Shown piece by piece: positions 1-64,000 of a stretch of 64,000 bases of DNA; within the stretch, counting starts at the first letter, position 1, and every line of letters begins with the position of its first letter. The stretch spans positions 35,488-99,487 of the forward strand of contig CAZOYW010000002.1 in NCBI GenBank assembly GCA_964584165.1. The letters are read 5' to 3'. The position numbers were made by a program, and so were the translations under genes. The notes under the pieces are model-generated. The model searched no databases. It was not told the DNA's origin and saw only the letters and a list, made by a program, of their open reading frames with translations. The DNA comes from an uncultured bacterium (lineage in GTDB: Bacteria; Auribacterota; Erginobacteria; Erginobacterales; CAZKCI01).

Positions 1-633
1 GAGGTCCGCCCCGCCCTCGCCGCGGCCGGGTGGGAGTTCGTCTCGGAGACGCCCACGGCGCTCAAGTTCTCCCGCCCCGGGGCGGGGCGGTTCCGGGCTT
101 TCCTCGAGGTTCACACCGATCTCCAGGCGCCCTCCCGGAGGAACCCCGCCTTCTCGATCCGGATCTCCGATTTCTGGGAGACGAGCCGGGCCGATTCGGT
201 CGCCGGCGTCCCGGTCCGGGCGCTTTCGGCCGAGACCGAGGCCTTCTACCTCGCCGCTCACGCCGGTCACCACGGCTTCTCCCGCCTGATCTGGCTCTAC
301 GACCTCGACCGGATCGCCGCCCGGGGCGAGCTGAGCTGGGAAGGCGCCGCTCTTCTGGCGGTGGCCGCCCGCTCCGCGACACCGGTCTGGCTTGCCCTCT
401 TGCGCACGCGAGAATTCTTCGGGAGCGCGATCCCGGCGGCGGCACTGGAGATGCTGGCGCCCGCGCGCCACCGGAGGATCGTTCTCGAGGGGCTTTTCCC
501 CGCCCGGCGGTTCCTGGAGGGGGAGGCGGAAAGGGAGAGAGGGCTCACCCTTCTCGATCGGTTCGCCCTGAACGACCGGTGGGGAGAGGCGCTGCGGTCG
601 TTTCTCCTCCACTTCCCCGCCCGCCCGGGCTAG
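1..633 (+). CDS. Nucleotidyltransferase-family protein (PF14907/NTP_transf_5-like), C-terminal part; the 5' end lies outside the window
   Basis: Frame 1 is open from base 1 to the TAG at 631-633. The translation ...FYLAAHAGHHGFSRLIWLYDLDRIA... matches the hallmark of the 'uncharacterised nucleotidyltransferase' family that typically sits next to PqqD-like genes. The track's 30..638 ORF is in a different frame and is an artefact. Confidence 0.55.
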   Translation, partial: EVRPALAAAGWEFVSETPTALKFSRPGAGRFRAFLEVHTDLQAPSRRNPAFSIRISDFWETSRADSVAGVPVRALSAETEAFYLAAHAGHHGFSRLIWLYDLDRIAARGELSWEGAALLAVAARSATPVWLALLRTREFFGSAIPAAALEMLAPARHRRIVLEGLFPARRFLEGEAERERGLTLLDRFALNDRWGEALRSFLLHFPARPG

Positions 634-793
634 GTTAAAAGGTCGGGATTGCTCGCCGGCGAGGAGCTTTCAGAATGGTTGACGACGACACTGGAATTAG
701 TTAGTTTGATCGCAGTTCGCGCCTCTGATCAGCCAAGGGGGCGAGCGGCAGTGCGCAAACTAAAGCTCTCCGCCGGAATGCACGGCCTATCCA

Positions 794-910
794 CGTAACC
801 TTACGTAACCTTTTCTGCGTAACCTTACGTAACCTTTTCGACGTAACCTTTCCTGCGTAACCTTACGTAACCTTTTCGACGTAACCTTTCCTACGTAACC
901 TTACGTAACT
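794..910. repeat. About 11 tandem copies of the 10-mer (A)CGTAACCTT, forming four perfect TTACGTAA palindromes, directly upstream of the PqqD start
   Basis: Read directly: cgtaaccttacgtaaccttttctgcgtaaccttacgtaaccttttcgacgtaacctttcctg..., a higher-order ~38-bp unit repeated about 3 times, ending 6 nt before the ATG at 917. Confidence 0.9.
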
Positions 911-916
911 TTTTAT

Positions 917-1213
917 ATGCCCTCCTCTCCGGTCTACCGCCGCTCCCCCGGCGTCGTCTTCCGTTCGATCGCCGGAGAGACGCTCCTCGTCCCCGCCTCC
1001 GGGAAGGCGGCGGCGGTCGGGAGGCTTTTCACACTGAACGAGACCGGAGCCTTCGTCTGGGGGAGGATCGACGGGAAAAGGAGCGCGGAGGCGATCGCCC
1101 GGGAGCTTAGGGCGGAATACCGAGTCGGGGAGGAGGAGGCCCGCGCCGACGTCGCCGAGCTCCTGGAAAGGCTCTGCGCGCTCCGGGCGGTCGAGCGGGC
1201 GGATCGGCCTTAA
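917..1213 (+). CDS. PqqD-family protein (peptide-chaperone / RRE-like)
   Basis: 98 aa. LFTLNETGAFVWGRIDGKRSAEAIARELRAEYRVGEEEARADVAELLERL is the classic PqqD pattern. Its stop overlaps the convergent GT4 stop. Confidence 0.75.
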   Translation: MPSSPVYRRSPGVVFRSIAGETLLVPASGKAAAVGRLFTLNETGAFVWGRIDGKRSAEAIARELRAEYRVGEEEARADVAELLERLCALRAVERADRP

Positions 1214-2358
1214 GGGAGGCGCGCGTAGAGTGAGAGGAGCTCCTTCGCCTTCTCCTCCCAGGTGCAGCGCCGCGCGGTCTCCCGTCCGGTCGCTCCCCGC
1301 TCCGGGAGGGTCCCCTCCCGCACCAGCCGGTTCGTCCGCTCGGCGATCTCCGCCTCGTTCTCCGGATGGTCTAGGAGGAACCCCTCCCTCCCCGGCGTGA
1401 TCAGCTCCGCGGAGCCGACCCGCCGGCTGACGATGACCGGGAGGCCGGCGGCCATCGCCTCCAAGGCGGCGGTCCCGAAGGGATCGAAGCGGGCGGGGAG
1501 GACGAAGAGGTCGGAGGCGAAGAAGAGGTCGCGGGCCTCCCGGTAGACCGGCCCCGCGAAGACGACCCGGCGCTCGATCTTAAGTTCGGCGGCGATCCTC
1601 CGGCACCCCCGCGCCCCCCCCGTCCCTCCCACCGCCAGGAGCTTGACCCGGCCATCGATCGCCGGCAGAGCCCGAAGGAGCGCGGGCAGTCCCTTCCGGG
1701 TGAAGTCGTAGCCGACAAAGAGGGCGACGAGGTCGCTCCCGGAGAAGCCGTAGCGCTCCCTGACCCTCCGCCGCCGGGACTCCCGGTCGGGCGGGTTGTA
1801 GAAGGCGTAATCCACTCCGCCGTGGACGGGGACGACGTCTTCCGGGGGACAAGGGTAATATCTCAGGATCTGGCTCTTCTCGAACTCCGACGCCGGGACG
1901 ATCAGGCGGTAGAGGCGGCCGCGGTAGACGCGGTTCTCCAGATAGCGCACCAGAAGATGCTTGGGGGTCTGCTGGGAGAGGAACCCGGCCCAAGATTCCT
2001 TCGCCCGTCCCTCCATCACCGCCTTCTGGCACATCAGCTGGGAGATCAGGAGGGACTTCGAGGAGGCCAGGCCGTTGTAGAGATGAAGGATCTCGTTCTC
2101 TCCCGCGATTGTTCGGCAGAGGCGTCCGACGCTGATATAGTTGGCGAGGATACGCAGCGGAAAAAAGAAATGCGCCGGCCAATTGCCTCGAGGGAAGAGG
2201 TGATGCATCTCCACGTTCCCGGGGACGACGGGTTCCCAGGAGTTGGCGTAGACGCGGACGCGGTGGGAGGCGGGAATGTTTTTGCAGAGAGACCAGACGG
2301 TGAGTCCGGCGCCGGAAACAGGGCCGAAATGACCGGAGACGATATAGGCGATTCTCAT
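1210..2358 (-). CDS. Glycosyltransferase family 4
   Basis: GT4 motifs (EGLPxxxLEAMAAGLPVIVS). The track ORF is over-extended; the in-frame start MRIAYIVSGHF at 2358 is typical of a GT4 N-terminus. Confidence 0.8.
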   Translation of the reverse strand: MRIAYIVSGHFGPVSGAGLTVWSLCKNIPASHRVRVYANSWEPVVPGNVEMHHLFPRGNWPAHFFFPLRILANYISVGRLCRTIAGENEILHLYNGLASSKSLLISQLMCQKAVMEGRAKESWAGFLSQQTPKHLLVRYLENRVYRGRLYRLIVPASEFEKSQILRYYPCPPEDVVPVHGGVDYAFYNPPDRESRRRRVRERYGFSGSDLVALFVGYDFTRKGLPALLRALPAIDGRVKLLAVGGTGGARGCRRIAAELKIERRVVFAGPVYREARDLFFASDLFVLPARFDPFGTAALEAMAAGLPVIVSRRVGSAELITPGREGFLLDHPENEAEIAERTNRLVREGTLPERGATGRETARRCTWEEKAKELLSLYARLP

Positions 2359-2511
2359 TATAAATCGGGACGGGATAGCAGGGACGCCATTGCGGGGAGC
2401 GAGGCGACGAAGCAATCTCAATCCCCTTCCTAAACGAGAGCGATATAGTATCATAAAAGCGAGAGCGGGAGGCGCGTTCAGGGCGCCTGGCCGTCCTTCC
2501 TGGATAACGGA

Positions 2512-3423
2512 ATGACTCGCAGAGCGCTTGAAAACGGCCGACAACCATCGCCGCTTGCGACCCTAAACGCGGGGGGAGAGATGTCGGGATGCCTCCCAAG
2601 TGAAAGCATGATCGCCCAGTTCCTCTACCGATATAAGCGCCGGACCGAGTATCTGAACTATGGCGGGGATATCATTTACTCCTGGGCGGCCGATTATTCC
2701 CGCGGATCGGATAATCTGAAGATCCTGGACATCGGATTTTCGGAGGGCCGCGACCTCTTGTCCATTAAGGAGCATCTTCCCGGCAAAAAGGTGGAGTTGT
2801 TCGGAGTCGACTGCCGAAATGTTTCCGTCGCCCAAGCGGGAGCAATAGGGATCCGCGCGGTATCCATGAATATCGAGAACGAACCGCTGCCCTTTGCCGA
2901 CGCGCATTTCGACATCGTGGTAGCTAATATGGTTTTGGAGCACACTAAGGAAATTTTTTGGATTTTTTCCGAAATATCGAGAACTTTAAAGAGAAAGGGC
3001 GTCGCTATAATCGGCGTGCCGAACTTGGCCTCATTGCACAACCGCCTGGCTCTCCTCATCGGCCAGCAGCCTCTCTGTATGCGACTGTTCGGATCGCATG
3101 TCAGGGGTTTTACTCAGCCGTCCTTTGCTCATTTCATAAGGCAGGGCGGCTATTTCCGACTCCTCCAAGTCAGGGGGGCCAATTTCTATCCTTTTCCTTC
3201 ATTTATTTCCAAAGTCCTGGCCCGGGCGTTGCCGACGATGGCCGTATCTTTGTTTTTTCTCGTGGAAAGGACGGAAAAATCCGGGCGCTTCATCTCCGTT
3301 CTGGACGATCATGATCTGGGCACCCCTTACTTTATCGGCGATTGGCATCGAGCCAAACCGAGGTGGAAAACGGACTGCCGGCCCGCTTTCTCCAATGAAT
3401 CCTTCCGCCCGCCGCCGCCGTAA
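2512..3423 (+). CDS. Class I SAM-dependent methyltransferase (start uncertain; internal Met codons at 2581 and 2608)
   Basis: ILDIGFSEGRDL ... FDIVVANMVLEH resembles the Methyltransf_11 fold. The gene is divergent from the GT4. Confidence 0.7.
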   Translation: MTRRALENGRQPSPLATLNAGGEMSGCLPSESMIAQFLYRYKRRTEYLNYGGDIIYSWAADYSRGSDNLKILDIGFSEGRDLLSIKEHLPGKKVELFGVDCRNVSVAQAGAIGIRAVSMNIENEPLPFADAHFDIVVANMVLEHTKEIFWIFSEISRTLKRKGVAIIGVPNLASLHNRLALLIGQQPLCMRLFGSHVRGFTQPSFAHFIRQGGYFRLLQVRGANFYPFPSFISKVLARALPTMAVSLFFLVERTEKSGRFISVLDDHDLGTPYFIGDWHRAKPRWKTDCRPAFSNESFRPPPP

Positions 3424-3608
3424 CCCCGGTCCGGTCTTTTGGTCGATCGCCGCCGAGACGGTCGGGGTCCCATCGATCGGATAGACGGTGGCGGACTAAA
3501 GGCTTGCAGGCCATAAGGGGCGTTCTGGCCCCGATCCACTTCCGCTCGGATTGCGGCTGCCCGCCCGTCCCGTGTCCGAAGCTGTTCCGGTGCGGCCGGA
3601 TACGACGC

Positions 3609-4904
3609 ATGAAGAGGTTATCGTATATATCGATCGGGATTCTGCTGGCGGTTTTGGGGGTGGAGCTCGCGGGGAGGCTGATCAACCGGATCGAAAGGAA
3701 ACAATACCGGTCCATCGCCGAGAAGTCGCTCTTCCGCGCCGACCCTCTCCTCGGCTACTCCCTCAAGCCGTCCTTCCGGATCGACTACGGGGAGACGACC
3801 CCGGTCGAGACCGATCGCTGGGGGTGGCGGGACCGGGAATACCCCCGGGAGAAGGGGGCGGGGGTCTTCCGGGTCGTCTGCATCGGAGACTCGCGGGTCT
3901 TCGGGTTGGGCTTGCCGGCGGAGGAAACCTACCCCAAGCAGCTCGAGCGGATTCTGCGGGAAAGGCGGCCCGGACGGGCGGTCGAGGTGATCAACGCCGG
4001 CGTCCCGGGATACACCAGTCGGGAGGGGGCGGTCCTGGTCCGGGAAGTCCTGCCCGCCTTCTCTCCCGACCTGGTCATCGCCTCCTTCGGCCACAACGAC
4101 CGTTGGAAGAGCGCCGACCGGCGGAGCGAGATCGCCGATTTCCTCGGGACCCCCCCCTCCCGCCGCCCCGGCCTGGTCTCGGTGGCGAAGGGGATCGACG
4201 ACCTCCTCGACTCTCTCCCGGGTTACTTCGCCCTCAAGGTCCGTCTGCGCGGTCTCGCCCGCTCCGCCCGTCCCTCCGCCCCGCCGCCGGAGGCGGCCTA
4301 CCGTCCCAACGTCCCGCCCGAGGCCTGGCGCGAAAACCTCCGGGCGATGGCCTCGGCCGCGCGGGAGAAGGGGATGGGGCTGCTCTTCCTGGATTTCTCC
4401 GAGAACCCCGCCGTCTTCGACCTCCCGGAGGCGGGGCGGCGCTGGCTCGAGGCGGGGCGGCTCGACCGGGCCGAGGAGGATCTGAAGCGCGCGGCGGCGA
4501 TCCCGATGAACTTCTCCCCCGCTCCCCACTATTACCTCGGCGTCTTCTACCGGCGGACGGGGCGGGTGAGGGAGGCGGAGGCGGAGTTCCTGACCGCGGA
4601 GCTGGGGGCGCTCGTCTACCCCCGCCCCTTGCGGATGGTGCGCGAGGAGTTCCGCCGCCGGGGGGTCGCTTCCCGCCGGCTCCCCGAGGCCGAGCTCGCG
4701 GCCCTGCCGCCGATCGCGAACCCCTACGGTCTGATCGAGGAATACCAGGCGATCGCGTCCGAGGTCGCCCGGGAGGAGGGGGTCTCCGCGGTCGTCCTGG
4801 GAAAGGAAAGCCTCCGGGAGGAGTTCTTCCTCGACGCCGACCACCCCTCCCCCACCGGCGCCCGCTTTATCGCCGAGCAGGTCTCCCAGTCGGTCGTTTG
4901 GTAG
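3609..4904 (+). CDS. SGNH/GDSL-family hydrolase with an N-terminal membrane anchor (possible polysaccharide O-acetyl esterase/transferase)
   Basis: Start MKRLSYISIGILLAV (TM). VVCIGDSRVFG is a GDS block, GHNDRW is block III, and DADHPSPTG is the DxxH block. A TPR-like insertion lies between blocks. Confidence 0.65.
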   Translation: MKRLSYISIGILLAVLGVELAGRLINRIERKQYRSIAEKSLFRADPLLGYSLKPSFRIDYGETTPVETDRWGWRDREYPREKGAGVFRVVCIGDSRVFGLGLPAEETYPKQLERILRERRPGRAVEVINAGVPGYTSREGAVLVREVLPAFSPDLVIASFGHNDRWKSADRRSEIADFLGTPPSRRPGLVSVAKGIDDLLDSLPGYFALKVRLRGLARSARPSAPPPEAAYRPNVPPEAWRENLRAMASAAREKGMGLLFLDFSENPAVFDLPEAGRRWLEAGRLDRAEEDLKRAAAIPMNFSPAPHYYLGVFYRRTGRVREAEAEFLTAELGALVYPRPLRMVREEFRRRGVASRRLPEAELAALPPIANPYGLIEEYQAIASEVAREEGVSAVVLGKESLREEFFLDADHPSPTGARFIAEQVSQSVVW

Positions 4905-4982
4905 GGGCGAACCTACCTGCCCCGATCTATCGGGGGTGTTCGCCCGCCGGCCCGCCAGGTCCGCGGGCCGTCGCGCGGGTCT

Positions 4983-6527
4983 TTAAGACCCGCGCTTACG
5001 GAAAGCGGGTTCGGTCGACGTCTCGCTTTCCTGCCACGCCACCCCCGGATTGCGGAGGATCCTCCGCCCCTCCCGGGCCTGGCGGGCAATCTCCCGGAGG
5101 TAGGCCTTCTCCTCGCCGGAGAGGACGAGGAACCAGGCCCCTCCGAAGTAGAGGGCTCCGAGAGCGCCGAGGCCGACCGCGAGGGAAGGGGTGGCCCGCT
5201 TGAGGAGAAGGATCGCCCCCCCGACCGCGGCGGAGAAGAGAAGGAGCTTGAGCGGGCTCCTCAGGTCGATCGGGACGCGGAGAGCCTTTTTCAGGATGAG
5301 GAGCATCCCGGCCGTGGTGACCGCGTGGGTGAGGAGCTTGGCCGCCGCCGCCCCGGTCGTTCCCCAGAGGCGGGTGAAGACGAGAAGGGAGGGGACGAGG
5401 ACGGCGACCCCGGCGGCGTAGTTCAGGGAGTTGAGCCGGGTGTAGCCGCACCCGATCAGGAGGGACGAGCCCGGGTTGGTGATCGCGCTGAAGACGAAAG
5501 CCGCGCTCATGATCGCCAGGACGTTGGCCGCCGGAGCGAAGGCGCCGGAGAAAAGGAGGACGACGATCTCCCGGGCGTAGAGGACGAAGAGGAGGGTGAG
5601 GAAGAAGAAGACGAGGGCGTAGAAGGCGATGTTCTTGTTGAGGGCCCGCCCCAGGACCTCCTTCCCGGAGAGGGAGATCTTGGCGTAGGAGGGGACCAGG
5701 ACCTCGGTCAGGGAGAGGGGAAGCCGCCGGGCGGCGGAAAAGACCACCAGCCCCGCGGAGAAGATCCCCATCTCCTCCGGCCCGAAGTAGACGCCGAGGC
5801 TGAAGCGGTCGAACCACTCGACCAGGAAATCCAGCCCGGCGACCAGGAAGAGCGGGGCGGAGAAGAGGAGCGCGCGCTTGAGCTCGCCGCCGTCGAAGCG
5901 GAGAGAGAGAACCCCCTGGCGACGGGCCAGGAGGAGGCCGAGGACCCCCGAGACCAGGTAGCCGGCGACCAGGAGAAGATAGACCGGGAAGAGGTGGGCT
6001 AGGTAGGCGTAGGCGGCGAGGGCCGCCATCGCGATTAGGGAGGAGGCGGAGATGGCGAAAGCGAGGACGTTCCGGAAGAGCCCGAGGAAGAGGGTGGAGG
6101 AGAGGATCGAGTAGGTGCCCAGGAAGAGCGTGGCCCCCAGGAGAAGGGCCCGCCTCCCGTCCACCGGGAGGTGGATGAGCTTCCCGAGGAGAGGGGAGAA
6201 AACGATGGAGGCTAAGGCGATCACGAGGCAGGTCAGGGTGAGGAAGAGGAAGACGGACGAGAAGAGGGCGCGGACCCGGTCCAGGCGCCCGGTCTCCTCG
6301 TACTCGGCGGTGAACTTGAGGACCGCCCGGGGCAGCGAGAAGGCCGCGAAGGTGCCGAAGAGGCTTAAGAACATCATGAACCCGGCGTACTCGCCCATCC
6401 CCTGCGGCCCCCAGACGCGGGCGACCAGGGAGCGCACGCCCATCCCGAGAACGATCGAGACCCCGCTCCCCAGGACGGAGATCATCCCGGCGCGGATGAC
6501 GCGGCGCTTGATCGAGGGGCGTTTCAT
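4983..6527 (-). CDS. Polysaccharide flippase, MOP superfamily (Wzx-like)
   Basis: About 12 predicted TM helices. The internal start MKRPSIKRR at 6527 follows a GGAG-like SD. The track's 706-aa version carries a Pro/Arg-rich artefactual N-extension. Confidence 0.7.
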   Translation of the reverse strand: MKRPSIKRRVIRAGMISVLGSGVSIVLGMGVRSLVARVWGPQGMGEYAGFMMFLSLFGTFAAFSLPRAVLKFTAEYEETGRLDRVRALFSSVFLFLTLTCLVIALASIVFSPLLGKLIHLPVDGRRALLLGATLFLGTYSILSSTLFLGLFRNVLAFAISASSLIAMAALAAYAYLAHLFPVYLLLVAGYLVSGVLGLLLARRQGVLSLRFDGGELKRALLFSAPLFLVAGLDFLVEWFDRFSLGVYFGPEEMGIFSAGLVVFSAARRLPLSLTEVLVPSYAKISLSGKEVLGRALNKNIAFYALVFFFLTLLFVLYAREIVVLLFSGAFAPAANVLAIMSAAFVFSAITNPGSSLLIGCGYTRLNSLNYAAGVAVLVPSLLVFTRLWGTTGAAAAKLLTHAVTTAGMLLILKKALRVPIDLRSPLKLLLFSAAVGGAILLLKRATPSLAVGLGALGALYFGGAWFLVLSGEEKAYLREIARQAREGRRILRNPGVAWQESETSTEPAFRKRGS

Positions 6528-6694
6528 GGGGTTCCGGGCGGGGCGGGAAGAAAGCCGCGGATTACGCGGATTGCGCGGATTAAAAATAGATTCAGAAGAA
6601 GCCGGAGTGAGGGTGCCGGAAGCTTGGTGGCGTGAGCTGGTCGTTCCATAATCCGTGCCAATCCGCGCAATCCGCGGCCATTCTTTCGGGTTGT

Positions 6695-7399
6695 TCAGTC
6701 CCGCCGGGCCAGGACGACCAGGATGTCGCCGAAGCGCCCCCCCCAGGAGAGATGCTGGAAGAGGGCGCCGAGCTTCTTCCCCCCGTAGCTCCCCACCCAG
6801 GGATGGGGGTTGCTGCCGTGGACCGCCCGCTCCACCCGGAAGCCGTGGTCCAGGAGGAGGCTCCGGAGCTTCTCGAGGGAGAAGGCGTGACGGTGGGTGT
6901 CGTCCCAGGCCCGCACCTGCTCCATCCGGTTCAGGCCGAAGCGGGAGCGGTGGTAGCGGCTGAGGAAGGAGTCGCAGACCGGGACGGAGAGGAGGAGGAG
7001 CCCGCGGCTCTTGAGGAGGCCGCGGATCCCGTCCAGCGCCCGGCCGGGATCGTCGACGTGCTCGAGGACCTGGATGAGGAGGACGAGGTCCTTGTCCCCG
7101 CAAGGGGGGAGGTCCTCCAGGGCGGCCCGGCGCGCGTTGAGCCCCCGTTCCCGGCAGCGCTCCACCATCGGGCCGCTCGGGTCCACCCCAACGACGTCGT
7201 TGAAGCGGAGCTCCCGCAGGCGATCGAGGTAGTAGCCGTCCCCGCAGCCCAGGTCCAAGACGGAGAGGGAACGATCCAGCCGCTTGAGGATGCGGTCGAC
7301 GATCCTGCCCGCCAGGCGATGGTGAAGGTAGCGGGACCGCTGGCCGCGGGGGGAGCGCTCCCGGCCGTAGTCGTCCCAGTTGGTCGGTTGCGGGTTCAT
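6695..7399 (-). CDS. Class I SAM-dependent methyltransferase
   Basis: VLDLGCGDGYY ... LLIQVLEHVDDP. Confidence 0.75.
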   Translation of the reverse strand: MNPQPTNWDDYGRERSPRGQRSRYLHHRLAGRIVDRILKRLDRSLSVLDLGCGDGYYLDRLRELRFNDVVGVDPSGPMVERCRERGLNARRAALEDLPPCGDKDLVLLIQVLEHVDDPGRALDGIRGLLKSRGLLLLSVPVCDSFLSRYHRSRFGLNRMEQVRAWDDTHRHAFSLEKLRSLLLDHGFRVERAVHGSNPHPWVGSYGGKKLGALFQHLSWGGRFGDILVVLARRD

Positions 7400-7561
7400 A
7401 GCTAGCCGCCTCCCGGGGCGGCCTTCCGGGCCGAGATGCAGCGATGCCCCCCCCAGAGGAGGTTCAGGGGGTGGGGCAGCGCCTGCAGGCGGGAGGAGGA
7501 GCGGCTGACCGAGACCCGTTCCGCCCTTAATCCGCTCCGCCGCAGGGTCTCCAGCATCGCC

Positions 7562-8332
7562 TCAGCGGGGAGGTCGCTCGTCCCGTTTTTCATAGACGTG
7601 GATCTTCTGGCTGGGGGGCGGGGCGGGGAGGTTCAGCGCCTGGGCAAGGAGGTTCAGCCCATAATAGCACGGGAGGAGGAGGCGGAGAAGCGCGCGGCGC
7701 GTCTTTCCGGCGAGGAAGGCATCCCCGGGGAGAAGGCGGTAGACGGACCGGGAGGAGGAAAGCGCCCAGCCGCGCTCCCGGAATAGGCCGACGACCCTTT
7801 CCTCCGGCCGGAAGCGGACGTGCGCGGGCTCCGGGCGTCCGGGGGGGGAGAAGGACTCCACGATCACGATTTGTCCCCCGGGACGGGCCACGCGGCAGAT
7901 CTCCGAGACCGCCCGCTCGAGGCTCTTCCCGTCCAGGATATGGATAAGGACGGTGACGCTGAAGATCAGGTCGAAGGCGCCGTCCCGGAAGGGGAGGCGG
8001 GATCCGTCGAACTGGGCGGGGAAGAGGCGGCCGTCCCGGACCCGGAACCTCTCCCGGAACCGGACGAGCATCTCGGAGGAGATGTCGACGCCGCAGATCA
8101 GCCCCGCCCGTCCGGCGTATTCATTCTCCCAGCGCCCGACCCCGCAGCCGAAGTCGAGCCAGCGGGCGGCCCGCGCGCGCCCGATCGCCCGGTCGAGCGC
8201 GCGCTTCTGGAGGCGGTGGAGGAGGCGGTTGACCGCTTCCGGCCCGCCGAGGTGGCAGACCGCCTTCCAGCCCTCGGGCGAGGAGCCGTAGCGGCGGGAC
8301 CTCTCCTCCCAGTAGGCGCGGGGATCGATCAT
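7562..8332 (-). CDS. Class I SAM-dependent methyltransferase
   Basis: WLDFGCGVGRW ... GGQIVIVES. The start MIDPRAYWE at 8332 overlaps the upstream stop by ATGA. Confidence 0.7.
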   Translation of the reverse strand: MIDPRAYWEERSRRYGSSPEGWKAVCHLGGPEAVNRLLHRLQKRALDRAIGRARAARWLDFGCGVGRWENEYAGRAGLICGVDISSEMLVRFRERFRVRDGRLFPAQFDGSRLPFRDGAFDLIFSVTVLIHILDGKSLERAVSEICRVARPGGQIVIVESFSPPGRPEPAHVRFRPEERVVGLFRERGWALSSSRSVYRLLPGDAFLAGKTRRALLRLLLPCYYGLNLLAQALNLPAPPPSQKIHVYEKRDERPPR

Positions 8333-9486
8333 CGCCGGGCCTCCCGGTAGAGGGTTTCCAGGCGATCGAGATAAGGCCCGCGGCCGAACCGCACGGAGGC
8401 CTCCCGCCGGGCCGCCTCGCCCAGGCGGCGCCGGAGGGCGGGGTCTCCGATCAGGCGGCGGACCGCTCCGGCGAGGGCCGAGACGGTCTCCGCCTCGGCC
8501 CCGACCTCGACCAGGAGACCGCTCTCTCCGTCCCGGACGGCCGCGCTGAGCCCCCCCACCCGGGAGGCGACCACGGCCTTGCCCGCGGCCATCGCCTCCA
8601 GGCAGGAGATCCCTCCGGCCTCGCGCCGGGAGGGGACGACCACGATGTCGACGGCGCGGAGGTAGGCGGGCACTTTGTCCGAGGCGACAGAGCCTGCGAA
8701 GGCCACCTCCGATCCGATCTCCTGCGCCCGCCGGCGCAGCTCTCCCTCCGCTGCGCCGGTCCCGATGATGAGGTATTTTAAGTCCGCTCCCCCGGCGTGG
8801 AGGCGGCGGGCCATCTCCAGAAAGAGGTCGGCGCCCTTGACCGGATCGAGGCGCCCGAGGAAGGCGACCACCGTTTCCCGCTCCCCCCAGCCCCAGCGCG
8901 CCCGGATATCCCCTCCGCTCCCGTCCGGCCGGAACCGCTCCGCGTCGACGAAGTTGGGAAGGATCTCGATCCTTCCGTCGGGGACGCCGGCCGCCCGGAT
9001 CGCCCCCCGGAGCGTCTCGCCCACCCCGATGACCCTTTCCGCCCGCCGCAGGGTCCAGTCCAGGACCGGGCGGAGCCAGTTGACCTCCCGGTTGAGGAGG
9101 AGGGAACTGCCGTGGCAGGTGATCAGGAGCGGGATCCCGGCGCGGAGGCCGGCCAGGGCCCCCGCCGTTCCCGCGGGATACTCCTGGTGGGCGTGGATCA
9201 GGTCGAAGGGATCGCGGCGGTGGAGGCGCAGCGCCCGCCTGGCCGCCCGCAGGGCGTAGAGCTTGTAGCGGAAACGGTAGACGGGGAGGACGGTGTCCAT
9301 CTCGCGGTAGATCGCGATCCCTGCCCGCTCCTCGCGCTCCGGGAAAGCGCGTCCCTGCCAGTTGCGCCACCCGATCAGGGAGACGCGGTGCCCCCGTCCC
9401 TGAAGCCCCCGGGCGAGCTCCCAGACGTGGCTTTCCAGCCCTCCGGTGACGGGAGGGAGCGTGGAGGCGATGAGGCAGAGGTTCAT
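8329..9486 (-). CDS. Glycosyltransferase family 4
   Basis: MNLCLIAST ... EAGGISCLEAMAAGKAVVASRVGG. ATGA overlaps at both ends indicate translational coupling. Confidence 0.8.
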   Translation of the reverse strand: MNLCLIASTLPPVTGGLESHVWELARGLQGRGHRVSLIGWRNWQGRAFPEREERAGIAIYREMDTVLPVYRFRYKLYALRAARRALRLHRRDPFDLIHAHQEYPAGTAGALAGLRAGIPLLITCHGSSLLLNREVNWLRPVLDWTLRRAERVIGVGETLRGAIRAAGVPDGRIEILPNFVDAERFRPDGSGGDIRARWGWGERETVVAFLGRLDPVKGADLFLEMARRLHAGGADLKYLIIGTGAAEGELRRRAQEIGSEVAFAGSVASDKVPAYLRAVDIVVVPSRREAGGISCLEAMAAGKAVVASRVGGLSAAVRDGESGLLVEVGAEAETVSALAGAVRRLIGDPALRRRLGEAARREASVRFGRGPYLDRLETLYREARR

Positions 9487-10814
9487 AACGGAGGATGGGG
9501 GATAGAGGGCGGAGGATGAAGAGCCGCTTCGGGCGCGGCGGCGGAGAACTCGAAGGATTTGACGATGATGCCGAGATGGAGGCCCAAGAGCCAGTTGATC
9601 ATGGGGAAGTAGAAGGGGTTCTCGCCCACGCCGATCCCCAGCGCGGCCCAGAAGGCGGAGAGGGACCCCAGCGCCATCGCCTGGGATAGTCCGGGAGCGG
9701 TCCCGCGGAAAGCCTGGATCCCCGTCCCGGTGACGATCGCGATCACGGTGATGAAGATCGCCGCCTGGAGGAGGCCGCCTTCGGCCAGGATCTGCAGGTA
9801 AAGGTTTTCCAGGGCGGAGTGGGCCGTGATCGCCCATTCCTCGGACTCGGGGGCGAGGGCCTGGAAGGCGCCGGGTCCCTTGCCCAGGAAGGGGCTGGAT
9901 TGGAACATCTTCCAGGCCATGCGGATCTTCACCTGGCGGTAGACCACGCCGGGGTCGGTCCGATCCTCGAATACCCGCTTCTTGACCGTGGGGAGGAGGA
10001 GGGAGAGGGCGAGGAGGGGGACGAGCAGGGCGAGGTAGCGGTAACGGCGCTTGATCGCCCCGATCCCGAAGAGGCCCACGATCGCCCCCAGCCAGGAGCT
10101 GCGGGAGAGGGTGAGGAGGATCGAGACGAGCATGGCCAGGGCGGAGCCCCCGAAGAAGACGCGGGCCCGGGTGGAGACGGGTGCGTAGAAGGCGAGGGCG
10201 ATCGCGAGCGGGAAGATCAGGGCCAGGAAATTGCCCAGGGAGTTGGGGTTGTCGAGGACCAGGGCCCCGACCCGCTCCCCGACGGTGGGGGTGAAGAAGG
10301 AGATGGAGGCGTTGGCGGCGCCGCAGGCGATCAGGAAGGCGGCCGTGGAGAGGAGCTGGCGCTCGTTCTCGATCGCCAGGCGGGAGAGGAGGTAGGAGCC
10401 GATCAGCATCAGGGCGTAGAGGATCCACTTGATCGAAAGGGCGGCGCTGGGGGAGACGAAGGTGGAGATGAGGAAGGAGAGGAGGAAAAGGGCCAATACC
10501 CGGTCCAGGGGGAGGATCGGGAATTTTTTCCGCCGGACGATCCAGCGCCCGGCCAGGAGGAGGAGGGCGACCAGGATGACCCACTGGTGGAGCCAGAGGC
10601 GGAGGAAGGGGAACCAGTAGCGGGGATCGTGGAAGGAGACCGCGGCGATGGCGAGGTAGATGGCGCTCTGGGGCTGGACGACCAGGATGATCGAGGCGGC
10701 CGCGATCGCCGTGAAGGCGAGGAGGCGCGCCGGCTTGAGCTGGAGGCTGACCAGCGTCTGGGAGATAAAGACGGCGGCGAGGAGGAAGACGATGACGACG
10801 AGGGCCGTTCTCAT
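9483..10814 (-). CDS. O-antigen ligase/polymerase family protein (Wzy_C)
   Basis: Polytopic membrane protein with a LTLSRSSWLGAIVGL Wzy_C loop motif. Start MRTALVVIVFLL at 10814. Confidence 0.7.
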   Translation of the reverse strand: MRTALVVIVFLLAAVFISQTLVSLQLKPARLLAFTAIAAASIILVVQPQSAIYLAIAAVSFHDPRYWFPFLRLWLHQWVILVALLLLAGRWIVRRKKFPILPLDRVLALFLLSFLISTFVSPSAALSIKWILYALMLIGSYLLSRLAIENERQLLSTAAFLIACGAANASISFFTPTVGERVGALVLDNPNSLGNFLALIFPLAIALAFYAPVSTRARVFFGGSALAMLVSILLTLSRSSWLGAIVGLFGIGAIKRRYRYLALLVPLLALSLLLPTVKKRVFEDRTDPGVVYRQVKIRMAWKMFQSSPFLGKGPGAFQALAPESEEWAITAHSALENLYLQILAEGGLLQAAIFITVIAIVTGTGIQAFRGTAPGLSQAMALGSLSAFWAALGIGVGENPFYFPMINWLLGLHLGIIVKSFEFSAAAPEAALHPPPSIPHPPL

Positions 10815-13138
10815 CGCCGGATCCTTCCCTGCAGGGCGAGGAAGAGGGAGTTCTCCGGATCCCGCCGCAGGGCCTCCGCGAGCTCCGCCTCCGCCCGCTC
10901 CGGATCGTTCTCCCGGAGGAAGATCTCCGCCCGGGCGTAGGGCGGGTAGCCCCAATCCGGTTGGCGCCGGGCGAGCGATCCCCAGAAGGCCAGGGCGGCC
11001 TCCGGGCCGCGCCGGGAGAGGAGGAGGCTCCCGGCGGCGCGGGCCGGCCCGAGAGAGGTGTGGGAGATGCCCGCCGCGGTCAGGTAGCAGGCCAGCGCCG
11101 CCTCCTCCTCGCCTCGGCGGAGCTCGAGGGCGCCGAGCTCCGCCCAGACCGGGGGATTGAGGGGGGAGAGGGCGAGGGAACGGCGGTAGGCGTCGCGCGC
11201 CTCCGCGAGGTCCCCGGCGGCCGCCGCGGTCCGCCCGACCGCGAGCCAACCGGCGGCGGAGGGCTCGCTCCCGGCCGCCCGCCGCGCCTCCTCCCGGGCC
11301 GCCCCCGTCCGGCCCCGGGCGAGGAGGGCGTAGGCCAGGTCGCGGCGGAAGCGGGCGCCCTCCGGGGGGAGATCCCGGAGAAGGGAGGGATCGTCGACGC
11401 GGGCGACGAGGAGGGAAAGGGCGCCCGGCCAGGCCGGGGGATAGATCGAAGCCGCCTCGCGGAGGACCCCGACGGCGGAACGGGCCTCCCCCCGGGCGAT
11501 CAGCGCTCGGGCGAGCTCCCGGGAGAAGAAGGGGTTGGAGGGATCGAGCGCGAGGCCCCGCCGAAGGGCCGCCTCGGCCCCCGCCCCGTCGCCGAGGCGG
11601 GAAAGAAAGGCGGCCCGGGTCCACTCGGTGCGGGCGTCCCGGGGGTTGGCGGCCCGGGCTCGGTCGAGGAGGGACTCGATCCGCGCGTATGACTCCGTTC
11701 GCTCTCCCGCCCGGCCGAAGAGCGCGATCTCGGAGCGGGCGAGGCCGTAGAGGGCGGAGTAGTCCAGGGGGTCGAGGTCGTGGGCGCGGGCGAAATAGGA
11801 GACGGCGGGGGAGGCCTTCCCCCGTTGCAGGAGGAGGAACCCCCGCGCGGCCGCCCGCCGGGAGAGGAAGGAGCGCGAGGCGGGGAGGATCAGGAAGAAG
11901 ACCGCGGCCGCAGCGGCGGCGAGGCGGGCCGCCCTCCGCCACCCCCTATTCCCTATCCTGCATCCCCCAGAGGACGAGAGCGCCATCCCCCCGAGGGCGG
12001 CGAGCAGGTAGGAGATCGCCGGCACGCGAAAGACGAACTCGACGCTGGCGTGGACAACGGCATAGATGAAGGATAAGGCCGCGGAGCGGGCGAAGAGCGA
12101 ACCGGCCTTCCCCTCCGCCGCCGCCCGGATAAGTCCGCGGAAGAGAAGGACGAGGGCGAGGGCGATCAGGGCGAAGCCGGCGATCCCCCCCTCCGCCGCG
12201 ATCTGAAGCCACTCGTTGTGGGCGTGGAAGACCGTATACCAGACGCCCGCCTCCTTGAAGCGGGGATAGAGGAAGGGGAACGATCCCCAGCCCCAGCCGA
12301 AGAGGGGACGGTCCAGGAAGATGGAGGCGGTCGACTTCAGGAGAGAGATCCGGGTCGAGACGGAGATCTCGGTGGAGGATGGGGGATCGGGGGTAGGGGA
12401 TGGGGGATGGAGCGGGAGGGGAAAGCCCGCGGTGAGGGCGAGCGCTCCCGCGAGGAGGACGGCGGCGATCGCGCCGGTCAGGGCCACCGGCCAGAGCGGC
12501 CAGCGGCGCCGGCGCCGCTCGGAGCCCCAGAGGCAGAGGAGGGTGAAGAGCAGGGCGGCGAGACCGCCCCGCGAGCGGGTCAGGACCATCCCTCCGGCGA
12601 GGACGGCGGAGAGGAGGAGCCGGAAGAGGCGCTCCAGCCTCCGCGTCCCGGACAGGGCGGGAACGAGGGCGAGGGGGAGGACGACCCCGAGGAAGGCGCA
12701 GAAGTGGTTGCGGTTGACGAAGGTCGAACGGAGCGGCCCCGGCGCGCCCCCCAGGAGTCCGCGGGCGATCAGGGCGGCGGCCCAGACGGCGAGGACGAGG
12801 GCGGCCGCGGAGAGGGCGCGGGGGGAGGGGGGGAGGAGGAGAAAGGCGGCGAGGAGGAGGGCGGCGGCGGCGATTTCCCGTCCGCCCAGGCGGCCGAGGG
12901 CCGTGGCCTCCGCCGCGGCGGCTCCGACCAGGGCGGCGAGGAGGAGCGCGGCGGGGACGAGGAGGGCGGCGCCGCTGCCGCCGGCGTCCCGGGAAGCCGC
13001 GGCGAGGACGGCCGCCAGGGCGAAGACGGTGGCGGAGGAGGCCGTCGCGAAGAGGCGGGTATCCTCCGCCGTCCCCCCCGCCCGCCAGGAGAGGAAGACG
13101 ACCAGAGCGAGGGCGAGGGCGAGGGGGATCGATTTCAT
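10811..13138 (-). CDS. O-antigen ligase-like (Wzy_C) membrane domain fused to a C-terminal TPR-repeat domain
   Basis: N-terminal half is TM-rich with LTRSRGGLAALLF. The C-terminal ~350 aa are Ala/Arg-rich TPR-like repeats. The signal/TM start MKSIPLALALALVV is at 13138. Confidence 0.65.
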   Translation of the reverse strand: MKSIPLALALALVVFLSWRAGGTAEDTRLFATASSATVFALAAVLAAASRDAGGSGAALLVPAALLLAALVGAAAAEATALGRLGGREIAAAALLLAAFLLLPPSPRALSAAALVLAVWAAALIARGLLGGAPGPLRSTFVNRNHFCAFLGVVLPLALVPALSGTRRLERLFRLLLSAVLAGGMVLTRSRGGLAALLFTLLCLWGSERRRRRWPLWPVALTGAIAAVLLAGALALTAGFPLPLHPPSPTPDPPSSTEISVSTRISLLKSTASIFLDRPLFGWGWGSFPFLYPRFKEAGVWYTVFHAHNEWLQIAAEGGIAGFALIALALVLLFRGLIRAAAEGKAGSLFARSAALSFIYAVVHASVEFVFRVPAISYLLAALGGMALSSSGGCRIGNRGWRRAARLAAAAAAVFFLILPASRSFLSRRAAARGFLLLQRGKASPAVSYFARAHDLDPLDYSALYGLARSEIALFGRAGERTESYARIESLLDRARAANPRDARTEWTRAAFLSRLGDGAGAEAALRRGLALDPSNPFFSRELARALIARGEARSAVGVLREAASIYPPAWPGALSLLVARVDDPSLLRDLPPEGARFRRDLAYALLARGRTGAAREEARRAAGSEPSAAGWLAVGRTAAAAGDLAEARDAYRRSLALSPLNPPVWAELGALELRRGEEEAALACYLTAAGISHTSLGPARAAGSLLLSRRGPEAALAFWGSLARRQPDWGYPPYARAEIFLRENDPERAEAELAEALRRDPENSLFLALQGRIRR

Positions 13139-13314
13139 ATCTCAATGCTCATATATCATTGAGCAGCGGGCAGAGAGGATTGTATGTGCAGCCGGGTTGC
13201 CGATTCGGGGGAGAAATCGGGGATGAATTCAAACCGCCGCGCCGGCGTTCGAGCAAGCGACAACGATCCTACAAGCGAAGCGATCCTACAAGCGGCGCGA
13301 TCCGCCGCGGCTTT

Positions 13315-15201
13315 TCATCGGTACCCGTACCCGTATCTGTAGACGCTGTGGTAGTAGTAGTAGTAGCTCCGCATCTTAAGCTCGATGTAGTTCAGGACTA
13401 CGCCGTAGAGCTTCGCCCCGCTCTTCTCCAACTGCTGCTTGGTGCGCAGGATGAAGCGCTTGTCGATGTGCCCGGCGAAGCAGACCAGGATCACCCCGTC
13501 CACGAGGGCGGCGAGGATGAGGGCGTCGGCCAGGGCCCCGGCGGGGGGGGAGTCGAAGATGACCCGGTCGAAGCGGGACTTGAGAAGGGGGACCAGCTCG
13601 CGGAGCCGGGGCGACTCCAGGAGCTCCGCCGGGTTGGCGGGGATCGATCCGGCCGGGATGACGGAGAGGTTGGGGATGGCGGTCGGGTGGATGATCTCGT
13701 CCAGGCCGGCCTTGCCCTGGAGGTAGGCGGCGATCCCGGTCGTCCCGCTCAGGCCGAAGAACCGGTCCACCGCCGGCCGGCGCATGTCGGTGTCGACCAG
13801 GACCGTGCGGGCCCCGGCGTGGGCGGTGGTGATGGCGAGGTTGGTCGAGACCGTGGTCTTCCCTTCGCGGGGGCTGGAGCTGGTGACGAGGAGCGCGAGC
13901 GTGGTGGCCTCGAAGTCGCTGAACCGGATCGAGGTCCTTAAGCGCTTGAACATCTCCGTCTCGTGGCTGCGCGGGCTGCGCTCCGAGATCAGACAGAGGA
14001 ACTGGTTGGCGTCCTCCTCGCTCATCCCCGGGGTCTTGGCCATCCGGGGGATGGAGGCGAGGACGGGGAGGTTGAGGAAGCTCTCCACCTCCTCCGGCGT
14101 CTGGAGGGTGGGGTCGAGGAACTCGGTGACGAAGATCGCCCCCAGACCGAGGAGGAGCCCCAGGAGCGCCCCCAGGAGGAGGTTCCGCTTCTTCTGGGGG
14201 GCGACCGGCGCGGGCGGCCGGTCGGCCTTCTCGATGATCGCGATGTCGCTCTCGATCCCTTCCCGGGAGAGGTCGAGCTCGGCCAGCTTCTTCAGGAGGA
14301 CGTTGTAAAGCTCCTCATTGACTTGGGTCTCCTTCTGGAGGATGTCGTATTCGATCGCCTTCTTGCGCGCCCGGTTCAGCCGCGCCTCCTCGGAGGCGAT
14401 GGTCGCGCGGAGGACCTCGATCTGCTGGTCCGCCTCCTTCACCTGGGGGTGGCCCTCCAGGTACTTGATCAGGAGGTCGCCGCGCTCAATGTTGAGCTGG
14501 ACCAGGCGGGTGTAGAGGGTGGAGAGGAGCGAGACCTCCGGCCGCTCGCTGTCGCTCGCCCCCTCGACCGGGAGGTGGCCGTCGGCCTCGGGCACGCCTT
14601 CCTTGTTGATGTAGTCGATCAGCCCCAGCTGGGACTTGGCGATCTGGCTTTTCAGCTCCGCGATCTGGGAGGTGAGGAGGGTGAGGGACTTCTGGGCCGA
14701 GGCCCGCTTCTCGCCGACCGAGAGGTCGATGTAAACCTCGGCGGCGGTGTCGGCGATCTTCTGGGCCAGGTCGGGTTCGGAGAAACGGACCCGGAGGAGG
14801 TAGATCCGGGTGTCCTGCTCCTTGTCCACGGAGATCGCGGCCTGGACGCGCCGGGTCCACCCCCTCCGACCCTCCGGGGAGCCGGCCGGGGCGAGGCCGA
14901 GCTTGTCCACCACCCCCTCCGCCACCGCCTTGGACTTGATGATGTGCTTCTCGGTCTCGAAGGTCATCGAGTCGTAGTAGGGGCTGAGCCAGTAGTAGGG
15001 CGAGCCGGGGGAGGCCAGCGCCGAGGAGACCCCCTGCTTGTAGCGGATCTTGCAGACCGCCTCGAAGACCGGGCGCTGGCGGATGGTGGCGATCGCGGTC
15101 AGCCCCTCCACCAGGACGAAGATCGCGATCAGGATCCAGATCTTCCGGCGGACGACCAGGAGATAATCGAAGATCGGCCAGGATTGAATGGGATTGCGCA
15201 T
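13315..15201 (-). CDS. wzc: Polysaccharide co-polymerase / tyrosine autokinase (Wzc/GumC/EpsG-like, PCP-2a)
   Basis: N-terminal TM plus Wzz region, a long coiled coil, a Walker-A P-loop (SSSPREGKTTVSTNLA), DTDMRRP, and a Tyr-rich tail YYYYYHSVYRYGYGYR. Confidence 0.85.
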   Translation of the reverse strand: MRNPIQSWPIFDYLLVVRRKIWILIAIFVLVEGLTAIATIRQRPVFEAVCKIRYKQGVSSALASPGSPYYWLSPYYDSMTFETEKHIIKSKAVAEGVVDKLGLAPAGSPEGRRGWTRRVQAAISVDKEQDTRIYLLRVRFSEPDLAQKIADTAAEVYIDLSVGEKRASAQKSLTLLTSQIAELKSQIAKSQLGLIDYINKEGVPEADGHLPVEGASDSERPEVSLLSTLYTRLVQLNIERGDLLIKYLEGHPQVKEADQQIEVLRATIASEEARLNRARKKAIEYDILQKETQVNEELYNVLLKKLAELDLSREGIESDIAIIEKADRPPAPVAPQKKRNLLLGALLGLLLGLGAIFVTEFLDPTLQTPEEVESFLNLPVLASIPRMAKTPGMSEEDANQFLCLISERSPRSHETEMFKRLRTSIRFSDFEATTLALLVTSSSPREGKTTVSTNLAITTAHAGARTVLVDTDMRRPAVDRFFGLSGTTGIAAYLQGKAGLDEIIHPTAIPNLSVIPAGSIPANPAELLESPRLRELVPLLKSRFDRVIFDSPPAGALADALILAALVDGVILVCFAGHIDKRFILRTKQQLEKSGAKLYGVVLNYIELKMRSYYYYYHSVYRYGYGYR

Positions 15202-15274
15202 GGTGCGTTTAACGGTTCAGTTCCTCATCTGGAACAGCACACTAGCCCCGAGCGTCCCTCAGGGACGATCGGGG

Positions 15275-16264
15275 CTAGAAGAAGAGCGACTCGGGCACGA
15301 TGATCAGGTCGCCCGGGGAAAGGATGAGGTTCTTGTCCTTCTGCCCCTCCAGGATGTCCTCCAGGCTGAGGGGGATCTCCTGCTTCTGCTCTCCCGTCCC
15401 CCGGACCAGCCGCGCCCGGTTGCCGGCGGCATACTGGTTGAGGCCGCCGGCGGCCATCAGGGCGTCGAGCGCGGTCAGGTTCTCCCGCCAGGGGAAGGTG
15501 CCCGGTCCGTTCACCGCCCCGACTACGTAGATGCGGTCCTGGCCGAGGAGGGTCCCCTGGGAGTCCGGCGAGGAGACGGTCACGATGTCGCCGTCCTCGA
15601 GCAGGATGTTCTCGTCGGCCGCTCCGTCCAGGAGGCCCTGGAGGCTCGCCGTGATCCGCTCCTGCTTCCCGTCGGGGGAGGCCCGGAGGATGGTGATCGT
15701 GGACTCCCCCCAGATCTTGGGCCCTCCCGCCTGGAGGAGGTTCTGGAGCAGGGTGCGGTTTTCCCCCAGACGGCTGGATCCGGGCAGCGAGATGTTGCCG
15801 AGGAAATAGACCGCCCGGGACCCGTACTTCTCCACCGACGTTTCCACCCGGGGCTGGCGGATGTACTGGCGGGCGAGGAGGGAGCGGAGCCGCTCGGCGA
15901 TCTCCTCCACCGTGAGACCCTGGACCTCCACCTCCCCGACCCACGACCAGGCGATCGTCCCGTTCCGGGCGATCCGGAAGGTCCCCGAGAGGTCGGCCTC
16001 TCCGTAGACCGCGATCTTGAGGATGTCCCCCGCGCCCAGGCGGTAGAGATCGTCCCCTTTCGCCTCGGCGGGGAGGGCCCCGGCGGCCGGACCCGGCGCC
16101 TCCGGCGACGGGCCGGGCCGCGGCCGGGCGGTCGGCGAGGGAGCGGGCGCGGCCGTAAGGGAGGCGGCGGGGAGGGGGTCGGGATCGGACGCGGTCCGGC
16201 AGCCGGCCGCCCCGGCGAGGAGGAGGGCGGAGATGAAAACGATCTTGGCTCTCGTTTGCGTCAC
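15275..16264 (-). CDS. wza: Polysaccharide export outer-membrane lipoprotein (Wza-like, Poly_export + SLBB)
   Basis: Lipobox LLAGAAGC, then YRLGAGDILKIAVYGEADLSGTFRIARNG (Poly_export) and SLBB-like repeats. GTG start. Confidence 0.8.
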   Translation of the reverse strand: MTQTRAKIVFISALLLAGAAGCRTASDPDPLPAASLTAAPAPSPTARPRPGPSPEAPGPAAGALPAEAKGDDLYRLGAGDILKIAVYGEADLSGTFRIARNGTIAWSWVGEVEVQGLTVEEIAERLRSLLARQYIRQPRVETSVEKYGSRAVYFLGNISLPGSSRLGENRTLLQNLLQAGGPKIWGESTITILRASPDGKQERITASLQGLLDGAADENILLEDGDIVTVSSPDSQGTLLGQDRIYVVGAVNGPGTFPWRENLTALDALMAAGGLNQYAAGNRARLVRGTGEQKQEIPLSLEDILEGQKDKNLILSPGDLIIVPESLFF

Positions 16265-16291
16265 GATGTCTGGACTACAACGGTCAAAGGA

Positions 16292-17422
16292 TCAGTAGCT
16301 ATACGTGATCGAGGCGAAGAAACGGTTGGAGACGGCGTCCCCTTCTTCTTCCGGGCGGTCGAGGGTCTGGGTGCGCGAGCCACCGATCCGGAAGGTGAAC
16401 TCCTCGCTGATCAGGTAGCGCAGGTCGATCCGGGAGTGGATTATCTTCTCCGTGTCGCCCGCGTAGAGGTAACGGCTGTAGCGGAAGAGGCCACCGAGGA
16501 TCCAGCGGTGGTAGGGGCTGTAGTCGAGGCGGACGTCCAGGTATTCGTCGGTGAAGGGCTCTCCGGTGACGTCGGTCAGGCGGTCGCGGGTATAGACGAC
16601 CTTGGCCCGGATCTTCTCCGAGGGGAGATAGGAGCCCGCCGACCGGAATACCCAGCCGCGGTGCCTCAAGTCCCCCTCGTCATCGTGCTCGAAGGAGTAG
16701 CCGACGTCGCCTTCCAGGACGAACTTGGAGTTGGGCTCGGCCCGGAGCCCGACCATGGGGATGAAGGAGCGGTAGCGGGGGATCTCGTCGTAATCGTAGA
16801 TGGTGTAGGCGTTGGACTGCTTGAAGGTAAGACCGCGGAGGATCCCCAGCTCCCAGAGGCTGTCGAACTTGTGGCCGAAGTAGTCCTCGCCCACCCGGGG
16901 GGTGCTGGTGTAGTCGACCCGGGAGAAGTAGTAGCCCAGGGAGAGGGTGTTGCGGCGGGAAAAGGACTTCTGCCAGCGCGGAGAGATATAGGCGGTATTC
17001 TTCTGGGTGAAGTTATAGGGGGTGTCCACCGGCATGCCGAGGTTGATCGGGACCAGCTCGTAGAGATCGCCGAAGGAGATCCGAACGTTGCGGATCAGCT
17101 CGGCCTGGTCGCTGACGTCCAGCCGGGCCTGGTGGTAGTCCCGGCTCAGGTCGGTCCGGTCGCGGTAGTCGTAGCGGATGTAGGTGTAGTCGGCCTTGAT
17201 GTCGATGATCCGGGTGGGGATGATCACGCCCATCCCCGGCTCGAGCTGGGAGTAGTAGTCGGAGGTGCCGGAGTGGGGGCTGAAGTCGACGTTATCGTCG
17301 TGCCAGCCGGTGACGCGGCAGTGGGGGATGAGCTCGAAACGCTTGGCCTCCTCGGCTCCGGACCTCGGGGCCGCCGCCGACAGGACGGCCAGGGCGCAAG
17401 CGAGGATGGCGACGATTTTCAT
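16292..17422 (-). CDS. Outer-membrane beta-barrel protein, EPS-associated (EpsL-like?)
   Basis: Signal peptide, alternating amphipathic beta-strands, C-terminal ...ITYSY aromatic terminus. It sits between wza and a secreted repeat protein. Confidence 0.45.
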   Translation of the reverse strand: MKIVAILACALAVLSAAAPRSGAEEAKRFELIPHCRVTGWHDDNVDFSPHSGTSDYYSQLEPGMGVIIPTRIIDIKADYTYIRYDYRDRTDLSRDYHQARLDVSDQAELIRNVRISFGDLYELVPINLGMPVDTPYNFTQKNTAYISPRWQKSFSRRNTLSLGYYFSRVDYTSTPRVGEDYFGHKFDSLWELGILRGLTFKQSNAYTIYDYDEIPRYRSFIPMVGLRAEPNSKFVLEGDVGYSFEHDDEGDLRHRGWVFRSAGSYLPSEKIRAKVVYTRDRLTDVTGEPFTDEYLDVRLDYSPYHRWILGGLFRYSRYLYAGDTEKIIHSRIDLRYLISEEFTFRIGGSRTQTLDRPEEEGDAVSNRFFASITYSY

Positions 17423-17450
17423 CGGATCGTGGTCGGGGGAAAGCCGGGCG

Positions 17451-20000
17451 TCAGGGCGTGGGGCCGATGAAGGTGGAGAGGACCGGGTAGGAGGGCGTGG
17501 AGACGGGGAGGGGGCTGAAGCTGGGGAAAGGCTCGGGCGGCCGCCGCCTCTTTTCTATCTCCTCCAGGTTTTTCCGCGCCGCCTCGGAGGTCACCGGCGC
17601 GAAACCCAGGGCGCTCATCTCGCACTCGCAGGCCGTCCGCTTGCGGATCTCCCAGGAGTCGAGACCGTCGTTTTCGGAGAGGGTCACCTCGAGCACGTGC
17701 CTCCCTTCCGGGATGTAGAGGGTGGAGACCTCATGCCACGCGAAGGCGTCGTCCTTCACCGGGAAGATGGTCTGCTCCAGGATGGGGGGTTTCCCCTCCG
17801 GGGAGAGCCGGAAGGTGACCGGGTCGGAACCGAAGTCCCGGCTCATCAGGGAGTAGAGGTTCTCGTCGCACCAGCCCCTCCGGCGCACCTCCCAAACGTC
17901 GAGTCCGCTCCCCGGGGCGATCCGCGCCGCGAAGGTGTGCTTCCCGGCGGCGAGGGGGAGGACGGCGATCGGGTGCCACTCGAAGGCGTTCTCCCGGGGG
18001 GAGGCGACGGTCCGGCGGGCGAGGGGGGGGGATCGGTCGGGGTCAATCGTCCAGGTGATCGGCTCCCGGCCGAAATCGCGGCTGTAGAGGACGAAGAGCT
18101 CCTCGCCGCAGGGATCGGATTTCCTGAGCTCCCAGGCGTCCAGGCCTGATCCATCCGGGAGGCTCACGTCCACGGAATGTCGCCCCTGGGGGAGGAAGAT
18201 CGAGGCCACGGGGTGCCAGGCGAAGGAGTCCTTCCCGCCGGGCGGGGACGCCGTCTGGAGGAGAAAATCGCCCTTCTCGCCGTCGATCACCCAGACCAGG
18301 GGATTGGGCCCGAAGTCGCGGGCGCGGAGGGCGTAGAGGGTGTCGGACGGGATCTCGAACTCGAAGCGGGCGGAGGCCGGTCCGGTGGCGGAGATCCACT
18401 GCCGGTCGGAGGGATCCCCGTGGTCGGTCCCGGTGGAGACGGCGAAGGCCCCGGAGAGCTTCTGGGCCCGCTCGGCCTCGGCGGAGAGGGCGAGGAGCGC
18501 TTCCGGACCGGGCGAGACCTCCGTCCGGCGGGGGACCTCGACCTCGAAGTAGGCGGTGGCGAAGCCGTCCTCGGCCTTGAGCCAGCGGCCTTCCGAGAGG
18601 TCGCCGTGGTCGGTGGACTCGGAGAAGGCGTGGGGGCCGTCGACCGCGCCGGCCTTTTCCCCCTCGGCCCGGATCCGGGTGGAGCTTTCGCCCTCCGCGT
18701 CCTGCTCCTTCTTCTCGTCGGGGACCGAGATGTCGAACTCGAAGCGGGCGGTGACCTTCTCGGCGGGGGCGAGCCAGCGCTCCCGCGAGGGCTCGCCGTG
18801 CGACGGGTCTTCCGAGAGGGCGTGCCGCCCCTCGACCGCCGCCGCGCTCTCCGCCTCGCGGGCGAGCCAGCGGGCGTAGACGAGGCGGTCCTGCTCGACG
18901 ACGGAGAAGGCGAACGCCCCTTCCGCGACCCCCTTGTCGGCAAGGAGGATGAGGTAGTCCTCCGCCCCCGCCCGGTGCTTCAGAAGTTGGAAGGCGTCGG
19001 CCCCGGTGCCCGGCTTGAGCTCGACGTCGATCCGGTGCCCCCCGGAGTTCAGGGGGACGGTGTCGATGGTGATCCAGCCGAAGCGGTTCGGGTTCTCCGG
19101 GCGGAAGGCGACCCGGTGCTGGTCGATCTCCAGGGAGAGGATATTGTCGGTGTCTCCCCAGAAGCGCCCCTGGAGGCTGTAGAGGCCGTCGCGGAGGACG
19201 GAGATGTAGTAGGTGACGACGGAGGGATCGGAGGCCGGGATGATCCAGCGGTTTTCCGAAGGCTTCCCGTGGTCCCGCGTCTCCCGGACCTCCACCGGGC
19301 CCCGGGAAGACGCGTAGGACTCGGCCTCCCAGATCCGGCAGGGCTCGGCGTCGACGGGGAGGAACTGCTCCCAGTTGAGGACGCGGGCCAGCGACTCGGC
19401 CTTCTCGGCGAAGTTGAGGGGGGCGGCGGGGGCGAATCCGCCGGCGGGGGCGATGGGGGGGGCGGAGGAGGTGATGAACTCGAGGACGTCAATCCCCCCT
19501 TCGGCGGGGAGATCGACGGTGATCAAGTGCTCGCCCGGCTTGAGGTCGATCCGGTCGCTGACGGTCTCCCAGTCCAGGGACTCCTCGGGCCGGACCTTGA
19601 TCGGGTCCCCCCCGTCGATCGCCCAGAACTGCTCCTTCCCGCTGACCCGCGCCCGGAGGAGATAGCTCTTCTCCAGGGGGATGGTCACCCGGTAGGTGAC
19701 CTTGCCCGGCGCATTTCCGGCCCGGGCCCATCTCCCCAGGCTCAAGGAGCCGTCCGGCGCGCCGGCGGCGGCCGCCCCCGCGCTCGCCTCCGAATAGTCC
19801 TCGCCCTCTTTGCGGATGTAGCCCCCCTGGGAGAGTGCCCGGATGTAATCTTCCTTGCCGGCCGAGGGGGGAAGGCTTTCCTTGAGACCGGTCCCCTCGG
19901 CGAGGTACGAAGCCCATTCGCCCTGGGTGATGGCCTCGGTCTGGCCGGAGGCCGGGCCGAGCCAAACCATCCCCGCCGCTACGATCGCGAGCGCATGCAT
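17451..20000 (-). CDS. Secreted ~850-aa protein of unknown function with at least 5 internal ~100-aa repeats
   Basis: Start MHALAIVAAGMVWLGPASG (signal peptide) at 20000. Repeats end in a conserved ...G(K/R)H...(L/V)...G(L/I)D.WE(I/V/L)R(K/R) block (DVLEF / DAFQLLK / DAWELRK / DVWEVRR / DSWEIRK). Confidence 0.6.
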   Translation of the reverse strand: MHALAIVAAGMVWLGPASGQTEAITQGEWASYLAEGTGLKESLPPSAGKEDYIRALSQGGYIRKEGEDYSEASAGAAAAGAPDGSLSLGRWARAGNAPGKVTYRVTIPLEKSYLLRARVSGKEQFWAIDGGDPIKVRPEESLDWETVSDRIDLKPGEHLITVDLPAEGGIDVLEFITSSAPPIAPAGGFAPAAPLNFAEKAESLARVLNWEQFLPVDAEPCRIWEAESYASSRGPVEVRETRDHGKPSENRWIIPASDPSVVTYYISVLRDGLYSLQGRFWGDTDNILSLEIDQHRVAFRPENPNRFGWITIDTVPLNSGGHRIDVELKPGTGADAFQLLKHRAGAEDYLILLADKGVAEGAFAFSVVEQDRLVYARWLAREAESAAAVEGRHALSEDPSHGEPSRERWLAPAEKVTARFEFDISVPDEKKEQDAEGESSTRIRAEGEKAGAVDGPHAFSESTDHGDLSEGRWLKAEDGFATAYFEVEVPRRTEVSPGPEALLALSAEAERAQKLSGAFAVSTGTDHGDPSDRQWISATGPASARFEFEIPSDTLYALRARDFGPNPLVWVIDGEKGDFLLQTASPPGGKDSFAWHPVASIFLPQGRHSVDVSLPDGSGLDAWELRKSDPCGEELFVLYSRDFGREPITWTIDPDRSPPLARRTVASPRENAFEWHPIAVLPLAAGKHTFAARIAPGSGLDVWEVRRRGWCDENLYSLMSRDFGSDPVTFRLSPEGKPPILEQTIFPVKDDAFAWHEVSTLYIPEGRHVLEVTLSENDGLDSWEIRKRTACECEMSALGFAPVTSEAARKNLEEIEKRRRPPEPFPSFSPLPVSTPSYPVLSTFIGPTP

Positions 20001-20119
20001 GAGCACCTGCCTGTTTGGTTTATATTTAAGCGAAATAGTATATATGTATTGATGGAACGGCGCAAATAATTTGAATACCAAGAAGTAGGTAAAAGCGTCA
20101 ACGCGGGGAACGGGGGGAA

Positions 20120-20170
20120 AAAAGAACGGGAGGCGGAAAGCGACGGGTCGCCTTCCGCCTCCCGTTTTCG
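20120..20170. terminator. Bidirectional rho-independent terminator hairpin
   Basis: aacgggaggcggaa-N13-ttccgcctcccgtt followed by TTTTCG, and preceded by GGGGGGAAAAAAG on the other strand. Confidence 0.6.
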
Positions 20171-20181
20171 CTTTTCTTAGG

Positions 20182-21999
20182 TTACTTGGCCTCGCCTTCC
20201 GCCGGCTTTTGCGGAGCGGGCTCGGCGGCCTTGGTTTTGCTCTCGAAGAGCTTCTTGACCGCCAGGATCTTCTCCATCGGGAAGGCGCTGCCCGCGCGGA
20301 GCGTCTCCCCCTCGGCCCGGATGGTGGCCACCAGGGGGAGGTCGAGCGCGGCGATCTTCTTGAGCGTCTCGGCCGCCTCGCCCTTGACCTGGTCGGCCGG
20401 GAGGAGACCCATGATCCCCCGGAGGAAGGAGTCGAGAGAGAGGAAGATCACCCCGTTGGCGCTCCCGGCGGAGGGGCCGAAACGGGAGGCCTCGAACGAG
20501 GCCTGGGCGGAGCTGACCCGGTCCACGATCTCGCCGATCCGCGATTCCCCCCCCCAGCTCATGGCGGAGACGCCGATCTTCCCCACCGCCGCCATCGCCA
20601 CGGTCATCGTCTGGGACATCCAGCTCCCGACGGTCTTCAGCGCCTCCGGGGGGATGGAGAGGGCGCCGGGGTCGACGCGGACCCGCAGGGTGTAGACGTC
20701 GATGTCTTTGTACTTAGCGGGCTTCTCGATCCCGGAGGTGTCATAGGTCATTCCCTTCCCGGCGGCGGAACCCTTCCAGGCCGGGATGACGTCCAGGACC
20801 CCCTGGCGGATGTAGTTCTTCCACCCCGCCTCGCTTTTGATCTCCATCACGCTCACGCCGGAGAAGAAGGTCCCGGGCGGGCTGGAGATACAGAAGGCCT
20901 CTTCCTCGCCCATGGTCTCGACCATGGCCTTGATCGCCTGGAGGTAGGAGCTGCGCGCTTTGGGGTCGGGGGCCGCGCCGGCGAGGGGAGGAGACTGGTA
21001 CATGAGGTCGAACATCCGGCTGTAGAAACCCATGAGCATCTCGGGGCGGCTCACCCGGAAGTCGGCGGCCAACCAGGAATCCCGGTCGAGGAAGCGGGCC
21101 AGCTTGAGCTCGCCCTTCTTCTGGGCGGCCAGGAAGGCGGCCAGCGTGGTCCCGGGACGGGCGGTGACGGACTTCTCGACGGCCGCTCCGGCCTTGTCCA
21201 GCGTGATTCCCAGCTCCGCCCGCCGCACCTGGGCGAGATAGCCGAGGTAGAGATCGACCTGGGCGTGGAGCATCTTCGCGGAGGCGTCCGCGCCCGCCGA
21301 CTCGTCGATCGCCTGAAGCTGCTTATCCGCCTCCTCGCGGAGGAGCTTGCCCAGGGTCTCGGCCTCGAAGACCAGGACGAGGTTGTGTCCGAGACCGGGG
21401 GAGAGGGTTTCCGGGGCCAGTCCCTGGAGCCGGCCGAGGAGGTCCGGGTTCTCGGAGACCCAGGCCGTGTCTCCCCGGATGGCGAGGAAGGGCTCCTCGG
21501 AGGTCTTGTAGAAGCGGTTGACGTCGCTCTGCTCGTCCGGGGAGGCGGCGTCGTAGGCGGCGCTGTCGAAGGTCGAAACCTTGCGCGCGTAAACCTTGAC
21601 CCCGCTCGCGGCGTCGCTCTGTTTCAGGATCGGCGGCTCCTCCAGCCCCTTGAGGTAGGCGTCGAGCTGGCTGATCCGGAAGGCGGCGGCCAGGGGCTGC
21701 GGGTTCTCCTTGGGGTTGAGCATGACGAGCAGGAGGGGCCCCTTCATGTCCACCGCGGAGAGGTCGGGGTTGGAGAGCATCTGCCCGAGCAGCGATTTCA
21801 CGAACATCAGCCCGGCGTTGGGAGTCCCCAGGGCGCCGAGGAAGGAGTCGGCGTCGGCGAAGAGCTTCTCGGGGCTGGGGACCCAGAGGTAGCCGACGGT
21901 TCCGGGGGGGAGGGAGGGAGCTTGCGCGGCCGGGGCTATTAGCGCTCCGGCGAGGCAGGCGGCGATCGCCGCGATCGCGATGACGGTTCTCGTGGACAT
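20182..21999 (-). CDS. Secreted hypothetical protein (signal peptide; ~605 aa)
   Basis: Start MSTRTVIAIAAIAACLAG at 21999 with a perfect AGGAGG SD 7 nt upstream. No recognisable domain. Confidence 0.55.
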   Translation of the reverse strand: MSTRTVIAIAAIAACLAGALIAPAAQAPSLPPGTVGYLWVPSPEKLFADADSFLGALGTPNAGLMFVKSLLGQMLSNPDLSAVDMKGPLLLVMLNPKENPQPLAAAFRISQLDAYLKGLEEPPILKQSDAASGVKVYARKVSTFDSAAYDAASPDEQSDVNRFYKTSEEPFLAIRGDTAWVSENPDLLGRLQGLAPETLSPGLGHNLVLVFEAETLGKLLREEADKQLQAIDESAGADASAKMLHAQVDLYLGYLAQVRRAELGITLDKAGAAVEKSVTARPGTTLAAFLAAQKKGELKLARFLDRDSWLAADFRVSRPEMLMGFYSRMFDLMYQSPPLAGAAPDPKARSSYLQAIKAMVETMGEEEAFCISSPPGTFFSGVSVMEIKSEAGWKNYIRQGVLDVIPAWKGSAAGKGMTYDTSGIEKPAKYKDIDVYTLRVRVDPGALSIPPEALKTVGSWMSQTMTVAMAAVGKIGVSAMSWGGESRIGEIVDRVSSAQASFEASRFGPSAGSANGVIFLSLDSFLRGIMGLLPADQVKGEAAETLKKIAALDLPLVATIRAEGETLRAGSAFPMEKILAVKKLFESKTKAAEPAPQKPAEGEAK

Positions 22000-22117
22000 G
22001 GCGGACCTCCTAGGTTCTGGCGTGCGCGTTTCGGTATGCAAATAGCTTGCTTAGTGTATATACAGTGGGTTACGAAGACAAGGTAATCTTTCGCGCTGGC
22101 CGGGGCAGTCCCGTCGC

Positions 22118-22250
22118 GTGCTTCGTAGCCGCGGTCTTTCAAGTCCGCGGGACGGGTCGCGCGGACCTCGTAAGGTCCGCGTTTACGAGAGCTTGACGGG
22201 TCGCGCGGACCTCGTAAGGTCCGCGCCTACGAGAGCTCGGCGGCGCGCTA
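22118..22250. repeat. REP-like compound hairpin element: unit A (ccgcggtctttcaagtccgcgg) plus a tandem ~40-bp unit B x2 (gtcgcgcggacctcgtaaggtccgcg)
   Basis: Read directly. A second copy with the units in swapped order is at 26266-26370. Confidence 0.85.
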
Positions 22251-22292
22251 AACGCGAGGAAGAGCAACGGAGACCGAAAGGAGACCTGGATA

Positions 22293-22751
22293 ATGAAAAT
22301 CCCGCTGGACAAGATCGCCATCGACGAGGCGCACCGCATCCGCCGGGATCACGGGAACCTGGCCGCCCTCAAGGCCTCGATCTCGCGGCTCGGGCTCCTC
22401 AACCCGATCGTCATCGACGAGGAATACCGTCTGGTCGCCGGCTACCGGAGGCTCTTGGCCTGCCGGGCGCTGGGCTGGAAGGAGATCGACGCCCACCTCG
22501 TCCCTTTCCGCCGCGACCTCCTGCTCATGCTCGACGCCGAGGTGGACGAGAACCTGGCCCGGAAGGACTTCACGCCGGAGGAGATCATCGGGATCGAGCG
22601 TCGCCGCCAGGAGATCATCCGTCTTCTTAGGGGAAACTTCTTCCAGCGGATCTGGCGCTCTCTCCGCCGCCTCTGGTTCCGCCTCTTCCCCCCCCGCGCC
22701 CGTCCCGGCGCAAACAAGATTAACCGCGAATTCACGCGAATAAAGCGCTAA
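22293..22751 (+). CDS. ParB/Srx-like N-terminal-domain protein (small, 152 aa)
   Basis: IDEAHRIRRDHGNLAALKASISRLGLLNPIVIDEEYRLVAGYRRLLACRALGW is the ParB N-terminal (ParB/sulfiredoxin) fold. Good SD AAAGGAGA. Confidence 0.65.
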   Translation: MKIPLDKIAIDEAHRIRRDHGNLAALKASISRLGLLNPIVIDEEYRLVAGYRRLLACRALGWKEIDAHLVPFRRDLLLMLDAEVDENLARKDFTPEEIIGIERRRQEIIRLLRGNFFQRIWRSLRRLWFRLFPPRARPGANKINREFTRIKR

Positions 22752-22915
22752 TTGGATCGAATCGAGCCCACAATAGATTATCAACTACGAATTGCGCGAA
22801 TTACGCGAATTATCTCATCCGATCCCCATTCGCGAAATTCGCGTAATTCATAGTTTATTTCGCCGAGCCAAGCCGGGATGATTCGCGTTTTATTTGCTTG
22901 ATTCGCGGTTAAATT
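22741..22915. promoter_or_regulatory. AT-rich array of at least 6 TTCGCGAA-type 8-bp palindromes (parS-/operator-like) immediately 3' of the ParB-like gene
   Basis: gaattgcgcgaattacgcgaatt ... cattcgcgaaattcgcgtaatt ... gattcgcgttt ... gattcgcggtt. The local GC is far below the ~70% background. Confidence 0.6.
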
Positions 22916-25552
22916 TTAGCGCGTGACCGGGATGTCGCCGGTGGAGCCGAGGTAGACCCGGGTCAAGGCGCGCGCGTTCCACATCCCCGCCCCGTCGCGG
23001 AAGATCCCGGCGTCGTCGGCCCCCTCCCCGTCGTAGTCGGCCGGAACCGGCCGGTCGCCCGCGGCGCCGAAGTAGAAGGTGGTGAGGAGGCGGATCGCCC
23101 AGTAGCCGTTCGCCGGCCGGAAGACGGCGATCTCCGCGCGCCCGTCGCCGTCGTAGTCGGCGGGCGCGGCGATGTCCGCGCCCCCCCCGAAGTAGGCCCG
23201 GGTGACGTTCCGCGCCGACCAGAGGGACTGCGAGCCCCGGAAGACGGCGAGGTCCCTCGTCCCATCGCCGTCGTAGTCGGCGGGGACGGGAAGGTCGGCG
23301 GACCCGCCGAAGTATTCCCGGGTGAGGGCGTAGATCACCCAGAAGCCCGCCGCCGGGCGGAAGATCGCCGGGCGGCTCGACCCGTCGCCCGCGTAGTCGC
23401 CGGGGAGGACGAAGTCCTCCGCCCCGCCGAAGTAGACGCGGGTGAGGTTCCGGATCGACCACATGACCGAGGAGGGGCGGAAGATCCCGATCTCGCTAGT
23501 CCCGTCGCCGTTGTAGTCGGCGGGGACGGGGAGGTCGGCTATCCCGCCGAAGATGACCCGAGTGACGTTCCGGACCGTCCATTGGCCGTTCGCCTGACGG
23601 AAGATCCCGATCTCGCTCGTCCCGTCGCCGTCGTAGTCGCCGGAGGCAAGCACGTGCTTCGCGGGGGTGGGCGTGGCGGCCGTCCCCGGCGAGGGCGTCG
23701 GGGTCGCGGTTGCCGCGGGTCTGGGCGTCGGGGTGGGGCTCGGCGTCCGGCTCGGCGAAGGGGCCGGCGTGGCCGAAGGCGTCGGCGTGGCCGAGGGGAG
23801 AGCCGTGGGGGTGGGGGAGGGTGATGAGGTCGGGGAGGGGGAGGGCGTTTCATAGCCCGGCGGCGTGGAGGTGGGCGAGGCGGTAGGGCTGGGGGTGGGG
23901 GTCCGGGTCGGGGTGACGCTGGGTCCCACATTGAACTGGTTGCTCACGTCCCACTCCTCGGTCGCGCTTGGATAAGTCATCATCGCCCAGATCCGGAACT
24001 TGGTGGGTTGCAGTCCGCCGCCCGGCATGGGCAGATCGGCCTTGCAGTTCCAGTTATAGACGTGCTCGGCGCCGCCGAGGGAGGAGGTCAGATTGGACGT
24101 GTTTTCGCCCCAGGCCGCCTTGGTCGCCCCATACCAAAAATCCCCGGCAATGCTGTACTCGGCGCGGATGAGGGGGGTGGTGGAGCTGTTCCACGAGTAG
24201 AGGCGATAGTTCACCGGGACGGCGTTGGACCAGACGCGGCTGGGCAGGTCGTTGACCTCGACGGAGCGCGCCCCCTTCTTGATCCCCGCCCCCAGCTGTC
24301 GCCGCTCCTCCGGTGTCTCCGTCCGTCCGCTCCGGAGGAAGAAGTAGCTCGTCCCCAGACGGACGGAGTCGAGGTCGGCGTTGCCGAGCTCGTTCCAGGA
24401 GCCGGACTCCCCGCTCGCCTCCCCGATCTCTCCGATCGGCCATTCCCGCAAGACCCAGCGGAAGCCGTTGGTGGAGTACCAGGAGGCGATCGGACCGTCC
24501 TCGCCCTCATGCGTCCACATCATCCATCCCTGCCGGACGCCGTAGTAGTAGACCTCCTCGAAGGCGTCGAGATGGTCGGGATAGCTTAGGCCCGGATCGG
24601 TGTAGCCGGTGAAGGCGACGAGTTTGTTCGGTATCTGACCGGGGGAGCGGGTTCGGCAGTAGGGATCGTTGGCGTAGAGAGTCCAGTTGAGGCCGTTGGA
24701 GGATAGATAGAGCTCGTAGTAATAGGGATCGCCGTTCTCGGAGCTATTCAGGTACATCAGATAGCGGTTGTTCATGGAGTTGGAGTCGGTGGTGGAGAGC
24801 GCCGGGAGGCCTTCCGGGCGATAGAGGACGGTGGGCTTGGACATCACCCGGTAGGCGTCGACGGTCTTGGCCGCGGGCGGGCAGTACACCCCTTCCGAGA
24901 AGGCGCGCCAGGAGACGCCGTCGGTGGACTCGGCGTACTGGAAGTGGCGGCCGGCGTCGGGAGGGGCGTTGGCGAACCACATCCGTCCCTTGATGCGCTG
25001 GCTCTCGGCCGTCCACCTCACCTCGAACTCCGGGAAGGTCTCCCGCGACCAGGCGACGGTGTGGCAGCCCATGCCGTGGGCGAAGAGGCTTTCGACCGCG
25101 ATCGCCTCCCCCCCGTTCCCGTATTCCCAGGCCATCCCGTCGGAGGAATGGGCGACGAAGAGCCGGCCGGATTCGGTGTCGTCCGTCCAGCCCTGGAAGA
25201 TCGCGGTGAGACGCGACCCGTCCCAGCCGATCGCGCTGTCGAAGGCCCCGTGTCCGTCCCGGCTCGGGATCGCGGCGGCGGAGCCTTGCGACCAGTCGGC
25301 GTAGGTAAAGCCCGTCCAGAAGGGGGGGATGGGGGTCTTGGCGGGGGAGGGCGTGGGCGTCGCGGTGGGTGTCGCGAGGGGCGTCGGCGTCCGGGGCGGC
25401 GTGGGGGTTTGGTATCCCGGAGGCGTGAGCGTCGGGGCCGCCGCCGGGGTCGGCGTGAAGAAACCTTCGGGCGTGGGCGGCGGGGTCTGCCCCCGCAGTG
25501 CCGGCGGCAGAATGAGGAGAACGGCGAAGGCGATGGCGGCCCGTCGTTTCAT
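22916..25552 (-). CDS. Secreted protein with Pro/Thr-rich linkers and 7 C-terminal FG-GAP/VCBS-type repeats (beta-propeller)
   Basis: Signal peptide [15 protein letters not shown], (TPTP)n linkers, and the repeated block PADYDGDG(T/R)xE(I/L)(G/A)(I/V)FR. Confidence 0.7.
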
Positions 25553-25631
25553 AAATCACCAGTATAAATATCGAAGGTCGGGCTGACCATGTCAAGGTGT
25601 CGTCAGCGGCGGGAGCCGCGAGACGGGCGTC

Positions 25632-26216
25632 TCAGTCGCGTTCCGGCCCCCGGACGGGGCGGACGAAGAGCTCGTGGTCCATGGAGGCGTGGTTGACGTA
25701 GCCCAGGTTGAAGTAGACGTACCAGGCGTGGGCGGTGTTGTAGGTGAAGGGGGTCGAGGTCCAGTAGAAGTCGGAGCGGGTCGCGGGGAAGCAAGCGGCG
25801 TCGATGGCGGGGTCGGTTTTCCCGAGGTCGAGTATGCTCACAAGCTCCTTGCAGTTGGGGAGCCGCCAGTCGCCGTGGCCGGCGAATTCGAGCCGCTCGC
25901 AATAGTTGATCGCCTCCGTCCAGTTGTATTTCCTCCATCCCCCCTCTTCCCGGAAGGGTGTGGGGGGGACGGTGTCGATGTCGCCCCGCCCGGAGCCGAT
26001 CCAGGTCAGGCCGGTGTTCGGGTCGGTGACCGTCCCGTCGCCGTGGTCGGCGAAGCGCAGGGGCGCTCCCGCGCGGTAGGATCCGTCGTCCCCTTCCCGG
26101 ACGACGGCGGTGACGCCGGTGGCGGGGAGGGAAGGGCGGGTTTTCTCTCCCGCCCCGGCCGCCGCGCACCCGGCCAGGAGGAGACAAGCGAAACCGAAGC
26201 TGCCAGTTCTGATCAT
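25632..26216 (-). CDS. DUF1566 (Lcl C-terminal-like) lipoprotein
   Basis: Lipobox LLLAGCAAAG. GDWRLPNCKELVSILD is the DUF1566 signature. Confidence 0.6.
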   Translation of the reverse strand: MIRTGSFGFACLLLAGCAAAGAGEKTRPSLPATGVTAVVREGDDGSYRAGAPLRFADHGDGTVTDPNTGLTWIGSGRGDIDTVPPTPFREEGGWRKYNWTEAINYCERLEFAGHGDWRLPNCKELVSILDLGKTDPAIDAACFPATRSDFYWTSTPFTYNTAHAWYVYFNLGYVNHASMDHELFVRPVRGPERD

Positions 26217-26265
26217 TTGTTCACCGGTGCGTTCATCCCGCCGCGCCGCGACGACGGGATACTGT

Positions 26266-26370
26266 TGTGGGCCGGTCGCGCGGACCTCAAGGTCCGCGCC
26301 TACGGGGTGCTCGGGAGCGGCGCGTCGATGCGTCGCGTTCGTAGCCGCGGACTTTTAAGTCCGCGGGACG
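26266..26370. repeat. Second copy of the REP-like compound hairpin element (unit B then unit A), overlapping the stop codon of the downstream Wzy gene
   Basis: ggtcgcgcggacctcaaggtccgcgcctacg ... cgttcgtagccgcggacttttaagtccgcgggacgggg. Compare with 22118-22250. Confidence 0.85.
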
Positions 26371-27905
26371 GGGTCGGCGCGCGTCAGGTCGCGGCCCTCT
26401 CCATTCCGGACCAACTCGTTGGCGATGATCCCCAGCCAGAGCCAGACGTGGAGCATGGGGATCCGGTTGACCAGGTTGAACGAGACGAAGTTCTGGAAGA
26501 TCAGGCCGGCCCAGACGCCGAGGAGGCCCAGCGCGATCCCCCGGCTCAGGGGGGAGGGGGACGAATCGCGGACCGCGACGCAGATCCCGAAGAAGCGGCT
26601 GAGGAGCCAGGCCACGGCGAAGAGTCCGAGGAGCCCCAGCTGGGAGAGGAGGGAGGTCCAGCCGGAGTCGCTGATGTAGGTCAGGCGGTAGGTGTCGATG
26701 TCGAGCCAGCGGCGGTGGGAGTGCTCCGGAAACATGCCCGGGGTGCCCCGCCCGGCGCCGGTCACCTCGGAGGCCAGCGTCCCCGGTCCGACGCCGAAGA
26801 TGGGGTAGCGCCGGATCACCCGGGGGGCGACGGTGAGAAGGGCGTAGAGGCGGTCGGACTTGAAGGACTGGCGGAACTTGCCGGGAGAGAAGGTGGAGAG
26901 GTAGCGGTCGGAGAGGGAGGCCCGCTTCTCCTCGCCGGCTTTCCAGGACACCTCCCGGGCGAGGAGGAGGGAGAGGCCGAGGACGAGGGCGAAGACGGAC
27001 CAGTAGATCCAGGCCTGGTACTGCTTGAGCAGGGAGAAGATGAAGAAGACGCCCAGGACGAGACCGATCCAGGACATCCGCGAGTAGCTTAAGCCCAGCG
27101 CGGCCAGGCAGGGCAGGGTGAAGGCGAAGTACCCCAGGCGGAGGCTGTCCGTGCGGGGGGAGGCGAGGTAGATCCCCAGGGTCAGGCAGAGGATGAAGAA
27201 GAGGAAATTGCCGAGGTGGTTGTAGCGCCCCAGGGTGGAGAAGATCTTGGTCGTGCCGCCCAGGTCCTGGCGGGTGGACTCCCGGATCAGTTTCCCCTTG
27301 AAGTAGACATCCCGGGGCTTCAAGACCTTGGAGAAGTTCTCCCCGGCGGCGGACTGGGCCAGGCCGATGGCGCAGACGATCACGGCGGCGACCGCCGTCG
27401 CCGCGAGGAGTCGCCGGGGGAAGCGGAGCGGCAGTTCGAGGTTGACCACGGCGTAGAAGAGGAAGAAGTAGCGGATCAGGTTCTTGATCCCCAGCAGGCC
27501 GACCAGAAGCGGAGCGCGGTTGACCAGCGTCGATGCTCCCGCCGCGACGAGGATGAGCAGGATGGGTCCGTCCAACGGGGTCCGGCGCCAGAGGAGTCCC
27601 GCGTGCCAGTTGCGCAGGAGGAGGTGGAGGAAGACGAGAAGGATCAGCGCCTCCCCCCAGTAGCGGGCGGGGGACCCCAGGACCGGAGGGAGCCACTTGG
27701 TCAGGAATTCCTCGAAGAGCGAGTAGACGGCGAGGAAGCCGAGGAAGAAGGGGATGTGGCGGACGAAGAACCAGGCGGCGAAGACGAGGAGGGGGAGAGC
27801 GAGAAGGAGCGCGGGTTTGAGGACGGTCAGGGCGCCGGCCAGGAAGAGGGCGGCGAGCCAGACCAGGCCGAAGAGGAGGGTGGAGAGGGCGGAGCGGAGT
27901 GTCAT
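26355..27905 (-). CDS. O-antigen ligase/polymerase family protein (third Wzy_C paralog)
   Basis: Polytopic membrane protein with a GLSYSRMSWIGLVLGVFFIF motif. Confidence 0.65.
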   Translation of the reverse strand: MTLRSALSTLLFGLVWLAALFLAGALTVLKPALLLALPLLVFAAWFFVRHIPFFLGFLAVYSLFEEFLTKWLPPVLGSPARYWGEALILLVFLHLLLRNWHAGLLWRRTPLDGPILLILVAAGASTLVNRAPLLVGLLGIKNLIRYFFLFYAVVNLELPLRFPRRLLAATAVAAVIVCAIGLAQSAAGENFSKVLKPRDVYFKGKLIRESTRQDLGGTTKIFSTLGRYNHLGNFLFFILCLTLGIYLASPRTDSLRLGYFAFTLPCLAALGLSYSRMSWIGLVLGVFFIFSLLKQYQAWIYWSVFALVLGLSLLLAREVSWKAGEEKRASLSDRYLSTFSPGKFRQSFKSDRLYALLTVAPRVIRRYPIFGVGPGTLASEVTGAGRGTPGMFPEHSHRRWLDIDTYRLTYISDSGWTSLLSQLGLLGLFAVAWLLSRFFGICVAVRDSSPSPLSRGIALGLLGVWAGLIFQNFVSFNLVNRIPMLHVWLWLGIIANELVRNGEGRDLTRADPVPRT

Positions 27906-28003
27906 GTCATCATCTATTGGCGTCGCCGGCGTCCCGTCGCGCCTTGTCGGCCGGTTCTATGAACCGGCGGCTAGAGCCCGGCGCGCCCCGACCGGGTCGG
28001 GGC

Positions 28004-29365
28004 CTATAAACCGGCCGCCCCCCCATCATAGCCCAAACCCTTCCGATAGACTCGAAGAAGATAGGCGAGGCCGAGCAGGGCGGCGATGACCGTGGCGGCG
28101 GCGATCCCGGCGAGCCCCCAGAGCTTGATAAAAAGGAGGTTGAAGGCGATCTTCCCGGCGAGGCGGATGATCCCGAGGTTGCGGATCGCCCGGGTATTCT
28201 TGATCGTGAGGAAGGCGCGGGTCAGGATGTAGCTCAGGATCTGGGGGAGGAGGGCGAGGTTCATCACCGCGTACAGGAGGGCCACCTGCCGGAGGGATTC
28301 GGCGGGGAAGCCGGTCCGCCCGTAGGCGAGCCCGACGAGCGGGCGGTGGACGAGGATGAGGAGGGCGCTGGCGCCGGCCGCCAGGAGCGCCGTCCAGCGC
28401 AGGGAGCGGGAGAGCGAGCGCTTAAGCCCCGCGGACCCGTCCTCGCCGTAATAGCCGTGTGACCAGTGGGAGAGGAAGGTGGTGAGGAAGCCGGTGGAGG
28501 AGAAGATGACCGGGATGAGGTAGAGCCGCTCGGCGTAGGAGAGGGAGGAGATCGCCCCCACCCCGAGTCCGGTGGCCATCATCTTGTCCACGATCGGGGA
28601 GAGCTCGGAGGCGACCATTCCCACCGTCTGCTGTCCCGCCTTGCGGACGAACTCCCCCATCCCCCGGAAGAGGCTGTCGGCCCGGCGGAGGCGGAGGCGG
28701 GGGGAGGCGAGGAGGGCGGCGAAGAGGAGGAGGAGGCGGATGAGCTCCCCCGCGACGTAGCCCAGGCTGATGGCGCGGATGCCCAGGTGGTCCCGCAGGA
28801 GCCAGCCGCAGGCGAGGACGATCGCCGCCCGGACCCCGGCGGAGAGGCCGGGGAGGGCGAAGGAGCGATAGGCGTTCAGGGTCCCGGCGATCAGGCTGGA
28901 GAGGGCGGTCAGCGGAACCAGCGGCGTCAGCTCGGCGAGGCAGCGGCGGACCAGGGGAAGCTCTCCCGGAGGGAAGCGGGTGACCCAGGGGAGGAGGAGG
29001 GAGATCAACGCCCAGCCGGAGAGGGAAAGCGCCGCGAGCGAGATCGCGGTCAGGGGGAGGAGCCGGCCGACGAACTGTCCCACGTCTCTCCCGGCGGCCC
29101 GCTCCTCGGCGATGAAGGGGACGACCACGGACTCCAGGACCGGGGCGAAGATCAGGGTGATGAAGGTGACCCAGGCGTAGGCGAAGAAGAAGGCGTCGGT
29201 GGCGGAGGAGGAGCTGAACCAGTCGGCGATGAAGAAGGGGACGACTAGGCCCAGCCCCTTGCCGAGGTTGTTGGCGGCCGTCGCCACCGCCGTGTCCCGG
29301 AGGAGGGGGGAGGGGCGCCAGCGACGGGGTTTTCCCGGGGGGACGGAGACGCTGGAGTCAGCCAT
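28004..29365 (-). CDS. MurJ/MviN-family flippase (MOP superfamily)
   Basis: N-terminal ...NNLGKGLGLVVPFFIADWFSSSSATDAFFFAYAWVTF matches the MurJ signature. About 14 TM helices. Confidence 0.65.
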   Translation of the reverse strand: MADSSVSVPPGKPRRWRPSPLLRDTAVATAANNLGKGLGLVVPFFIADWFSSSSATDAFFFAYAWVTFITLIFAPVLESVVVPFIAEERAAGRDVGQFVGRLLPLTAISLAALSLSGWALISLLLPWVTRFPPGELPLVRRCLAELTPLVPLTALSSLIAGTLNAYRSFALPGLSAGVRAAIVLACGWLLRDHLGIRAISLGYVAGELIRLLLLFAALLASPRLRLRRADSLFRGMGEFVRKAGQQTVGMVASELSPIVDKMMATGLGVGAISSLSYAERLYLIPVIFSSTGFLTTFLSHWSHGYYGEDGSAGLKRSLSRSLRWTALLAAGASALLILVHRPLVGLAYGRTGFPAESLRQVALLYAVMNLALLPQILSYILTRAFLTIKNTRAIRNLGIIRLAGKIAFNLLFIKLWGLAGIAAATVIAALLGLAYLLRVYRKGLGYDGGAAGL

Positions 29366-29484
29366 GGCTGTTCACGGATCGGGGCCCCGACGAACCGCGC
29401 TCGGGGCCAGCCGGAATGCCCCTTCCCCCCGGGAACAGGACCATCCGCGGGTTCCCCGGCGCTGGCATCGGCGTTCCAATATTT

Positions 29485-31164
29485 ATGCTTAACGATCGCG
29501 CGGCTATCACTTACTATTACTCGACTTTTCCCGTGAAGACCAGACAAACATGGGCGTGGCTATCCGCGGCGGTTCTCCTTTTGCTTTTGGCGGTGTGGGG
29601 GATGGCGAGCTATCGCTCCCCCCTCCTCGATCCCGGCGGGAGGAACCCGGCGGAGCGGGTCGCCGACTTCTTCGCCTACAGCTGGCTTTACAGCAAGGCG
29701 CTCTGGCTGGAGAATACCCGCCGTCCCGAGGCCTCTGAGGCGGCGGCCTTCTCCGCCGCCTGGTTCCGCCCCTCCCTCCTGGCCAGCCGGTTGGGCGGCG
29801 ACCTCTCCGATCCCCTGGCCCTGGCCGGGGAGTACGAGAAAAGAGGGCTCCCCGACCGCGCCGGACGGCTCCTGCAGCTCGCCGCCGCCCGGACGCGCGA
29901 CGGGGAGCGGCTCCCCGAGATCGTCTCCCGCCTCGCCGCCCTGGAGGATTGGGAGCGGCTGATCGCCGTTCTCGACGCTAGCGACCAGGGCCGCCTCGCC
30001 GCGGCGAACGCCGACTACTGGCGGGGGCGCGCCCTCCTCGAACTCGGGCGGCCGGAAGAGGCGATCCCCGATCTTTCCCGCGCCGCCGCCGCCGGCCTCG
30101 GCGACGCCTCCTACCGCCTCTTCCTCGCCCTCCGCGCGGCGGGAAGGGGAGAGGAAGCCGGGCGGAGCCTCCTCGCGGCGGTCGCGGCCGCTCCCGATCA
30201 CGCCGCGGCGGAAGCGGCCGCCGCCGATCTTCTGCGCGTTTCGGGAAAGGCGGGGGAGGGGGAGGACCGGCGTTGCCGCGCCGAGTCGCTCACCCCCGCC
30301 TTCCCCGTGCGCGCGGTTTTCGGGGAGATCCGCCTCCTCGGCTTCGACCCGCCCGCCCCCCGCCTCAAGGGGGAGGAGACGCTCCGCTGCCGGATCTTCT
30401 ATGAGGTAATCGGAGCCGCCTCCGGGCCGGTCACCGCCCGTCTCGCCCTGGAGAGGGAGAACCGCCCGGGGGCGGTCAAGGAAATCGCGATCCCCCCCGG
30501 CCGTTTCGACCCGGGAGTCGTCCGCACCGCCCTCTGGGAGTTTCCTCTCCCCGCCGATATCGTCCCGGGATCCTACCGGGTCGAGATCCGCCTGGAGAGC
30601 GCCCCCGGCCGTCCGCTCCGCCGCCTGGGCTCCCGGGAGGAAGAGCTGTCCTGCGGGGAGACGGTGGTCCTCCCCGGCGTCTTCCCCGTCCCCTACGCCG
30701 ACCGCCACCTCGCCGAGCTCTTCGGGTCCGACCTGGAGAACCTGCGCCTCTCCTCCGTCCTCAACGGCCGCGACCGGGTGGTCATTCCCCTCTCCCCCGC
30801 GCGCCTCCGCGCCGGGGTCGGGATCGTCTCCTACACCCAGTGGTCCGCCTCGGTTCCCCAAGGGGCGCCGGTCGCCGAGCTCACGGTGGAGACGGCGGAG
30901 GGCGAGAGGCACCGCTTCCCGATCGCGGCGGGCGTGGAGACCGCCGACATCTGGCTCTCCGACCGCTCTCCGGAGGAGCGGGCCCACGGGCTGGCCCCGC
31001 TTTACCGTTCCCGCGCGGTGGAGCGGGGGGGGAAGCAGGCGACGGCCAACGCCTACTACTACGTCTTCCGCCTCCCCCGCCCGGCGCGCCTGACCGCGGC
31101 GGCCGTCGAGTACGTCCATCCCTCCGCGGGGGCGCTCTTCATCCAGAATCTTTTTCTCCTCTGA
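29485..31164 (+). CDS. Membrane-anchored TPR-like protein of unknown function
   Basis: Start MLNDRAAITYYY followed by a TM helix (WAWLSAAVLLLLLAVWGMA), then Ala/Leu/Arg-rich TPR-like helices and a C-terminal beta-rich region. Confidence 0.45.
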   Translation: MLNDRAAITYYYSTFPVKTRQTWAWLSAAVLLLLLAVWGMASYRSPLLDPGGRNPAERVADFFAYSWLYSKALWLENTRRPEASEAAAFSAAWFRPSLLASRLGGDLSDPLALAGEYEKRGLPDRAGRLLQLAAARTRDGERLPEIVSRLAALEDWERLIAVLDASDQGRLAAANADYWRGRALLELGRPEEAIPDLSRAAAAGLGDASYRLFLALRAAGRGEEAGRSLLAAVAAAPDHAAAEAAAADLLRVSGKAGEGEDRRCRAESLTPAFPVRAVFGEIRLLGFDPPAPRLKGEETLRCRIFYEVIGAASGPVTARLALERENRPGAVKEIAIPPGRFDPGVVRTALWEFPLPADIVPGSYRVEIRLESAPGRPLRRLGSREEELSCGETVVLPGVFPVPYADRHLAELFGSDLENLRLSSVLNGRDRVVIPLSPARLRAGVGIVSYTQWSASVPQGAPVAELTVETAEGERHRFPIAAGVETADIWLSDRSPEERAHGLAPLYRSRAVERGGKQATANAYYYVFRLPRPARLTAAAVEYVHPSAGALFIQNLFLL

Positions 31165-31257
31165 TCCGCGGCGCGGATCAAAGGAGAAAAAGGGGCTTGC
31201 TATCCGCGGACCTTTCCGCGATCTAGTATCGGGGTTTCCCGGGCTGGGGCAGGAAGA

Positions 31258-32694
31258 TTGTCCATGCATAAGCGCATCGTCAGGGCCTACATCGCCGTTG
31301 ACGCCGTCGGCCTTCTTCTGGCCTTCTACCTCCCCTACCTCATCCGCTACAACAGCGACCGGATCGCTCTGCTCCTCTCCTACCCGGCCGGCCGGATCAT
31401 CAGCAACCTCTGGCTTCCGTCGCTCGGCTCCTACACCACGGTCTACCTCTTCTGGGGGATGACCGCCCTCCTCCTCCTCCAGCACTACCAGCTCTTCGCC
31501 ACTCCCCGCGAGCTCTCCTATCTGGAGGAGACGATCGCCGTTCTCAAGGTCACCTGCTTCTCCTGCCTCCCTGCGGCGGCGGCCGTCTTCTTCCTCCAGA
31601 TCAAGTTCTACTCCCGCCTGGTCTTCGCCTTGAACGCCCTCGCCCTCTTCCTCCTCCTCGCCGCCTGGCGGGCGGCGAAGCGGCGCCTGGTGCGCGCCCG
31701 GGTGGCCCGGGGACACGACAACCTCCGGGTCCTGATCGTCGGGGCGGGGAAGGTGGGGGCGGCGGTGGCCTCCGAGATGGCGCGCCTCCCCTACTTCGGC
31801 TGGGAGGCGGTCGGCTATCTCGACGACCGCGCCCGCGCCGGCCCGTCCGGCCGGCCGGTCCTGGGGACGCTCGCGGAGCTGGAGCCGGTCGCCCGGCAGC
31901 ATTTCATCGACCTGGCGATCGTGACCATCCCCTCGGCCCGGGAGAAGGTTGCCGCCATCCTGGAGACCGCCCGCGCCCTCAAGATCGGCGTCCGGATCGT
32001 CCCCGATCTCCACCAGCTCTCCTCCGAGGAGATCCGCGCCTCCGCGCTCGGGGAGATCCCCCTCCTCGAGTACCACCCCCACCATCCCCACGGGACGGAC
32101 CTGGCGGCGAAGAGGGCCTTCGACCTGATTTTCTCCGGCCTTCTCCTCCTGTTCCTTCTCCCCTGCCTGCCCGTCCTCGTCCTCCTGATCAAGCGCGACA
32201 GCCCGGGGCCGGTCTTCTACGTCTCCCGCCGCTGCGGCAAGAACGGGCGGGTCTTCAGCTTCTTCAAGTTCCGGACCATGGTCCCGGGGGCGGAGGCGAT
32301 GCTCGACTCCCTCCAGGCGGAGAACGAGTCCGACGGGCCGGTCTTCAAGATGAAGAACGATCCCAGGGTGACGCGGGTCGGGCGCCTCCTGCGCCGCTTC
32401 AGCATCGACGAACTCCCCCAGCTCTGGAACGTCTTCCGGGGCGATATGTCCCTGGTCGGCCCCCGCCCGCCCACCCCCGAGGAGGTGAAGCGGTACAGCG
32501 ATCGCCAGCTCCGGCGCCTGGAAATCCGCCCCGGGATCACCTGCCTCTGGCAGGTCAAGGGGCGGGCCGACCTCTCCTTCGAGGAGTGGATGAAGTGGGA
32601 CCTTTTCTACATCGAGAACTGGTCCTTCTGGCTGGACCTCCAGATCCTCCTCCTCACGTTGGGGGCGGTGGTGCGGGGGAAGGGAGCGTATTAA
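31258..32694 (+). CDS. Undecaprenyl-phosphate sugar phosphotransferase (WbaP/EPS priming transferase)
   Basis: 4-5 N-terminal TM helices, a Rossmann-fold LIVGAGKVGAAVA, and a C-terminal bacterial sugar-transferase domain (AKRAFDLIFSG ... DELPQLWNVFRGDMSLVGPRP). Confidence 0.9.
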   Translation: MSMHKRIVRAYIAVDAVGLLLAFYLPYLIRYNSDRIALLLSYPAGRIISNLWLPSLGSYTTVYLFWGMTALLLLQHYQLFATPRELSYLEETIAVLKVTCFSCLPAAAAVFFLQIKFYSRLVFALNALALFLLLAAWRAAKRRLVRARVARGHDNLRVLIVGAGKVGAAVASEMARLPYFGWEAVGYLDDRARAGPSGRPVLGTLAELEPVARQHFIDLAIVTIPSAREKVAAILETARALKIGVRIVPDLHQLSSEEIRASALGEIPLLEYHPHHPHGTDLAAKRAFDLIFSGLLLLFLLPCLPVLVLLIKRDSPGPVFYVSRRCGKNGRVFSFFKFRTMVPGAEAMLDSLQAENESDGPVFKMKNDPRVTRVGRLLRRFSIDELPQLWNVFRGDMSLVGPRPPTPEEVKRYSDRQLRRLEIRPGITCLWQVKGRADLSFEEWMKWDLFYIENWSFWLDLQILLLTLGAVVRGKGAY

Positions 32695-32699
32695 AAAAA

Positions 32700-32748
32700 G
32701 TTACGTAAGGTTACGCAAGGTTATGTAAGGTTACGTAAGGTTACGGAA
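32700..32748. repeat. Five tandem 10-mers (G)TTACGTAAGG (the reverse complement of the 794-910 repeat) at exact 10-bp phase, abutting the radical SAM start codon
   Basis: gttacgtaaggttacgcaaggttatgtaaggttacgtaaggttacggaatATG; palindromic cores TTACGTAA / TTACGCAA / TTATGTAA / TTACGTAA / TTACGGAA. Confidence 0.9.
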
Positions 32749-32749
32749 T

Positions 32750-33733
32750 ATGGAAGCCGCGATCGTCGTCACCTACCGTTGCAACGCCCGCTGCGCGATG
32801 TGCGGGACCTGGCGGCACCCCTCCCGGCGGGAGGAGGAGTTCGCCCCGGAGCTCCTCCGGAAGCTCCCGCCGCTTGCCTTCGCCAACGTCACGGGCGGGG
32901 AGCCTTTCCTGCGGGAGGATCTCGCCGAGATCGTCTCCATCCTCTCCGGGCGCTCCTCCCGGGTGGTGATCAGCACCAACGGGTTCTTCACCGACCGGAT
33001 CATAGCCCTCTCGGACCGGTTTCCCTCCGTCGGCGTCCGGATCAGCCTGGAGGGCCTGCCCGCCGCCAACGACGAGCTCCGGGGGCTTAAAGACGGCTTC
33101 GACCACGGCCTGCGCACGCTTCTCGAGCTCCGTAGGCTCGGCCGGCGGGACATCGGCTTCGGGATCACCGTCTCCGACCGGAACGCCTCCGACCTGCTCG
33201 AGCTCTTCGAGCTGGCCCGGTCGATGCGGCTCGAGTTCGCCACCGCCGTCGTCCACAACTCCTATTATTTTCACAAGCAGGACAACGCGATCCGTGACCC
33301 GGATCATGTGATCCGGTGTTTCGAGGAGCTTGTCCGGCGGCTCCTCGGGAGCCGCCGGATCAAGGAGTGGTTCCGGGCCTACTTCAACCGCGGCCTGATC
33401 AACTACGTCCGGGGGCGCCCGCGCCTCCTCCCCTGCGCCGCCGGGGAGGACATGTTCTTCCTCGACCCCGCGGGCGAGGTCCGCCCCTGCAACGGCCTCC
33501 CCGAGGAGTCCGAGGAGACCAGCCTGGGGAACCTGAAGCGCGCCTCGTTCGAGGAGATCTGGCAGGGGGAGCGGGCGCGCGCGATCCGGGAGCGGTTGCG
33601 CTCCTGCCCCCGCAACTGCTGGATGATCGGGACCGCCGCCCCGGCGATGAAGAAGGATCTCATCCGGCCCCTGCGCTGGATCGCCCGGAACAAGATCCGT
33701 CTGGCGCTAGGGAAAGAGCTGGAGGAGATGTAG
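32750..33733 (+). CDS. Radical SAM protein with a C-terminal SPASM/twitch-like Cys cluster
   Basis: VVTYRCNARCAMCG is the CxxxCxxC motif. The C-terminal CAAGEDMFFLDPAGEVRPCNGL ... CPRNCW provides auxiliary-cluster cysteines. 327 aa. Confidence 0.75.
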   Translation: MEAAIVVTYRCNARCAMCGTWRHPSRREEEFAPELLRKLPPLAFANVTGGEPFLREDLAEIVSILSGRSSRVVISTNGFFTDRIIALSDRFPSVGVRISLEGLPAANDELRGLKDGFDHGLRTLLELRRLGRRDIGFGITVSDRNASDLLELFELARSMRLEFATAVVHNSYYFHKQDNAIRDPDHVIRCFEELVRRLLGSRRIKEWFRAYFNRGLINYVRGRPRLLPCAAGEDMFFLDPAGEVRPCNGLPEESEETSLGNLKRASFEEIWQGERARAIRERLRSCPRNCWMIGTAAPAMKKDLIRPLRWIARNKIRLALGKELEEM

Positions 33734-33877
33734 TATCGTCCGGTGTTCGCTCGCGCGAACACCGGAATTGAAGTATCTCCTTCCCGATTCGCCGGCGAAT
33801 CGAGAAGGATCGCCGGGCCGGCTGAATACGGAAGGAGTTTGGCCCCAACCGCTCGCATAATTATTCATCATTCGCTA

Positions 33878-33922
33878 AGTCCATGCCGTCCATATCGTCC
33901 ATTCCGTCCATAACGTCCGCCG
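33878..33922 (+). repeat. 9-bp-periodic GTCCATNNC array (x4-5) directly upstream of the GT4 gene; it lies within a 22-codon uORF (33883-33951) encoding MPSISSIPSITSAAFPGADLRP
   Basis: gtccatgccgtccatatcgtccattccgtccataacgtcc. The uORF stop overlaps the GT4 ATG (ATGA). Confidence 0.7.
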
Positions 33923-33947
33923 CCTTCCCCGGGGCTGACTTGCGCCC

Positions 33948-35060
33948 ATGAAAGTCGTCGTCGTCGGGACCCGCGGCTTCCCCGGCGTCCCCGGGGGGGT
34001 GGAGCGGCACGGCGAGGAGCTCTATCCCCGCCTCGCCGAGAGGGGGTGCGAGGTCACCGTTCTGACCCGGGCGCCCTACCTCCCCCCGGCGGGGAGGCTC
34101 AAGGAGTGGCGGGGCGTCCGCTTCCTCCACCTCGGAGCCGTCCGCTCCAAGCATTTCGAGGCCGCCCTCCACACCCTGCGGGGCGTGCTCCTCGCCCGCC
34201 GCCTCCGGCCCGATCTCCTGCACGTCCACGCGATCGGCCCCGCCCTCTTCGTCCCGCTGGCCCGCGCCCTCGGCTTGCCGACGGTGATGACCGACCACGG
34301 CCCCGACTACCGGCGGTCCAAGTGGGGGCGGTTGGCCAAGGCCATGCTCCGGCTCGGCGAGTCCGCCGGCGTCCGCTGCTCCACGCGCGTGATCGCGGTC
34401 TCGCGGGGGATCGCGTCCGACCTCGCCGAGAGATACCGCCGCGCCGACATCGCCTACATCCCCAACGGGGTGCCCATCCCCGCCCCGGTCCCGCCGGGCG
34501 AAACCCTGCGCCGGCTCGGCCTTTTCCCCGGCGGCTACCTTCTCACCGCCTGCCGGTTCGTCCCGGAGAAGGGGCTTTCCACCCTGGCCGAGGCCTTCCG
34601 CCTCCTTCCGTCGCCGGAGGCGAGGCTGGTGATCGCCGGGGGGGCCCAGCTTGGCGACCCGACCGAGCGGGCTCTCCTCTCGGCCGCGCGCGCCGACCCC
34701 AGGATCGTTCTCCCCGGCTTCCTCTCCGGACGGCCGCTCGCGGAGCTCTTCTCCCACGCCGGCCTCTTCGTCCTTCCCTCGCTCTATGAGGGGCTCCCGA
34801 TCGCGCTCCTCGAGGCCCTCTCCTACGGCCTCCCGGTCGCGGTGAGCGACATCCCTCCCCACCGGGAGATCCCCCTCCCTCCCTTCCGCTATTTTCCCCC
34901 CGCCGCCCCGGCGGCGCTGGCGGGAAAGATCGCCGAGTGCCTGGAGCGGGGGATAACCGAGGAGGAGCGAGCGTCCGCCCTCGGCCTCCTCCGGCGCGAT
35001 TTCGACTGGGACGCCATCGCGGAGAGGACGCTCGCCGTCTACCGCTCGGCCCTCCCATAG
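33948..35060 (+). CDS. Glycosyltransferase family 4
   Basis: MKVVVVGTRGFPGVPGGVERH ... LPSLYEGLPIALLEALSYGLPVAVSD. Confidence 0.8.
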   Translation: MKVVVVGTRGFPGVPGGVERHGEELYPRLAERGCEVTVLTRAPYLPPAGRLKEWRGVRFLHLGAVRSKHFEAALHTLRGVLLARRLRPDLLHVHAIGPALFVPLARALGLPTVMTDHGPDYRRSKWGRLAKAMLRLGESAGVRCSTRVIAVSRGIASDLAERYRRADIAYIPNGVPIPAPVPPGETLRRLGLFPGGYLLTACRFVPEKGLSTLAEAFRLLPSPEARLVIAGGAQLGDPTERALLSAARADPRIVLPGFLSGRPLAELFSHAGLFVLPSLYEGLPIALLEALSYGLPVAVSDIPPHREIPLPPFRYFPPAAPAALAGKIAECLERGITEEERASALGLLRRDFDWDAIAERTLAVYRSALP

Positions 35061-35099
35061 GTCTTATAGGTCCTATAGGTCCTATAGGACCTATAAGAC
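35061..35099. terminator. Near-perfect 39-bp palindrome/hairpin (gtcttataggtcctatagg|tcctataggacctataagac) immediately after the GT4 stop
   Basis: Read directly. Arms are complementary apart from the central unit. It is an AT-richer island. Confidence 0.5.
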
Positions 35100-35146
35100 C
35101 TATGGGAGGGCTGGAGTTTTCGTCCGCCTTGACCTATGATCGCCCC

Positions 35147-36544
35147 ATGAAGCGCGATCCGTCCCCCGCGTTCTCTCCTCCACCCCCCTCCCGGCCGCCC
35201 TGGCTCGCCGCTCTCTTCGTCCTGGCCGCCTCAAGCCTCGCCTTCTGCGTCGCGGCGATCCCGCCCTGGCAGTCTCCCGACGAGCCGACCCATTTCGAGT
35301 ACGCCCGACTCCTCGCCCGGGACGGCTGGCGCTCCCCGCTCCGCCCCGATCCCGCCCTGGAGGAGGCGATCATCGCCTCCCTCTCCCGCAACGACTTCTG
35401 GCGCTTAGTCAAGGTCTCCCCCCCGGAGCGTCCGCCCCGGACCTTCCTCGCCGCCCCCTTCCTCTGCCAGGCGCCGACCCAGATCGGCAAGAACCCCCCG
35501 GGCTACTATCTGCTCGCCGCTCAGGTCCTCCGTTTCTGCCCCCGGCAGAGCCTGGTCGCCCAGCTTTATTGCCTCCGCCTCCTCAGCGCGCTCTTATCCC
35601 TCCTCACCGTGGGGGCGGTCTTCCTCTGCGCCCGGGAGGCCTTCGGCGGCGGATTCTTCCCCGCCCTGGCCGCGGCCGCTTTCGCCGCCGGTCTTCCCCA
35701 GTTCGCGGTGATCGGGGGTTCGGTCAGCCCCGACCCGCTGAGCAACCTCCTCGGCGCGCTGTTCATCCTCCTCACGCTCCTCGAACGCCGCGGTCCGCGC
35801 CGGCGCTTCTCGGGGGCCTTTCTCGTCCTGCTGGCCGGCCTTTTCGTCAGCTACAAGTTCCTCATCCTGCTCGGCGCCCATTTCCTTCTCCGCCTCGCCG
35901 ATCTCGTCCGCCCTCCCCCGGGCCATGGTCGCCGCGCGGCCCTCGCCGCCTTGGGCGCCGAGTCGCTCGTCCTGCTCGTCGCCTACTGCGCCCTCCTCTG
36001 GTTTTCGCCCTCCCTGGTCGGGATCTTCCTCCGCCGGTTCCGGATGCTCATCGCCGCGGTCTTGGGCTTCCCCGGCGCCCCCGCCCCGCCTCCGGGATAC
36101 TGGCGCTGGTTCGCGGTCATGCTCTTCAAGAGCTTCTGGCTTTATTTCGGTTGGCTCCTCTATCCCGCCCCGGCCGTCCTCTACGGAGCCTGGGGGGCTC
36201 TGACCGGGCTCGCCCTCTGCGGGGCCGCGGTGCGGCTGCTCGGAGGGAAGGGGGACGAGGAGGGCTCGCGCGCGTCCTTCCCGGGGATCGGTTCGCTCGC
36301 CGTTCTCGCCGGTTCGGTCCTGGCCGCCTACTACGCCTTCTGGGGACTGCGCAGCGGCTACACCACCACCCAGGGGCGGCATCTCTTCCTCGCCCTTCCC
36401 GCCTGGGCGATCCTTTTCGTATGGGGGCTGACCGGCCTCTTCCCGCCCCGCCTCCGGGACGGCCTCTGCCGCGGAGTTTTCCTGATCCTGCCGCTGCTCG
36501 CCTCCGCCGCCTTCGCCGGTTCGGTGTGGAAGGTCTACCGCTGA
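35147..36544 (+). CDS. DUF2142-like polytopic membrane protein (GT-C-like fold?)
   Basis: MKRDPSPAFS ... WQSPDEPTHFEYARLL near the N-terminus, then >10 TM helices. It is typically paired with GT2, as here. Confidence 0.5.
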   Translation: MKRDPSPAFSPPPPSRPPWLAALFVLAASSLAFCVAAIPPWQSPDEPTHFEYARLLARDGWRSPLRPDPALEEAIIASLSRNDFWRLVKVSPPERPPRTFLAAPFLCQAPTQIGKNPPGYYLLAAQVLRFCPRQSLVAQLYCLRLLSALLSLLTVGAVFLCAREAFGGGFFPALAAAAFAAGLPQFAVIGGSVSPDPLSNLLGALFILLTLLERRGPRRRFSGAFLVLLAGLFVSYKFLILLGAHFLLRLADLVRPPPGHGRRAALAALGAESLVLLVAYCALLWFSPSLVGIFLRRFRMLIAAVLGFPGAPAPPPGYWRWFAVMLFKSFWLYFGWLLYPAPAVLYGAWGALTGLALCGAAVRLLGGKGDEEGSRASFPGIGSLAVLAGSVLAAYYAFWGLRSGYTTTQGRHLFLALPAWAILFVWGLTGLFPPRLRDGLCRGVFLILPLLASAAFAGSVWKVYR

Positions 36545-36577
36545 AACCGCCGACAAATAATTAACCGCGGATCGCTA

Positions 36578-37636
36578 TTGGCCATGCCTGACATCCCATC
36601 GGATAAATCGGCGGTCGCCGGCGAGCTCGCCTCCGTGGTCGTCCTGACCTGGAACGGGAAGGAGCACCTCGAGGAGTGCCTCTCCGCCCTGCTCGCCCAG
36701 ACCTATCCGGAAAAGGAGGTCATCCTCGCCGACAACGCCTCGACCGACGGGACGGTCGGCTTCGTCCGGGAGCGCTTCCCCGCCGTCCGGGTGGTGGCCA
36801 TCGAGAAGAACCTCGGCTACGCGGGGGGCAATAACCGGGGGATCCAATCCGCCCGCGGCGCCTACGTCGCCCTGATCAACAACGACACCCGGGCCGACCC
36901 CTCCTGGCTCGCCGAGATGGTCGCGGCCATGAAGGCGGACCCGTCCTGCGGGATGGTCGCGGGCAAGATTCTCTCCTACGGCGACCGCCGGGTGATCGAC
37001 AACGTCGGCCACGTCTTCTACCGCGACGGCACCTTCCGGGGGAGGGGGAGGCTGGAAATCGACCGGGGCCAATACGACCGCCCGGAGGAGGTCCTTTCCC
37101 CCAGCGGCTGCGCCCTCCTCTTCCGCCGCCTGGCCCTTGACCGGGTCGGCCTCTTCGACGAGGAGTTTTTCATCTACGGCGACGACGCCGAGCTCTCGCT
37201 GCGCCTGCGCCTCAACGGTTGGCGGGCCCTTTACGTTCCCACCGCGGTGGTCTATCATAAATACTCCGCCAGCACCGGGGCCTATTCGCCCTTCAAGGCT
37301 TTCCTGGTGGAGCGGAACCGGATCTGGCTGACGATCAAGTATTTCCCGCTCGGCTCGTTGCTCCGGAGCCCGGTCTTCGCGGTCTGGCGGATGCTCCTCC
37401 AGGCCTACGGCGTGGCGTCGCGGAAGGGGGCGGCCGGCCGCTTCGCCCGCGAGCATTCGGCCGGCGCGCTGGCCCTGGTCGCCCTGAAAGCGAACCTGGC
37501 CGCCCTCCGGGGGGCGCCGGGGATGTGGCGCAAGCGGCGGGAGATGAGGGCGCTGCGGCGGGTCTCCGCGGCCGAGTTCAACCGCTGGTTCAAGCGGTTC
37601 GGCCTCTCGGCCCGGGAGTTGGCGTTGAAGGAATAG
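36578..37636 (+). CDS. Glycosyltransferase family 2
   Basis: VVVLTWNGKEHLEECLSALLAQTYP ... ADNASTDGT ... DDAELSLR (DxD). Confidence 0.8.
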   Translation: MAMPDIPSDKSAVAGELASVVVLTWNGKEHLEECLSALLAQTYPEKEVILADNASTDGTVGFVRERFPAVRVVAIEKNLGYAGGNNRGIQSARGAYVALINNDTRADPSWLAEMVAAMKADPSCGMVAGKILSYGDRRVIDNVGHVFYRDGTFRGRGRLEIDRGQYDRPEEVLSPSGCALLFRRLALDRVGLFDEEFFIYGDDAELSLRLRLNGWRALYVPTAVVYHKYSASTGAYSPFKAFLVERNRIWLTIKYFPLGSLLRSPVFAVWRMLLQAYGVASRKGAAGRFAREHSAGALALVALKANLAALRGAPGMWRKRREMRALRRVSAAEFNRWFKRFGLSARELALKE

Positions 37637-37640
37637 GACC

Positions 37641-38780
37641 ATGAGAATCGGCATCAATGCGCTTTATCTCATCCCCGGCCGGGTCGGCGGTTCCGAGATC
37701 TACCTGCGCCGCCTCCTGCAGGGCCTGGCCGCCCTCGACCGGGAGAACGACTATGCGGTCTTCACCAACCGGGAAAGCCGGGGGGGGCTGGCCCTGGGGC
37801 CGAACTTCAAGGAGTATCCCTGCTCCGTCCGCGCCCGCTTCCGCCCCCACCGGATCCTCTGGGAGCAGATCGTCCTTCCCCTCCGGGCGAGGAAGCTTAA
37901 GCTTGACCTCCTCCACTCCCCCGGCTTCACCGCTCCGCTCTTCTGCCCCTGCCCGTCGCTGGTGACGATCCTGGACCTGATCTACCTGGACTTCCCCGAA
38001 ACCTTCCCCCCCTTGGCCCGGGCGATGATGAGGTTCTTCACCCGCCGCTCCGCCCGCGGCGCGGCGCGGGTGATCGCTCTCTCCGGCTACTCGCGCGACG
38101 AGATGCTCTGGGAGCTGGATCTGCCCCCCAACCGGGTCAGCGTCGTCCCGCTGGGCGCGCCCGAGCGGGAGTCGGACGGGCTCTCCCCGGAGGGGAGGAG
38201 GGAGATCCTCTCCCGCCGCGGCATCGTCGCTCCCTACATCCTGGCCATCGCCGCCGCCCATCCCCACAAGAACATCATGCGCCTCCTGGAGGCCTTCTAC
38301 CACCTGCGCCGGAAGGGGCTCCCCCACCGGCTGGTCGTGGTGGGCGTGATGCACGGGCGCTACTACGGGGAGCTCCAGAAGGCGTGCGACCGCTTGGAGA
38401 TCGGGCGGGAGGTCGTCTTCACCGGCTGGATCCCCGAGGCGGAGAAGGAGTCGGTCCTGGCCGGAGCCGATCTTCTCGCCTTCCCCTCCCTGCTCGAGGG
38501 GTTCGGACTCCCGGTCCTGGAGGCGATGAAATTCTCCGTCCCGGTGGCCTGCGCCGACGTGCCCTCCCTGCTCGAGGTCACCGGCGACGCGGCCTACCTC
38601 TTCAACCCCTACTCGGTGGAGGAGATCGCCCGGGCGCTGGAGGCCTGCCTGACCCTGCCGGACCTCCGCCGGGACCTGATCGCAAAGGGGAGGAAGCAGG
38701 CCGCGAACTTCTCCTGGGAGAAGACCGCGCGGCAGACGCTCGACCTCTACCGGTCGGTCGCCGCCGGGGATAAACAGTGA
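37641..38780 (+). CDS. Glycosyltransferase family 4
   Basis: MRIGINALYLIPGRVGGSEIY ... PSLLEGFGLPVLEAMKFSVPVACAD. Confidence 0.8.
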   Translation: MRIGINALYLIPGRVGGSEIYLRRLLQGLAALDRENDYAVFTNRESRGGLALGPNFKEYPCSVRARFRPHRILWEQIVLPLRARKLKLDLLHSPGFTAPLFCPCPSLVTILDLIYLDFPETFPPLARAMMRFFTRRSARGAARVIALSGYSRDEMLWELDLPPNRVSVVPLGAPERESDGLSPEGRREILSRRGIVAPYILAIAAAHPHKNIMRLLEAFYHLRRKGLPHRLVVVGVMHGRYYGELQKACDRLEIGREVVFTGWIPEAEKESVLAGADLLAFPSLLEGFGLPVLEAMKFSVPVACADVPSLLEVTGDAAYLFNPYSVEEIARALEACLTLPDLRRDLIAKGRKQAANFSWEKTARQTLDLYRSVAAGDKQ

Positions 38781-38863
38781 TCAGCAATCAGTGATCAGTT
38801 ATCAGCAACATCCGTCCATCTCTTTTCACTGATCACTGATTACTGATCACTGTTCACTGATCC
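38775..38863. repeat. Compound inverted repeat with 7-bp-periodic arms (TGATCAG...CTGATCA) after the GT4 stop
   Basis: gtgatcagcaatcagtgatcagttatcagca-N19-actgatcactgattactgatcactgttcactgatc. The same family recurs at 45159-45257. Confidence 0.8.
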
Positions 38864-39922
38864 CTGCTTCTCTCCCTTCCGCCGCCTTTCCCGGGCCAGC
38901 TCCTTCTCGAAGGCCGGCCAGAAGGGGTCGGCGAGCGGTTGGCTGAGCCGCCGCGCCCGTCCCCCGCCGAAGACGCGCACCCCCTCCCGTTCCGGGCGGA
39001 CCTCCCCGGCGATCGAGGCCGGGATCGCCGCCCGGTTGAGGGCGCGGATCACCCCCTCCGCCGCCCCGGGGCGGGCGGTGGCAAGGAGCGTCCCCTCGCT
39101 GATCGAGACGAAGGGATCGATCCCGAAGCAGGCGCAGGTCTTCTCGACCTCCTCCGGGATGATGATCCGGTCGAGGTCGATCCGCATCCCCACCCGGCTG
39201 TGGGCGGCGATCTCCCAGAGCCCGCCGAGGACGCCCCCCTCGGTGGCGTCGTGCAGGGCGGTCACCCCTCCCGCCGCGGCCGCGGTCAGGGCGTCCTTCA
39301 CCGTCGACATCCGGTAGTACACGTCCCGGGCCCGGCGGAGGAAAGCCCTCCCCCAGCGCTCCTCGAGCGGGCGGGGGAAATAGGCGGCGAGCAGGCCCGT
39401 GGTCTCGATCGCCGGCCCCTTGCTGACGATGACGGCGTCGCCGACCCGGGCCCGGGGGACGATCAGCTTCTCCCTCCGGTCGATCCCGAACATGGTGGCT
39501 CCGCCCACCATCGGGTAGTTGCACCCGGCGTAGCGGGCGGTGTGGCCGGTGGCGACCGCGATCCCGAGGCGAGCGCATTCCGCGTGGACGGTCCCCCACA
39601 TCCCGACGAGCTCGCGCTCGGTCATCGCGGGGGGGAGGTTGAGATCGATCGAGAGGTAGCGGGGGGCGATCCCGCTGACCGCGACGTCGCTGGCGATGAT
39701 GTGGACGGCGAACCAGGCGGCCTTCTCGATCCCCAGCTCCCGGGCGATGTAGAAGGGGTCGGTGGAGAGGACCAGGACCCGCGTCCCGAGGTCGATGACG
39801 CCGAAGTCGACGCCCGCGCGGGGTTTGAGGATCAGGGAGGGGTCCCTCCGGCCGAGTTTCGGATAGATGTGGCGGCGGAAGAAATCGGGATGGATCTTCC
39901 CCAGCGGAGCCAGTTTCTTCAT
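38840..39922 (-). CDS. AIR-synthase-related protein (PurM/HypE/ThiL-like superfamily)
   Basis: FAVHIIASDVAVSGIAPRYLSIDL ... GIAVATGHTARYAG ... ALHDATEGGVLGGLWEIA parallels HypE/PurM-fold motifs. It lacks HypE's C-terminal Cys. Confidence 0.6.
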   Translation of the reverse strand: MKKLAPLGKIHPDFFRRHIYPKLGRRDPSLILKPRAGVDFGVIDLGTRVLVLSTDPFYIARELGIEKAAWFAVHIIASDVAVSGIAPRYLSIDLNLPPAMTERELVGMWGTVHAECARLGIAVATGHTARYAGCNYPMVGGATMFGIDRREKLIVPRARVGDAVIVSKGPAIETTGLLAAYFPRPLEERWGRAFLRRARDVYYRMSTVKDALTAAAAGGVTALHDATEGGVLGGLWEIAAHSRVGMRIDLDRIIIPEEVEKTCACFGIDPFVSISEGTLLATARPGAAEGVIRALNRAAIPASIAGEVRPEREGVRVFGGGRARRLSQPLADPFWPAFEKELARERRRKGEKQGSVNSDQ

Positions 39923-40232
39923 CTCTTCTCCTCCCGCGGCCGTTCGCCGCGGGCTGCGGTTGGTCGGGAAGATCGCGCCAACGGGGGCAAAACAAAGCCC
40001 CCCGGGCAGAGCACGGAGGGCGACGCGATCCTTTTCCCTACGCCGGCATTACCCGGATCAGGTCCGTCGGGTCTTCCGCTCCCCGCGGAACTCTCAGGCC
40101 GTGGCACGACCTCCCCGTGGTCGTCCCAGTCTCGAGGCAACCGGTCGTTGCTGTCAAGCCCAATCCCCCGGGATGTCTCCCCAATCCCTCGGCCCTAGCG
40201 TTGAGCATTTTCCCCGGTCGGGCATGAGACAC

Positions 40233-40342
40233 CTCGTGTCCGATCGGACACGAGGCGTACGAATCTGCCGGGGCGGAGGGCGGCGGCCCGTCGAGGGCCC
40301 TTCATTACACTTTCATTCCGATCGGAATGAAAGTGTAATGAA
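40233..40342. promoter_or_regulatory. Two perfect palindromes, each centred on CGATCG (24 bp at 40233-40256; 42 bp at 40301-40342), in the gap between the DUF2877 and AIR-synthase-like genes
   Basis: cctcgtgtcCGATCGgacacgagg and ttcattacactttcattcCGATCGgaatgaaagtgtaatgaa. Confidence 0.7.
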
Positions 40343-40426
40343 TCGAAAAGCAGGGGGAGCAGGACGGAAAGAAAGAAAGCGGCCGCCTGACCGATCGAAG
40401 GCGGTTCTGACGGGAATTGGCTCGGG

Positions 40427-41437
40427 CTATTCGCGCTCCGGCTTTCCACCGAGCCCGGCGAGCGCGGCGGCGGTGGCGGCGAAGCCGTCTAGGAGCCAGG
40501 CGCCCGAGGTCGCCCCCCAGGACCGGATCCAGTCGATCCAGGCCGCGGTGCGCCGTTCGTCCCGGGCGCTCAAGGACTCCAGGAAGCGGTAGACGAACTC
40601 GCAGAAGATCCCTTCCGCGGCGGCCGTGAGGAAGTGGGAGCTGATCAGAGTGGTCTTTGCCCAGAGCTTCATGGGAATCCGCGCGATTGCGGACCCCTCC
40701 GGGAAGGCCCGGCGGATATAGCGGCTCGAGGGGAAAGGTGGACGCTCGAGGGGGGATTCGATCATACGCCGGGCCTCCTCGAGCAAGAACGAGCCCGTCG
40801 GGCTCCCTTTCAGCCACCAGGCGGCCGCCATCGCCCCGACGAGGAAATCGTCGCCCGAAGGCGTGAGGCCCTCTCCCAGGCCGATCAGGGCGAGCAGAGC
40901 CTCCCGGAATCGCCCGGCCTCCCGCTGCTCGAGTGCGGCGATGAAAGCGTCGGCGCGCTTCCGGCATTCGTGAAAGTGCTGCTCTCTCGGCCGCCCATGC
41001 GGATCATGCGGACGCGCCTCGAGCATCGTTGGCAGGGCTTGGATCGCCTTTTTCAGGACCTGCCGGGGGGGCGGGGAAGGAAAGGGCGAGGGAGTCCAGG
41101 GCCGGGCGGGACGGAGATCGACGACCAGAGCCGCGGGGGGGCCGTCCCGGGAGGTCCCGGCGGGGGAGACGAAATGGACGGAATCCCCGACCCATATCTC
41201 CAAGTCTCCGAATATCCGGCCGGGGAGGATATCGAGGCAGATGAAGCCGGGACCGTTGAGGCGGTCCTGGCGGACCAGGGGGATCAGTTCGCCGGCGGGG
41301 AGAGCGACGTTGATCGCGCGCTGGAACCAGGACTGGACCCGTCCCCAGTGGCCCTGCTTTTCCAGGAGGGCGCCGAGGCGGCTGTCGTAGGAAACGGCCG
41401 CGATCGTCCGCGACGGAATTCTTTGGTCTCTGGCCAT
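40427..41437 (-). CDS. DUF2877-family protein (AllH/YlbF-like)
   Basis: GLGEGLTPSGDDFLVGAMAA is the DUF2877 hallmark. Start MARDQRIPSR at 41437. Confidence 0.5.
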   Translation of the reverse strand: MARDQRIPSRTIAAVSYDSRLGALLEKQGHWGRVQSWFQRAINVALPAGELIPLVRQDRLNGPGFICLDILPGRIFGDLEIWVGDSVHFVSPAGTSRDGPPAALVVDLRPARPWTPSPFPSPPPRQVLKKAIQALPTMLEARPHDPHGRPREQHFHECRKRADAFIAALEQREAGRFREALLALIGLGEGLTPSGDDFLVGAMAAAWWLKGSPTGSFLLEEARRMIESPLERPPFPSSRYIRRAFPEGSAIARIPMKLWAKTTLISSHFLTAAAEGIFCEFVYRFLESLSARDERRTAAWIDWIRSWGATSGAWLLDGFAATAAALAGLGGKPERE

Positions 41438-41639
41438 CGGTCTCGGGGATTCCGTAGCCGTGGATCTTTCCGGTCCGCGCCCGCGAACGTGTCGTAGCCG
41501 CGCGCCGGCGGGGGATCGCGGGATTGACACCGCCGGCGAATTCCCCTATTAATTATACGACCGGCCCGCCGGGGGCGGAAAAGCTATTGCCCTGACCCTC
41601 CCCGGACCGGGGTGACAATGTTCTGACCGGATCAAACAT

Positions 41640-41662
41640 AAAATTTTCCGGAGGAAAATTTT
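41640..41662 (+). promoter_or_regulatory. Perfect AT-rich hairpin enclosing the SD: aaaattttcc-GGA-ggaaaatttt, abutting the ATG at 41663
   Basis: Read directly. A 10-bp stem with a 3-nt loop; the GGAGG Shine-Dalgarno spans the loop and right arm. Confidence 0.75.
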
Positions 41663-42172
41663 ATGGGAATGGTGAACATCAACCGGCCGATCCACCTGGC
41701 GCTCCGGGACGGTTCCTACGAGAAGTTTCTCGGCCTCCTCAAGCCCTCGTTCGAGGGGCGCCCGCTCGCCTCGCGCAAGAAGATCGTCGGCGCCGCGGTC
41801 GAGAGCCTGGAGGGGGCGCACGCCGCCGCCTCCGGGGCCCTGCGCGGGGTCATGGGGAGCCAGCGGGAACGGGACTTCTGCAAATTCCTCCGGATGATCC
41901 TCGACTCCGCCCGGTCGGTCAAGTTTCTGGTTGAGCACGAGGAGATCCTGGAGCAGGACACCAGCTTCCTGAAGCGCTTCCTCTCCGGGTCGCCGCAGGC
42001 GGTGACCGACGCGCGGGCGATCCGCCGCCGGAAGGCGGAGGAGTTCCTGGAGGGGGTCAGGACCATGGCCCGGCTCGGCGAGAAGGAGTTTCAGAAGCTC
42101 CAGGCCGAGAACTTCCAGGCCTTGAACGAGGACGAGCGCCGGCGCTATCGGGCGATGCGGGCCAACCCATGA
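41663..42172 (+). CDS. Hypothetical protein (169 aa), first gene of the operon leading to the M16 peptidase
   Basis: ORF with the unusual SD hairpin. Its stop overlaps the next start (ATGA). Confidence 0.45.
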   Translation: MGMVNINRPIHLALRDGSYEKFLGLLKPSFEGRPLASRKKIVGAAVESLEGAHAAASGALRGVMGSQRERDFCKFLRMILDSARSVKFLVEHEEILEQDTSFLKRFLSGSPQAVTDARAIRRRKAEEFLEGVRTMARLGEKEFQKLQAENFQALNEDERRRYRAMRANP

Positions 42173-42558
42173 GCGAAGACGGAGAATACCTGCAATCCCT
42201 TTCCGCCCTGGCGCGCCGGGACGGCCGCTACGACGTCGAGGCCTATCTCTTCGTCCAGCGCGCCCTGGCCGCGCTCCTGGAGAAGATCGGCCGCCGCCGC
42301 CACGTCTCGGGGGGCGAGCTTTTGGAGGGGATCCGCGAACTCGCCCTGCGGGAATACGGCCCCCTCTCCCGCGATGTCCTCGCCCACTGGGGGGTGAGGG
42401 CCTGCCCGGACTTCGGGGAGATCGTTTTCGCAATGGTGGAGGCCGGCCTTCTCGCCAAGACCGAAGAGGACCGCCGGGAGGATTTCCAGGGCGGCTACGA
42501 TTTCGGGGAAGCCTTCGAGGCCCCTTTCCTTCCCCCCTCCCCGGGCGGGAAGCCATGA
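42169..42558 (+). CDS. Small conserved hypothetical protein (129 aa) co-translated with the M16 peptidase
   Basis: ATGA coupling at both ends. Acidic C-terminus. I half-recall a small family of this kind that often sits upstream of M16 peptidases, but I cannot name it with confidence. Confidence 0.4.
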   Translation: MSEDGEYLQSLSALARRDGRYDVEAYLFVQRALAALLEKIGRRRHVSGGELLEGIRELALREYGPLSRDVLAHWGVRACPDFGEIVFAMVEAGLLAKTEEDRREDFQGGYDFGEAFEAPFLPPSPGGKP

Positions 42559-45170
42559 TCGCCGCCCGCCTTTCTTTTCTCCTCGGCCTCGCCCTCGTCT
42601 GCCCGGGCGGGGAGGCCGCGGGGGAGATCGCCTTCACCGCTCCCCCCGCCGCCCGCACCGTCCTCCCCAACGGCCTGACCGTGGTCGTCCGGGAGGACCG
42701 CGACCTGCCGGTCGCGGCCGTCCAGCTCTGGGTGCGGGCGGGATCCGTCTTCGAGGGCGTTCGGCTCGGCGCCGGCCTCTCCCACCTCGTCGAGCACCTC
42801 GCCTTCAAGGGAACGGCGGGGGCGGGCCAGGAGGAGATTCCCCGGAAGATCCAGGCCCTGGGGGGAGAGATCAACGCCTTCACCTCCCTCGACCACACCG
42901 TCTTCGACCTGAAGGTCCCCTCCGCCCGCCTCCGCCCCGCCCTCGCCCTCCTCCGGGACCTCGTTCTCGCGGTCGCCTTCGAGCCCGATGAGATCGCCCG
43001 GGAGAAGGAGGTCGTCCTCAAGGAGATGAACATGAACCGGGACGACCCGGACCGGCGGGTCTCCGAGCTTTTCTGGGCGACCGCTTTCCAGGTCCACCCC
43101 TACCGCTTCCCGGTCATCGGTTATCCCCGGATCCTGGAGGACCTCTCCGTCGAGGACGTGGTCTCCTACTACCGGACCTGGTACGTCCCGAACAACATGG
43201 TCCTCGCCCTCTCCGGCGATCTCTCCGCCGCCGAGGCCTTCGCCCTGGCGGAGGAGACCTTCCGGAACGACCCGCGGAAGCCCTACCCGCTCGCCTCCCT
43301 CCCCGAGGAGCCCCCCCAGCTCGTCGCCCGGGAGGCCGAGGAGACGATGGCGGTGGCCTCCGCCCGCCTCCAAGTCGGCTTCCACACCGTCAGCCTCTAC
43401 CACCCCGATCTCTACCCGCTGGACGTCCTGGCCATCCTGCTCGGGCAGGGGCGCTCCTCGATCCTCTGGCAGGAGCTTCGGGAGAAGCGGGAACTCGTCC
43501 ACGCGATCAGCGCCTCCTCCTACACGCCCTCCTATCCCGGGGTTTTCGTCGTTTCCGTCGAGCTCGATGACTCCGATCTCCCCGCGGCCCGCGCGGCGAT
43601 CGGGGAGATCCTGGGGCGGGTACGGGCGGGGGAGCTTCTGACCGCGGAAGGGTTGGAGAAGGCTCGCCGCCAGGTCCTGAGCGACTACGTGGGCTCGCTC
43701 CAGACCGTGGAGGGCGAGGCCCACGATCTCGGCTCCAGCCTCCTCCTCACCGGCTCTCCGGATTTCTCCCGGAGATACGTGGAGGGGATCGGCGCCGTCA
43801 CCCTTCCGGACCTCGCCCGGGTGGCGGCCCGCTATCTCGTCGACGACAACATGACCACGGCGGTCGTCCGCCCCCGTCCGGCCGCCCCGCCCAAGGCGGC
43901 GGCGACGCCGGCCGGGAAGGGGGAGATCCTCAAGCGGGTCCTCCCCAACGGGCTCACGGTCCTCGTCCGGTCCGAGCCCCGCCTCCCCCTGGTCTCGCTG
44001 CGCATCTTCTTCCGGGGCGGCGTGCTGGCCGAGACCGAGAAAAACAACGGGCTCGGCAACCTGCTCGCCCGGATGCTCCTCCAGGGGACGGCCGGACGAA
44101 GCGCCCGCCGGATCGCCGACGAGGTCGAGGGGAAGGGGGGATCGATCGGGTCCTACTCCGGGCACAACAGCTTCGGGGTTTCGGTCTCCGTCCTCTCCGA
44201 CGAGCTCAATCCGGGGCTGGACCTCCTGGCCGACGTTTGCCTTCACCCGACCTTCCCCCCCGAGGAGATCGAGAAGGAGCGGGCGGTGATCCTCTCCGAG
44301 ATCGCCGCGGAGCGCGACCAGCCGGAGACGATCGCCGGCCTCCTCGCCCGGGAGGCGATCTTCGGCTCCCATCCCTACCGCTACCGGGCGGTGGGGACGG
44401 AGGCGGCGGTCTTGCGGCTCGGGCGGGCCGACCTGGAGGAATGGCACCGGAGGTACTGCTGCGGCCGTAACGGGGTCCTCGCCGTCTTCGGCGACGTCGA
44501 TCCGGAGCGGGCCTTCGCCCTGGCGGAGAAGGCCTTCGCCGGTCTCCCGGCGGGGGAGGAGGCCGCCCTGGCCGGGCGCTTCCCCCGTTCCGTCCCGCTC
44601 TCGTCGCGCCGGGTCGAGTCCAAGCCGGGAGCGGCCCAGGCCGTCCTGATGGTCGGCTTTCCGGGCGTGGACGTGAAGAGCCCCGACCGCTATCCCCTGG
44701 AGGTCTTGAGCGGGATCTTCACGGGACTCGGCTCTACCCTCTTCATGCGGGTGCGGGACGAGCTGGGGCTCGCCTACTACCTGGGGGCGCACGAGATCCT
44801 CGGCCTCGACCCCGGAGCCTACATCTTCTACGCCGGGACGGTCCCGGGGAAGACCGAGACGGCGCTCGGGGAGATCCGCTCCGAGATCCGCCGGGTGCAG
44901 GAGGGCGGGGTCACGGAGGAAGAGCTCAAGCGCAACCAGGACCGCCTGATCGGCCGCCGCGAATTCAGCCTCCAGTCGAACGACGGTCTCGCCTTCGCCG
45001 CCGCCCTGGACGAGCTCTACGGCCTGGGCTACGACAACTACCGGGAGTACGAGGGGGAGATCAGGAAGGTCAACGCGGCCGATCTTCAGCGCGTGGCCCG
45101 GGAGTACCTGCGCTCCGACCGCTGCGCCGTGGTGATCGTGCAGCCGGATGAAAAAACAAGTGATCAGTAA
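42555..45170 (+). CDS. Fused tandem M16-family zinc peptidase (insulinase/PqqL-like, ~870 aa)
   Basis: Signal peptide. GLSHLVEHLAFKGT is the inverted HxxEH zinc motif in the first half. The second half is an inactive-type M16 repeat (NLLARMLLQGTAGRSA). Confidence 0.8.
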   Translation: MIAARLSFLLGLALVCPGGEAAGEIAFTAPPAARTVLPNGLTVVVREDRDLPVAAVQLWVRAGSVFEGVRLGAGLSHLVEHLAFKGTAGAGQEEIPRKIQALGGEINAFTSLDHTVFDLKVPSARLRPALALLRDLVLAVAFEPDEIAREKEVVLKEMNMNRDDPDRRVSELFWATAFQVHPYRFPVIGYPRILEDLSVEDVVSYYRTWYVPNNMVLALSGDLSAAEAFALAEETFRNDPRKPYPLASLPEEPPQLVAREAEETMAVASARLQVGFHTVSLYHPDLYPLDVLAILLGQGRSSILWQELREKRELVHAISASSYTPSYPGVFVVSVELDDSDLPAARAAIGEILGRVRAGELLTAEGLEKARRQVLSDYVGSLQTVEGEAHDLGSSLLLTGSPDFSRRYVEGIGAVTLPDLARVAARYLVDDNMTTAVVRPRPAAPPKAAATPAGKGEILKRVLPNGLTVLVRSEPRLPLVSLRIFFRGGVLAETEKNNGLGNLLARMLLQGTAGRSARRIADEVEGKGGSIGSYSGHNSFGVSVSVLSDELNPGLDLLADVCLHPTFPPEEIEKERAVILSEIAAERDQPETIAGLLAREAIFGSHPYRYRAVGTEAAVLRLGRADLEEWHRRYCCGRNGVLAVFGDVDPERAFALAEKAFAGLPAGEEAALAGRFPRSVPLSSRRVESKPGAAQAVLMVGFPGVDVKSPDRYPLEVLSGIFTGLGSTLFMRVRDELGLAYYLGAHEILGLDPGAYIFYAGTVPGKTETALGEIRSEIRRVQEGGVTEEELKRNQDRLIGRREFSLQSNDGLAFAAALDELYGLGYDNYREYEGEIRKVNAADLQRVAREYLRSDRCAVVIVQPDEKTSDQ

Positions 45171-45257
45171 TCAGTGATCAGCAGCGGGCAAACAGAGGCA
45201 TCGTTTTCTCGCTGATCACTGGTCGCTGATCACTGATCGCTGATCACTGATCACTGG
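45159..45257. repeat. Second compound TGATCAG 7-mer inverted repeat, between the M16 peptidase stop and the DUF1844 gene
   Basis: gtgatcagtaatcagtgatcagca-N33-gctgatcactggtcgctgatcactgatcgctgatcactgatcac. Confidence 0.8.
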
Positions 45258-45276
45258 ACAGGAAAGGAGGAGCCGC

Positions 45277-45654
45277 ATGAGCGATCCCAAGAACGGCGAC
45301 ACCGAAAAGATGGACTCCGTCCGCTTCGTTTCCCTCGTCTCCATGTTCGCGGCTTCGGCCTACCAGAGCATGGGGAAGCTCGCCAATCCCCTGACCGGGA
45401 AGGCGGAGCGGAACCTGGAGGCGGCCGAGGGTTTCATCGAGATCCTGATCATGCTCCGCCGGAAAACCCGCTCCCACCTCTCCGCCGAGGAGGAGAAGAT
45501 GCTTGACGCGGCCATCGGCGACCTGCAGATGAACTTCGTCCAGGAGAAGGCCAAGCCCTCTCCGGCGGCTCCGCCGGAGCAACCCGCGGGGACGGAGGCG
45601 AAGGCCGAGAAGGGTCCGGCGGCGGGCGGGGGGGAGGAGAAGAAACAGATCTGA
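45277..45654 (+). CDS. DUF1844-domain protein
   Basis: FVSLVSMFAASAYQSMGKLANPLTGKAERNLEAAEGFIEILIMLRRKTRSHLSAEEEKMLDAAIGDLQMNFV fits the DUF1844 consensus. Confidence 0.55.
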   Translation: MSDPKNGDTEKMDSVRFVSLVSMFAASAYQSMGKLANPLTGKAERNLEAAEGFIEILIMLRRKTRSHLSAEEEKMLDAAIGDLQMNFVQEKAKPSPAAPPEQPAGTEAKAEKGPAAGGGEEKKQI

Positions 45655-45801
45655 TCATATCTCATTTGTCATTGGTCAACTGTCAACCGGCCGGAGGGTC
45701 TCCGCGCATAGTCGTTGACGAAATCGGGGACCTGGAGATAATCAGCCTTCGCTTCCGGGATATTCTATGTTCAGGAGAAAGATCATGGGATTCGCTGTGA
45801 T

Positions 45802-45825
45802 CAAAATATTTCCGGAGGGAATATT

Positions 45826-45828
<3 letters not shown>
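45802..45828 (+). promoter_or_regulatory. Second AT-rich hairpin enclosing the SD: caaaatatttcc-GGA-gggaatattttg, ending in the TTG start codon of the next gene
   Basis: Read directly. 11 of 12 positions in the arms are complementary. Confidence 0.7.
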
Positions 45829-47565
<1,737 letters not shown>

Positions 47566-47655
47566 GCCACCGAAGGCAAATTCATGCAAGAAAACCCATG
47601 GGAAAACCATCCTTATATATGAAAGCCGTTGTAGATCGGCGAAAGGAGGGTTCCC

Positions 47656-47937
47656 ATGAGCACTATTCAATGTTCCAAATTCAATCTCAGCGAGAGGTTC
47701 TTCCTCTTCGCCCTGGAAATTGTCAAGTTGGTACGATCCTTGCCCAACGATCCAGCCGCCCGGGAGATTGGGAAGCAATTGATCCGCGCCGGGACTTCGA
47801 TCGCTGCCAACTACGAAGAAGCCCTCGGTTCCTTCAGTAGGAAAGATTTCACCTATAAATTAAGTACCGCTTCTGCCTTCTCACTTCTAACTTCATATTT
47901 CTCACTTCTCATTTCTCACTTATGCCGAAGGCATTGA
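47656..47937 (+). pseudogene. Truncated four-helix-bundle protein gene ('23S rRNA intervening-sequence protein' family) bracketed by the inverted 7-mer repeats
   Basis: FNLSERFFLFALEIVKLVRSLPNDPAAREIGKQLIRAGTSIAANYEEALGSFSRKDFTYKLSTA matches helices 1-3 of the family. The expected fourth helix is replaced by repeat-encoded SAFSLLTSYFSLLISHL. Confidence 0.6.
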
Positions 47938-48881
47938 TCACCGGCGTCGCCGGCTTCGCGGGCTCCCACCTGGCGGACCTCCTCCTGAAGAAGGGGTGGG
48001 ACGTCGGCGGGATCGACCGCGGGCGGATGCCCGCCGCCAATGTCCGCCGGATCGCCCACCGCCTCGAGCTCAGCGAGGTGGACATCCTCGACCACGCCGC
48101 GGTGGAGAAGACCCTCTCCGCTTTCCGCCCCGACGCGGTCTTCCACCTGGCCGGGGTCGCCTACGTCCCCCACGCCCAATACAACCCTTCCTTCGTCTTC
48201 AACATCAACGCCACCGGGACGCTCAACCTTCTCCAGGCCTGCCAGAAGACGGTCCCGGGCGCGAGGGTGGTCCTGATCAGCTCCTCCCAGGTCTACGGCC
48301 AGGTCCCGTCATCCCGGATGCCGCTCCGGGAGTCCAGTCCCGCCCGCCCCGCCAACGCCTACGGCCTCTCCAAGCTCTGCGCCGAGGAAGCCGGCCTCCT
48401 CTACCACCGCGAATACGGTCTCGCGGTGGTCGTCGTGCGCCCCTTCAACCACATCGGCCCCCGCCAGGCCCCGGTCTTCGTGGTGGCGGACTGGGCCCGC
48501 CAGATCGCCCGGATCGAGGCGGGCAAGCAAGAGCCCGTGCTCCGGGTCGGCGACCTCAGCTCGGGGCGGGATTTCCTGGACGTGCGGGACATGGTCGAGG
48601 GATACCGCCTGGCCCTGGAGAAGGGCCGCCCCGGCGCGGTCTATAATATCTGCTCGGGGCGTCCGCGCGGTGTGAAGGAGATCCTCTCCGGCCTGCTCGC
48701 GCAGACCCGGCGGAAAATCGCGGTCCGCGAGGAGGCCGGCCGCCTCCGCGCCGGCGACATCTCCCTCCTCTACGGCGACTGCGGGAAGTTCCGGGAGCGG
48801 ACGGGCTGGAAGCCCCGGATCGAGCTGGGGAAGAGCCTGCGGGACATCCTCGCCTACTGGCGGGAGCAGGAGCGATCCTAG
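47922..48881 (+). CDS. NAD-dependent epimerase/dehydratase; probable GDP-4-keto-6-deoxy-D-mannose reductase (Rmd-like)
   Basis: MPKALITGVAGFAGSHLADLLLKKGWDV ... YxxxK (YGLSK). It follows gmd. An Fcl assignment is not excluded. Confidence 0.6.
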   Translation: MPKALITGVAGFAGSHLADLLLKKGWDVGGIDRGRMPAANVRRIAHRLELSEVDILDHAAVEKTLSAFRPDAVFHLAGVAYVPHAQYNPSFVFNINATGTLNLLQACQKTVPGARVVLISSSQVYGQVPSSRMPLRESSPARPANAYGLSKLCAEEAGLLYHREYGLAVVVVRPFNHIGPRQAPVFVVADWARQIARIEAGKQEPVLRVGDLSSGRDFLDVRDMVEGYRLALEKGRPGAVYNICSGRPRGVKEILSGLLAQTRRKIAVREEAGRLRAGDISLLYGDCGKFRERTGWKPRIELGKSLRDILAYWREQERS

Positions 48882-48937
48882 AAACGAGGGACGGTGGCAA
48901 CTTGTCAACTATCAAGTTGACAAGTTGCCACCGTCCC

Positions 48938-50194
48938 TCATGCCTTTTTGAGCAGGCGCTTCAGGGCGGCGGCGGGGTTCCGGACCAGGTCCCGGTTCAC
49001 GCGCAGGCGCTTGACGGGGGAGGAGGGGAGCTCGTACTTGAAGTTCCTTAAGATCCGCTCGCAGACGGTGGAGAGCCCCCGGGCCCCCGTCTTCTCCCGG
49101 TGGGCCAACTTCGCGATCTCGGCCATCCCGTCCTCGGTGAAGGCGACCTCGATCCCGAAGGAGGCGAAGGAGGCTTGGTACTGGCGGAGGATCGACCCCT
49201 CGGATCGGGCGAGGATCTCCAGGAAGTCCTTCTCCGCGAGTTCCTCGCAGACCACCCGCACCGGGAGCCGCCCGATGAACTCGGGCTCCAGCCCGTACTT
49301 GATGAAGTCCTCGGTGGCGGCGCGCTGCAGGTACTCGAAGTGCCTCCGGGTCTCCCCCGCCTCCGCCCCGAACCCCAGCGTCCGCGCCGCCGTGCGCCGC
49401 TTCACCAACTCGGCGAGCTCCTCGAACGCCCCGCTGACGATGAAGAGGATGTGGCGGGTGTTGATCATCTTGGGCTGGATCTTCCCCTTCTGCTGGAACT
49501 CCAGCACCGCCTCGAGCTGGCCGGCCATGTCCATGGGGTCGCGCAGGGGAACGTCCGTCTCCTCCATCAGCTTGAGGAGGTTTCTCTGCACGCCCGCCCC
49601 GGAGACATCCCGCCCGGCGAGGTTGTAGGCGGAGGCGATCTTGTCCACCTCGTCGATGTAGACGATCCCGTACTGGGCGAGCGCGAGGTTACCCTCGGCG
49701 TGCTGGCAGAGCTCCCGGATCATGTCCTCCACGTTGCGCCCGACGTATCCGGTCTCGCTGTACTTGGTGGCGTCGGTCTTGACGAAGGGGACGCCGATCA
49801 AGCGGGCGATGCACTTGACCAGGTAGGTCTTGCCCACCCCGGTCGGACCGATCAGGAGGACGTTCTGCTTGGCGTAGTCGTATCCTGGCGCCCCCGCCTT
49901 GGCCCGCATCGCGTGCTGGTAGTGGTCGCAGACGGCGATGGAGAGCACCTTCTTCGCCTCCTCCTGGCGGATGACGAAGCGGTCGAGATACTCCTTGACC
50001 TGCTTGGGGGTGTAGTCGAAGGCGAGGGTGAAGGATTCAGCCCGGGGTTCCGCCCGGGGGCGGGGAGGGCGGACGACCGGCGGCTCGACGGCGATGATCG
50101 GCTGCCCGCCGTATTTTCGGCGGACGTAGTCGCTCAAGTCCTTGATCATCTCCTGCAGGTCGGGGGGATTTTTCGGCGGGGTGTCTTCAGGCAT
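48938..50194 (-). CDS. ClpX-like AAA+ ATPase lacking the N-terminal C4 zinc-binding domain
   Basis: YLDRFVIRQEEAKKVLSIAVCDHY ... NVLLIGPTGVGKTYLVKCIARLIGVPFVKTDATKYSETGYVGRNVEDMI parallels ClpX. The N-terminus is Pro-rich with no CxxC. ATG at 50194 has an AGAGG SD. Confidence 0.7.
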   Translation of the reverse strand: MPEDTPPKNPPDLQEMIKDLSDYVRRKYGGQPIIAVEPPVVRPPRPRAEPRAESFTLAFDYTPKQVKEYLDRFVIRQEEAKKVLSIAVCDHYQHAMRAKAGAPGYDYAKQNVLLIGPTGVGKTYLVKCIARLIGVPFVKTDATKYSETGYVGRNVEDMIRELCQHAEGNLALAQYGIVYIDEVDKIASAYNLAGRDVSGAGVQRNLLKLMEETDVPLRDPMDMAGQLEAVLEFQQKGKIQPKMINTRHILFIVSGAFEELAELVKRRTAARTLGFGAEAGETRRHFEYLQRAATEDFIKYGLEPEFIGRLPVRVVCEELAEKDFLEILARSEGSILRQYQASFASFGIEVAFTEDGMAEIAKLAHREKTGARGLSTVCERILRNFKYELPSSPVKRLRVNRDLVRNPAAALKRLLKKA

Positions 50195-50214
50195 GAGATT
50201 GCCTCTGTCCACTG

Positions 50215-50268
50215 CGATTCTAACCCGGTTTATTCATGAAAACCGTTGGTTTTTATGAATAAACCGGG
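50215..50268. terminator. ~50-bp near-perfect AT-rich palindrome between the amidohydrolase stop and the clpX-like start
   Basis: ctaacccggtttattcatgaaaacc-gtt-ggtttttatgaataaaccgggttag. Confidence 0.6.
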
Positions 50269-51087
50269 TTAGGAACCTTGCCCGTCGACGGTCGGCTCCA
50301 GGCCCAAAAGCCGCTCGGCGTTGCGGAAGAGGATCTTCTCCCGCCGGTCCTCGGGGAGATCCAGTTCCCTCCAGACCCGGAGTTCCTCCTTTTGATCGAG
50401 CCAGGGGGAGTCGGTCCCGAAAAGCAGGTAGTCCGGGGGGTGCTTCTCCAGGATCGCGCGGAAGACGGCTTCTTCCGCCTCCCGGGCGGCGAAGGAGGTC
50501 TCCAGGTAGATCGGCTTTCCGGCCAGCGTCTGGAGGACCTCCGGCCAGAGCTGCCAGCCGCCGAGGTGGGAGGCCACGATCTTCAGGGAGGGGAAGGCCT
50601 GGTGGACCCGGAGGATCCGGGAGGGGTCGGCCTGGTGGTTCCCCGGGAAGGCGATGTCGAAGCCGGCATGGAAGAGGAGGATCAGGCCGCTTCCGGCGAC
50701 CGCCTCGTAGAGCGGGAAGAGAGCGGGGTCGTCGATGGTGAATTCCTGGTACATCGGGTGGAGCTTGATCCCGGGGAACCCCTCCGCGGCTATCCTCTCG
50801 ATCTCCGGGACGGCGCGCGGGGAGCGGGGATGGACGGAGGGGAAGGGGATGATCCGGGGGCCCCGGATCAGGGACGACCAGCGGAGGATCTTCTCCGCCT
50901 GCTCGGGCTTGGTGGCGATGGAGGCGACGACCGCCGCGCCGATCCCGGCCCGGTTCATGGAGATCAGGAGGCCGCGGATCGTCGCGTCGTGGTAGGCCCG
51001 GTAGTCGCCGGAGTTGGCGCCTAAGGCGTTAAGCGCCCGCTCCGCCAGGCTGTCCGGGAAGGCGTGGGTGTGGAAGTCGATGACCAT
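50269..51087 (-). CDS. Amidohydrolase-family (TIM-barrel metal-dependent hydrolase, Amidohydro_2-like)
   Basis: MVIDFHTHAFPD ... LFHAG ... GTDSPW. Confidence 0.65.
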   Translation of the reverse strand: MVIDFHTHAFPDSLAERALNALGANSGDYRAYHDATIRGLLISMNRAGIGAAVVASIATKPEQAEKILRWSSLIRGPRIIPFPSVHPRSPRAVPEIERIAAEGFPGIKLHPMYQEFTIDDPALFPLYEAVAGSGLILLFHAGFDIAFPGNHQADPSRILRVHQAFPSLKIVASHLGGWQLWPEVLQTLAGKPIYLETSFAAREAEEAVFRAILEKHPPDYLLFGTDSPWLDQKEELRVWRELDLPEDRREKILFRNAERLLGLEPTVDGQGS

Positions 51088-51138
51088 ATAAAATATCCTT
51101 CGGAAATATAAATACGCTCCCCGACCGGAATGCGCGGT

Positions 51139-52659
51139 TCAGAGCCCGGTGGCCCAGTCGCGCGACCACTTAAGGATGCGGTCGAGAGGCGTGACCGGCC
51201 CGGCGGGAAGGGCGGCGAACCAGGCGTCGGCGATCCGCTGGGCGCCGGCCGGATAGCGGGGATGGATATGGTCCGAGATGTAGAGCTTGGAGTAGTCGCC
51301 GTAGTCGACCATCTTCTGCCAGGGGTCGGCGAGGCGGACCGCCTTGGCCGCGGCCAGGGGGCGGATGTAGCTCACGCTCAGCGTCCGGGAGCGCTGGCGG
51401 CAGACCTCGGTGTCGAAGCGGGGGACGATGGTGGCGAGGATCGGCTCCACCCCCTGGGCCAGGGAACGGTCGATCATCTCCCCGAGGTTCCACCGCGTGT
51501 CCGCGTAGTCGTCCCCGTCCGCGATGTCGTTGGTGCCGGCCATGAGCAGGAGCATCGTCGAGGGATAGCGGGCGAGGATGGAGTCGATGCCGGGGCAGTG
51601 ATGGACGTAGGGGTCGCCGTTCAGGAGGTGGTAGGTTCGCGTCCCGGGATAGCCCGCGTTCCAGATCGTGTAGAGGTTCCCGGGGTAGGCCTTCTCCAGC
51701 ATGGCGTTGAGGAGTGGGATGTAGCAGTCTCCCTTGTTGACGGTGCCCCAGGTGATGCTGTCCCCGTAGCCCGTGTAGTCGTGGTAGCTCGCCGCCCCCG
51801 CCGCCGGGAGCTCCTCGCCCGCGGCGGCGGCGGCCTGCCAGCGCCGGTTGTCCCAGGCCCCGGAGTCGTCCCGCCGGGCGCACCAGGCGCCCCGGGCGGC
51901 GAGTTCCGCCGAGGGGAGGGGGGGAGGGGGGAGGAGCCCTTCGAGGGAGCCGGCGGCCCCCGCCCAGAGAACGGAGGCTTTCCCGTCCGCCGCCCGGACG
52001 ACGGAGGGAAGGATGGCGTTGCTCCCCGGGGCGGAGGCGATGGCGGTCTCGCCCCAGGCGCCCTCGGCGCGGCGCCGCTCGTAGATGCGGGTCCGGCTGC
52101 CGTCCCAGCCCTGCCAGGCGGCCAGGAGCGCCCCGCCCGCGTCCGTTCCCAGGGCGGGCTTGGCGTCGGGCGAGTCGTCCGGGGAGGAGACCATCGTCTC
52201 CCCCGAGAAACCCTTCCCGTCGAAGCGGGCGCAGAAGATTTCGCTGCTCGCCCCGGCGCGGCGAGCATAGGCGATCCAGGGTACCCCCTCCCCGTCGAAG
52301 GCGAGCGCGGGGTTGGACTCCCAGCCCTCGCCCCCGGAAGCCCTCCGGGGCGGGGTGAAGCCGTCCCCCTCCCGCCGGCTGAAGTAGATCTGGGCGTCCG
52401 CGTCGTCTTTCTGGGCCGCCCAGACGATCCAGGGGTTCCCCCCGCTGTCAACCGCGACGCAGGGGAGGTAGTTGGCGGCGAAGCCGTCTCCGCCGTCGAA
52501 GGGCACGCTCTCCCAACCCTCACCGCCCGCCGTCCGGCTGAGGTGAATCGCCTTTCCCCCGGCCGCCGCATCGGACCAGGCGAGGTAGGCCTCTCCGGCC
52601 GCGGAGAAGGGAGGGAGGAGGAGAGACAGGGCCAGCAGGGTCGGGCAGGTGGTTTTCAT
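51139..52659 (-). CDS. Secreted protein: N-terminal beta-propeller-like repeats plus a C-terminal SGNH/GDSL hydrolase domain
   Basis: Signal peptide. Repeated GGEGWES / PWI(V/A)W(A/Y)A motifs. C-terminal YGDSITWG ... AGTNDI ... DHIHP. Confidence 0.6.
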   Translation of the reverse strand: MKTTCPTLLALSLLLPPFSAAGEAYLAWSDAAAGGKAIHLSRTAGGEGWESVPFDGGDGFAANYLPCVAVDSGGNPWIVWAAQKDDADAQIYFSRREGDGFTPPRRASGGEGWESNPALAFDGEGVPWIAYARRAGASSEIFCARFDGKGFSGETMVSSPDDSPDAKPALGTDAGGALLAAWQGWDGSRTRIYERRRAEGAWGETAIASAPGSNAILPSVVRAADGKASVLWAGAAGSLEGLLPPPPLPSAELAARGAWCARRDDSGAWDNRRWQAAAAAGEELPAAGAASYHDYTGYGDSITWGTVNKGDCYIPLLNAMLEKAYPGNLYTIWNAGYPGTRTYHLLNGDPYVHHCPGIDSILARYPSTMLLLMAGTNDIADGDDYADTRWNLGEMIDRSLAQGVEPILATIVPRFDTEVCRQRSRTLSVSYIRPLAAAKAVRLADPWQKMVDYGDYSKLYISDHIHPRYPAGAQRIADAWFAALPAGPVTPLDRILKWSRDWATGL

Positions 52660-52716
52660 GGACGAACATGTTAGATTCCGCTCTCCGCGCGGTCAATCAA
52701 AACCGTCCGCGGGAGG

Positions 52717-52790
52717 GTGATGGACGATATGGACGGGATGGACGGAATGGACTGAATTGATGGGATGGACCGAAGGACAAAACGGCGGAG
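52717..52790 (-). repeat. Second GTCCATNNC 9-bp-periodic array (x5-6, read on the minus strand), 60-130 bp upstream of the secreted SGNH gene; it encodes ...SIPSIQSIPSIPSISSI... in one frame
   Basis: The plus strand reads gatggacgatatggacgggatggacggaatggactgaattgatgggatggac. Confidence 0.7.
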
Positions 52791-52925
52791 CGCGCCGGCG
52801 GGATGAGGCGACCGGAGTGGAAGGGGCGAATGGGGGTTGAACGGCTGGCGCCGGAAAGGCGGATTAACATTGCCGGGGCCGCGGCGGGGTGGTAGTGTCT
52901 GGCGCAATCGATAGGAGAGAACATC

Positions 52926-53717
52926 GTGACCAGTTTCGTGCTCGTTGCCGCCCTGCTCATCCCCGGCCAGACCGTCGGCGCCGAGCCGTCACCCGCCCCG
53001 GCCGGAGAGACGATCCGGCTTTTCGCCGCCTCGCCGTCCCCCGCCGTCTCGCCGTCTCTCGCCGTCTCCCCGAAGTTGCGTCCTCAGCGCCCATACTCCG
53101 GCCTCCCCGCCGCGCCGCCGCCCGCTCCCGCGAAGAGTCCGGTCGCCGACCGCTGGCCGGTCGAGGTCGGCCTCAAGGGCGGTCTCTGCCGGGCCGGGAT
53201 CAGGGGCGACGGGACCGAGGGATGGGAGGATCGCGACGGCTTCTGCGGGGGAGGGTTTCTCTTCCTCCCCTTGAGCGACTACTTCGGCCTCCAGGCGGAG
53301 CTGCTCTACGTGAGCAAAGGAGCCGAATACAAGGAAGACTGGGGCGGGGCGGAACTCAAGACCACGCTCGACCTCGCCTACCTGGAGATCCCCCTCCTGG
53401 CCCGCCTGACCATCCCCACCGGCATCTCGCTCACCCCCTCCATTTTCGCCGGCCCCGTCCTCGGCCTCAAGGTCAAGGGCGACCAGAAGGCGGAATCCCG
53501 GGGGCGTTCGACATCGGAGGAGATCGAGGGGCTGAAATCCACCGACCTGGGGCTGACCCTGGGCGGGGGCCTGGACTTCGACACCGGCTACGGCAAAGCC
53601 CTCGTCGATCTCCGCTACGAGTTCGGCCTCACGGAGATCCTCGACGACGGGGGATCGGTCAAGAACGGCGCCTTCCTGGCCATGGTCGGATACTCCCTTA
53701 ATTTTTGGCCCTTTTAG
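52926..53717 (+). CDS. Outer-membrane beta-barrel protein (OmpA-like porin family, OMP_b-brl)
   Basis: Signal peptide, Pro/Ser-rich linker, alternating beta-strands, C-terminal ...SLNFWPF. GTG start with an AGGAGAG SD. Confidence 0.6.
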   Translation: MTSFVLVAALLIPGQTVGAEPSPAPAGETIRLFAASPSPAVSPSLAVSPKLRPQRPYSGLPAAPPPAPAKSPVADRWPVEVGLKGGLCRAGIRGDGTEGWEDRDGFCGGGFLFLPLSDYFGLQAELLYVSKGAEYKEDWGGAELKTTLDLAYLEIPLLARLTIPTGISLTPSIFAGPVLGLKVKGDQKAESRGRSTSEEIEGLKSTDLGLTLGGGLDFDTGYGKALVDLRYEFGLTEILDDGGSVKNGAFLAMVGYSLNFWPF

Positions 53718-53745
53718 CCCGACGGGCTAAAAGGGCCAAAAATTA
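53705..53745. terminator. Perfect bidirectional terminator hairpin ttggcccttttagcccg-acg-ggctaaaagggccaa
   Basis: Read directly. It lies between convergent genes. Confidence 0.7.
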
Positions 53746-53761
53746 AAACTCCGCAGGACCG

Positions 53762-54646
53762 TCATGGCCCGCTTTCGTTTCCGGGAGGAAGGGGAGCGGT
53801 CGGGGAAGGGGCGGCGGGCGCGGCAGGGCCGATCGAGGTCTCTTCCGAGGCGGACGCTTCCGCCGCCGGACCGCTTGGCTGCGCGCCGCTCGCCGCCGTC
53901 GGCCCGCCGCCCTTTTCCCGGATCAGCGCCCCGCGATCGTAGATCTCCGTCCTGACCTGGCGGCCTTCGCCGTCCCAGTAGGTCCAGGTCCCATCCTTCA
54001 AGTCTTCCCGGTAATCACCCTCGCTCCGCCGCCGTCCGGCGGAATCCCAGACGACGAAACGCCCTTCCCGCATCCCGGATTGGAAGGTTCCCTGGAGCAT
54101 CTTCTGGCCGTTGTCGTGCCAGAAGGTCACGGGACCCTCCTCCCTCCCGCCCGCGAAGACCCCGGAGAATTTCCGGGCGCCGTTTGGGTGCCAGAGCGTC
54201 CAGCGCCCCTCCTTCTTCCCGGCGGCGTAGCGGCCCTGGGCCTCCGGCTGGCCGTCGGCGAACCAGGAGAGGAACCTTCCGTCCTCCCTCCCGTCGCGAT
54301 ACTCGGCCTCCTGGCGCTTCTGTCCGCTCTCATACCAGAAGGTCCAGACCCCTTCCCGGCCCGCGGCGGGGACGCTGCTTTCGCCCCGCGGGCCGTCCCG
54401 CCGTCCCCGGCGGTAGGAGCCGACCGCGAGCACTTCTCCGCCGGGATACCAGAACGTCCACTCGCCCTCCAGGAACTCGCCGTCGTCCGGGTCCCCGAGG
54501 ACCTTCCCGCGGGCGAACTGGCTCCCGTTGGGATAGCGTTCGACGGCAATCCATTCGCCATCCGGCGGGGGAGAGCGGGCGGGTGGCGAGGGGAGGAGGA
54601 GGGGGAGGAGAAGGAGCGCGACGGCTCGACGCGGATCGCCAGACAT
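53762..54646 (-). CDS. MORN-variant repeat protein (YwqK-like), secreted
   Basis: Repeated G(K/R)xEGxWTxW(Y/H)xNGxK units (GKKEGRWTLWHPNGARK; EGPVTFWHDNGQK). Confidence 0.6.
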   Translation of the reverse strand: MSGDPRRAVALLLLPLLLPSPPARSPPPDGEWIAVERYPNGSQFARGKVLGDPDDGEFLEGEWTFWYPGGEVLAVGSYRRGRRDGPRGESSVPAAGREGVWTFWYESGQKRQEAEYRDGREDGRFLSWFADGQPEAQGRYAAGKKEGRWTLWHPNGARKFSGVFAGGREEGPVTFWHDNGQKMLQGTFQSGMREGRFVVWDSAGRRRSEGDYREDLKDGTWTYWDGEGRQVRTEIYDRGALIREKGGGPTAASGAQPSGPAAEASASEETSIGPAAPAAPSPTAPLPPGNESGP

Positions 54647-54697
54647 GGGAACTGGAAATATTGCCCGGGCGCGGGCTAAGGTTCGCGCCCGGGGAAA

Positions 54698-55552
54698 TTA
54701 CTCGATGACCAGGGGCTCCTGGCGGTCGAAATCGGCGATCTCGAAGGAGACGGCTTTGCCCTCTTCGGAGACGACGAACTTGGCCGGGACCTCCCGCTTT
54801 TCCCCGCCGATCTCCTGGTAGGCGCGGGGCGCCCGCTCCCCGAAGGAGCCGAAGTCGGTCAGGATGGCGAGGTTGCCCTCCGGGTCGATCTGGAGGCCGT
54901 TCACCTGCCCTTCGTAGGCGAATCGGATCGCCGCCGGATCGCCCCCCGGGAGGACCGTGAAGCGGGAGCGGGGGTTCCCCCCCTCGAAGCGGTAGAGGAG
55001 GTCGATCTTCGGATAGAGGCCCTGGTAGGAGACCTCCTCGAAGGTGGGGATGTTCGGCCGCCAGTTGGCCTGGGAGCCGATGAAGTAGTTGACCTTGCCG
55101 GGGAGCTCCTTCCCGCCGGCAACGGCGACGGCCTCCTCGGCCCCGGAAAACTTGACCCGGAAGACCAGACGGTCGTATTCCTTCTTCTTCTCCGCCTCCC
55201 GGTCCGGTCCGCGCGGCCCCCGCTCCTCCGCCTCCCCCTCCGCCGACTCCTTCTCGCGGAGGAAGTCGTAGACCACTTCGGAGGGGGTGAAATAGACCGT
55301 CCCCCGGGCCCCCTTGACGTAATACTTCACGGCCGCGTCGACCTGTCCCCGGTTCTCGGTGAAGAAGGGGGAGACCTTGCCGTAGGCGGCGGCGGCCTCT
55401 CCCTTGGCCGCCGCGGCGGCGGCCTCCGGGGCGGGAGTGATCTGCGCGGCGGGAGTCGCCGCGGCGGGCGCGGTTTTACGCTCCGCGCTCGGCCCGCCGG
55501 CGCAGCCGGCGGCGGCGAGGGCGAGGAGGGCGATGGCGGCGGGTAGTTTCAT
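54698..55552 (-). CDS. Lipoprotein of unknown function
   Basis: Start MKLPAAIALLALAAAGCAGG (lipobox) at 55552. FTENRGQVDAAVKYY resembles the N-terminal modules of SBBP/beta-propeller surface proteins. Confidence 0.45.
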   Translation of the reverse strand: MKLPAAIALLALAAAGCAGGPSAERKTAPAAATPAAQITPAPEAAAAAAKGEAAAAYGKVSPFFTENRGQVDAAVKYYVKGARGTVYFTPSEVVYDFLREKESAEGEAEERGPRGPDREAEKKKEYDRLVFRVKFSGAEEAVAVAGGKELPGKVNYFIGSQANWRPNIPTFEEVSYQGLYPKIDLLYRFEGGNPRSRFTVLPGGDPAAIRFAYEGQVNGLQIDPEGNLAILTDFGSFGERAPRAYQEIGGEKREVPAKFVVSEEGKAVSFEIADFDRQEPLVIE

Positions 55553-55709
55553 GGCTTCCTCCGAGATTGGCGATTTTTTCACATTATATATCTCCCTCCG
55601 CGCCCGGCGCCAGAGCTATCGATGGGTCCGCCGGACGAAAAAATGTCTTGCGCGTTTCGGCCCCAGTGCTACGATTGTATCAAACGTGCTACCAAGAAGG
55701 AGGGCGCTG

Positions 55710-56126
55710 ATGAACCGACTGGTCCGTTTCGGGATCTCCCTGGAGGAAGGGCTGCTCCGCAGCTTCGACCGCCTGATCCGGCAACGCGGCTACGGCAACC
55801 GCTCGGAGGCGATCCGCGACCTGATCCGGGCCGATCTCGTCTCCCAGGAGTGGCGGGAGGGGGGCGAGGTGGTGGGGGTGGTGATGACCGTCTTCGACCA
55901 CCACCGGCGCAATCTTCTATCCACGCTGACCGACGTTCAGCACGAGTCGTATTCCCGCGTCCTCGCCTCCCAGCACATCCATCTCGATCACGACCACTGC
56001 CTGGAAACGGCGATCGTGAGGGGGAAGGGAGAGGAGGTCGAGGAACTGGCCAACCGCCTCAAGGCCCTGAAGGGGGTCAAGCACGCCGCCCTGGTCATGA
56101 CCACCACCGGGAAAAAGATCGGCTGA
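55710..56126 (+). CDS. nikR: Nickel-responsive regulator NikR
   Basis: MNRLVRFGISLEEGLL (RHH), a C-terminal metal-binding domain with HxxxH...C, and a perfect AAGGAGGG SD. Confidence 0.8.
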   Translation: MNRLVRFGISLEEGLLRSFDRLIRQRGYGNRSEAIRDLIRADLVSQEWREGGEVVGVVMTVFDHHRRNLLSTLTDVQHESYSRVLASQHIHLDHDHCLETAIVRGKGEEVEELANRLKALKGVKHAALVMTTTGKKIG

Positions 56127-56165
56127 ACCCGTCGCGCGTCTGACTCCGGGCGGAGAGGAGGAGAA

Positions 56166-57329
56166 GTGAGGATAATCTGTCTGATCGCGGCCGCGGGGGC
56201 GCTGACCCTGGCCCTCCCCCGCTTCGGCCGGGCCCAGGAGGACCCCCGGATCCGCGAGCTGGAGGAAAGGATCCGGGTCCTGGAAGAGCGCGCTGCCCCG
56301 GCCGCCGCGCCCGCCGCGGAGGAGGCCGGGGTAAAGAGCCGGCCCTTCCTGGCCGAGAACCTGCTGGAGAAGAAGTTTCTGGAGGGGATCGAGCTGGTCC
56401 CCGGGGTCCTCCTCTCCGGTCTCCTGGAGGTGGAAGCCGAGTACGAGGCGCTCCGGGCCGAGGAGGGCGAAGACCGGAAGAGCAGCGACCTCAAGCTCGC
56501 CACCTTCGAGCTGGGCTTGGACGTCGACGCGATCCGCTACGTCCACGCCCACGCCCTCCTCCTCTGGGAGGAGGACGAGACCGAGCCGGTCGACCTGGAC
56601 GAGGGCTTCGTCACCCTGGGCGCGGAGGAGGACTTCCCGGGCTATCTCACGGCGGGGAGGCTCTACGTCCCCTTCGGTGTCTTCGAGAGCCATTTCATCA
56701 GCGATCCGCTGACCCTGGAGCTGGGGGAGACGCGGGAGTCGGCGGTCCTGGTCGGATACGAGGACGATCTGCTCGGCGCCGCCCTGGGCGCCTTCCGGGG
56801 CGAGGTCGGCAAGGCCGGCACGGACCCCCGCGTCAACAACCTCGTCGCCGCCCTGAACTTGGCGCCGGTCGAGGGGTTGACCCTGGGCGGATCCTGGATC
56901 ACGGACATCGCCGAGGGAGCGGGTTTCTCCGACCTGATCCCGGAAGGGGAGGTCGAGGAGTTCGTCGGCGGCGTCAGCGCCTATTTCATACTCGAGCTCG
57001 GCCCCCTCGTCCTCAACGCCGAGTACCTTGGGGCGCTCAAGAGCTTCGAGGAGATCCCCGATCCCGAGGGGAAGGGGACCGAGCTGGAGGGGAAGGAGCC
57101 CAAGGCCTGGAACACGGAGCTGACCTGGGCTTTCGTTGCAGACTGGGAGGCCTCGGCCCGCTACGAGGGCTCGGACGAGTTCCCCGGTTTTCCGGAGAAC
57201 CAGGGCGGGTTCTGCCTCTCCTGGGGCTGCTTCCCCAACACCACCGTGAGCGCCGAATACCTATACGGCGAGTACGAGAACGGCGACCAGCGGAACCTAA
57301 CCACCGCCCAGCTGGCGTTCGAGTTCTAG
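56166..57329 (+). CDS. Outer-membrane porin (LbtU-like) in the nickel-uptake cluster
   Basis: Signal peptide, coiled coil IRELEERIRVLEER, then a beta-barrel ending LAFEF. GTG start. Confidence 0.55.
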   Translation: MRIICLIAAAGALTLALPRFGRAQEDPRIRELEERIRVLEERAAPAAAPAAEEAGVKSRPFLAENLLEKKFLEGIELVPGVLLSGLLEVEAEYEALRAEEGEDRKSSDLKLATFELGLDVDAIRYVHAHALLLWEEDETEPVDLDEGFVTLGAEEDFPGYLTAGRLYVPFGVFESHFISDPLTLELGETRESAVLVGYEDDLLGAALGAFRGEVGKAGTDPRVNNLVAALNLAPVEGLTLGGSWITDIAEGAGFSDLIPEGEVEEFVGGVSAYFILELGPLVLNAEYLGALKSFEEIPDPEGKGTELEGKEPKAWNTELTWAFVADWEASARYEGSDEFPGFPENQGGFCLSWGCFPNTTVSAEYLYGEYENGDQRNLTTAQLAFEF

Positions 57330-57377
57330 CACCGGCGATTTGTGCGCCGGTTTACAAACGAAAAGGAGGAATCGGAC

Positions 57378-58433
57378 ATGCATATGGCGGATGCCTTGAT
57401 TTCCCCCGCCGTGGGCGGGACGCTGTGGGTGGTCTCGGGCGGGTTGATCGCCTGGTGCGCCCGGAAGCTGAAGGAGACCGCGCGGGAGCACCTCGTCCCC
57501 ATGATGGGCGTGCTCGGCGCCTTCGTCTTTGCTTCCCAGATGATCAACTTCTCGATCCCCGGCACCGGCTCGAGCGGCCATATCGGAGGCGGGCTGATCC
57601 TGGCCGTCCTGCTCGGCCCCTATGCCGCGTTCCTGACCATCACCTCGGTCCTGGTCGTGCAGGCGTTTTTCTTCGCCGACGGGGGGCTGCTGGCCTTGGG
57701 CTGCAACATCTTCAACTTGGGGTTCTTCCCGGCCTTTATCGCCTATCCCTTCATCTATCGGCCGCTGGCCGGGGGGCGCTGCGGCAGTCCCCGCTCCTGG
57801 GCCGCCGCGATCGTGGGCGCCGTCGTGGGGCTGGAAATGGGCGCGTTCAGCGTTGTCCTGGAAACGAAGGCCTCCGGAGTCTCGGAATTGCCGTTCGGGA
57901 CCTTTGTGCTTATGATGTTGCCGATTCACCTGGCGATCGGGGTTGTCGAGGGACTGGCCACCGCCGCCGTCGTCTCGTTCGTCGGCCGCGCCCGTCCCGA
58001 AGCGCTATACGCCGCGCCGAAAACGGGGACCGCGGTCAGTTTCCGGCCGGTGCTGATCGGCCTGGCGCTCGCCGCCGTCGCCGTGGGCGGCGTGGCGAGC
58101 TGGTTCGCGTCCACCTATCCCGACGGGCTGGAATGGTCGATCGCCCGGGTCACCGGCAAGGAGCAAGTCTTGGGGGAGGAAGCGGGTTGGCACAAGAGAC
58201 TGGCCGACGTGCAGGAGAGGACGGCGTTGCTGCCGGACTACGGTTTTAAGGCTTCCGAGCCCGAAGCCGCTCCCGCCGCAGCGACGGAAGCAAGCGCGGA
58301 ATCGTGGCCGGCGGTCAACGCCGGGACCTCGGTCGCGGGGATCGTGGGCGGGGTACTGACGCTGGCGCTGGCCGTCCTCGCCGGCTGGGCGCTCCGGTCC
58401 CGTTCGGTCCGCGGCGCCCCGGGCCGGGGTTGA
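57378..58433 (+). CDS. cbiM: ECF-type Ni/Co transporter substrate-capture component CbiM/NikM with a C-terminal CbiN/NikN-like extension
   Basis: Start MHMADALISPAVGG (a conserved Met-His N-terminus) with an AAAAGGAGGA SD, multiple TM helices, and a C-terminal extra TM (NikN-like). Confidence 0.75.
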   Translation: MHMADALISPAVGGTLWVVSGGLIAWCARKLKETAREHLVPMMGVLGAFVFASQMINFSIPGTGSSGHIGGGLILAVLLGPYAAFLTITSVLVVQAFFFADGGLLALGCNIFNLGFFPAFIAYPFIYRPLAGGRCGSPRSWAAAIVGAVVGLEMGAFSVVLETKASGVSELPFGTFVLMMLPIHLAIGVVEGLATAAVVSFVGRARPEALYAAPKTGTAVSFRPVLIGLALAAVAVGGVASWFASTYPDGLEWSIARVTGKEQVLGEEAGWHKRLADVQERTALLPDYGFKASEPEAAPAAATEASAESWPAVNAGTSVAGIVGGVLTLALAVLAGWALRSRSVRGAPGRG

Positions 58434-58452
58434 GCTGGTAAGGGAGGGCGTC

Positions 58453-59256
58453 ATGGGGCTGGCGGACTGGATCGAGATCGGGCGCATGGACGAGCTGGGG
58501 CGCCTGGACACCCCGGTCCACCGGATCGACGCGCGGGCCAAGGCGGTCGTCACGGTGGCTTTCATCGGCGTCGTGATGTCGTTCCCTATCTACGCGCTCT
58601 CCGCGCTGACCCCGTTTCTCCTCTATCCGGTCTTCCTCCTCTCGCTCGGCGGAATCCCGGTGCGGCACATCCTGAAGAAGCTGCTCGTGGCGGCGCCCTT
58701 CGCCCTGGCGGTGGGCCTCTTCAACCCCCTCCTGGATCGCCGGCCGGTGGCCTTCCTGGGGCCCTTCGCCGTCACGGGCGGGTGGGTGTCGTTCGCCTCC
58801 ATCCTGTTTCGCTTCATTCTGACGGTCGGGGCGGCGCTCTCCCTGGTCGCCTGCACCGGGATGTATCGCCTGGGCGCCGGCCTGGAGAAGCTCGGGGTCC
58901 CCCGCATGCTGGTCGTGCAGCTCCTCTTCCTCTACCGCTATCTCTTCGTGGTGGCGGGCGAGGGGGCCAAGATGCTGCGCAGCGCGGAGATCCGCTCCGG
59001 GCGTCGCGCCCTGCGCCTGGCCGCCTACGGTTCGCTCCTGGGGCACCTCCTCCTGCGCTCCCTGGACCGGGCGGAGCGCGTCTATCGCGCCATGGTCTCG
59101 AGGGGTTTCGACGGCCGTATCCGCCTCCGCCGGCCCCACCCCTTCCGCTGGTCCGACTGGACATTCGCCGGGGGCTGGCTGGCCTTCTTCCTCGCCGCCC
59201 GCCTCTGGAACCTCGCGTCCGCCCTGGGCCGCCTCTTCACGGGGATTGCGCCATGA
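58453..59256 (+). CDS. cbiQ: ECF transporter T component CbiQ/NikQ
   Basis: Polytopic membrane protein with a conserved ...AEIRSGRR... region. ATGA-coupled to cbiO. Confidence 0.7.
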   Translation: MGLADWIEIGRMDELGRLDTPVHRIDARAKAVVTVAFIGVVMSFPIYALSALTPFLLYPVFLLSLGGIPVRHILKKLLVAAPFALAVGLFNPLLDRRPVAFLGPFAVTGGWVSFASILFRFILTVGAALSLVACTGMYRLGAGLEKLGVPRMLVVQLLFLYRYLFVVAGEGAKMLRSAEIRSGRRALRLAAYGSLLGHLLLRSLDRAERVYRAMVSRGFDGRIRLRRPHPFRWSDWTFAGGWLAFFLAARLWNLASALGRLFTGIAP

Positions 59257-59996
59257 GCCACCATATCGTGGAAGTCTCCGATCTGCACTACGCCTACCCG
59301 GACGGAACGCCGGCGCTCCGGGGGGTTTCCTTCCGGATCGAGCACGGCGCCGCGGTGGCCGTCGTGGGCGGCAACGGCGCCGGCAAGTCCACTCTCCTGC
59401 TCCACCTCAACGGCTACCTCAAGGCCGGGCGCGGAACGGTGCGGATCGGGGACACGATCGTCGTCCGCGAGACCGCCGCGGAGGCCCGCCGGGCGGTGGG
59501 GCTGGTCTTCCAGGATCCCGACGACCAGCTCTTCATGCCGACCGTGGAGGAGGACGTCGCCTTCGGACCGCTGAACGCGGGCCTTCCGCCCGACGAAGTC
59601 GAGGCCAGGGTGGCGTCGGCCCTGGAGCGGGTGGGGATGGCGCACCTGCGGGGGCGTCCGCCCTACCGCCTCTCCGCGGGCGAGAAGAGGGCCGTGGCGA
59701 TCGCGACCGCGCTCGCGATGTCTCCGGACATCCTGGTCATGGACGAGCCGTCCGCCCACCTCGACCCCCGCGCCCGCCGCCGGCTGATCAGCCTCCTCAA
59801 GTCCTTCGAGCACACCAGGATCATCGCCACGCACGACCTGGAGTTGGTCGTCGAGGTCTGCTCGCGGGTAATCGTCCTCGACGGCGGTCGCGTCGTCGCG
59901 GACGGGCCGTCCGCGGCGGTCCTCTCCGACGAGCCTCTGCTCATCGCCCACGGCCTCGAGCGCCCGCACATCCTCCGCCACCTCCACCCGCACTGA
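59253..59996 (+). CDS. cbiO: ECF transporter ATPase CbiO/NikO
   Basis: Walker [22 protein letters not shown] signature, Walker B ILVMDEP. Confidence 0.8.
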
Positions 59997-60114
59997 TCGG
60001 ACGGATGGACGGCGAAGTAACCACGAATCTCGCGAATCCGCGGTTTCTTTTTCGCCGGGCTAAGCCGTTGTTTTCCGTTCGCCTTCCCCCCCCGCTGGAC
60101 TACAATGGCTTGCC

Positions 60115-60969
60115 ATGCGCCCGTCCCTCAGCGCCAAGGAAGCCGAGCTCCGCGCGGGCCTGAAGAAGCTCGGCGGCGTGCTCATCGCCTTCTCCGGCGG
60201 GGTGGACAGCTCGGTCCTCCTGGCCGCCGCCGCCCGGGCGCTGCCGCGGAGGCGCCTCCTCGCCGTCACCGCCCGCTCGCCGACCTTCCCCCCCGAGGAG
60301 CTCAAGTCCGCCCGGGCGATCGCCCACAAGCTCGGCATCCGCCACCGCGTCGTCGAGTCGTCCGAGTTCGACGATCCGCGCTTCGTTGCCAACCCCCTCC
60401 GGCGCTGCTACTTCTGCAAGAGCGCGCTCTACCGGGGCCTCCGTCGGATCGCGCGGGAGGAAGGCCTGCCCGCCGTCGCCGACGCCACCAACCTCGACGA
60501 CCTCGGCGATTACCGCCCGGGAAGGCGCGCGGCGAGGGAGCGCGGCGTGGCGAGCCCGCTCCTCGCCGCCGGACTGAACAAGGCCGAGGTCAGGCTCCTG
60601 GGACGGCGCTATGGCCTGCCCAACTGGAAGAAGCCCGCCGCCGCCTGCCTCGCCTCCCGCGTCCCCTACGGGACGCGCCTCACGCCGCGCCTCCTCTCCC
60701 GGATCGCCGCCGCCGAGCGCCTTCTCAAGCGGATGGGGTTTGGGGAGGTGCGCGTCCGCCACCACGGGGAGATCGCGCGGATCGAGCTGGGACGGGCCGA
60801 GACGGCGAAACTCGCGGGACCGGCTTTCGCCCGCCGGGCCGTCTCCGGCCTGCGCCGTCTCGGCTGGCGCTACGTCGCCCTCGACCTCCGGGGCTACCGG
60901 ATGGGGTCCCTGAACCCGGGGGCTGAGGTTAAAAATCGGAGATTTGAAATTAGAAATCTCGAATTTTAA
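60115..60969 (+). CDS. larE: ATP-dependent sacrificial sulfur transferase LarE (Ni-pincer cofactor biosynthesis), PP-loop ATPase
   Basis: PP-loop AFSGGVDSS, the characteristic ...KPAAACLASRVPYG Cys motif, and a nickel-uptake genomic context. Confidence 0.7.
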   Translation: MRPSLSAKEAELRAGLKKLGGVLIAFSGGVDSSVLLAAAARALPRRRLLAVTARSPTFPPEELKSARAIAHKLGIRHRVVESSEFDDPRFVANPLRRCYFCKSALYRGLRRIAREEGLPAVADATNLDDLGDYRPGRRAARERGVASPLLAAGLNKAEVRLLGRRYGLPNWKKPAAACLASRVPYGTRLTPRLLSRIAAAERLLKRMGFGEVRVRHHGEIARIELGRAETAKLAGPAFARRAVSGLRRLGWRYVALDLRGYRMGSLNPGAEVKNRRFEIRNLEF

Positions 60970-61007
60970 ATTTCATATTTGAGATCCGAGATCATCCCGC
61001 GGTCGCC

Positions 61008-62762
61008 ATGGACCTTCCGAAGACCGATTTCCGCCTCTCCATGCTCGTCATCCTCCTCGGCGTCTGCGGGGGGGTGCTCGCTTCGGTCCTCTGGTATATC
61101 CAGGTGATCCGGGGCGACGAATACTCCCGCCTGGCCGAGGGGAACCGCATCCGCCTCGTCACCATCCCGGCCCCCCGGGGCACGATCTTCGACCGGGACG
61201 GGAAGATCCTGGCCGACAACCGCCCCGGCTTCGAGACGGCGGTCAACGTCGGCGAGGTGAGCGACCGGGACAAGCTGGTCTCCCGCCTGAGCGAGGTCCT
61301 GGAGATCGAGCCGGAGAAGATCCGCGCGCGCCTCGCCCGCTTCCGCCAGAAGCCTTTCGAGCCGGTCCGCCTCGCCACCGACATCGGGATCGCCCGGGCC
61401 ACGGTCTTCGAGGAGCGCAGCCCCGAATGGGAAGGGGTGGAGGTCCGGGTGAACCCGGTCCGGAACTACCCCTACGGGGCCGCCCTCGTCCACCTGATCG
61501 GCTACGTCGGCCAGATCGACGCGCGGGAGCTGGAGCGGCTCGGCGATCTCGGCTACGGCTCCCAGGACGATATCGGCAAGATCGGGGTGGAGGAGTCCTA
61601 CGATCTCTTCCTCCGCGGAGTCGCCGGGGGAGAGCAGCTCCAGGTCAACGCCCGCGGCTACCGGGACCGGGTCCTGGCCGGGCGGGACCCCCAGGCCGGG
61701 AACAACCTTCACCTGACGTTGGACCTGCGCGCCCAGACCATCCTGGACGGGATTTTGGAGGGGCGGAAGGGCGCGGCCGTGGCCATCGACCCTCGCAACG
61801 GGGACCTCCTGGCCCTGGTCAGCAAGCCCTCCTTCGACCCCAACCTCCTCACCCGCCCGGTGGACGAGGAGTATCTCCAGGCGATCTTCTCCAGCCCCGA
61901 CTCCCCGATCCTGAACCGCGCCCTGGCCGGGGAATACCCCCCCGGCTCGCCCTTCAAGGTGGTAGTAGTCCTGGCGGGGTTCCGGTCGGGGAAGCTCAAC
62001 CCGGAGGCGCCCACCGACTGTCCCGGCTTTATCACGCTCGGCTCGACCGTCTTCCGCTGCTGGAAGGAAGGTGGGCACGGCCCCCTCGCCCTCCGGGAAG
62101 CGATCAAGAACTCCTGCAACGTGTACTTCTACCGCCTCGGCCTCGACCTCGGCATCGACCGCCTGCGGGAGGCGGCTCTCCTCGTCGGCTTCGGGGAGAA
62201 GGCCGGGATCGGCCTCCTGGGAGAGAAGGGGGGATTCGTCCCCTCCCGCGAATGGAAGAAGACGGCGCTTCACGAGGGGTGGTACCCGGGAGACACGGCC
62301 AACCTCTCCATCGGCCAGGGCTACATCCGGGTGACGCCGCTCCAGATGGCCGGACTGGGCGCGTTGATCGCGAGCCGCGGCAAGCTCTACAAGCCGCGCC
62401 TGGTCTCCCGGATCACCAACCCCCGGGGGGAGACGATCGAGGAGTACCCCCCGGTAGTCCGGAGGGAGATCCGCCTCCCGGCCCGCCAGTGGGACGACAT
62501 CTGGACCGGGATGGGCAAGGTGGTGAACGAGGAGGGAGGGACGGGGAGAGGGGCCGCCCATCCCCGGGTCATGGTTTACGGCAAGACCGGGACGGTCCAG
62601 GTGGGCGCGCCGCCCGACTATTCGACCCACGCCTGGTTTCTGGCCTTCGTCCCTTCCGGGGAGAGGCCGATCGTTCTCGCCTTGATCCTGGAGGAGCCGG
62701 GCTCGGGGGGAGAAGTGGCCGCCCCGGCGGCGGGGGAGTTCTTCCGGAAGTACTACGAGTAG
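61008..62762 (+). CDS. mrdA: Penicillin-binding protein 2 (class B PBP, elongasome transpeptidase)
   Basis: PBP dimerisation plus transpeptidase domains with SxxK (GSPFK), SxN (SCN) and KTG (KTGT). Confidence 0.85.
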   Translation: MDLPKTDFRLSMLVILLGVCGGVLASVLWYIQVIRGDEYSRLAEGNRIRLVTIPAPRGTIFDRDGKILADNRPGFETAVNVGEVSDRDKLVSRLSEVLEIEPEKIRARLARFRQKPFEPVRLATDIGIARATVFEERSPEWEGVEVRVNPVRNYPYGAALVHLIGYVGQIDARELERLGDLGYGSQDDIGKIGVEESYDLFLRGVAGGEQLQVNARGYRDRVLAGRDPQAGNNLHLTLDLRAQTILDGILEGRKGAAVAIDPRNGDLLALVSKPSFDPNLLTRPVDEEYLQAIFSSPDSPILNRALAGEYPPGSPFKVVVVLAGFRSGKLNPEAPTDCPGFITLGSTVFRCWKEGGHGPLALREAIKNSCNVYFYRLGLDLGIDRLREAALLVGFGEKAGIGLLGEKGGFVPSREWKKTALHEGWYPGDTANLSIGQGYIRVTPLQMAGLGALIASRGKLYKPRLVSRITNPRGETIEEYPPVVRREIRLPARQWDDIWTGMGKVVNEEGGTGRGAAHPRVMVYGKTGTVQVGAPPDYSTHAWFLAFVPSGERPIVLALILEEPGSGGEVAAPAAGEFFRKYYE

Positions 62763-62771
62763 GGAGATAAT

Positions 62772-62848
62772 GTGTCAGGTGTAAGGTGTCAGGTGTCAGG
62801 GAAGCGGTGCTGCGGTTATTTTTTCCCTGACACCTAACACCTGACACC
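62772..62848. terminator. Compound inverted repeat with GGTGTCA 7-mer arms and a T-run (terminator / REP-like)
   Basis: gtgtcaggtgtaaggtgtcaggtgtcaggg-N-ttattttttccctgacacctaacacctgacacc. Confidence 0.7.
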
Positions 62849-62902
62849 GGATTGACCGCGTGATAAATCTCGTTCGAGAAAGATAGCTTTGTCGTCACCG
62901 CC

Positions 62903-63994
62903 ATGTTCCGCCTCCTGAAATACCTCGACTGGTGGCTCATCGCGGCGCTCCTCGCGCTCGCGACGATCGGCCTCTTCTTCATCGGGAGCGCCTCCTTCCA
63001 GCTCCAGCAGGCGACCGGGGTGGATTTCGTCCAGCGCCAGCTCAGCTGGCTGGCCATCGGCCTCCTCCTCTTCCTGGTCCTCTCCCTCTTCGACTACCGC
63101 CGCCTCGTCTCCGCCTCCTACGTCATCTACGGCGCGGTCTTCGCCTTCTTGCTCCTGATCGCGGTCCTGGGCGAGATCCGCTTCGGCGCCCGGCGCTGGA
63201 TCCAGCTCGGCGCCTTCACCGTCCAGCCCTCCGAGTTCGCCAAGCTCGCGCTGGTCCTGACCCTTTCCCGCTTCCTCGCCTCCGCCTCCGCCCAGCGCCG
63301 CCAGTGGAGGTTCGTTCTCATCCCCTGCCTCCTCGCCGCCCTTCCGGCGGGGCTGATCCTGAAACAGCCCGACCTGGGGACGGCGCTGCTCCTCGTCCCC
63401 CTGACCATCGGGATGGTCTTCGTGGCCGGGGCGCGCCTCAAGCACCTTCTCATCCTCGCCCTCCTCTTCGCCGCGGTTTCCCCTGGCTTTTGGTTTTTCC
63501 TCAAGGACTATCAGAAGAACCGCCTCCTGGTTTTCCTCGACCCGGCCCGCGACCCCCTGGGTGCGGGCTACACGGTGATCCAGTCCAAGATCGCCATCGG
63601 CTCGGGGGGGGTCTGGGGAAAGGGCCGGATGCAGGGGACGCAGAACATGCTCAGCTTCCTCCCCGAGCGCCAGACCGACTTCATCTTCTCGGTGGTGGCC
63701 GAGGAGTCGGGCGCGGCCGGTTCGCTCCTGGTCCTCGCCCTCTACTCCCTGGTGGTCTTCCGCCTCTACCGGATCGCCCGCGCCTCCCGCGATTTCTCGG
63801 GGAAACTCGTGGTCGCGGGCTCCATCCTGGTCTTCTCCAGCCACGTCATGATCAACGTGGGGATGGCGATGGGACTCCTCCCGGCCACCGGCCTCCCTCT
63901 CCCGTTCCTGTCCTACGGCGGCTCCATCACCACCACCATGTTCGCCCTGATGGGGATCTGCCAGAGCGTGTATATACACCGATATTACTATTAG
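62903..63994 (+). CDS. rodA: Rod shape-determining protein RodA (SEDS family)
   Basis: FtsW/RodA/SpoVE fold with QPSEFAKLALVL ... PDLGTALL ... AEESGAAGS. Confidence 0.85.
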   Translation: MFRLLKYLDWWLIAALLALATIGLFFIGSASFQLQQATGVDFVQRQLSWLAIGLLLFLVLSLFDYRRLVSASYVIYGAVFAFLLLIAVLGEIRFGARRWIQLGAFTVQPSEFAKLALVLTLSRFLASASAQRRQWRFVLIPCLLAALPAGLILKQPDLGTALLLVPLTIGMVFVAGARLKHLLILALLFAAVSPGFWFFLKDYQKNRLLVFLDPARDPLGAGYTVIQSKIAIGSGGVWGKGRMQGTQNMLSFLPERQTDFIFSVVAEESGAAGSLLVLALYSLVVFRLYRIARASRDFSGKLVVAGSILVFSSHVMINVGMAMGLLPATGLPLPFLSYGGSITTTMFALMGICQSVYIHRYYY

Positions 63995-64000
63995 GGGGGG

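Follow-up and report, generated by a model that had tools for sequence, protein, structure and literature searches.

A rare, conserved radical SAM cassette with a candidate precursor peptide, a PF14907 nucleotidyltransferase and PqqD next to polysaccharide genes

The window, i.e., the entire 64,000-nucleotide stretch of DNA analyzed here, begins within a gene for a predicted nucleotidyltransferase that is followed by a gene for a PqqD-family protein and, in the convergent orientation, by a glycosyltransferase gene (Table 1). To which system do the first two genes belong?

Nucleotidyltransferase, PqqD and the intervening repeats

Frame 1 of the region 1-633 is open until the TAG codon at 631-633 and carries AAHAGHHGFSRLIWLYDLD. 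This fragment matches the PF14907 (NTP_transf_5) profile with 63.4 bits (E=3.1e-17) over positions 110-249 of 249, which identifies it as the C-terminal portion of a gene that is truncated here. For the full-length protein of 377 aa, encoded on L002, a contig of a strain variant within this lineage, the score is 146.9 bits; both pass the Pfam gathering threshold of 31.2 bits, in agreement with the family assignment proposed in the sequence-only reading. The complete gene (377 codons; L001, 8584-9717) starts approximately 500 bases upstream of the window. The protein has a pol-beta-like nucleotidyltransferase fold with the acidic, metal-binding DxD motif; fold comparison points to an ANT(2'')-like fold, and the fold matches include FKRP, a ribitol-phosphate transferase. 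The identification of the next gene as PqqD also holds (PF05402, 66 bits, E=3.8e-18; gathering threshold 23.4). The stop codon of PqqD overlaps that of the glycosyltransferase gene by 4 bases, and the latter gene forms the right-hand boundary of the cassette described below.

Table 1. Coordinates of the features at the left edge of the window
Feature	Position	Strand	Remarks
PF14907 nucleotidyltransferase gene, 3' part	1..633	+	210 codons plus stop
Non-repetitive spacer part	634..792	.	between nucleotidyltransferase and PqqD genes
Tandem decamer array, ten copies of [AG]CGTAAC[CT]TT	793..912	+	TRF and motif count
PqqD-family gene, final cassette gene	917..1213	+	98 aa; PF05402
Group-1 glycosyltransferase gene, convergent	1210..2358	-	382 aa; Glycos_transf_1, 93.7 bits

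The two genes are separated by a 283-bp spacer (634-916) that the sequence-only reading did not mention. The G+C content of the spacer is 0.50 compared to 0.68 in the window, and it has no counterpart in the related cassettes described below (the gap in L011 is only 80 bases long); because these cassettes lack the spacer, a 49-aa ORF at 649-798 was judged to be spurious. A promoter/terminator scan and an inverted-repeat search yielded nothing in the spacer, and no Rfam RNA family was detected in 1-1213. The decamer array ends 4 bases short of the PqqD ATG. Its units are spaced at 10, 14 and 14 bases, which makes a 38-bp super-unit (TRF: period 38, 2.9 copies, 95% matches), and have the core palindrome TTACGTAA; seven of the ten are exact copies of ACGTAACCTT, for which the chance expectation in the whole 64-kb window is 0.01. 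The copy number is polymorphic, with ten decamers in the window, L001, L004, L005 and L009, and seven in L002 and L003, and an oppositely oriented partner array is located between the C25 peptidase gene (see below) and the nucleotidyltransferase gene (L001, 8503-8540).

Gene order, conservation and components of the cassette

The window coincides with L001 from position 9085 on; of 11,213 bases, 6 are mismatched, and this near-identity makes L001 a valid upstream extension. Partner genes beyond the window edge had been anticipated, and L001 indeed shows them upstream of the nucleotidyltransferase gene. The order is: a WecA-like Glycos_transf_4 gene, followed by the cassette proper, which consists of genes for a radical SAM/SPASM enzyme, a precursor peptide of 50-55 aa, a P-loop protein of the HprK/PEPCK fold (ScmC-like), a Ser-Lys peptidase (S24/S26, signal-peptidase-like), a secreted PorU-like C25 peptidase, the PF14907 nucleotidyltransferase and PqqD. 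The two genes at the window edge are therefore the distal pair of a rare, conserved, operon-like cassette of seven genes. The combination of the radical SAM/SPASM enzyme, the Cys-bearing precursor-like ORF, the signal-peptidase-like protein and the C25 peptidase, none of which had been foreseen from the window, indicates a radical SAM peptide-maturation cassette.

The identical gene order is found in nine lineages (L001/L002, L011, L014, L015+L020, L022, L024, L025, L032 and L034) that span G+C contents from 0.49 to 0.68, with 30-78% identity between cassette proteins of different lineages. A search for related loci with a 4-sequence alignment detected relatives in no more than 2 of the GTDB species representatives, along with one weak, unrelated match in Actinokineospora. 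Orthologues of PqqD (40-74% identity) are the last cassette gene in L011, L020, L022, L024, L025 and L034. This gene is often set apart from the others, by the 283 bases with repeats in the window, by gaps of ~0.5-0.6 kb in L022 and L024, and by an intervening gene for a 578-aa protein in L034, so that its coupling to the cassette may be looser than that of the other genes. The cassette is constantly linked to polysaccharide genes: the WecA-like gene is located immediately 5' of the radical SAM gene in 7 of the 8 lineages for which upstream DNA is available (L014 has the cassette without this gene), and PMT_2 genes and flippases are found nearby. We also observe a second radical SAM/SPASM gene within the window that is likewise located 3' of a priming sugar transferase gene. 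There is no dedicated exporter in the cassette, although the C25 peptidase appears to be secreted.

The radical SAM enzyme (383 aa) contains the CxxxCxxC motif (C50, C54, C57) and seven SPASM cysteines (C267, C285, C322, C325, C331, C334, C353), all of which are invariant in 6 sequences; only ~40 variable residues precede the radical SAM core, which implies that there is no fused recognition domain. The kinase-like protein matches the HPr kinase/phosphorylase or PEPCK fold and retains the P-loop; its ScmC-like assignment rests on precomputed PF27840 (ScmC) matches in several cassette lineages together with NCBIfam and fold evidence, the best NCBIfam match in the window lineage being HprK_rel_A. 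The Ser-Lys peptidase contains invariant G-x-S-M-H-P-F and K-G-D motifs, scores 47 bits against archaeal-type signal peptidase I (cut-off 51.85) and, in L018, forms a fusion with the ScmC-like domain. The C25 peptidase (950 aa) passes the Pfam threshold with 262.8 bits, contains invariant H820 and C854, and has a hydrophobic, signal-like N-terminus.

The small ORF overlaps the stop codon of the radical SAM gene in every cassette and is translationally coupled to it. It encodes a Cys-bearing peptide of 50-55 aa (55 aa in the window lineage, MPADKRKRRYLRPEVKVVDLSFTRSLLGICHTHTVTFPATLPIVTCVMSGCETHP) with P, Q, S or T as the C-terminal residue. The family comprises 14 distinct sequences that share an invariant leader motif, Y-x-x-P-E-x-K (in the fuller form, Y-x-[KR]-P-E-[IVL]-K-x-x-[ED]-L-x-F), and three invariant cysteines; in a 7-sequence alignment, M1, K7, Y10, P13, E14, K16, L20, F22, C30, H31, P42, C46 and C51 are invariant. 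The precursor family is conserved and under purifying selection; the L002 and L011 codons differ by 21 synonymous and 7 nonsynonymous changes.

These properties of the small ORF bear on the unlikely alternative that what the cassette tailors is not the ORF product but the polysaccharide, a surface protein or a glycan linked to a lipid, in which case the nucleotidyltransferase and the kinase-like protein would act on sugars and PqqD would chaperone something else. The adjacent WecA-like gene, the PMT_2 and flippase genes, the FKRP fold match of the nucleotidyltransferase and the position of the second radical SAM/SPASM gene of the window all speak for such a role, but the conservation, purifying selection and translational coupling of the small ORF, the known function of PqqD proteins as peptide chaperones and the L014 cassette without a WecA-like gene argue for a peptide substrate.

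Relationships to known systems

The sequence-only reading had suggested a possible HPr-rel-A system, the system of HprK-related kinases A and B with a PqqD-family chaperone described by Haft, and had predicted HprK-related kinases upstream. One HprK-like partner with HprK_rel_A as the best NCBIfam match is indeed encoded there, so that the cassette shares with HPr-rel-A the association of an HprK-related P-loop protein with a PqqD-family protein. However, this is a single kinase-like gene and not an A/B pair, and all three family models are missed (TIGR04353, 18.2 bits compared to the cut-off of 35; TIGR04352 and TIGR04355, 20.6 and 16.8 bits compared to 200); the L014 kinase-like protein reaches only 19.5 bits, and the L020 PqqD orthologue gives no TIGR04353 match at E<=0.01. 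In addition, these models name no radical SAM enzyme, precursor or pair of peptidases, all of which are present in the cassette. The HPr-rel-A label thus has to be withdrawn, and membership of the window-edge pair in that system appears very unlikely.

The earlier conclusion that the locus is not involved in PQQ biosynthesis, in contrast, stands. A stand-alone PqqD combined with a radical SAM/SPASM enzyme without a peptide-binding domain of its own resembles PqqD/PqqE, which serves as the working model for how the tasks are divided here. Yet PqqD scores 32.4 bits on TIGR03859 (cut-off 46) and the radical SAM protein 70.9 bits against PqqE (cut-off 381), the precursor is different and lacks the Glu-x3-Tyr motif of PqqA, and there is no PqqB, PqqC or PqqF; no pqqA/B/C/E was found within 10 kb on either side. 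The PQQ reading, which has next to no probability, is rejected as contradicted by both scores and gene content.

PqqD is below the NCBIfam cut-offs for the lasso, PQQ, ScmD, GeoRSP and HPr-rel-A subfamilies of PqqD; the best match is the lasso family (43.8 bits, cut-off 70). Clusters for phosphorylated or glycosylated lasso peptides (paeninodin- or pseudomycoidin-like) are also known to contain a kinase and nucleotidyltransferase pair. Shared with PadeK/PsmK and PsmN tailoring are a kinase of the HprK family and, as its partner, an 'uncharacterised nucleotidyltransferase' of ANT(2'')-like fold with an essential DxD motif, both encoded beside a ribosomal precursor and a chaperone of the PqqD type. 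Nevertheless, in none of the nine lineages do Pfam calls and tblastn maps show an asparagine-synthetase-like cyclase or a transglutaminase-like B2 protease within 10 kb, the peptides have no ring-forming Asp/Glu pattern and no C-terminal Ser, the core enzyme is a radical SAM/SPASM protein, and the kinase-like protein comes from the ScmC branch. That the cassette itself is a lasso cluster is extremely improbable, and this reading is rejected as contradicted by gene content.

Among curated relatives, the SynChlorMet (Scm) cassette (NCBIfam TIGR04248-04251) comes closest; it shares an ScmC-type HprK-fold protein, a stand-alone, ScmD-like PqqD and a PqqE-like radical SAM/SPASM enzyme with the present one. 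These common components, the PF27840 matches in several lineages and weak matches to ScmC, ScmD, ScmE and ScmF would fit a diverged Scm orthologue making the same product, but the four equivalog cut-offs are missed by wide margins (ScmC, 14.7-27.6 bits compared to 125; ScmD, 30.5-31.3 compared to 100; ScmE, 81.7 and 84.3, and ScmF, 59 and 60.6, compared to 400 each). Moreover, the cassette contains one radical SAM gene instead of two, and three conserved genes are extra (those for the nucleotidyltransferase and for the C25 and Ser-Lys peptidases), which makes such orthology quite unlikely. The present cassette also has an identifiable precursor family, whereas for Scm, to our knowledge and according to the TIGRFAMs description, no precursor has been identified.

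A SPASM-type enzyme next to a short Cys-bearing precursor is also shared with the radical SAM thioether peptides, the sactipeptides and ranthipeptides (AlbA, StsB, PapB, CteB). The maturases of these peptides usually have a fused N-terminal recognition domain, whereas in the present cassette this domain is a separate PqqD; the scores are far under cut-off (StsB, 99 bits over residues 46-357; a PapB match in L014), and the accessory gene set is unreported for these classes. Similarly, the C25 peptidase matches ~690 residues of PorU, the C25-family sortase of type IX secretion, with the His/Cys dyad intact, but scores 243.9 bits (227 bits in L014) against the model NF033707, with the cut-off of 420, and none of the loci examined showed type IX secretion genes; two members are labelled by the submitters as Auribacterota (PVC group) and one as Proteobacteria. 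None of the curated cut-offs for the SynChlorMet, lasso, GeoRSP, mycofactocin and PQQ systems was reached, and because all subfamily models (Scm, HPr-rel-A, lasso, GeoRSP, PapB, StsB, PqqE and mycofactocin) are far under cut-off, orthology gives no basis for transferring a function.

A proposed maturation pathway and its implications

Taken together, the family assignments, folds, gene order, purifying selection on the peptide family and linkage to polysaccharide genes, all observed here, suggest that the cassette most likely makes a small, cross-linked and decorated peptide next to cell-surface sugar genes; the chemical steps of this pathway are all inferred. Judging from the family match and the conserved leader motif, PqqD is proposed as a candidate stand-alone leader-peptide-binding chaperone (RRE) that would bind the leader and present the peptide to the radical SAM enzyme. 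The latter would then cross-link the core via the three invariant cysteines, probably through thioethers. A hydroxyl group on the peptide could be phosphorylated by the kinase-like protein, the nucleotidyltransferase might then attach a further group, a hexose or a nucleotide, to the phosphorylated peptide, and one or both peptidases would remove the leader.

The best reading of the kinase-like protein and the nucleotidyltransferase is that of a predicted tailoring pair similar to PsmK/PsmN of pseudomycoidin. PsmK is a kinase of the HprK family that phosphorylates the precursor, and PsmN, which belongs to a family of nucleotidyltransferases described as uncharacterized and was modelled on 4xje, adds a hexose to the phosphate; the PsmN DxD mutant is inactive. 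From this description and the existence of a PF14907+PF13471 fusion protein (P0008), PsmN appears to be a PF14907 member; the neighbourhood of P0008 contains no peptide cluster. The absence from the cassette peptides of a C-terminal Ser, the phospho-acceptor in the lasso precedents, counts against this model. The lack of a dedicated exporter and the frequent separation of PqqD from the other genes likewise speak against the proposed pathway. A literature search yielded nothing relevant on PF14907, SynChlorMet, the HPr-rel-A models or RiPPs combining PqqD, radical SAM and HPr kinase, and a broader search retrieved only lasso-peptide papers.

The constant link to polysaccharide-priming genes and the PorU-like peptidase also raise the possibility, to which we assign a low probability, that the Cys-cross-linked ribosomal peptide is not freed but ends up covalently attached to a glycan, either lipid-linked or on the cell surface. 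This bond might be a phosphodiester that the PF14907 transferase builds together with the HprK-fold kinase or, alternatively, might result from transpeptidation by the secreted C25 enzyme. Such a conjugate would explain the co-transcription with the WecA-like priming transferase, the invariable position of the cassette inside a Wzx/Wzy polysaccharide locus and the absence of an exporter of its own. If true, this would be a new mode of bacterial surface decoration; if the conjugate is not confirmed, the cassette still is a candidate for a new family of radical SAM peptides in a poorly known lineage, probably Candidatus Auribacterota.

The PF14907 and ScmC/HprK-like proteins form large families in which hardly any function has been assigned: in an exhaustive search, relatives of the kinase-like protein at E<=1e-10 amounted to 6,562 cluster representatives, and no curated model fitted the ten members sampled from its sister family of roughly 290-aa proteins. 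The cassette offers these families a concrete, testable substrate, a peptide of 50-55 residues with a recognizable leader and three invariant cysteines, and would extend the kinase and nucleotidyltransferase tailoring pair from lasso peptides to a radical SAM pathway.

Two genes at the window edge and their upstream neighbourhood

The sequence-only reading placed a PF14907-like nucleotidyltransferase next to a PqqD gene at the left edge of the window, and both assignments hold far beyond chance. Frame 1 is open from position 1 until a TAG at 631-633 and bears the string quoted in that reading; this segment matches PF14907 (E=3.1e-17, 63.4 bits, cut-off 31.2), aligning with profile positions 110-249 of 249, and thus represents the 3' portion of a gene that the window edge truncates. 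The 98-aa protein encoded at 917-1213 matches PF05402 (PqqD; E=3.8e-18).

A search for exact copies of the PqqD sequence located the protein on 19 public contigs. Starting at its position 9085, the 163-kb ENA scaffold L001 aligns with the window at 6 mismatches over 11,213 bases. It therefore derives from the same population and validly extends the window upstream (window coordinate equals L001 coordinate minus 9084). Partner genes do lie beyond the edge, as the sequence-only reading expected (see the table below). PqqD is followed by a convergent glycosyltransferase gene and then by a polysaccharide locus encoding methyltransferases, a GDSL-like protein, a Wzx-type flippase and Wzy_C proteins. 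None of the genes of the L001 locus around PqqD, upstream extension included, is pqqA, pqqB, pqqC or pqqE, which excludes PQQ biosynthesis, as predicted in the sequence-only reading. Both window genes almost certainly belong to the radical-SAM cassette.

Cassette genes and 5' neighbours on scaffold L001
Feature	L001 coordinates	Strand	Remark
PMT_2 glycosyltransferase	1-1530	+	
WecA-like Glycos_transf_4	1592-2677	+	
Radical SAM enzyme	2718-3869	+	
55-aa ORF	3829-3996	+	
289-aa ORF (ScmC-like)	4194-5063	+	no Pfam match
164-aa ORF (Ser-Lys peptidase)	5060-5554	+	no Pfam match
Peptidase_C25	5661-8504	+	
PF14907 nucleotidyltransferase	8584-9717	+	
PqqD	10001-10297	+	

Conservation of the cassette and lineage-specific repeats

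The order radical SAM, peptide, ScmC-like protein, Ser-Lys peptidase, C25 peptidase, PF14907 and PqqD is found in nine lineages (loci L001/L002; L011/L012/L019; L014; L015 and L020, two contigs of one MAG; L022/L023; L024; L025; L032/L033; L034/L035), with G+C ranging from 0.49 to 0.68. The cassette is rare: just two GTDB species representatives carry it, and in an exhaustive HMMER search with the ScmC-like profile only about ten 50%-identity representatives reach at least 200 bits. Submitters label two cassette members Candidatus Auribacterota/Aureabacteria and one "Proteobacteria". Of the eight lineages with upstream DNA available, seven have a WecA-like gene immediately 5' of the radical-SAM gene (the exception is L014), and PMT_2 is close by in four.

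PqqD always closes the cassette, at varying distances from the other genes: 80 bases in L011, a 283-base spacer with repeats in the window, and gaps of about 0.5-0.6 kb in L022 and L024. The L032/L034 clade additionally encodes a 578-aa membrane protein between the nucleotidyltransferase and PqqD genes (L034 7035-8771; L032 16707-18194), whose match to the sulfatase/alkaline-phosphatase superfamily is weak (22 bits, cut-off 25). Toxin-antitoxin-type modules have been inserted within the cassette several times (L020 587-1292; L022 16220-16712; L025 10149-10854; L014 4626-4847; L032 16014-16710). They comprise a YgiT/MqsA-like ORF, a PhdYeFM/PIN pair and an MNT/HEPN-like pair, the last assigned by sequence motifs and situated between the C25 peptidase and nucleotidyltransferase genes. 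In L018, a 441-aa protein combining ScmC-like and Ser-Lys-peptidase-like domains is followed by a PqqD, supporting a functional link between the two proteins, and is preceded by a different 54-aa Cys-containing ORF. This region (L018 5164-6939) resembles a minimal relative of the cassette; radical-SAM, C25 and PF14907 genes are absent from the L018 DNA examined.

The spacer at 634-916 has a G+C of 0.50 (0.68 for the window), and the PqqD start codon is not preceded by a visible Shine-Dalgarno-like sequence. Ten tandem decamers, [AG]CGTAAC[CT]TT, written ACGTAACCTT / AAGGTTACGT at the intergenic arrays and sharing the core palindrome TTACGTAA, occupy 793-912 and end 4 bases ahead of the PqqD ATG; by chance, the 64-kb window should hold 0.01 exact matches. 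The decamer in opposite orientation fills the gap between the C25 and nucleotidyltransferase genes (L001 8503-8540), so that inverted arrays bracket the nucleotidyltransferase gene, and also fills 32697-32746 of the window. The array upstream of PqqD has 10 or 7 copies among samples or strains, seven copies corresponding to one 38-bp unit fewer, and four short-read assemblies break within it. The arrays are confined to these three sites in this lineage and absent from all related cassettes; they may bind a lineage-specific regulator or act as a variable spacer.

The third array, of five copies, separates a Bac_transf priming sugar transferase gene (31258-32694) from a second radical-SAM/SPASM gene directly after it (32750-33733), an arrangement that parallels the WecA-like and radical-SAM order of the cassette; no partner peptide was identified for this second gene. 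Elsewhere in the window there is a TPP riboswitch (40018-40125, minus strand; 58.8 bits, gathering score 54.3).

A predicted precursor peptide and its partner proteins

In every cassette, a small ORF of 50-55 codons begins 30-40 bases ahead of the radical-SAM stop codon, with a Shine-Dalgarno-like sequence upstream of most copies. A profile search of 5.8 billion proteins recovered nine clusters and nothing else which, together with the loci, yield 14 distinct sequences of what is, judging from sequence, a precursor peptide family. The consensus is M-(K/R-rich)-Y-x-[KR]-P-E-[IVL]-K-x-x-[ED]-L-x-F-x5-x-x-C-H-[TS]...P...C-x-x-x-x-C, with M1, K7, Y10, P13, E14, K16, L20, F22, C30, H31, P42, C46 and C51 invariant in a seven-sequence alignment. 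The peptide genes of L002 and L011 differ by 21 synonymous and just 7 nonsynonymous codon differences, indicating purifying selection. The leader appears similar to a pattern, aromatic-x-[KR]-P-x-hydrophobic, that PqqA shares with lasso leaders.

Partner sequences come from the strain variant L002; its nucleotidyltransferase and the database representative P0001 share 99% identity. The radical-SAM protein contains CxxxCxxC and a complete seven-cysteine SPASM motif, invariant in six orthologues, and only about 40 variable residues precede its core, leaving no room for a fused peptide-recognition domain. Its best NCBIfam matches (NirJ2, StsB, AhbD, GeoRSP, mycofactocin, ScmE and PqqE) are all far under cut-off. 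The 164-aa protein is an S24/S26-type Ser-Lys peptidase, with G-x-S-M-H-P-F and K-G-D invariant in seven orthologues; the L014 orthologue scores 47 bits with archaeal-type signal peptidase I, slightly below the cut-off of 51.85. The 950-aa protein is a C25 peptidase (263 bits; H820 and C854 invariant) with a hydrophobic, signal-like N-terminus, and is PorU-like (244 bits, below the model cut-off of 420). The wider ScmC-like family comprises 13,524 representatives at E<=1e-3 and 6,562 at E<=1e-10. A sister family (P0053-P0192) consists of HprK/PEPCK-fold proteins of about 290 aa that score about 130-158 bits with the ScmC-like profile; none of ten sampled members reaches the cut-off of a curated NCBIfam model, and P0182 (652 aa) also carries a fused methyltransferase domain.

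Relation to known systems and a proposed pathway

The non-PQQ cassette with an HprK-like partner envisaged in the sequence-only reading stands; its identification as an HPr-rel-A system is rejected because all three family models (TIGR04352, TIGR04353, TIGR04355) score below cut-off. By component types the closest curated relative is SynChlorMet, although the cassette misses every Scm cut-off and differs in gene content. Lasso clusters share the trio of PqqD, kinase and nucleotidyltransferase but differ in their core enzymes, and by alignment span the nearest relatives of the radical-SAM enzyme are sacti- and ranthipeptide maturases. We found no paper describing this cassette in the literature searched.

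What the data show are the families and folds of the proteins, a conserved gene order, a conserved peptide family and a link to polysaccharide genes; the cassette is likely a radical-SAM peptide pathway with PqqD as the chaperone. As a stand-alone recognition element, PqqD would bind the conserved leader and hand the peptide to the radical-SAM/SPASM enzyme, comparable to PqqD acting for PqqE; the enzyme would cross-link the three invariant cysteines, probably as thioethers, and the leader would be removed by the Ser-Lys enzyme, the secreted C25 peptidase or both. Against such a pathway, the cassette encodes no exporter and its proteins reach no subfamily cut-off.

The HprK-fold protein and the PF14907 enzyme might form a tailoring pair, with pseudomycoidin as the precedent. 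In that system, the HprK-family kinase PsmK phosphorylates the precursor, and PsmN then attaches one or two hexoses at the phosphate; a D134A/D136A mutant of PsmN is inactive. [quoted passage not shown] That PDB entry is the second-best fold match of the cassette nucleotidyltransferase, and PsmN is a putative PF14907 member. The cassette peptides, however, have no C-terminal Ser, and a phospho-glycosyl tailoring step by analogy with pseudomycoidin is a tentative proposal, somewhat less probable than its absence. Covalent attachment of the peptide to a glycan is improbable. The cassette would represent a pathway for radical-SAM peptides in which a separate protein handles recognition and the accessory genes form an unusual set.

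Follow-up and report, generated by a model that had tools for sequence, protein, structure and literature searches.

In radical SAM enzymes with a full SPASM domain, a seven-cysteine motif (CX9-15GX4C ... CX2CX5CX3C ... C) ligates two auxiliary [4Fe-4S] clusters; the twitch domain is a shorter SPASM-like domain built on a beta-hairpin, in which three or four cysteines ligate a single auxiliary cluster. Radical SAM enzymes with SPASM or twitch domains are often RiPP maturases. SkfB, CteB, SuiB, anSME, and MftC consist of a radical SAM core and a C-terminal Fe-S domain, an arrangement common to the protein described here; the N-terminal peptide-recognition domain found in each of these enzymes except anSME, and the second auxiliary cluster found in most SPASM maturases, are absent from it.

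Twitch enzymes that modify sugars are, to our knowledge, known almost only from antibiotic pathways. The dehydrogenases BtrN and SpeY and the epimerases HygY and NeoN have a shortened SPASM-like domain with just one auxiliary cluster, as predicted for the protein described here, and carry out C-H abstraction on carbohydrate-like substrates. DesII, BlsE, and viperin are precedents for radical SAM chemistry on nucleotide- or nucleoside-linked substrates. Unlike the present protein, DesII (TDP-4-amino-4,6-dideoxyglucose deaminase/dehydrogenase) is not known to have an auxiliary-cluster domain; it belongs to macrolide sugar biosynthesis and, in contrast to the present family, is not known to be fused to glycosyltransferases. 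In the pathways of HpnI/HpnK/HpnJ (hopanoid cyclitol ether) and of calditol synthase Cds, the sugar added by a glycosyltransferase is remodelled on the lipid by a radical SAM enzyme. The Hpn and Cds enzymes belong to other radical SAM subfamilies with GT2 partners, and no homology to the present family was detected, the likeness being by analogy only. A radical SAM enzyme with a polyprenol-linked glycan as its substrate is not known to us.

The radical SAM protein considered here is encoded in a 64,000-nucleotide stretch of DNA from an uncultured bacterium (the window). Twitch radical SAM enzymes acting on sugars are known; what is new is the systematic embedding of a radical SAM family in, and its fusion with, the glycosyltransferases of primary surface-polysaccharide pathways, and also the occurrence of self-contained fusions of the family to a ferredoxin-NADP-reductase-like (FNR) domain. 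The best overall explanation, to which we assign a probability of about 0.5, is that the protein is a sugar-tailoring enzyme of a conserved radical SAM-glycosyltransferase module in a Wzx/Wzy pathway.

The radical SAM gene and its polysaccharide locus

The gene (positions 32750-33733, forward strand) starts with ATG and encodes a protein of 327 residues, which is radical SAM/twitch-like (truncated SPASM) and belongs to a GT4-associated family. An independent gene caller calls the same open reading frame, and an identical protein is encoded on ten public metagenome contigs, with the same neighbours as in the window on the four contigs for which flanking sequence is shown. The reading frame is judged not to be a chance one, as its homologues have E-values down to 1e-212 and over 4700 proteins match at E <= 0.001.

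Directly upstream lies a gene (31258-32694, forward strand) whose product is identified as the priming polyprenyl-phosphate glycosyl-1-phosphate transferase because it has Bac_transf and CoA_binding_3 domains and scores 422 bits on the NCBIfam model TIGR03025 (EPS_sugtrans), above the cut-off of 296. The downstream gene (33948-35060, forward strand) encodes a GT4 glycosyltransferase, assigned by domain match and clade HMM to the DUF1972-related clade GT4A, the conserved partner of the radical SAM family. The position described in the earlier note, between a priming transferase and a GT4 in an EPS locus, is therefore confirmed by Pfam domains, by TIGR03025, and by the domains of the neighbouring genes.

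The remainder of the operon 3' of GT4A (34937-38780, forward strand) encodes a DUF2142 membrane protein, whose real start codon probably lies beyond 35103, a GT2 recognized by domain match (36578-37636, forward strand), and a second GT4 (37641-38780, forward strand), which by domain match and clade HMMs falls outside both GT4A and the other partner clade, GT4B. The operon stops ahead of a convergent AIR-synthase-like gene, which has a TPP riboswitch in front of it. On the reverse strand, a Wzy_C polymerase/ligase-like gene (26355-27905) and a gene for a MurJ/Wzx-like flippase (28004-29365) are transcribed divergently. With Bac_transf, a MurJ-like flippase, Wzy_C, two GT4s, a GT2, and DUF2142 present, the locus has the makeup of a Wzx/Wzy-dependent surface-polysaccharide cluster. 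Neither a chain-length regulator nor an exporter was identified in the examined stretch of the locus, and the locus has no sugar-nucleotide gene other than, potentially, the radical SAM gene itself.

Motifs and relatives of the protein

Pfam Radical_SAM matches residues 5-155 with 51 bits (cut-off 29.5) and Pfam SPASM matches residues 229-290 with 44 bits (cut-off 21.5). The radical SAM cluster motif, C11-N-A-R-C15-A-M17-C18 (32780-32803, forward strand), is seen in the translation and the alignment and has the unusual form CxxxCxMC; M17 is at least 90% conserved across the family alignment. The SAM-binding GGE(P) motif is G49-G50-E51-P52 (32894-32905, forward strand). C11, C15, C18, and G49GEP are invariant in homologue alignments and, with the Pfam score above its cut-off, place the protein in the radical SAM superfamily (PF04055); on the evidence of these conserved motifs it is predicted to be catalytically intact.

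The earlier note had called the protein a radical SAM/SPASM enzyme. The radical SAM part of that call holds, as does the Pfam SPASM match, but membership of the full SPASM subfamily is ruled out, since only four C-terminal cysteines are conserved. In the auxiliary-cluster domain (residues 229-290; 33434-33619, forward strand), C229, G242x4C247, and C286x3C290 provide one possible Cys4 site. C229, C247, C286, and C290 are all kept in 234 of 240 homologues; the CX2CX5CX3C element is reduced to CX3C, and its first two cysteines and the trailing cysteine are absent in all 240. With just four cysteines conserved in the C-terminal part, a single Cys4-ligated auxiliary cluster is predicted. These four invariant cysteines, together with alignment of the domain to the twitch region of BtrN (at residues 221-287), indicate a twitch-like protein with room for one auxiliary cluster. 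In an AF2 model, a partial TIM-barrel core resembles many radical SAM structures, and a hairpin at 235-245 is followed by helices.

Tyr173, part of an HNSxYF loop that is invariant yet flexible in the model, is conserved throughout the alignment and could serve as a hydrogen relay. C190 was rejected as a hydrogen-donor or ligand cysteine, being N or Q in whole fusion subfamilies. A basic amphipathic helix at the C-terminus (residues 302-319) is conserved.

The placement of the gene in an EPS locus could be fortuitous if the protein were a cofactor-biosynthesis enzyme of the AhbD/AhbC/NirJ, PqqE, MftC, or MoaA kind. Its top NCBIfam matches are indeed AhbD, AhbC, NirJ1, and NirJ, at about 58-62 bits, and the best NCBIfam match of the GT2 in the window is MftF (98 bits). 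However, no NCBIfam model reaches its cut-off for the radical SAM protein (AhbD, 62.5 bits against 500; MftC, 57 against 265; PqqE, 39 against 381; MoaA, 36 against 284), and the AhbD/AhbC/NirJ-type matches span only the generic N-terminal half. Haem, PQQ, mycofactocin, and Moco partner genes are absent from the window and from 80 related loci, and across the family the linkage is to GT4s. The confident match to a known cofactor-biosynthesis family that the earlier note would have taken as a refutation was not found (best match AhbD, 62 bits against 500), and the cofactor reading is effectively refuted. A role as a defence gene was likewise rejected: PADLOC yields only generic viperin-level similarity (29 bits).

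The best fold match of the protein is BlsE, the cytosylglucuronic acid decarboxylase of the blasticidin S pathway (PDB 7VOB), which likewise has the Met variant of the cluster motif, CxxxCxMC (PMC3715490). The alignment with BlsE has only 21% identity and is limited to the N-terminal half, and a PDB search with the C-terminal 121 residues does not return BlsE among its matches; in addition, BlsE acts in an antibiotic pathway without GT4 coupling, whereas the present protein is GT4-coupled and found in polysaccharide loci. The PDB sequence matches include the sugar/cyclitol enzymes BlsE, BtrN, AbmM, and SpeY. Only 10 residues precede the cluster motif, and an N-terminal domain for peptide recognition is therefore lacking. 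This absence of an N-terminal extension, the CxxxCxMC motif common to BlsE, and the sugar/cyclitol matches in the PDB support a small-molecule enzyme.

The best PDB sequence E-value (3e-11) and the best Foldseek E-value both belong to SkfB, which favours the other possibility raised in the earlier note, a peptide maturase regulated with the cluster. Against it, the protein has neither an RRE nor a leader-binding domain, all NCBIfam maturase models score far under their cut-offs, and no conserved precursor peptide was found in the loci of the family; the two features that define a RiPP maturase, an RRE or leader-binding domain and a conserved precursor gene, are thus both lacking. The candidate precursor in the window is considered below with the intergenic sequence.

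The family is tied to two clades of GT4 glycosyltransferases

Among the more than 4700 database proteins, the best 120 are all 61-97% identical to the radical SAM protein of the window and about 327 residues long. Relatives occur in at least 535 species of a genome collection, their hosts spanning roughly twenty bacterial phyla as well as Nanoarchaeia, Woesearchaeota, and Methanosarcinales; carriers range from anammox bacteria, Nitrospirota, and DPANN archaea to human-gut Coprococcus. Clustering at 50% identity gives 464 clusters with E <= 1e-30. No family model was found, nor any paper on the family in the full-text literature searched; a characterization in a subscription journal is possible.

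For the best 80 genome loci of the family, open reading frames were called and the neighbours clustered. GT4A is encoded in 71 of the 80 loci, plus two in which it is fused, and lies directly downstream of the radical SAM gene in 62, with a median gap of -3 nt, i.e. overlapping stop and start codons. GT4B, a protein of about 409 residues, is encoded in 52 of the 80 loci and directly upstream in 48, with a median gap of 34 nt. Presence was counted by clustering in the subset of 67 loci with at least 1.4 kb of flank on both sides: 61 have GT4A, 46 GT4B, 44 both, 63 either, and four neither, although one of these four (L066) carries a GT4A fused to a Cps2T-like domain. Further instances of the pairing with GT4s are seen in Brocadia, Coprococcus, and other loci. 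In the window, the radical SAM protein scores 593 bits on the family HMM and the adjacent GT4 about 475 bits on the GT4A clade HMM, and GT4B is absent (best score 112 bits, compared with about 430 for true members); the window thus holds the cassette in a two-gene form without GT4B, like 17 of the 61 GT4A-bearing loci.

DUF1972 is matched by 61 of 72 GT4A members. We take this domain to mark the WchF/Cps2T/GacB glycosyltransferases, which act on a primed lipid-linked sugar, and the order priming transferase, radical SAM enzyme, GT4A in the window fits such a function. The other neighbours differ from locus to locus but are glycan genes throughout: methyltransferases, further GT4s, Wzx, Wzy, priming transferases, GT2s, pyruvyl transferases, deacetylases, and exosortases. 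The neighbours in the 80 loci do not include peptidases, exporters, aminotransferases, or cofactor genes, and neither a nucleotidyltransferase nor any other NDP-sugar partner is kept beside the radical SAM gene. Genes for UDP-sugar 6-dehydrogenases occur in only four of the 80 loci, such that uronate supply is not enriched.

Across matched genome pairs, the radical SAM protein has a median identity of 59%, compared with 37.5% and 38.9% for the two partners. The distances of the radical SAM protein and its partners are correlated (r = 0.43-0.59), as expected of a jointly inherited cassette. A functional link of the family to both GT4 clades in pathways for surface glycans is taken as shown. The earlier note considered the presence of such an enzyme in a polysaccharide cluster unusual; on the contrary, glycan loci are where this family lives, coupled or fused to two clades of GT4.

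Natural fusions were surveyed with a Zixibacteria radical SAM-GT4A fusion as the query, and the following counts are of clusters among the best 120 matches. GT4B-radical SAM fusions make up 48 clusters, with members from Desulfovibrio and from Lachnospiraceae of the gut, Coprococcus sp. OM04-5BH among them; a single one of these clusters contains 1987 sequences. GT4A is found C-terminal to the radical SAM domain in 12 clusters and N-terminal to it in seven; because both orders occur, the GT4A fusions arose independently. The linkers in the GT4 fusions are 0-6 residues long. An AF2 model of a natural radical SAM-GT4A fusion, built from 11 sequences, has a pTM of 0.59 and gives no confident docking of the domains.

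A further 39 clusters combine the radical SAM protein with the FNR-like FAD/NAD domain, as confirmed by Pfam. These FNR-fused proteins are likewise encoded in polysaccharide loci, one of them between GT4B-like and GT4A-like genes, and they point to the consumption of an electron in each turnover. The radical SAM gene of one Kiritimatiellae locus has other neighbours, encoding a PIG-L-domain protein and a DMT_6 protein. There are also single fusions to a membrane Acyl_transf_3 domain (P0195; one cluster, on a 3.6-kb contig) and to a second, BATS-type radical SAM domain.

Tight coupling to GT4s and fusion with them would also be expected of a protein whose target is a residue in the partner glycosyltransferase, much as anSME and QhpD modify proteins, or of an Fe-S redox sensor that gates glycosyltransferase activity. 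GT4B has four invariant cysteines; they probably form a metal site, and electrons could pass between it and the radical SAM protein. The partner in the window is GT4A, however, in which no clade-specific cysteine or other obvious target motif is found, and some family loci carry the radical SAM gene without GT4A or GT4B. The strict conservation of the SAM-binding and cluster motifs argues for turnover catalysis, and a maturase fused to its own substrate protein would be unusual; action on the partner enzyme is therefore improbable.

Predicted sugar tailoring and the intergenic sequence

The radical SAM protein is very probably a sugar- or glycan-tailoring partner of GT4A. The suggestion in the earlier note of a sugar-modifying radical SAM enzyme is supported by the GT4 coupling and fusion and by the absence of a peptide-recognition domain. 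Within this reading, the version in which the enzyme acts on a nucleotide sugar and GT4A installs the product is plausible, at somewhat short of an even chance. The reduced radical SAM cluster would cleave SAM, and the resulting 5'-deoxyadenosyl radical would take a hydrogen from a ring carbon of the sugar; the auxiliary cluster would then handle the resulting electron in an oxidation or oxidative decarboxylation of the BtrN/BlsE type. The substrate would be a common nucleotide sugar and the product a special donor, from which GT4A would move the modified sugar onto the lipid-linked first sugar left by the priming transferase.

Nucleotide-sugar enzymes are usually more conserved than glycosyltransferases, and the very high conservation of the radical SAM protein relative to its partners favours this version. 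So do the lack of any other sugar-nucleotide gene in the locus of the window and the precedents of DesII, BlsE, and viperin. As for the chemistry, any single reaction type is at best a tentative assignment. Because the predicted auxiliary cluster is fully Cys-ligated and no free cysteine is conserved, oxidation or oxidative decarboxylation is favoured over epimerization of the NeoN/HygY type; Tyr-assisted epimerization is less likely as well. Decarboxylation of a uronate is disfavoured by the scarcity of UDP-sugar 6-dehydrogenase genes, and a dehydrogenase that recycles its electron fits poorly with the FNR-like fusions, which suggest a steady need for external electrons.

Alternatively, the radical SAM enzyme may edit a sugar or oligosaccharide linked to undecaprenyl diphosphate (Und-PP) at the membrane, between the GT4B step (in the window, the priming transferase step) and the GT4A step, by radical epimerization, oxidation, or decarboxylation of the carrier-bound residue. 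The order GT4B-radical SAM-GT4A is conserved and is kept in the fusions, and it fits a step of a lipid-linked assembly line at least as well as it fits synthesis of a donor; the gene of the window sits exactly between the priming transferase and GT4A. The DUF1972-related nature of GT4A, the basic amphipathic C-terminal helix, the fusion to a membrane acyltransferase domain, and the want of a conserved nucleotidyltransferase or other NDP-sugar partner point in the same direction. On the other hand, a median conservation of 59% amid varying locus genes is more readily accounted for by a single small substrate common to all, the fusion model shows no confident docking, and the acyltransferase fusion is confined to one cluster, on a short contig. 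Editing of a lipid-linked sugar is thus possible but rather doubtful. If it were correct, a prospect we consider unlikely, this would be the first radical SAM enzyme to edit a polyprenol-linked glycan while docked to the flanking glycosyltransferases, in a glycosyltransferase-radical SAM-glycosyltransferase assembly line that sometimes has its own NAD(P)H-driven reductase domain. Such a line would add a so far unrecognized modification to sugars of the surface polysaccharides that hundreds of anaerobic bacteria and archaea make, gut Lachnospiraceae among them.

Under the broader sugar-tailoring reading, the odd-looking radical SAM gene of the window becomes one half of a predicted functional pair with the downstream GT4, and the family points to a sugar modification that would be widespread and oxygen-sensitive and would have escaped standard annotation. 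It also offers targets for enzymology in cultured carriers such as Geomobilimonas luticola JCM 17780 and Coprococcus sp. OM04-5BH, in its natural fusions, and in the self-reducing FNR fusions, of which P0149 is one.

The radical SAM and GT4A genes of the window are 214 nt apart, an unusual spacing for the family. Just 3' of the radical SAM stop codon, two stable stem-loops (33739-33766 and 33778-33809, forward strand) are found with no T-tract, and a promoter and terminator scan of 31000-36800 returned nothing useful, with no terminator at 33739-33809. The RNA fold of the whole intergenic region is not exceptional (z = -1.2), although the two local hairpins are strong. Given the 214-nt gap and its two hairpins, the coupling of the radical SAM gene to GT4A is looser in the window than in the rest of the family.

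The 3' part of the gap (33879-33951, forward strand) contains 4.4 copies of the 9-nt repeat GTCCATNNC (33879-33918), overlapping a 22-codon uORF (33883-33951). The coupled uORF reported in the earlier note is present: it starts with the ATG at 33883, its TGA overlaps the GT4 start codon as ATGA (33948-33951), and it coincides with the GTCCAT-containing repeat. Its product, MPSISSIPSITSAAFPGADLRP, is what a peptide maturase co-regulated with the EPS genes would have as its precursor; the uORF does follow the radical SAM gene, and both the repeat and a uORF-like frame of the SISSIPSI type ending in ATGA are kept in an 82% relative. The same repeat, however, is also found some 60 nt ahead of the start (52659, reverse strand) of an unrelated gene for a secreted protein, and the peptide, which has no cysteine, is merely the in-frame reading of a DNA repeat; it was rejected as a precursor on this ground. 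In most loci of the family the radical SAM and GT4A genes overlap and leave no space for a precursor, and neighbours of the RiPP type, such as peptidases or exporters, are missing from the 80 loci. Together with the missing recognition domain, these observations leave a peptide maturase very improbable.

A second repeat fills the 55-nt gap between the priming transferase gene and the radical SAM start codon, where GTTACGTAAG is repeated 4.6 times in tandem (32700-32745, forward strand); the unit is absent from the 82% relative and recurs in the window at 793-914.

Reductase fusions and a cysteine-bearing partner

In some members of the radical SAM family, the radical SAM protein is joined to a ferredoxin-NADP-reductase-like FAD/NAD domain, giving fusions of about 590 aa (database proteins P0149, P0154, P0170, and P0187; loci L090-L097). 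Fusions of this kind occur commonly in Kiritimatiellae and in other uncultured groups. With this architecture the radical SAM enzyme would be self-reducing, and it would make an appealing subject for biochemical work.

The second glycosyltransferase clade that partners the family, GT4B, contains an inserted segment in which four cysteines are invariant, VCPxY...CxxC...C (C131, C143, C146, and C159 in the numbering of the protein from related locus L013). Examples are encoded at 5526-6773 of L013 and 6670-7926 of L016, another related locus; in the database protein P0206 the insertion occupies residues about 135-170. The cysteine pattern probably forms a zinc or Fe-S site, and such an insertion is unusual for a GT4. 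GT4B, together with its cysteine insertion, is absent from the window.

Hairpins and repeats flanking the GT4 gene

The radical SAM gene (32750-33733, plus strand) and the GT4 gene of the downstream partner clade, GT4A (33948-35060, plus strand), lie apart in the window organism and in its 82%-identical relative; the two genes overlap in most family members. Following the radical SAM stop codon are two strong GC-rich hairpins (33739-33766 and 33778-33809, with 12-bp and 13-bp stems), with no T-tract at either. Immediately upstream of the GT4 gene is a 9-nt repeat, GTCCATNNC (33879-33918), which is present in three copies at the equivalent place in the 82%-identical relative (L005, 11014-11040). 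A second GTCCATNNC array (52720-52778, minus strand) precedes, by about 60 nt, an unrelated gene for a signal-peptide protein that starts at 52659 on the minus strand. The repeat is a candidate regulator binding array common to several surface-related genes.

At the junction between the GT4 gene and the DUF2142 gene that directly follows it, the unit TCCTATAGG is repeated 5.7 times (35053-35103). This repeat appears to break short-read assemblies, since three independent public assemblies of the organism stop no more than about 20 nt past the GT4 gene.

Short tandem repeats with units of 7-10 nt are found in many intergenic regions of the genome. Arrays in the window are located at 793-914, 6556-6676, 22788-22849, 32700-32745, 33879-33918, 35053-35103, 38775-38866, 45159-45256, 47484-47560, 47877-47921, 52720-52778, and 62768-62848. 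One repeat unit often occurs at two sites or as two arrays in opposite orientation, as in the pairs CAGTGAT/TCACTGA, AGAAGTG/CTTCTCA, and GTGTCAG/CCTGACA. The intergenic repeats look like a genome-wide trait rather than one peculiar to the EPS locus.

Limits and remaining genes of the EPS locus

A TPP riboswitch at 40018-40125 (minus strand) scores 58.8 bits, which exceeds the gathering score, and immediately precedes an AIR-synthase-related, ThiL-like gene (38840-39922, minus strand); the two together mark the downstream limit of the EPS operon. The position of the riboswitch suggests that this gene acts in thiamine metabolism. At the edge of the locus, a large FG-GAP repeat protein gene (22916-25552), containing DNA-level tandem repeats of 120/240 nt (23111-23643, minus strand), adjoins an Lcl_C-domain protein gene; the pair is also kept in the 82%-identical relative. 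Between the flippase gene (28004-29365, minus strand) and the priming transferase gene (31258-32694, plus strand) is a gene without family assignment (29416-31164, plus strand; 559-582 aa), likewise kept in that relative, whose sole match is weak and TPR-like; its product might serve in chain-length control or in regulation.

Follow-up and report, generated by a model that had tools for sequence, protein, structure and literature searches.

Heptamers of the STRR type form several short tandem families in the intergenic regions of heterocystous cyanobacteria. Another kind of repeated short element is the cooperative sub-site array, as in the omega heptads of pSM19035, the MetJ met-boxes and the Fur hexamer arrays, which are bound by small dimeric repressors. 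Repeats of the LSSR class (Mrazek et al. 2007), as summarised in PMC4679880, have units of 5-11 nt, are mostly intergenic and sporadic in phylogeny, and are presumed to arise by slippage, their function being undemonstrated. The TAACTGA heptamer repeats (MacGregor 2015, PMC4679880) are described from marine Beggiatoaceae, some Cyanobacteria and Bacteroidetes, where the arrays lie in forward orientation a few nt from start codons, inverted copies being almost absent in that account (1/170). A literature search for the repeat studied here yielded no full-text match for its 15-mer versions and nothing relevant on nonamer or 9-bp repeats in bacteria.

The window, i.e. the whole stretch of 64 kb analysed here, contains two arrays of the nonamer GTCCATNNC, in which a 6-nt core GTCCAT is followed by a 3-nt variable spacer, at a pitch of 9 bp. 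Both arrays are intergenic and lie where the sequence-only reading had put them, with four perfect units and one decayed unit on the plus strand (array 1) and five perfect and two decayed units on the minus strand (array 2). The features of the two loci are the following.

33740-33808, plus strand: two GC-rich hairpins (33740-33765 and 33780-33808), read from the sequence, upstream of array 1.
33879-33914, plus strand: array 1, four perfect GTCCATNNC units with spacers GCC, ATC, TCC and AAC.
33883-33951, plus strand: 22-codon open frame from ATG 33883 to TGA 33949-33951, judged incidental.
33915-33923, plus strand: fifth unit of array 1, decayed, GTCCGCCGC, aligning with GCCCGC, GTCCAT and GTCCAG in the related lineages L010, L007 and L013, respectively.
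33921-33947, plus strand: 27-nt spacer from the core of the last unit to the GT4 ATG (alignment and direct reading), with no Shine-Dalgarno (SD) motif.
33948-35060, plus strand: gene of a GT4-family glycosyltransferase (Pfam domains), 3' of array 1.
51139-52659, minus strand: gene of a GDSL/SGNH hydrolase (Pfam PF13472), downstream of array 2.
52659-52696, minus strand: promoter-like block of the GDSL/SGNH gene (-35 TTGACC at 52696-52691, 17 nt, -10 TAACAT at 52673-52668, 8 nt, ATG 52659).
52714-52855, minus strand: segment of about 142 nt with array 2 and the terminator-like hairpin, missing from a 96 %-identical relative.
52717-52778, minus strand: array 2, five perfect GTCCATNNC units and two decayed ones (ATCAATTCA and the 8-nt GTCCTTCG; direct reading and TRF).
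52783-52797, minus strand: terminator-like hairpin and T-run on the GDSL strand, just upstream of array 2.

The perfect units of array 1 are, in order, GTCCATGCC, GTCCATATC, GTCCATTCC and GTCCATAAC (33879-33914, plus strand); array 2, read on the minus strand from 52778 to 52717, consists of GTCCTTCG (8 nt), GTCCATCCC, ATCAATTCA, GTCCATTCC, GTCCATCCC, GTCCATATC and GTCCATCAC. The distance to the downstream ATG is 27-36 nt for array 1 and 57 nt for array 2. The window holds 18 matches to GTCCATNNC vs 6.6 +/- 2.4 in shuffles (0 of 100 shuffles reach 18). This excess stems wholly from the two arrays (9 matches), the remaining 9 matches being singletons in about the number expected by chance; the copy at 38814-38822, in the loop of a hairpin element (38775-38866), to which the sequence-only reading had drawn attention, is thus not meaningful.

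The GTCCAT family belongs to the LSSR/STRR-type class of short-unit (7-10 nt) intergenic tandem arrays: the two loci have 4+1 and 5+2 units of 9 nt, the arrays are mostly intergenic, and their length changes between relatives by whole units. With LSSRs, as far as the summary in PMC4679880 describes them, they share head-to-tail 7-10-nt units, occurrence beyond chance, mostly intergenic location, sporadic distribution and slippage as the presumed generator. They differ from that description in that the GTCCAT units are imperfect by pattern (the hexamer is fixed, the trinucleotide free), many phyla share the core, and the arrays are often inverted hairpins of strict polarity, which lie outside it. 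The likeness to the TAACTGA repeats, again in terms of the account in PMC4679880, consists in one specific short unit, present in 2-6 copies, intergenic, found in distant phyla without an evident transfer mechanism and preceding unrelated genes; the unit of the GTCCAT arrays, in contrast, is 9 nt long, and the arrays are found in either orientation, frequently as inverted pairs, at 27-60 nt or more from starts. The start-proximal, SD-replacing position given there for TAACTGA is not that of the two focal arrays, but three other arrays of the window directly adjoin start codons that have no canonical SD: 793-914 (ATG 917), 47877-47921 (ATG 47922) and 32700-32745 (ATG 32750). The first two are pyrimidine-rich in the sense strand, and the third is near-palindromic and G-rich.

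The positions of the unit behave very differently. Among the arrays listed by the genome scan, positions 1-6 are GTCCAT in 96-99 %, a figure that is partly built in, as a GTCCAT query served to find the arrays and a core-match rule to extend them, while positions 7-8 are near random. Independent evidence is provided by the arrays found via protein orthology, where the within-array difference is 0.16 in core and 0.67 in spacer positions. Since the core is constant while positions 7-8 drift, the constraint acts on the nucleic acid and not on a peptide.

Upstream of GT4 the array is kept in five lineages, namely the window, L010 (98 %), and L007, L013 and L328 (78 % protein identity each), which make up only about three independent comparisons. 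The number of units is four in the window and in L010, three in L007, about five in L013 and 3+1 in L328. In four lineages the alignment from the array through the 27-nt spacer to the ATG is gap-free, and in L328 the array-to-ATG distance is exactly 9 nt shorter, the register to the ATG being constant modulo 9 in all five. This conserved register could be mechanical and not selected, because arrays slip in 9-nt steps. Between the window and L010, 50 of 190 spacer positions differ (26 %, with 18 gap columns) vs 0 of 24 core positions (Fisher p = 0.0016), hence the core is under selection. Moreover, array 1 stays at one site, with perfect cores and the register retained, where the surrounding spacer of the lineages is unalignable. 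In GT4 homologues of at most 62 % identity the spacer or the array is missing, and in distant homologues the upstream gene abuts GT4; the two GC-rich hairpins at 33740-33808 follow directly 3' of the radical-SAM/SPASM stop, and their spacer is missing in the more distant homologues. We infer that the GT4 array sits in a spacer inserted into an ancestrally tight radical-SAM/GT4 junction. Within the species, array 1 shows no difference among six independent contigs. A phase-variable contingency SSR was rejected, given this identity, the differences between units at positions 7-8 and the location of the array, which is not between promoter hexamers.

The sequence-only reading had taken the arrays for a translated (S-I-P/S)n leader peptide or attenuator. 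Direct reading confirms the 22-codon ATG frame, which translates as MPSISSIPSITSAAFPGADLRP and whose TGA overlaps the GT4 ATG (33948) as ATGA; being short, open and placed directly before a gene, with its stop overlapping the start, this frame resembles the leader-peptide uORFs (trp, his and pheA leaders, tnaC, mgtL). At locus 1 only, an 18-22-codon frame would be translated and its stop at ATGA would re-initiate or couple GT4, possibly sensing Ser/Ile/Pro decoding. The pattern of constraint in the S-I-P frame is the reverse of a coding one, with the wobble positions C4 and G1 invariant in 97-99 % and the codon-first position 8 free. In relatives, the frame is indeed open, with the ATGA overlap, in all five lineages, but it is retained automatically, because spacing changes at GT4 only in 9-nt steps, ATGA arises simply from the common second codon AAA, and a 22-codon open frame is expected by chance at this GC (about 0.6, our own estimate). 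The start codon and the peptide tail are not conserved: a start is available in four lineages (ATG in the window and L010, GTG in L007 and L328) and absent nearby in L013, whose array includes one 10-nt unit, and between lineages the peptides show no relation in their C-terminal halves. A convincing RBS before the uORF start was found in none of the five lineages, there being no SD before ATG 33883. GT4 itself also lacks an SD, and the ancestral upstream gene abutted it tightly, so that coupling may have been needed, but in the sister array, which is located 5' of the predicted promoter of its gene, a start codon is missing, and such arrays are found elsewhere in convergent spacers and hairpins. 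Neither terminator/antiterminator alternatives at the arrays nor, in a sequence scan, a sigma-70 promoter or anything like an intrinsic terminator between array 1 and GT4 were found; as to the location of the arrays within a transcribed leader, which an attenuator implies, array 2 is upstream of the predicted promoter, and the promoter scan of locus 1 gave none. Thus, the arrays differ from known leader-peptide uORFs in that neither start nor RBS is conserved, regulatory-codon logic and alternative hairpins are lacking, nucleotides rather than codons are kept and the second copy is outside the predicted transcript. Translational coupling at GT4 by this frame is in our view very improbable, and that the arrays encode a regulatory mini-peptide is very unlikely.

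At locus 2, the S-I-P frame through the array reads ...SIPSIQSIPSIPSISSITLPRTVLIDRAESGI followed by a stop, which lies 11 nt before the GDSL/SGNH ATG (52659), and not 12 nt as had been given. No ATG or GTG is present upstream of the array in this frame, the only in-frame starts being TTG 52907 and TTG 52700. The promoter-like block TTGACC-N17/18-TAnnAT-N8-ATG is conserved in four lineages, and the search for it yielded one site vs 0.0 +/- 0.1 in shuffles. This predicted promoter, located downstream of array 2, implies a leaderless GDSL mRNA; array 2, about 20-80 bp upstream of the -35 box, could then have only a DNA-level effect, and it would be dispensable there. Indeed, array 2 is present in L321/L322 (69 %) and absent in L323/L324 (96 %) and L325 (74 %). 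The loss of the segment of about 142 nt is a clean indel with 1-nt microhomology. The loss of array 2 in two relatives (96 % and 74 %), with the promoter intact in both, is counted against a binding platform.

The two arrays are not an isolated pair, as they had been presented. TRF and direct reading reveal no fewer than seven further families of 7-10-nt tandem arrays in the intergenic spacers of the window, with the units ACGTAACCTT, CGCGGATTA, CGAATTACG, TCCTATAGG, CAGTGAT/CTGATCA, AGAAGTG and GTGTCAG. Arrays of period 7-10 are concentrated in the DNA without gene calls (14 of 24 in 17 % of the sequence, p = 7e-6), and one is present in about a third (12/33) of spacers 40 nt or longer. In this scatter of several short tandem-unit families through the intergenic regions of one genome the window resembles the STRR-bearing genomes, but the STRR unit is 7 nt and cyanobacterial, whereas the focal unit is 9 nt and belongs to a non-cyanobacterial lineage. 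At least eight unit families in 64 kb would require many different readers, which is also counted against a binding platform, generic slippage being the more economical account of the diversity of unit families. A common regulon was rejected, as the genes that adjoin the window's arrays have no functional relation to each other (PqqD, rSAM/SPASM, GT4, DUF2142, epimerase, DUF1844, FtsW/RodA, ParB_N-like, GDSL, OMP). A link to 23S-IVS four-helix-bundle genes was also rejected: the window has one such fragment, with heptamer arrays on its flanks, and tblastn found none in 327 other loci. The Rfam scan of the window and 12 array-bearing loci at the gathering threshold yielded only a TPP riboswitch in the window and a tRNA elsewhere, neither of them overlapping any array.

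In many other genomes the same core forms arrays. GTCCAT arrays occur at no fewer than 116 loci in species-representative genomes, and most of the intergenic matches listed come from Planctomycetota, Verrucomicrobiota, Lentisphaerota, Chlamydiota, Hydrogenedentota, BRC1, Chlorobiota, Nitrospirota and Armatimonadota. The carriers also include cultivable bacteria such as Oligosphaera ethanolica DSM 24202 and Chthoniobacter flavus. Among the matches listed, some genomes have several arrays per 8 kb and the copy number ranges from 3 to 51 units; other array-bearing genomes also hold many unrelated unit families. In viral contigs, the motif is found at at least 116 loci vs 23 and 52 for two composition-matched controls (permuted cores), and this excess, only 2-5-fold on a count of at least 116, is weak evidence. 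Of the 173 GTCCAT-core arrays in the loci that were fetched, about 111 fall between genes; genes were called there with a home-made codon-usage finder, and hence distances to starts and stops are approximate. The spacers among the matches listed are co-directional (25 sense and 19 antisense), convergent (14) and divergent (14), and in this set arrays stand antisense to and downstream of genes about as often. According to the sequence-only reading, random placement with respect to genes would speak against a leader function; this is largely what other genomes show, sense, antisense, convergent and divergent spacers all being used. The mixed orientation relative to genes across genomes is likewise counted against a binding platform.

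Inverted array pairs give folds of -40 to -69 kcal/mol, and in 19 of 20 the purine-rich arm comes first (5') and the pyrimidine-rich one second (3'). This polarity holds across unit families, and the pyrimidine-rich arm is the one adjoining downstream starts. Strand asymmetry of hairpin stability was rejected as a sign of RNA-level selection, both strands being about equally stable. As intergenic, high-copy elements whose inverted pairs form stable hairpins between genes, the arrays resemble REP/BIME; REPs, however, are single 20-40-nt palindromes with a GTAG/CGTC tag and a RAYT transposase, whereas the unit here is a non-palindromic tandem 9-mer.

The arrays could serve as G-poor, structure-free 5' leaders that keep the SD-less GT4 start accessible (standby or S1-type, SD-independent initiation). 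As C-rich non-palindromic direct repeats cannot fold, the GT4 start would thereby stay accessible in a 68 % GC genome. The GT4 start has no SD by direct reading, and the leader 33865-33975 is less stably folded than 197 of 200 shuffles (z = +1.85), but the array 2 region shows no structural depletion (z = 0.18), and, provided that the conserved promoter is real, the GDSL mRNA would not include array 2. The three start-abutting arrays without canonical SD, two of them pyrimidine-rich in sense, and the arm of the inverted pairs that adjoins downstream starts agree with this reading, and a precedent exists in the structure-free leader role proposed by MacGregor for TAACTGA repeats, as presented in PMC4679880. 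Still, the depletion of SD downstream of sense arrays, a prediction of the same type, gives no signal (6/17, 35 %, vs the background 243/639, 38 %), antisense and gene-downstream arrays are about equally frequent among the matches listed, and a structure-free spacer needs no invariant hexamer. We consider this role quite improbable.

The arrays may also be functionless or selfish by-products, seeded by slippage or by a putative core-requiring mobilising enzyme and filtered by selection for orientation and position, with no effect on GT4 or GDSL. The diversity of unit families in the window and in other array-bearing genomes, the functionally unrelated downstream genes, the absence of array 2 from the 96 % and 74 % relatives with the promoter intact, the background SD usage after sense arrays (6/17 vs 243/639), and, among the matches listed, the range of 3-51 units with all spacer types occupied, are what such by-products would give; the polarity of inverted pairs may stem from purifying selection that removes purine-rich arms with ATG/GTG near starts, and LSSRs are treated as slippage products of unknown function in the literature summarised in PMC4679880. 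However, all nine positions should decay alike under neutral slippage, whereas a fixed core is seen next to random positions 7-8; array 1 has stayed in place and in register, its cores perfect, in an unalignable spacer; the identical hexamer recurs in arrays of many phyla; and neither a transposase-like partner nor a target-site duplication is seen. We regard the by-product reading as somewhat unlikely.

The reading that we prefer, tentatively and from sequence comparison, is that the arrays are non-coding copies of a dispersed tandem-repeat family, a cis-acting element resized by slippage and a probable multi-site binding platform. The length of the arrays varies by whole 9-nt units, the outcome expected of slipped-strand mispairing, and arrays are gained or lost between close relatives. 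The conserved core, in 3-6 copies at a fixed 9-bp pitch, would be read by a putative sequence-specific factor, for which the array would be the multi-site platform. Since the register of array 1 to the start codon is fixed, the array probably modulates GT4 expression, from a promoter-proximal or leader region. Units arranged as inverted pairs, in other genomes and in other families of the window, would form very stable hairpins between genes. The putative direct-repeat binding site that the sequence-only reading had offered as an alternative is compatible with the strong selection on the hexamer core.

The closest parallels to such a platform are the omega, MetJ and Fur arrays, with three to ten contiguous sub-sites of 6-9 bp, a conserved core, direct or inverted arrangement and location near promoters; the 6-nt core, 9-bp pitch and 3-6 copies found here agree with a sub-site of this type. 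The difference is that the arrays studied here are chromosomal, numerous, of many families and also found downstream of genes, and that their cognate protein is a putative one. The high-GC DnaA box TTGTCCACA, the AlgR 9-mer CCGTTCGTC and the Pho boxes have a spacing of 11-21 bp, and resemblances to them were rejected, since the 9-bp head-to-tail pitch does not fit. The DRT10 telomerase-like reverse transcriptases, which make 9-nt tandem cDNA, were set aside as speculation, their products being extrachromosomal.

A broader possibility, which seems to us clearly unlikely, is that GTCCAT-N3 arrays are the recognition platform of a putative binding protein or mobilising enzyme and constitute a cis-regulatory or genome-structuring system common to several phyla. 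Its carriers may include PVC-group bacteria, Hydrogenedentota, BRC1, Chlorobiota, Nitrospirota and others, and the polarity of inverted pairs may reflect how this system, or transcription and translation, reads the arms.

LSSR, STRR and TAACTGA repeats have been known for decades, and to our knowledge none has an established function. New here are a nonamer family with drift in the surrounding spacer and in the unit outside a hexamer core, which is under selection, the recurrence of the identical GTCCAT core in intergenic arrays of many phyla, and, for inverted pairs, a strong rule of polarity common to the unit families. The arrays also explain the breaks of short-read assemblies of this organism at repeat sites, and they give a warning that 9-nt-periodic repeats should not be called micro-ORFs. 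If a reader protein exists, the arrays could belong to a system, regulatory or chromosome-organising, that is widespread among phyla little studied so far; if there is none, they would be a clean model of how slippage and purifying filters shape bacterial spacers.

Both GTCCAT arrays of the window, built of units with a 6-nt core GTCCAT and a 3-nt variable spacer, are confirmed by reading of the sequence:

33879-33914 (+), array 1, upstream of the GT4 glycosyltransferase gene (ATG 33948): four perfect units GTCCATNNC
directly after 33914 (+), array 1: decayed unit GTCCGCCGC
52717-52778 (-), array 2, upstream of the GDSL/SGNH hydrolase gene (ATG 52659): five perfect and two decayed units
52659-52696 (-), promoter-like block of the GDSL/SGNH gene, its -10 element ending 8 nt before the ATG

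In the window there are 18 occurrences of the pattern, compared with 6.6 +/- 2.4 in dinucleotide-preserving shuffles. The two arrays make up the whole excess, the nine singletons being at the chance level, and the GTCCATC copy in the loop of the 38775-38866 hairpin, which the sequence-only reading had pointed out, is one of these singletons.

That reading had primarily proposed a translated leader peptide or attenuator with an (S-I-P/S)n micro-ORF. The 22-codon frame MPSISSIPSITSAAFPGADLRP with its ATGA overlap onto the GT4 gene is indeed present, as is the S-I-P frame ...SIPSIQSIPSIPSISSITLPRT... at locus 2, although the latter stops 11 nt, not 12, before the GDSL/SGNH ATG. The ATGA overlap is accounted for by AAA being a common second codon, and no Shine-Dalgarno (SD) sequence precedes 33883. 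The codons of the S-I-P frame are TCC-ATN-NCG. In intergenic arrays from many genomes, unit positions 1-6 are fixed at 96-99 %, including the wobble positions C4 and G1, while all four bases are found in position 8, a first codon position; these arrays were collected with a GTCCAT query and a core-match extension rule, so that the invariance of the core is partly built in. Arrays retrieved through protein orthology alone are free of this bias, and in these the units of one array differ on average by 0.16 in the core vs 0.67 in positions 7-9. Since the wobbles C4 and G1 are fixed while the codon-first position 8 is free, the pattern is opposite to that of a coding sequence; the arrays are non-coding.

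Orthologous locus-1 regions were retrieved via the GT4 protein, and synteny is preserved from the FG-GAP gene through the AIRS gene. The GTCCAT array upstream of GT4 has four units in L010 (98 % GT4 protein identity) and, among relatives with 78 % identity, three in L007/L008, about five (one of them 10 nt long) in L013 and 3+1 in L328. The remainder of the spacer varies from 85 to 231 nt among lineages and is unalignable, but the last unit core is followed by exactly 27 nt up to the GT4 ATG, gap-free in four lineages (alignment A1 of the array-1 region); in L328 this stretch is shorter by exactly 9 nt. Thus, the position and register of array 1 are maintained. Between the window and L010, 50 of the 190 aligned spacer positions differ, with 18 gap columns, against none of the 24 core positions (Fisher p = 0.0016), and such comparisons indicate purifying selection on the hexamer core. 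In GT4 homologues with at most 62 % identity the upstream gene abuts or overlaps GT4, or the spacer is unrelated, and the GTCCAT array is absent upstream of GT4; hence the spacer with its array would be a clade-specific insertion into an ancestrally tight junction.

The S-I-P frame is kept at locus 1 in the relatives, but this is no independent sign of translation, since the spacing shifts only in 9-nt steps, and the variation pattern is anti-coding. Moreover, the peptide tails are unrelated among lineages (SAAFPGADLRP, PAGFPGAGGRP, IGLREKAALP, SGPREGALLT, RPGRVLP), and the frame starts with ATG in two lineages, with GTG in two, and has no start near the array in L013. With array 2 startless as well, the leader peptide is unsupported, and we consider a uORF very improbable. 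SD-independent initiation from a leader that is poor in G and unstructured agrees with the fold of the GT4 leader (z = +1.85), but it leaves both the invariant hexamer and array 2 unexplained and is improbable too. Directly 3' of the GT4 stop, the (TCCTATAGG)n array forms a near-perfect palindrome (35045-35115, 33-bp stem, -63.6 kcal/mol), inside which short-read contigs of the window's species break off; relatives keep 1-3 copies of the unit there.

At locus 2, the scan yielded one sigma-70-like site on the GDSL strand (TTGACC, 17 nt, TAACAT; shuffles 0.0 +/- 0.1). The orthologues of L323/L324 (96 %), L325 (74 %) and L321/L322 (69 %) have this block conserved in front of them, as GGTTTTGATTGACCG...TA(A/G/C)(C/T)AT-N8-ATGAAAACCA. 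A conserved predicted promoter so close to the ATG implies a leaderless GDSL transcript starting downstream of array 2 and suggests that leaderless mRNAs are in use in this lineage. Array 2 is present at the same place in the window and L321/L322 (six units), and absent from L325 and from L323/L324, two independent assemblies with a clean indel of ~142 nt and 1-nt microhomology (window 52714-52855). No ATG or GTG lies upstream of array 2 in the S-I-P frame. Given the startless frame, the downstream promoter and the loss in relatives, array 2 is no uORF, most likely lies outside the GDSL mRNA and seems dispensable. The length of the arrays varies in steps of one whole unit, and arrays are gained and lost between relatives.

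The window belongs to an uncultured bacterium, and several public metagenome runs contain identical GT4 contigs. Relatives of the window PBP2 are found at 55-86 % identity, followed by a drop to ~40 %, where the few named matches belong to Nitrospinota and Thermodesulfobacteriota; for GT4 and GDSL, the few homologues with a name (34-57 %) bear the labels PVC group, Omnitrophota or Auribacterota. When one genome of each GTDB species was scanned for exact copies of GTCCATNNCGTCCATNNCGTCCAT, at least 116 loci matched. Among the matches listed, about one third are coding repeats, such as (G/D)-M-D runs in Actinomycetota, and the non-coding ones are intergenic arrays, chiefly from Planctomycetota, Verrucomicrobiota, Lentisphaerota, Chlamydiota, Hydrogenedentota, BRC1, Chlorobiota, Nitrospirota, Armatimonadota and Acidobacteriota, with mainly 3-5 copies (maximum 51). 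Some genomes have 2-4 separate GTCCAT arrays per 8 kb, and numerous further arrays with units of 7-11 nt share these loci. Viral contigs show a modest excess of the motif (at least 116 loci vs 23 and 52 with two permutations of matched composition).

The common orientation towards the downstream gene, observed at the two window loci, does not extend across genomes, where orientation is mixed (co-directional spacers, 25 sense and 19 antisense; convergent, 14; divergent, 14). By approximate gene calls, sense arrays predominate 20-65 nt upstream of a start, and arrays close to a stop codon are mostly antisense to that gene (within 40 nt, 19 of 41 antisense vs 6 of 49 sense arrays). This bias is consistent with the polarity of inverted pairs: in 19 of the 20 GTCCAT pairs within 150 nt (L014-L127, array-bearing loci) the purine-rich ATGGAC arm lies 5' of the GTCCAT arm (p = 4e-5). 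The same purine-5'/pyrimidine-3' polarity is seen in 7/8 informative pairs of other families, including all four window pairs (38775, 45159, 47491, 62772). Folding energies of the pairs range from -40 to -69 kcal/mol on both strands, with z between -6 and -12. Purine-rich arms, with ATG/GTG and SD-like runs, may not be tolerated beside start codons; the rule could stem from such avoidance, from the need to form a hairpin or from a polarity fixed within the element.

The spacers of the window (68 % GC) are rich in short-unit tandem arrays (Tandem Repeats Finder and direct reading), with at least seven families of 7-10-nt units besides GTCCAT, several as inverted pairs:

793-914 (+), ACGTAACCTT array; reverse complement at 32700-32745 (+)
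6556-6582 / 6650-6676, CGCGGATTA array, inverted pair
22788-22849, CGAATTACG array, inverted pair
35053-35103, TCCTATAGG array, palindromic
38775-38866 and 45159-45256, CAGTGAT / CTGATCA arrays, inverted pairs
47484-47560 and 47877-47921, AGAAGTG / CTTCTCA arrays, inverted arms 330 nt apart
62772-62848, GTGTCAG array, inverted pair

By a home-made gene map, 14/24 arrays of period 7-10 fall in the 17 % of window DNA without a gene call (p = 7e-6), and one or more are found in 12 of the 33 spacers that reach 40 nt; the flanking genes are functionally unrelated to each other. As the spacers hold so many other arrays, the GTCCAT arrays are one family inside a genome-wide class.

Three arrays end 0-4 nt before a start lacking a canonical SD: 793-914 (ATG 917), 32700-32745 (ATG 32750) and 47877-47921 (ATG 47922). 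The first is the leader (ACGTAACCTT)n of a PqqD-like gene (917-1213), and its reverse complement (AAGGTTACGT)n is that of a radical-SAM/SPASM gene (32750-33733). PqqD-like proteins and such enzymes are functional partners, so that trans pairing of the two complementary mRNA leaders could be conceived, though the match may be coincidental, the ACGTAACCTT unit being nearly palindromic. Between gmd and an epimerase gene, inverted arrays of the heptamers AGAAGTG and CTTCTCA bound a low-GC insert of ~320 nt (47560-47877). The ORF of this insert (47656-47862) is a truncated gene of a 23S rRNA intervening-sequence (four-helix-bundle) protein (PF05635, E = 1.6e-10); the gmd ORF runs into (AGAAGTG)n, acquiring a Lys/Arg-rich tail. 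The same inverted (CGCGGATTA)3 ... (TAATCCGCG)2-3 pair stands at non-orthologous sites of two related genomes (L007 12579-12761, window 6556-6676) around unrelated inner sequences (135 and 67 nt, respectively), a hint that pairs within a family may arise or move independently of the enclosed DNA. Other elements are a 44-nt unit (two copies, 22151-22237) in the divergent spacer adjoining a small ParB_N-domain gene (22293-22751), 120/240-nt coding repeats within an FG-GAP protein gene (23111-23643), a TPP riboswitch (RF00059, 58.8 bits; 40018-40125, -) upstream of the minus-strand gene starting at 39922, and a short (GCGATC)n run (59697-59719; 3.8 copies, 76 % match), similar to the cyanobacterial HIP1 core GCGATCGC, in a stretch not called by the home-made gene finder.

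An Rfam scan placed no family over the arrays, and the GTCCAT repeat was not found in the literature searched by full text. Mrazek and colleagues (as quoted in PMC4679880) described long simple sequence repeats with units of 5-11 nt, mainly intergenic and sporadically distributed, and reports of 6-9-nt simple sequence repeats are rare according to PMC4692102. MacGregor found TAACTGA heptamers, usually abutting start codons, to be common to Beggiatoaceae, Cyanobacteria and Bacteroidetes, and proposed translational regulation, which is unproven (PMC4679880). Thus, the class of short-unit intergenic repeats is already described, its function being unexplained, and the GTCCAT-core nonamer is a new addition to it.

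Neutral or selfish arrays without host function would agree with the large number of unit families and with array 2 being lost in relatives, but not with the patterned conservation of units, and we regard this explanation as rather unlikely. Since array 2 can act on DNA only and orientation is mixed across genomes, we tentatively favour a multi-site DNA binding platform, at which a putative reader would recognise GTCCAT at a 9-nt pitch and modulate the adjacent promoter or leader. The direct-repeat transcription-factor site, the second option of the sequence-only reading, is retained as part of this explanation, as the core is under selection, and the arrays may be such sites. What stands out in the finding is that the core recurs across phyla, that selection on it is demonstrable, and that inverted pairs follow a polarity rule.
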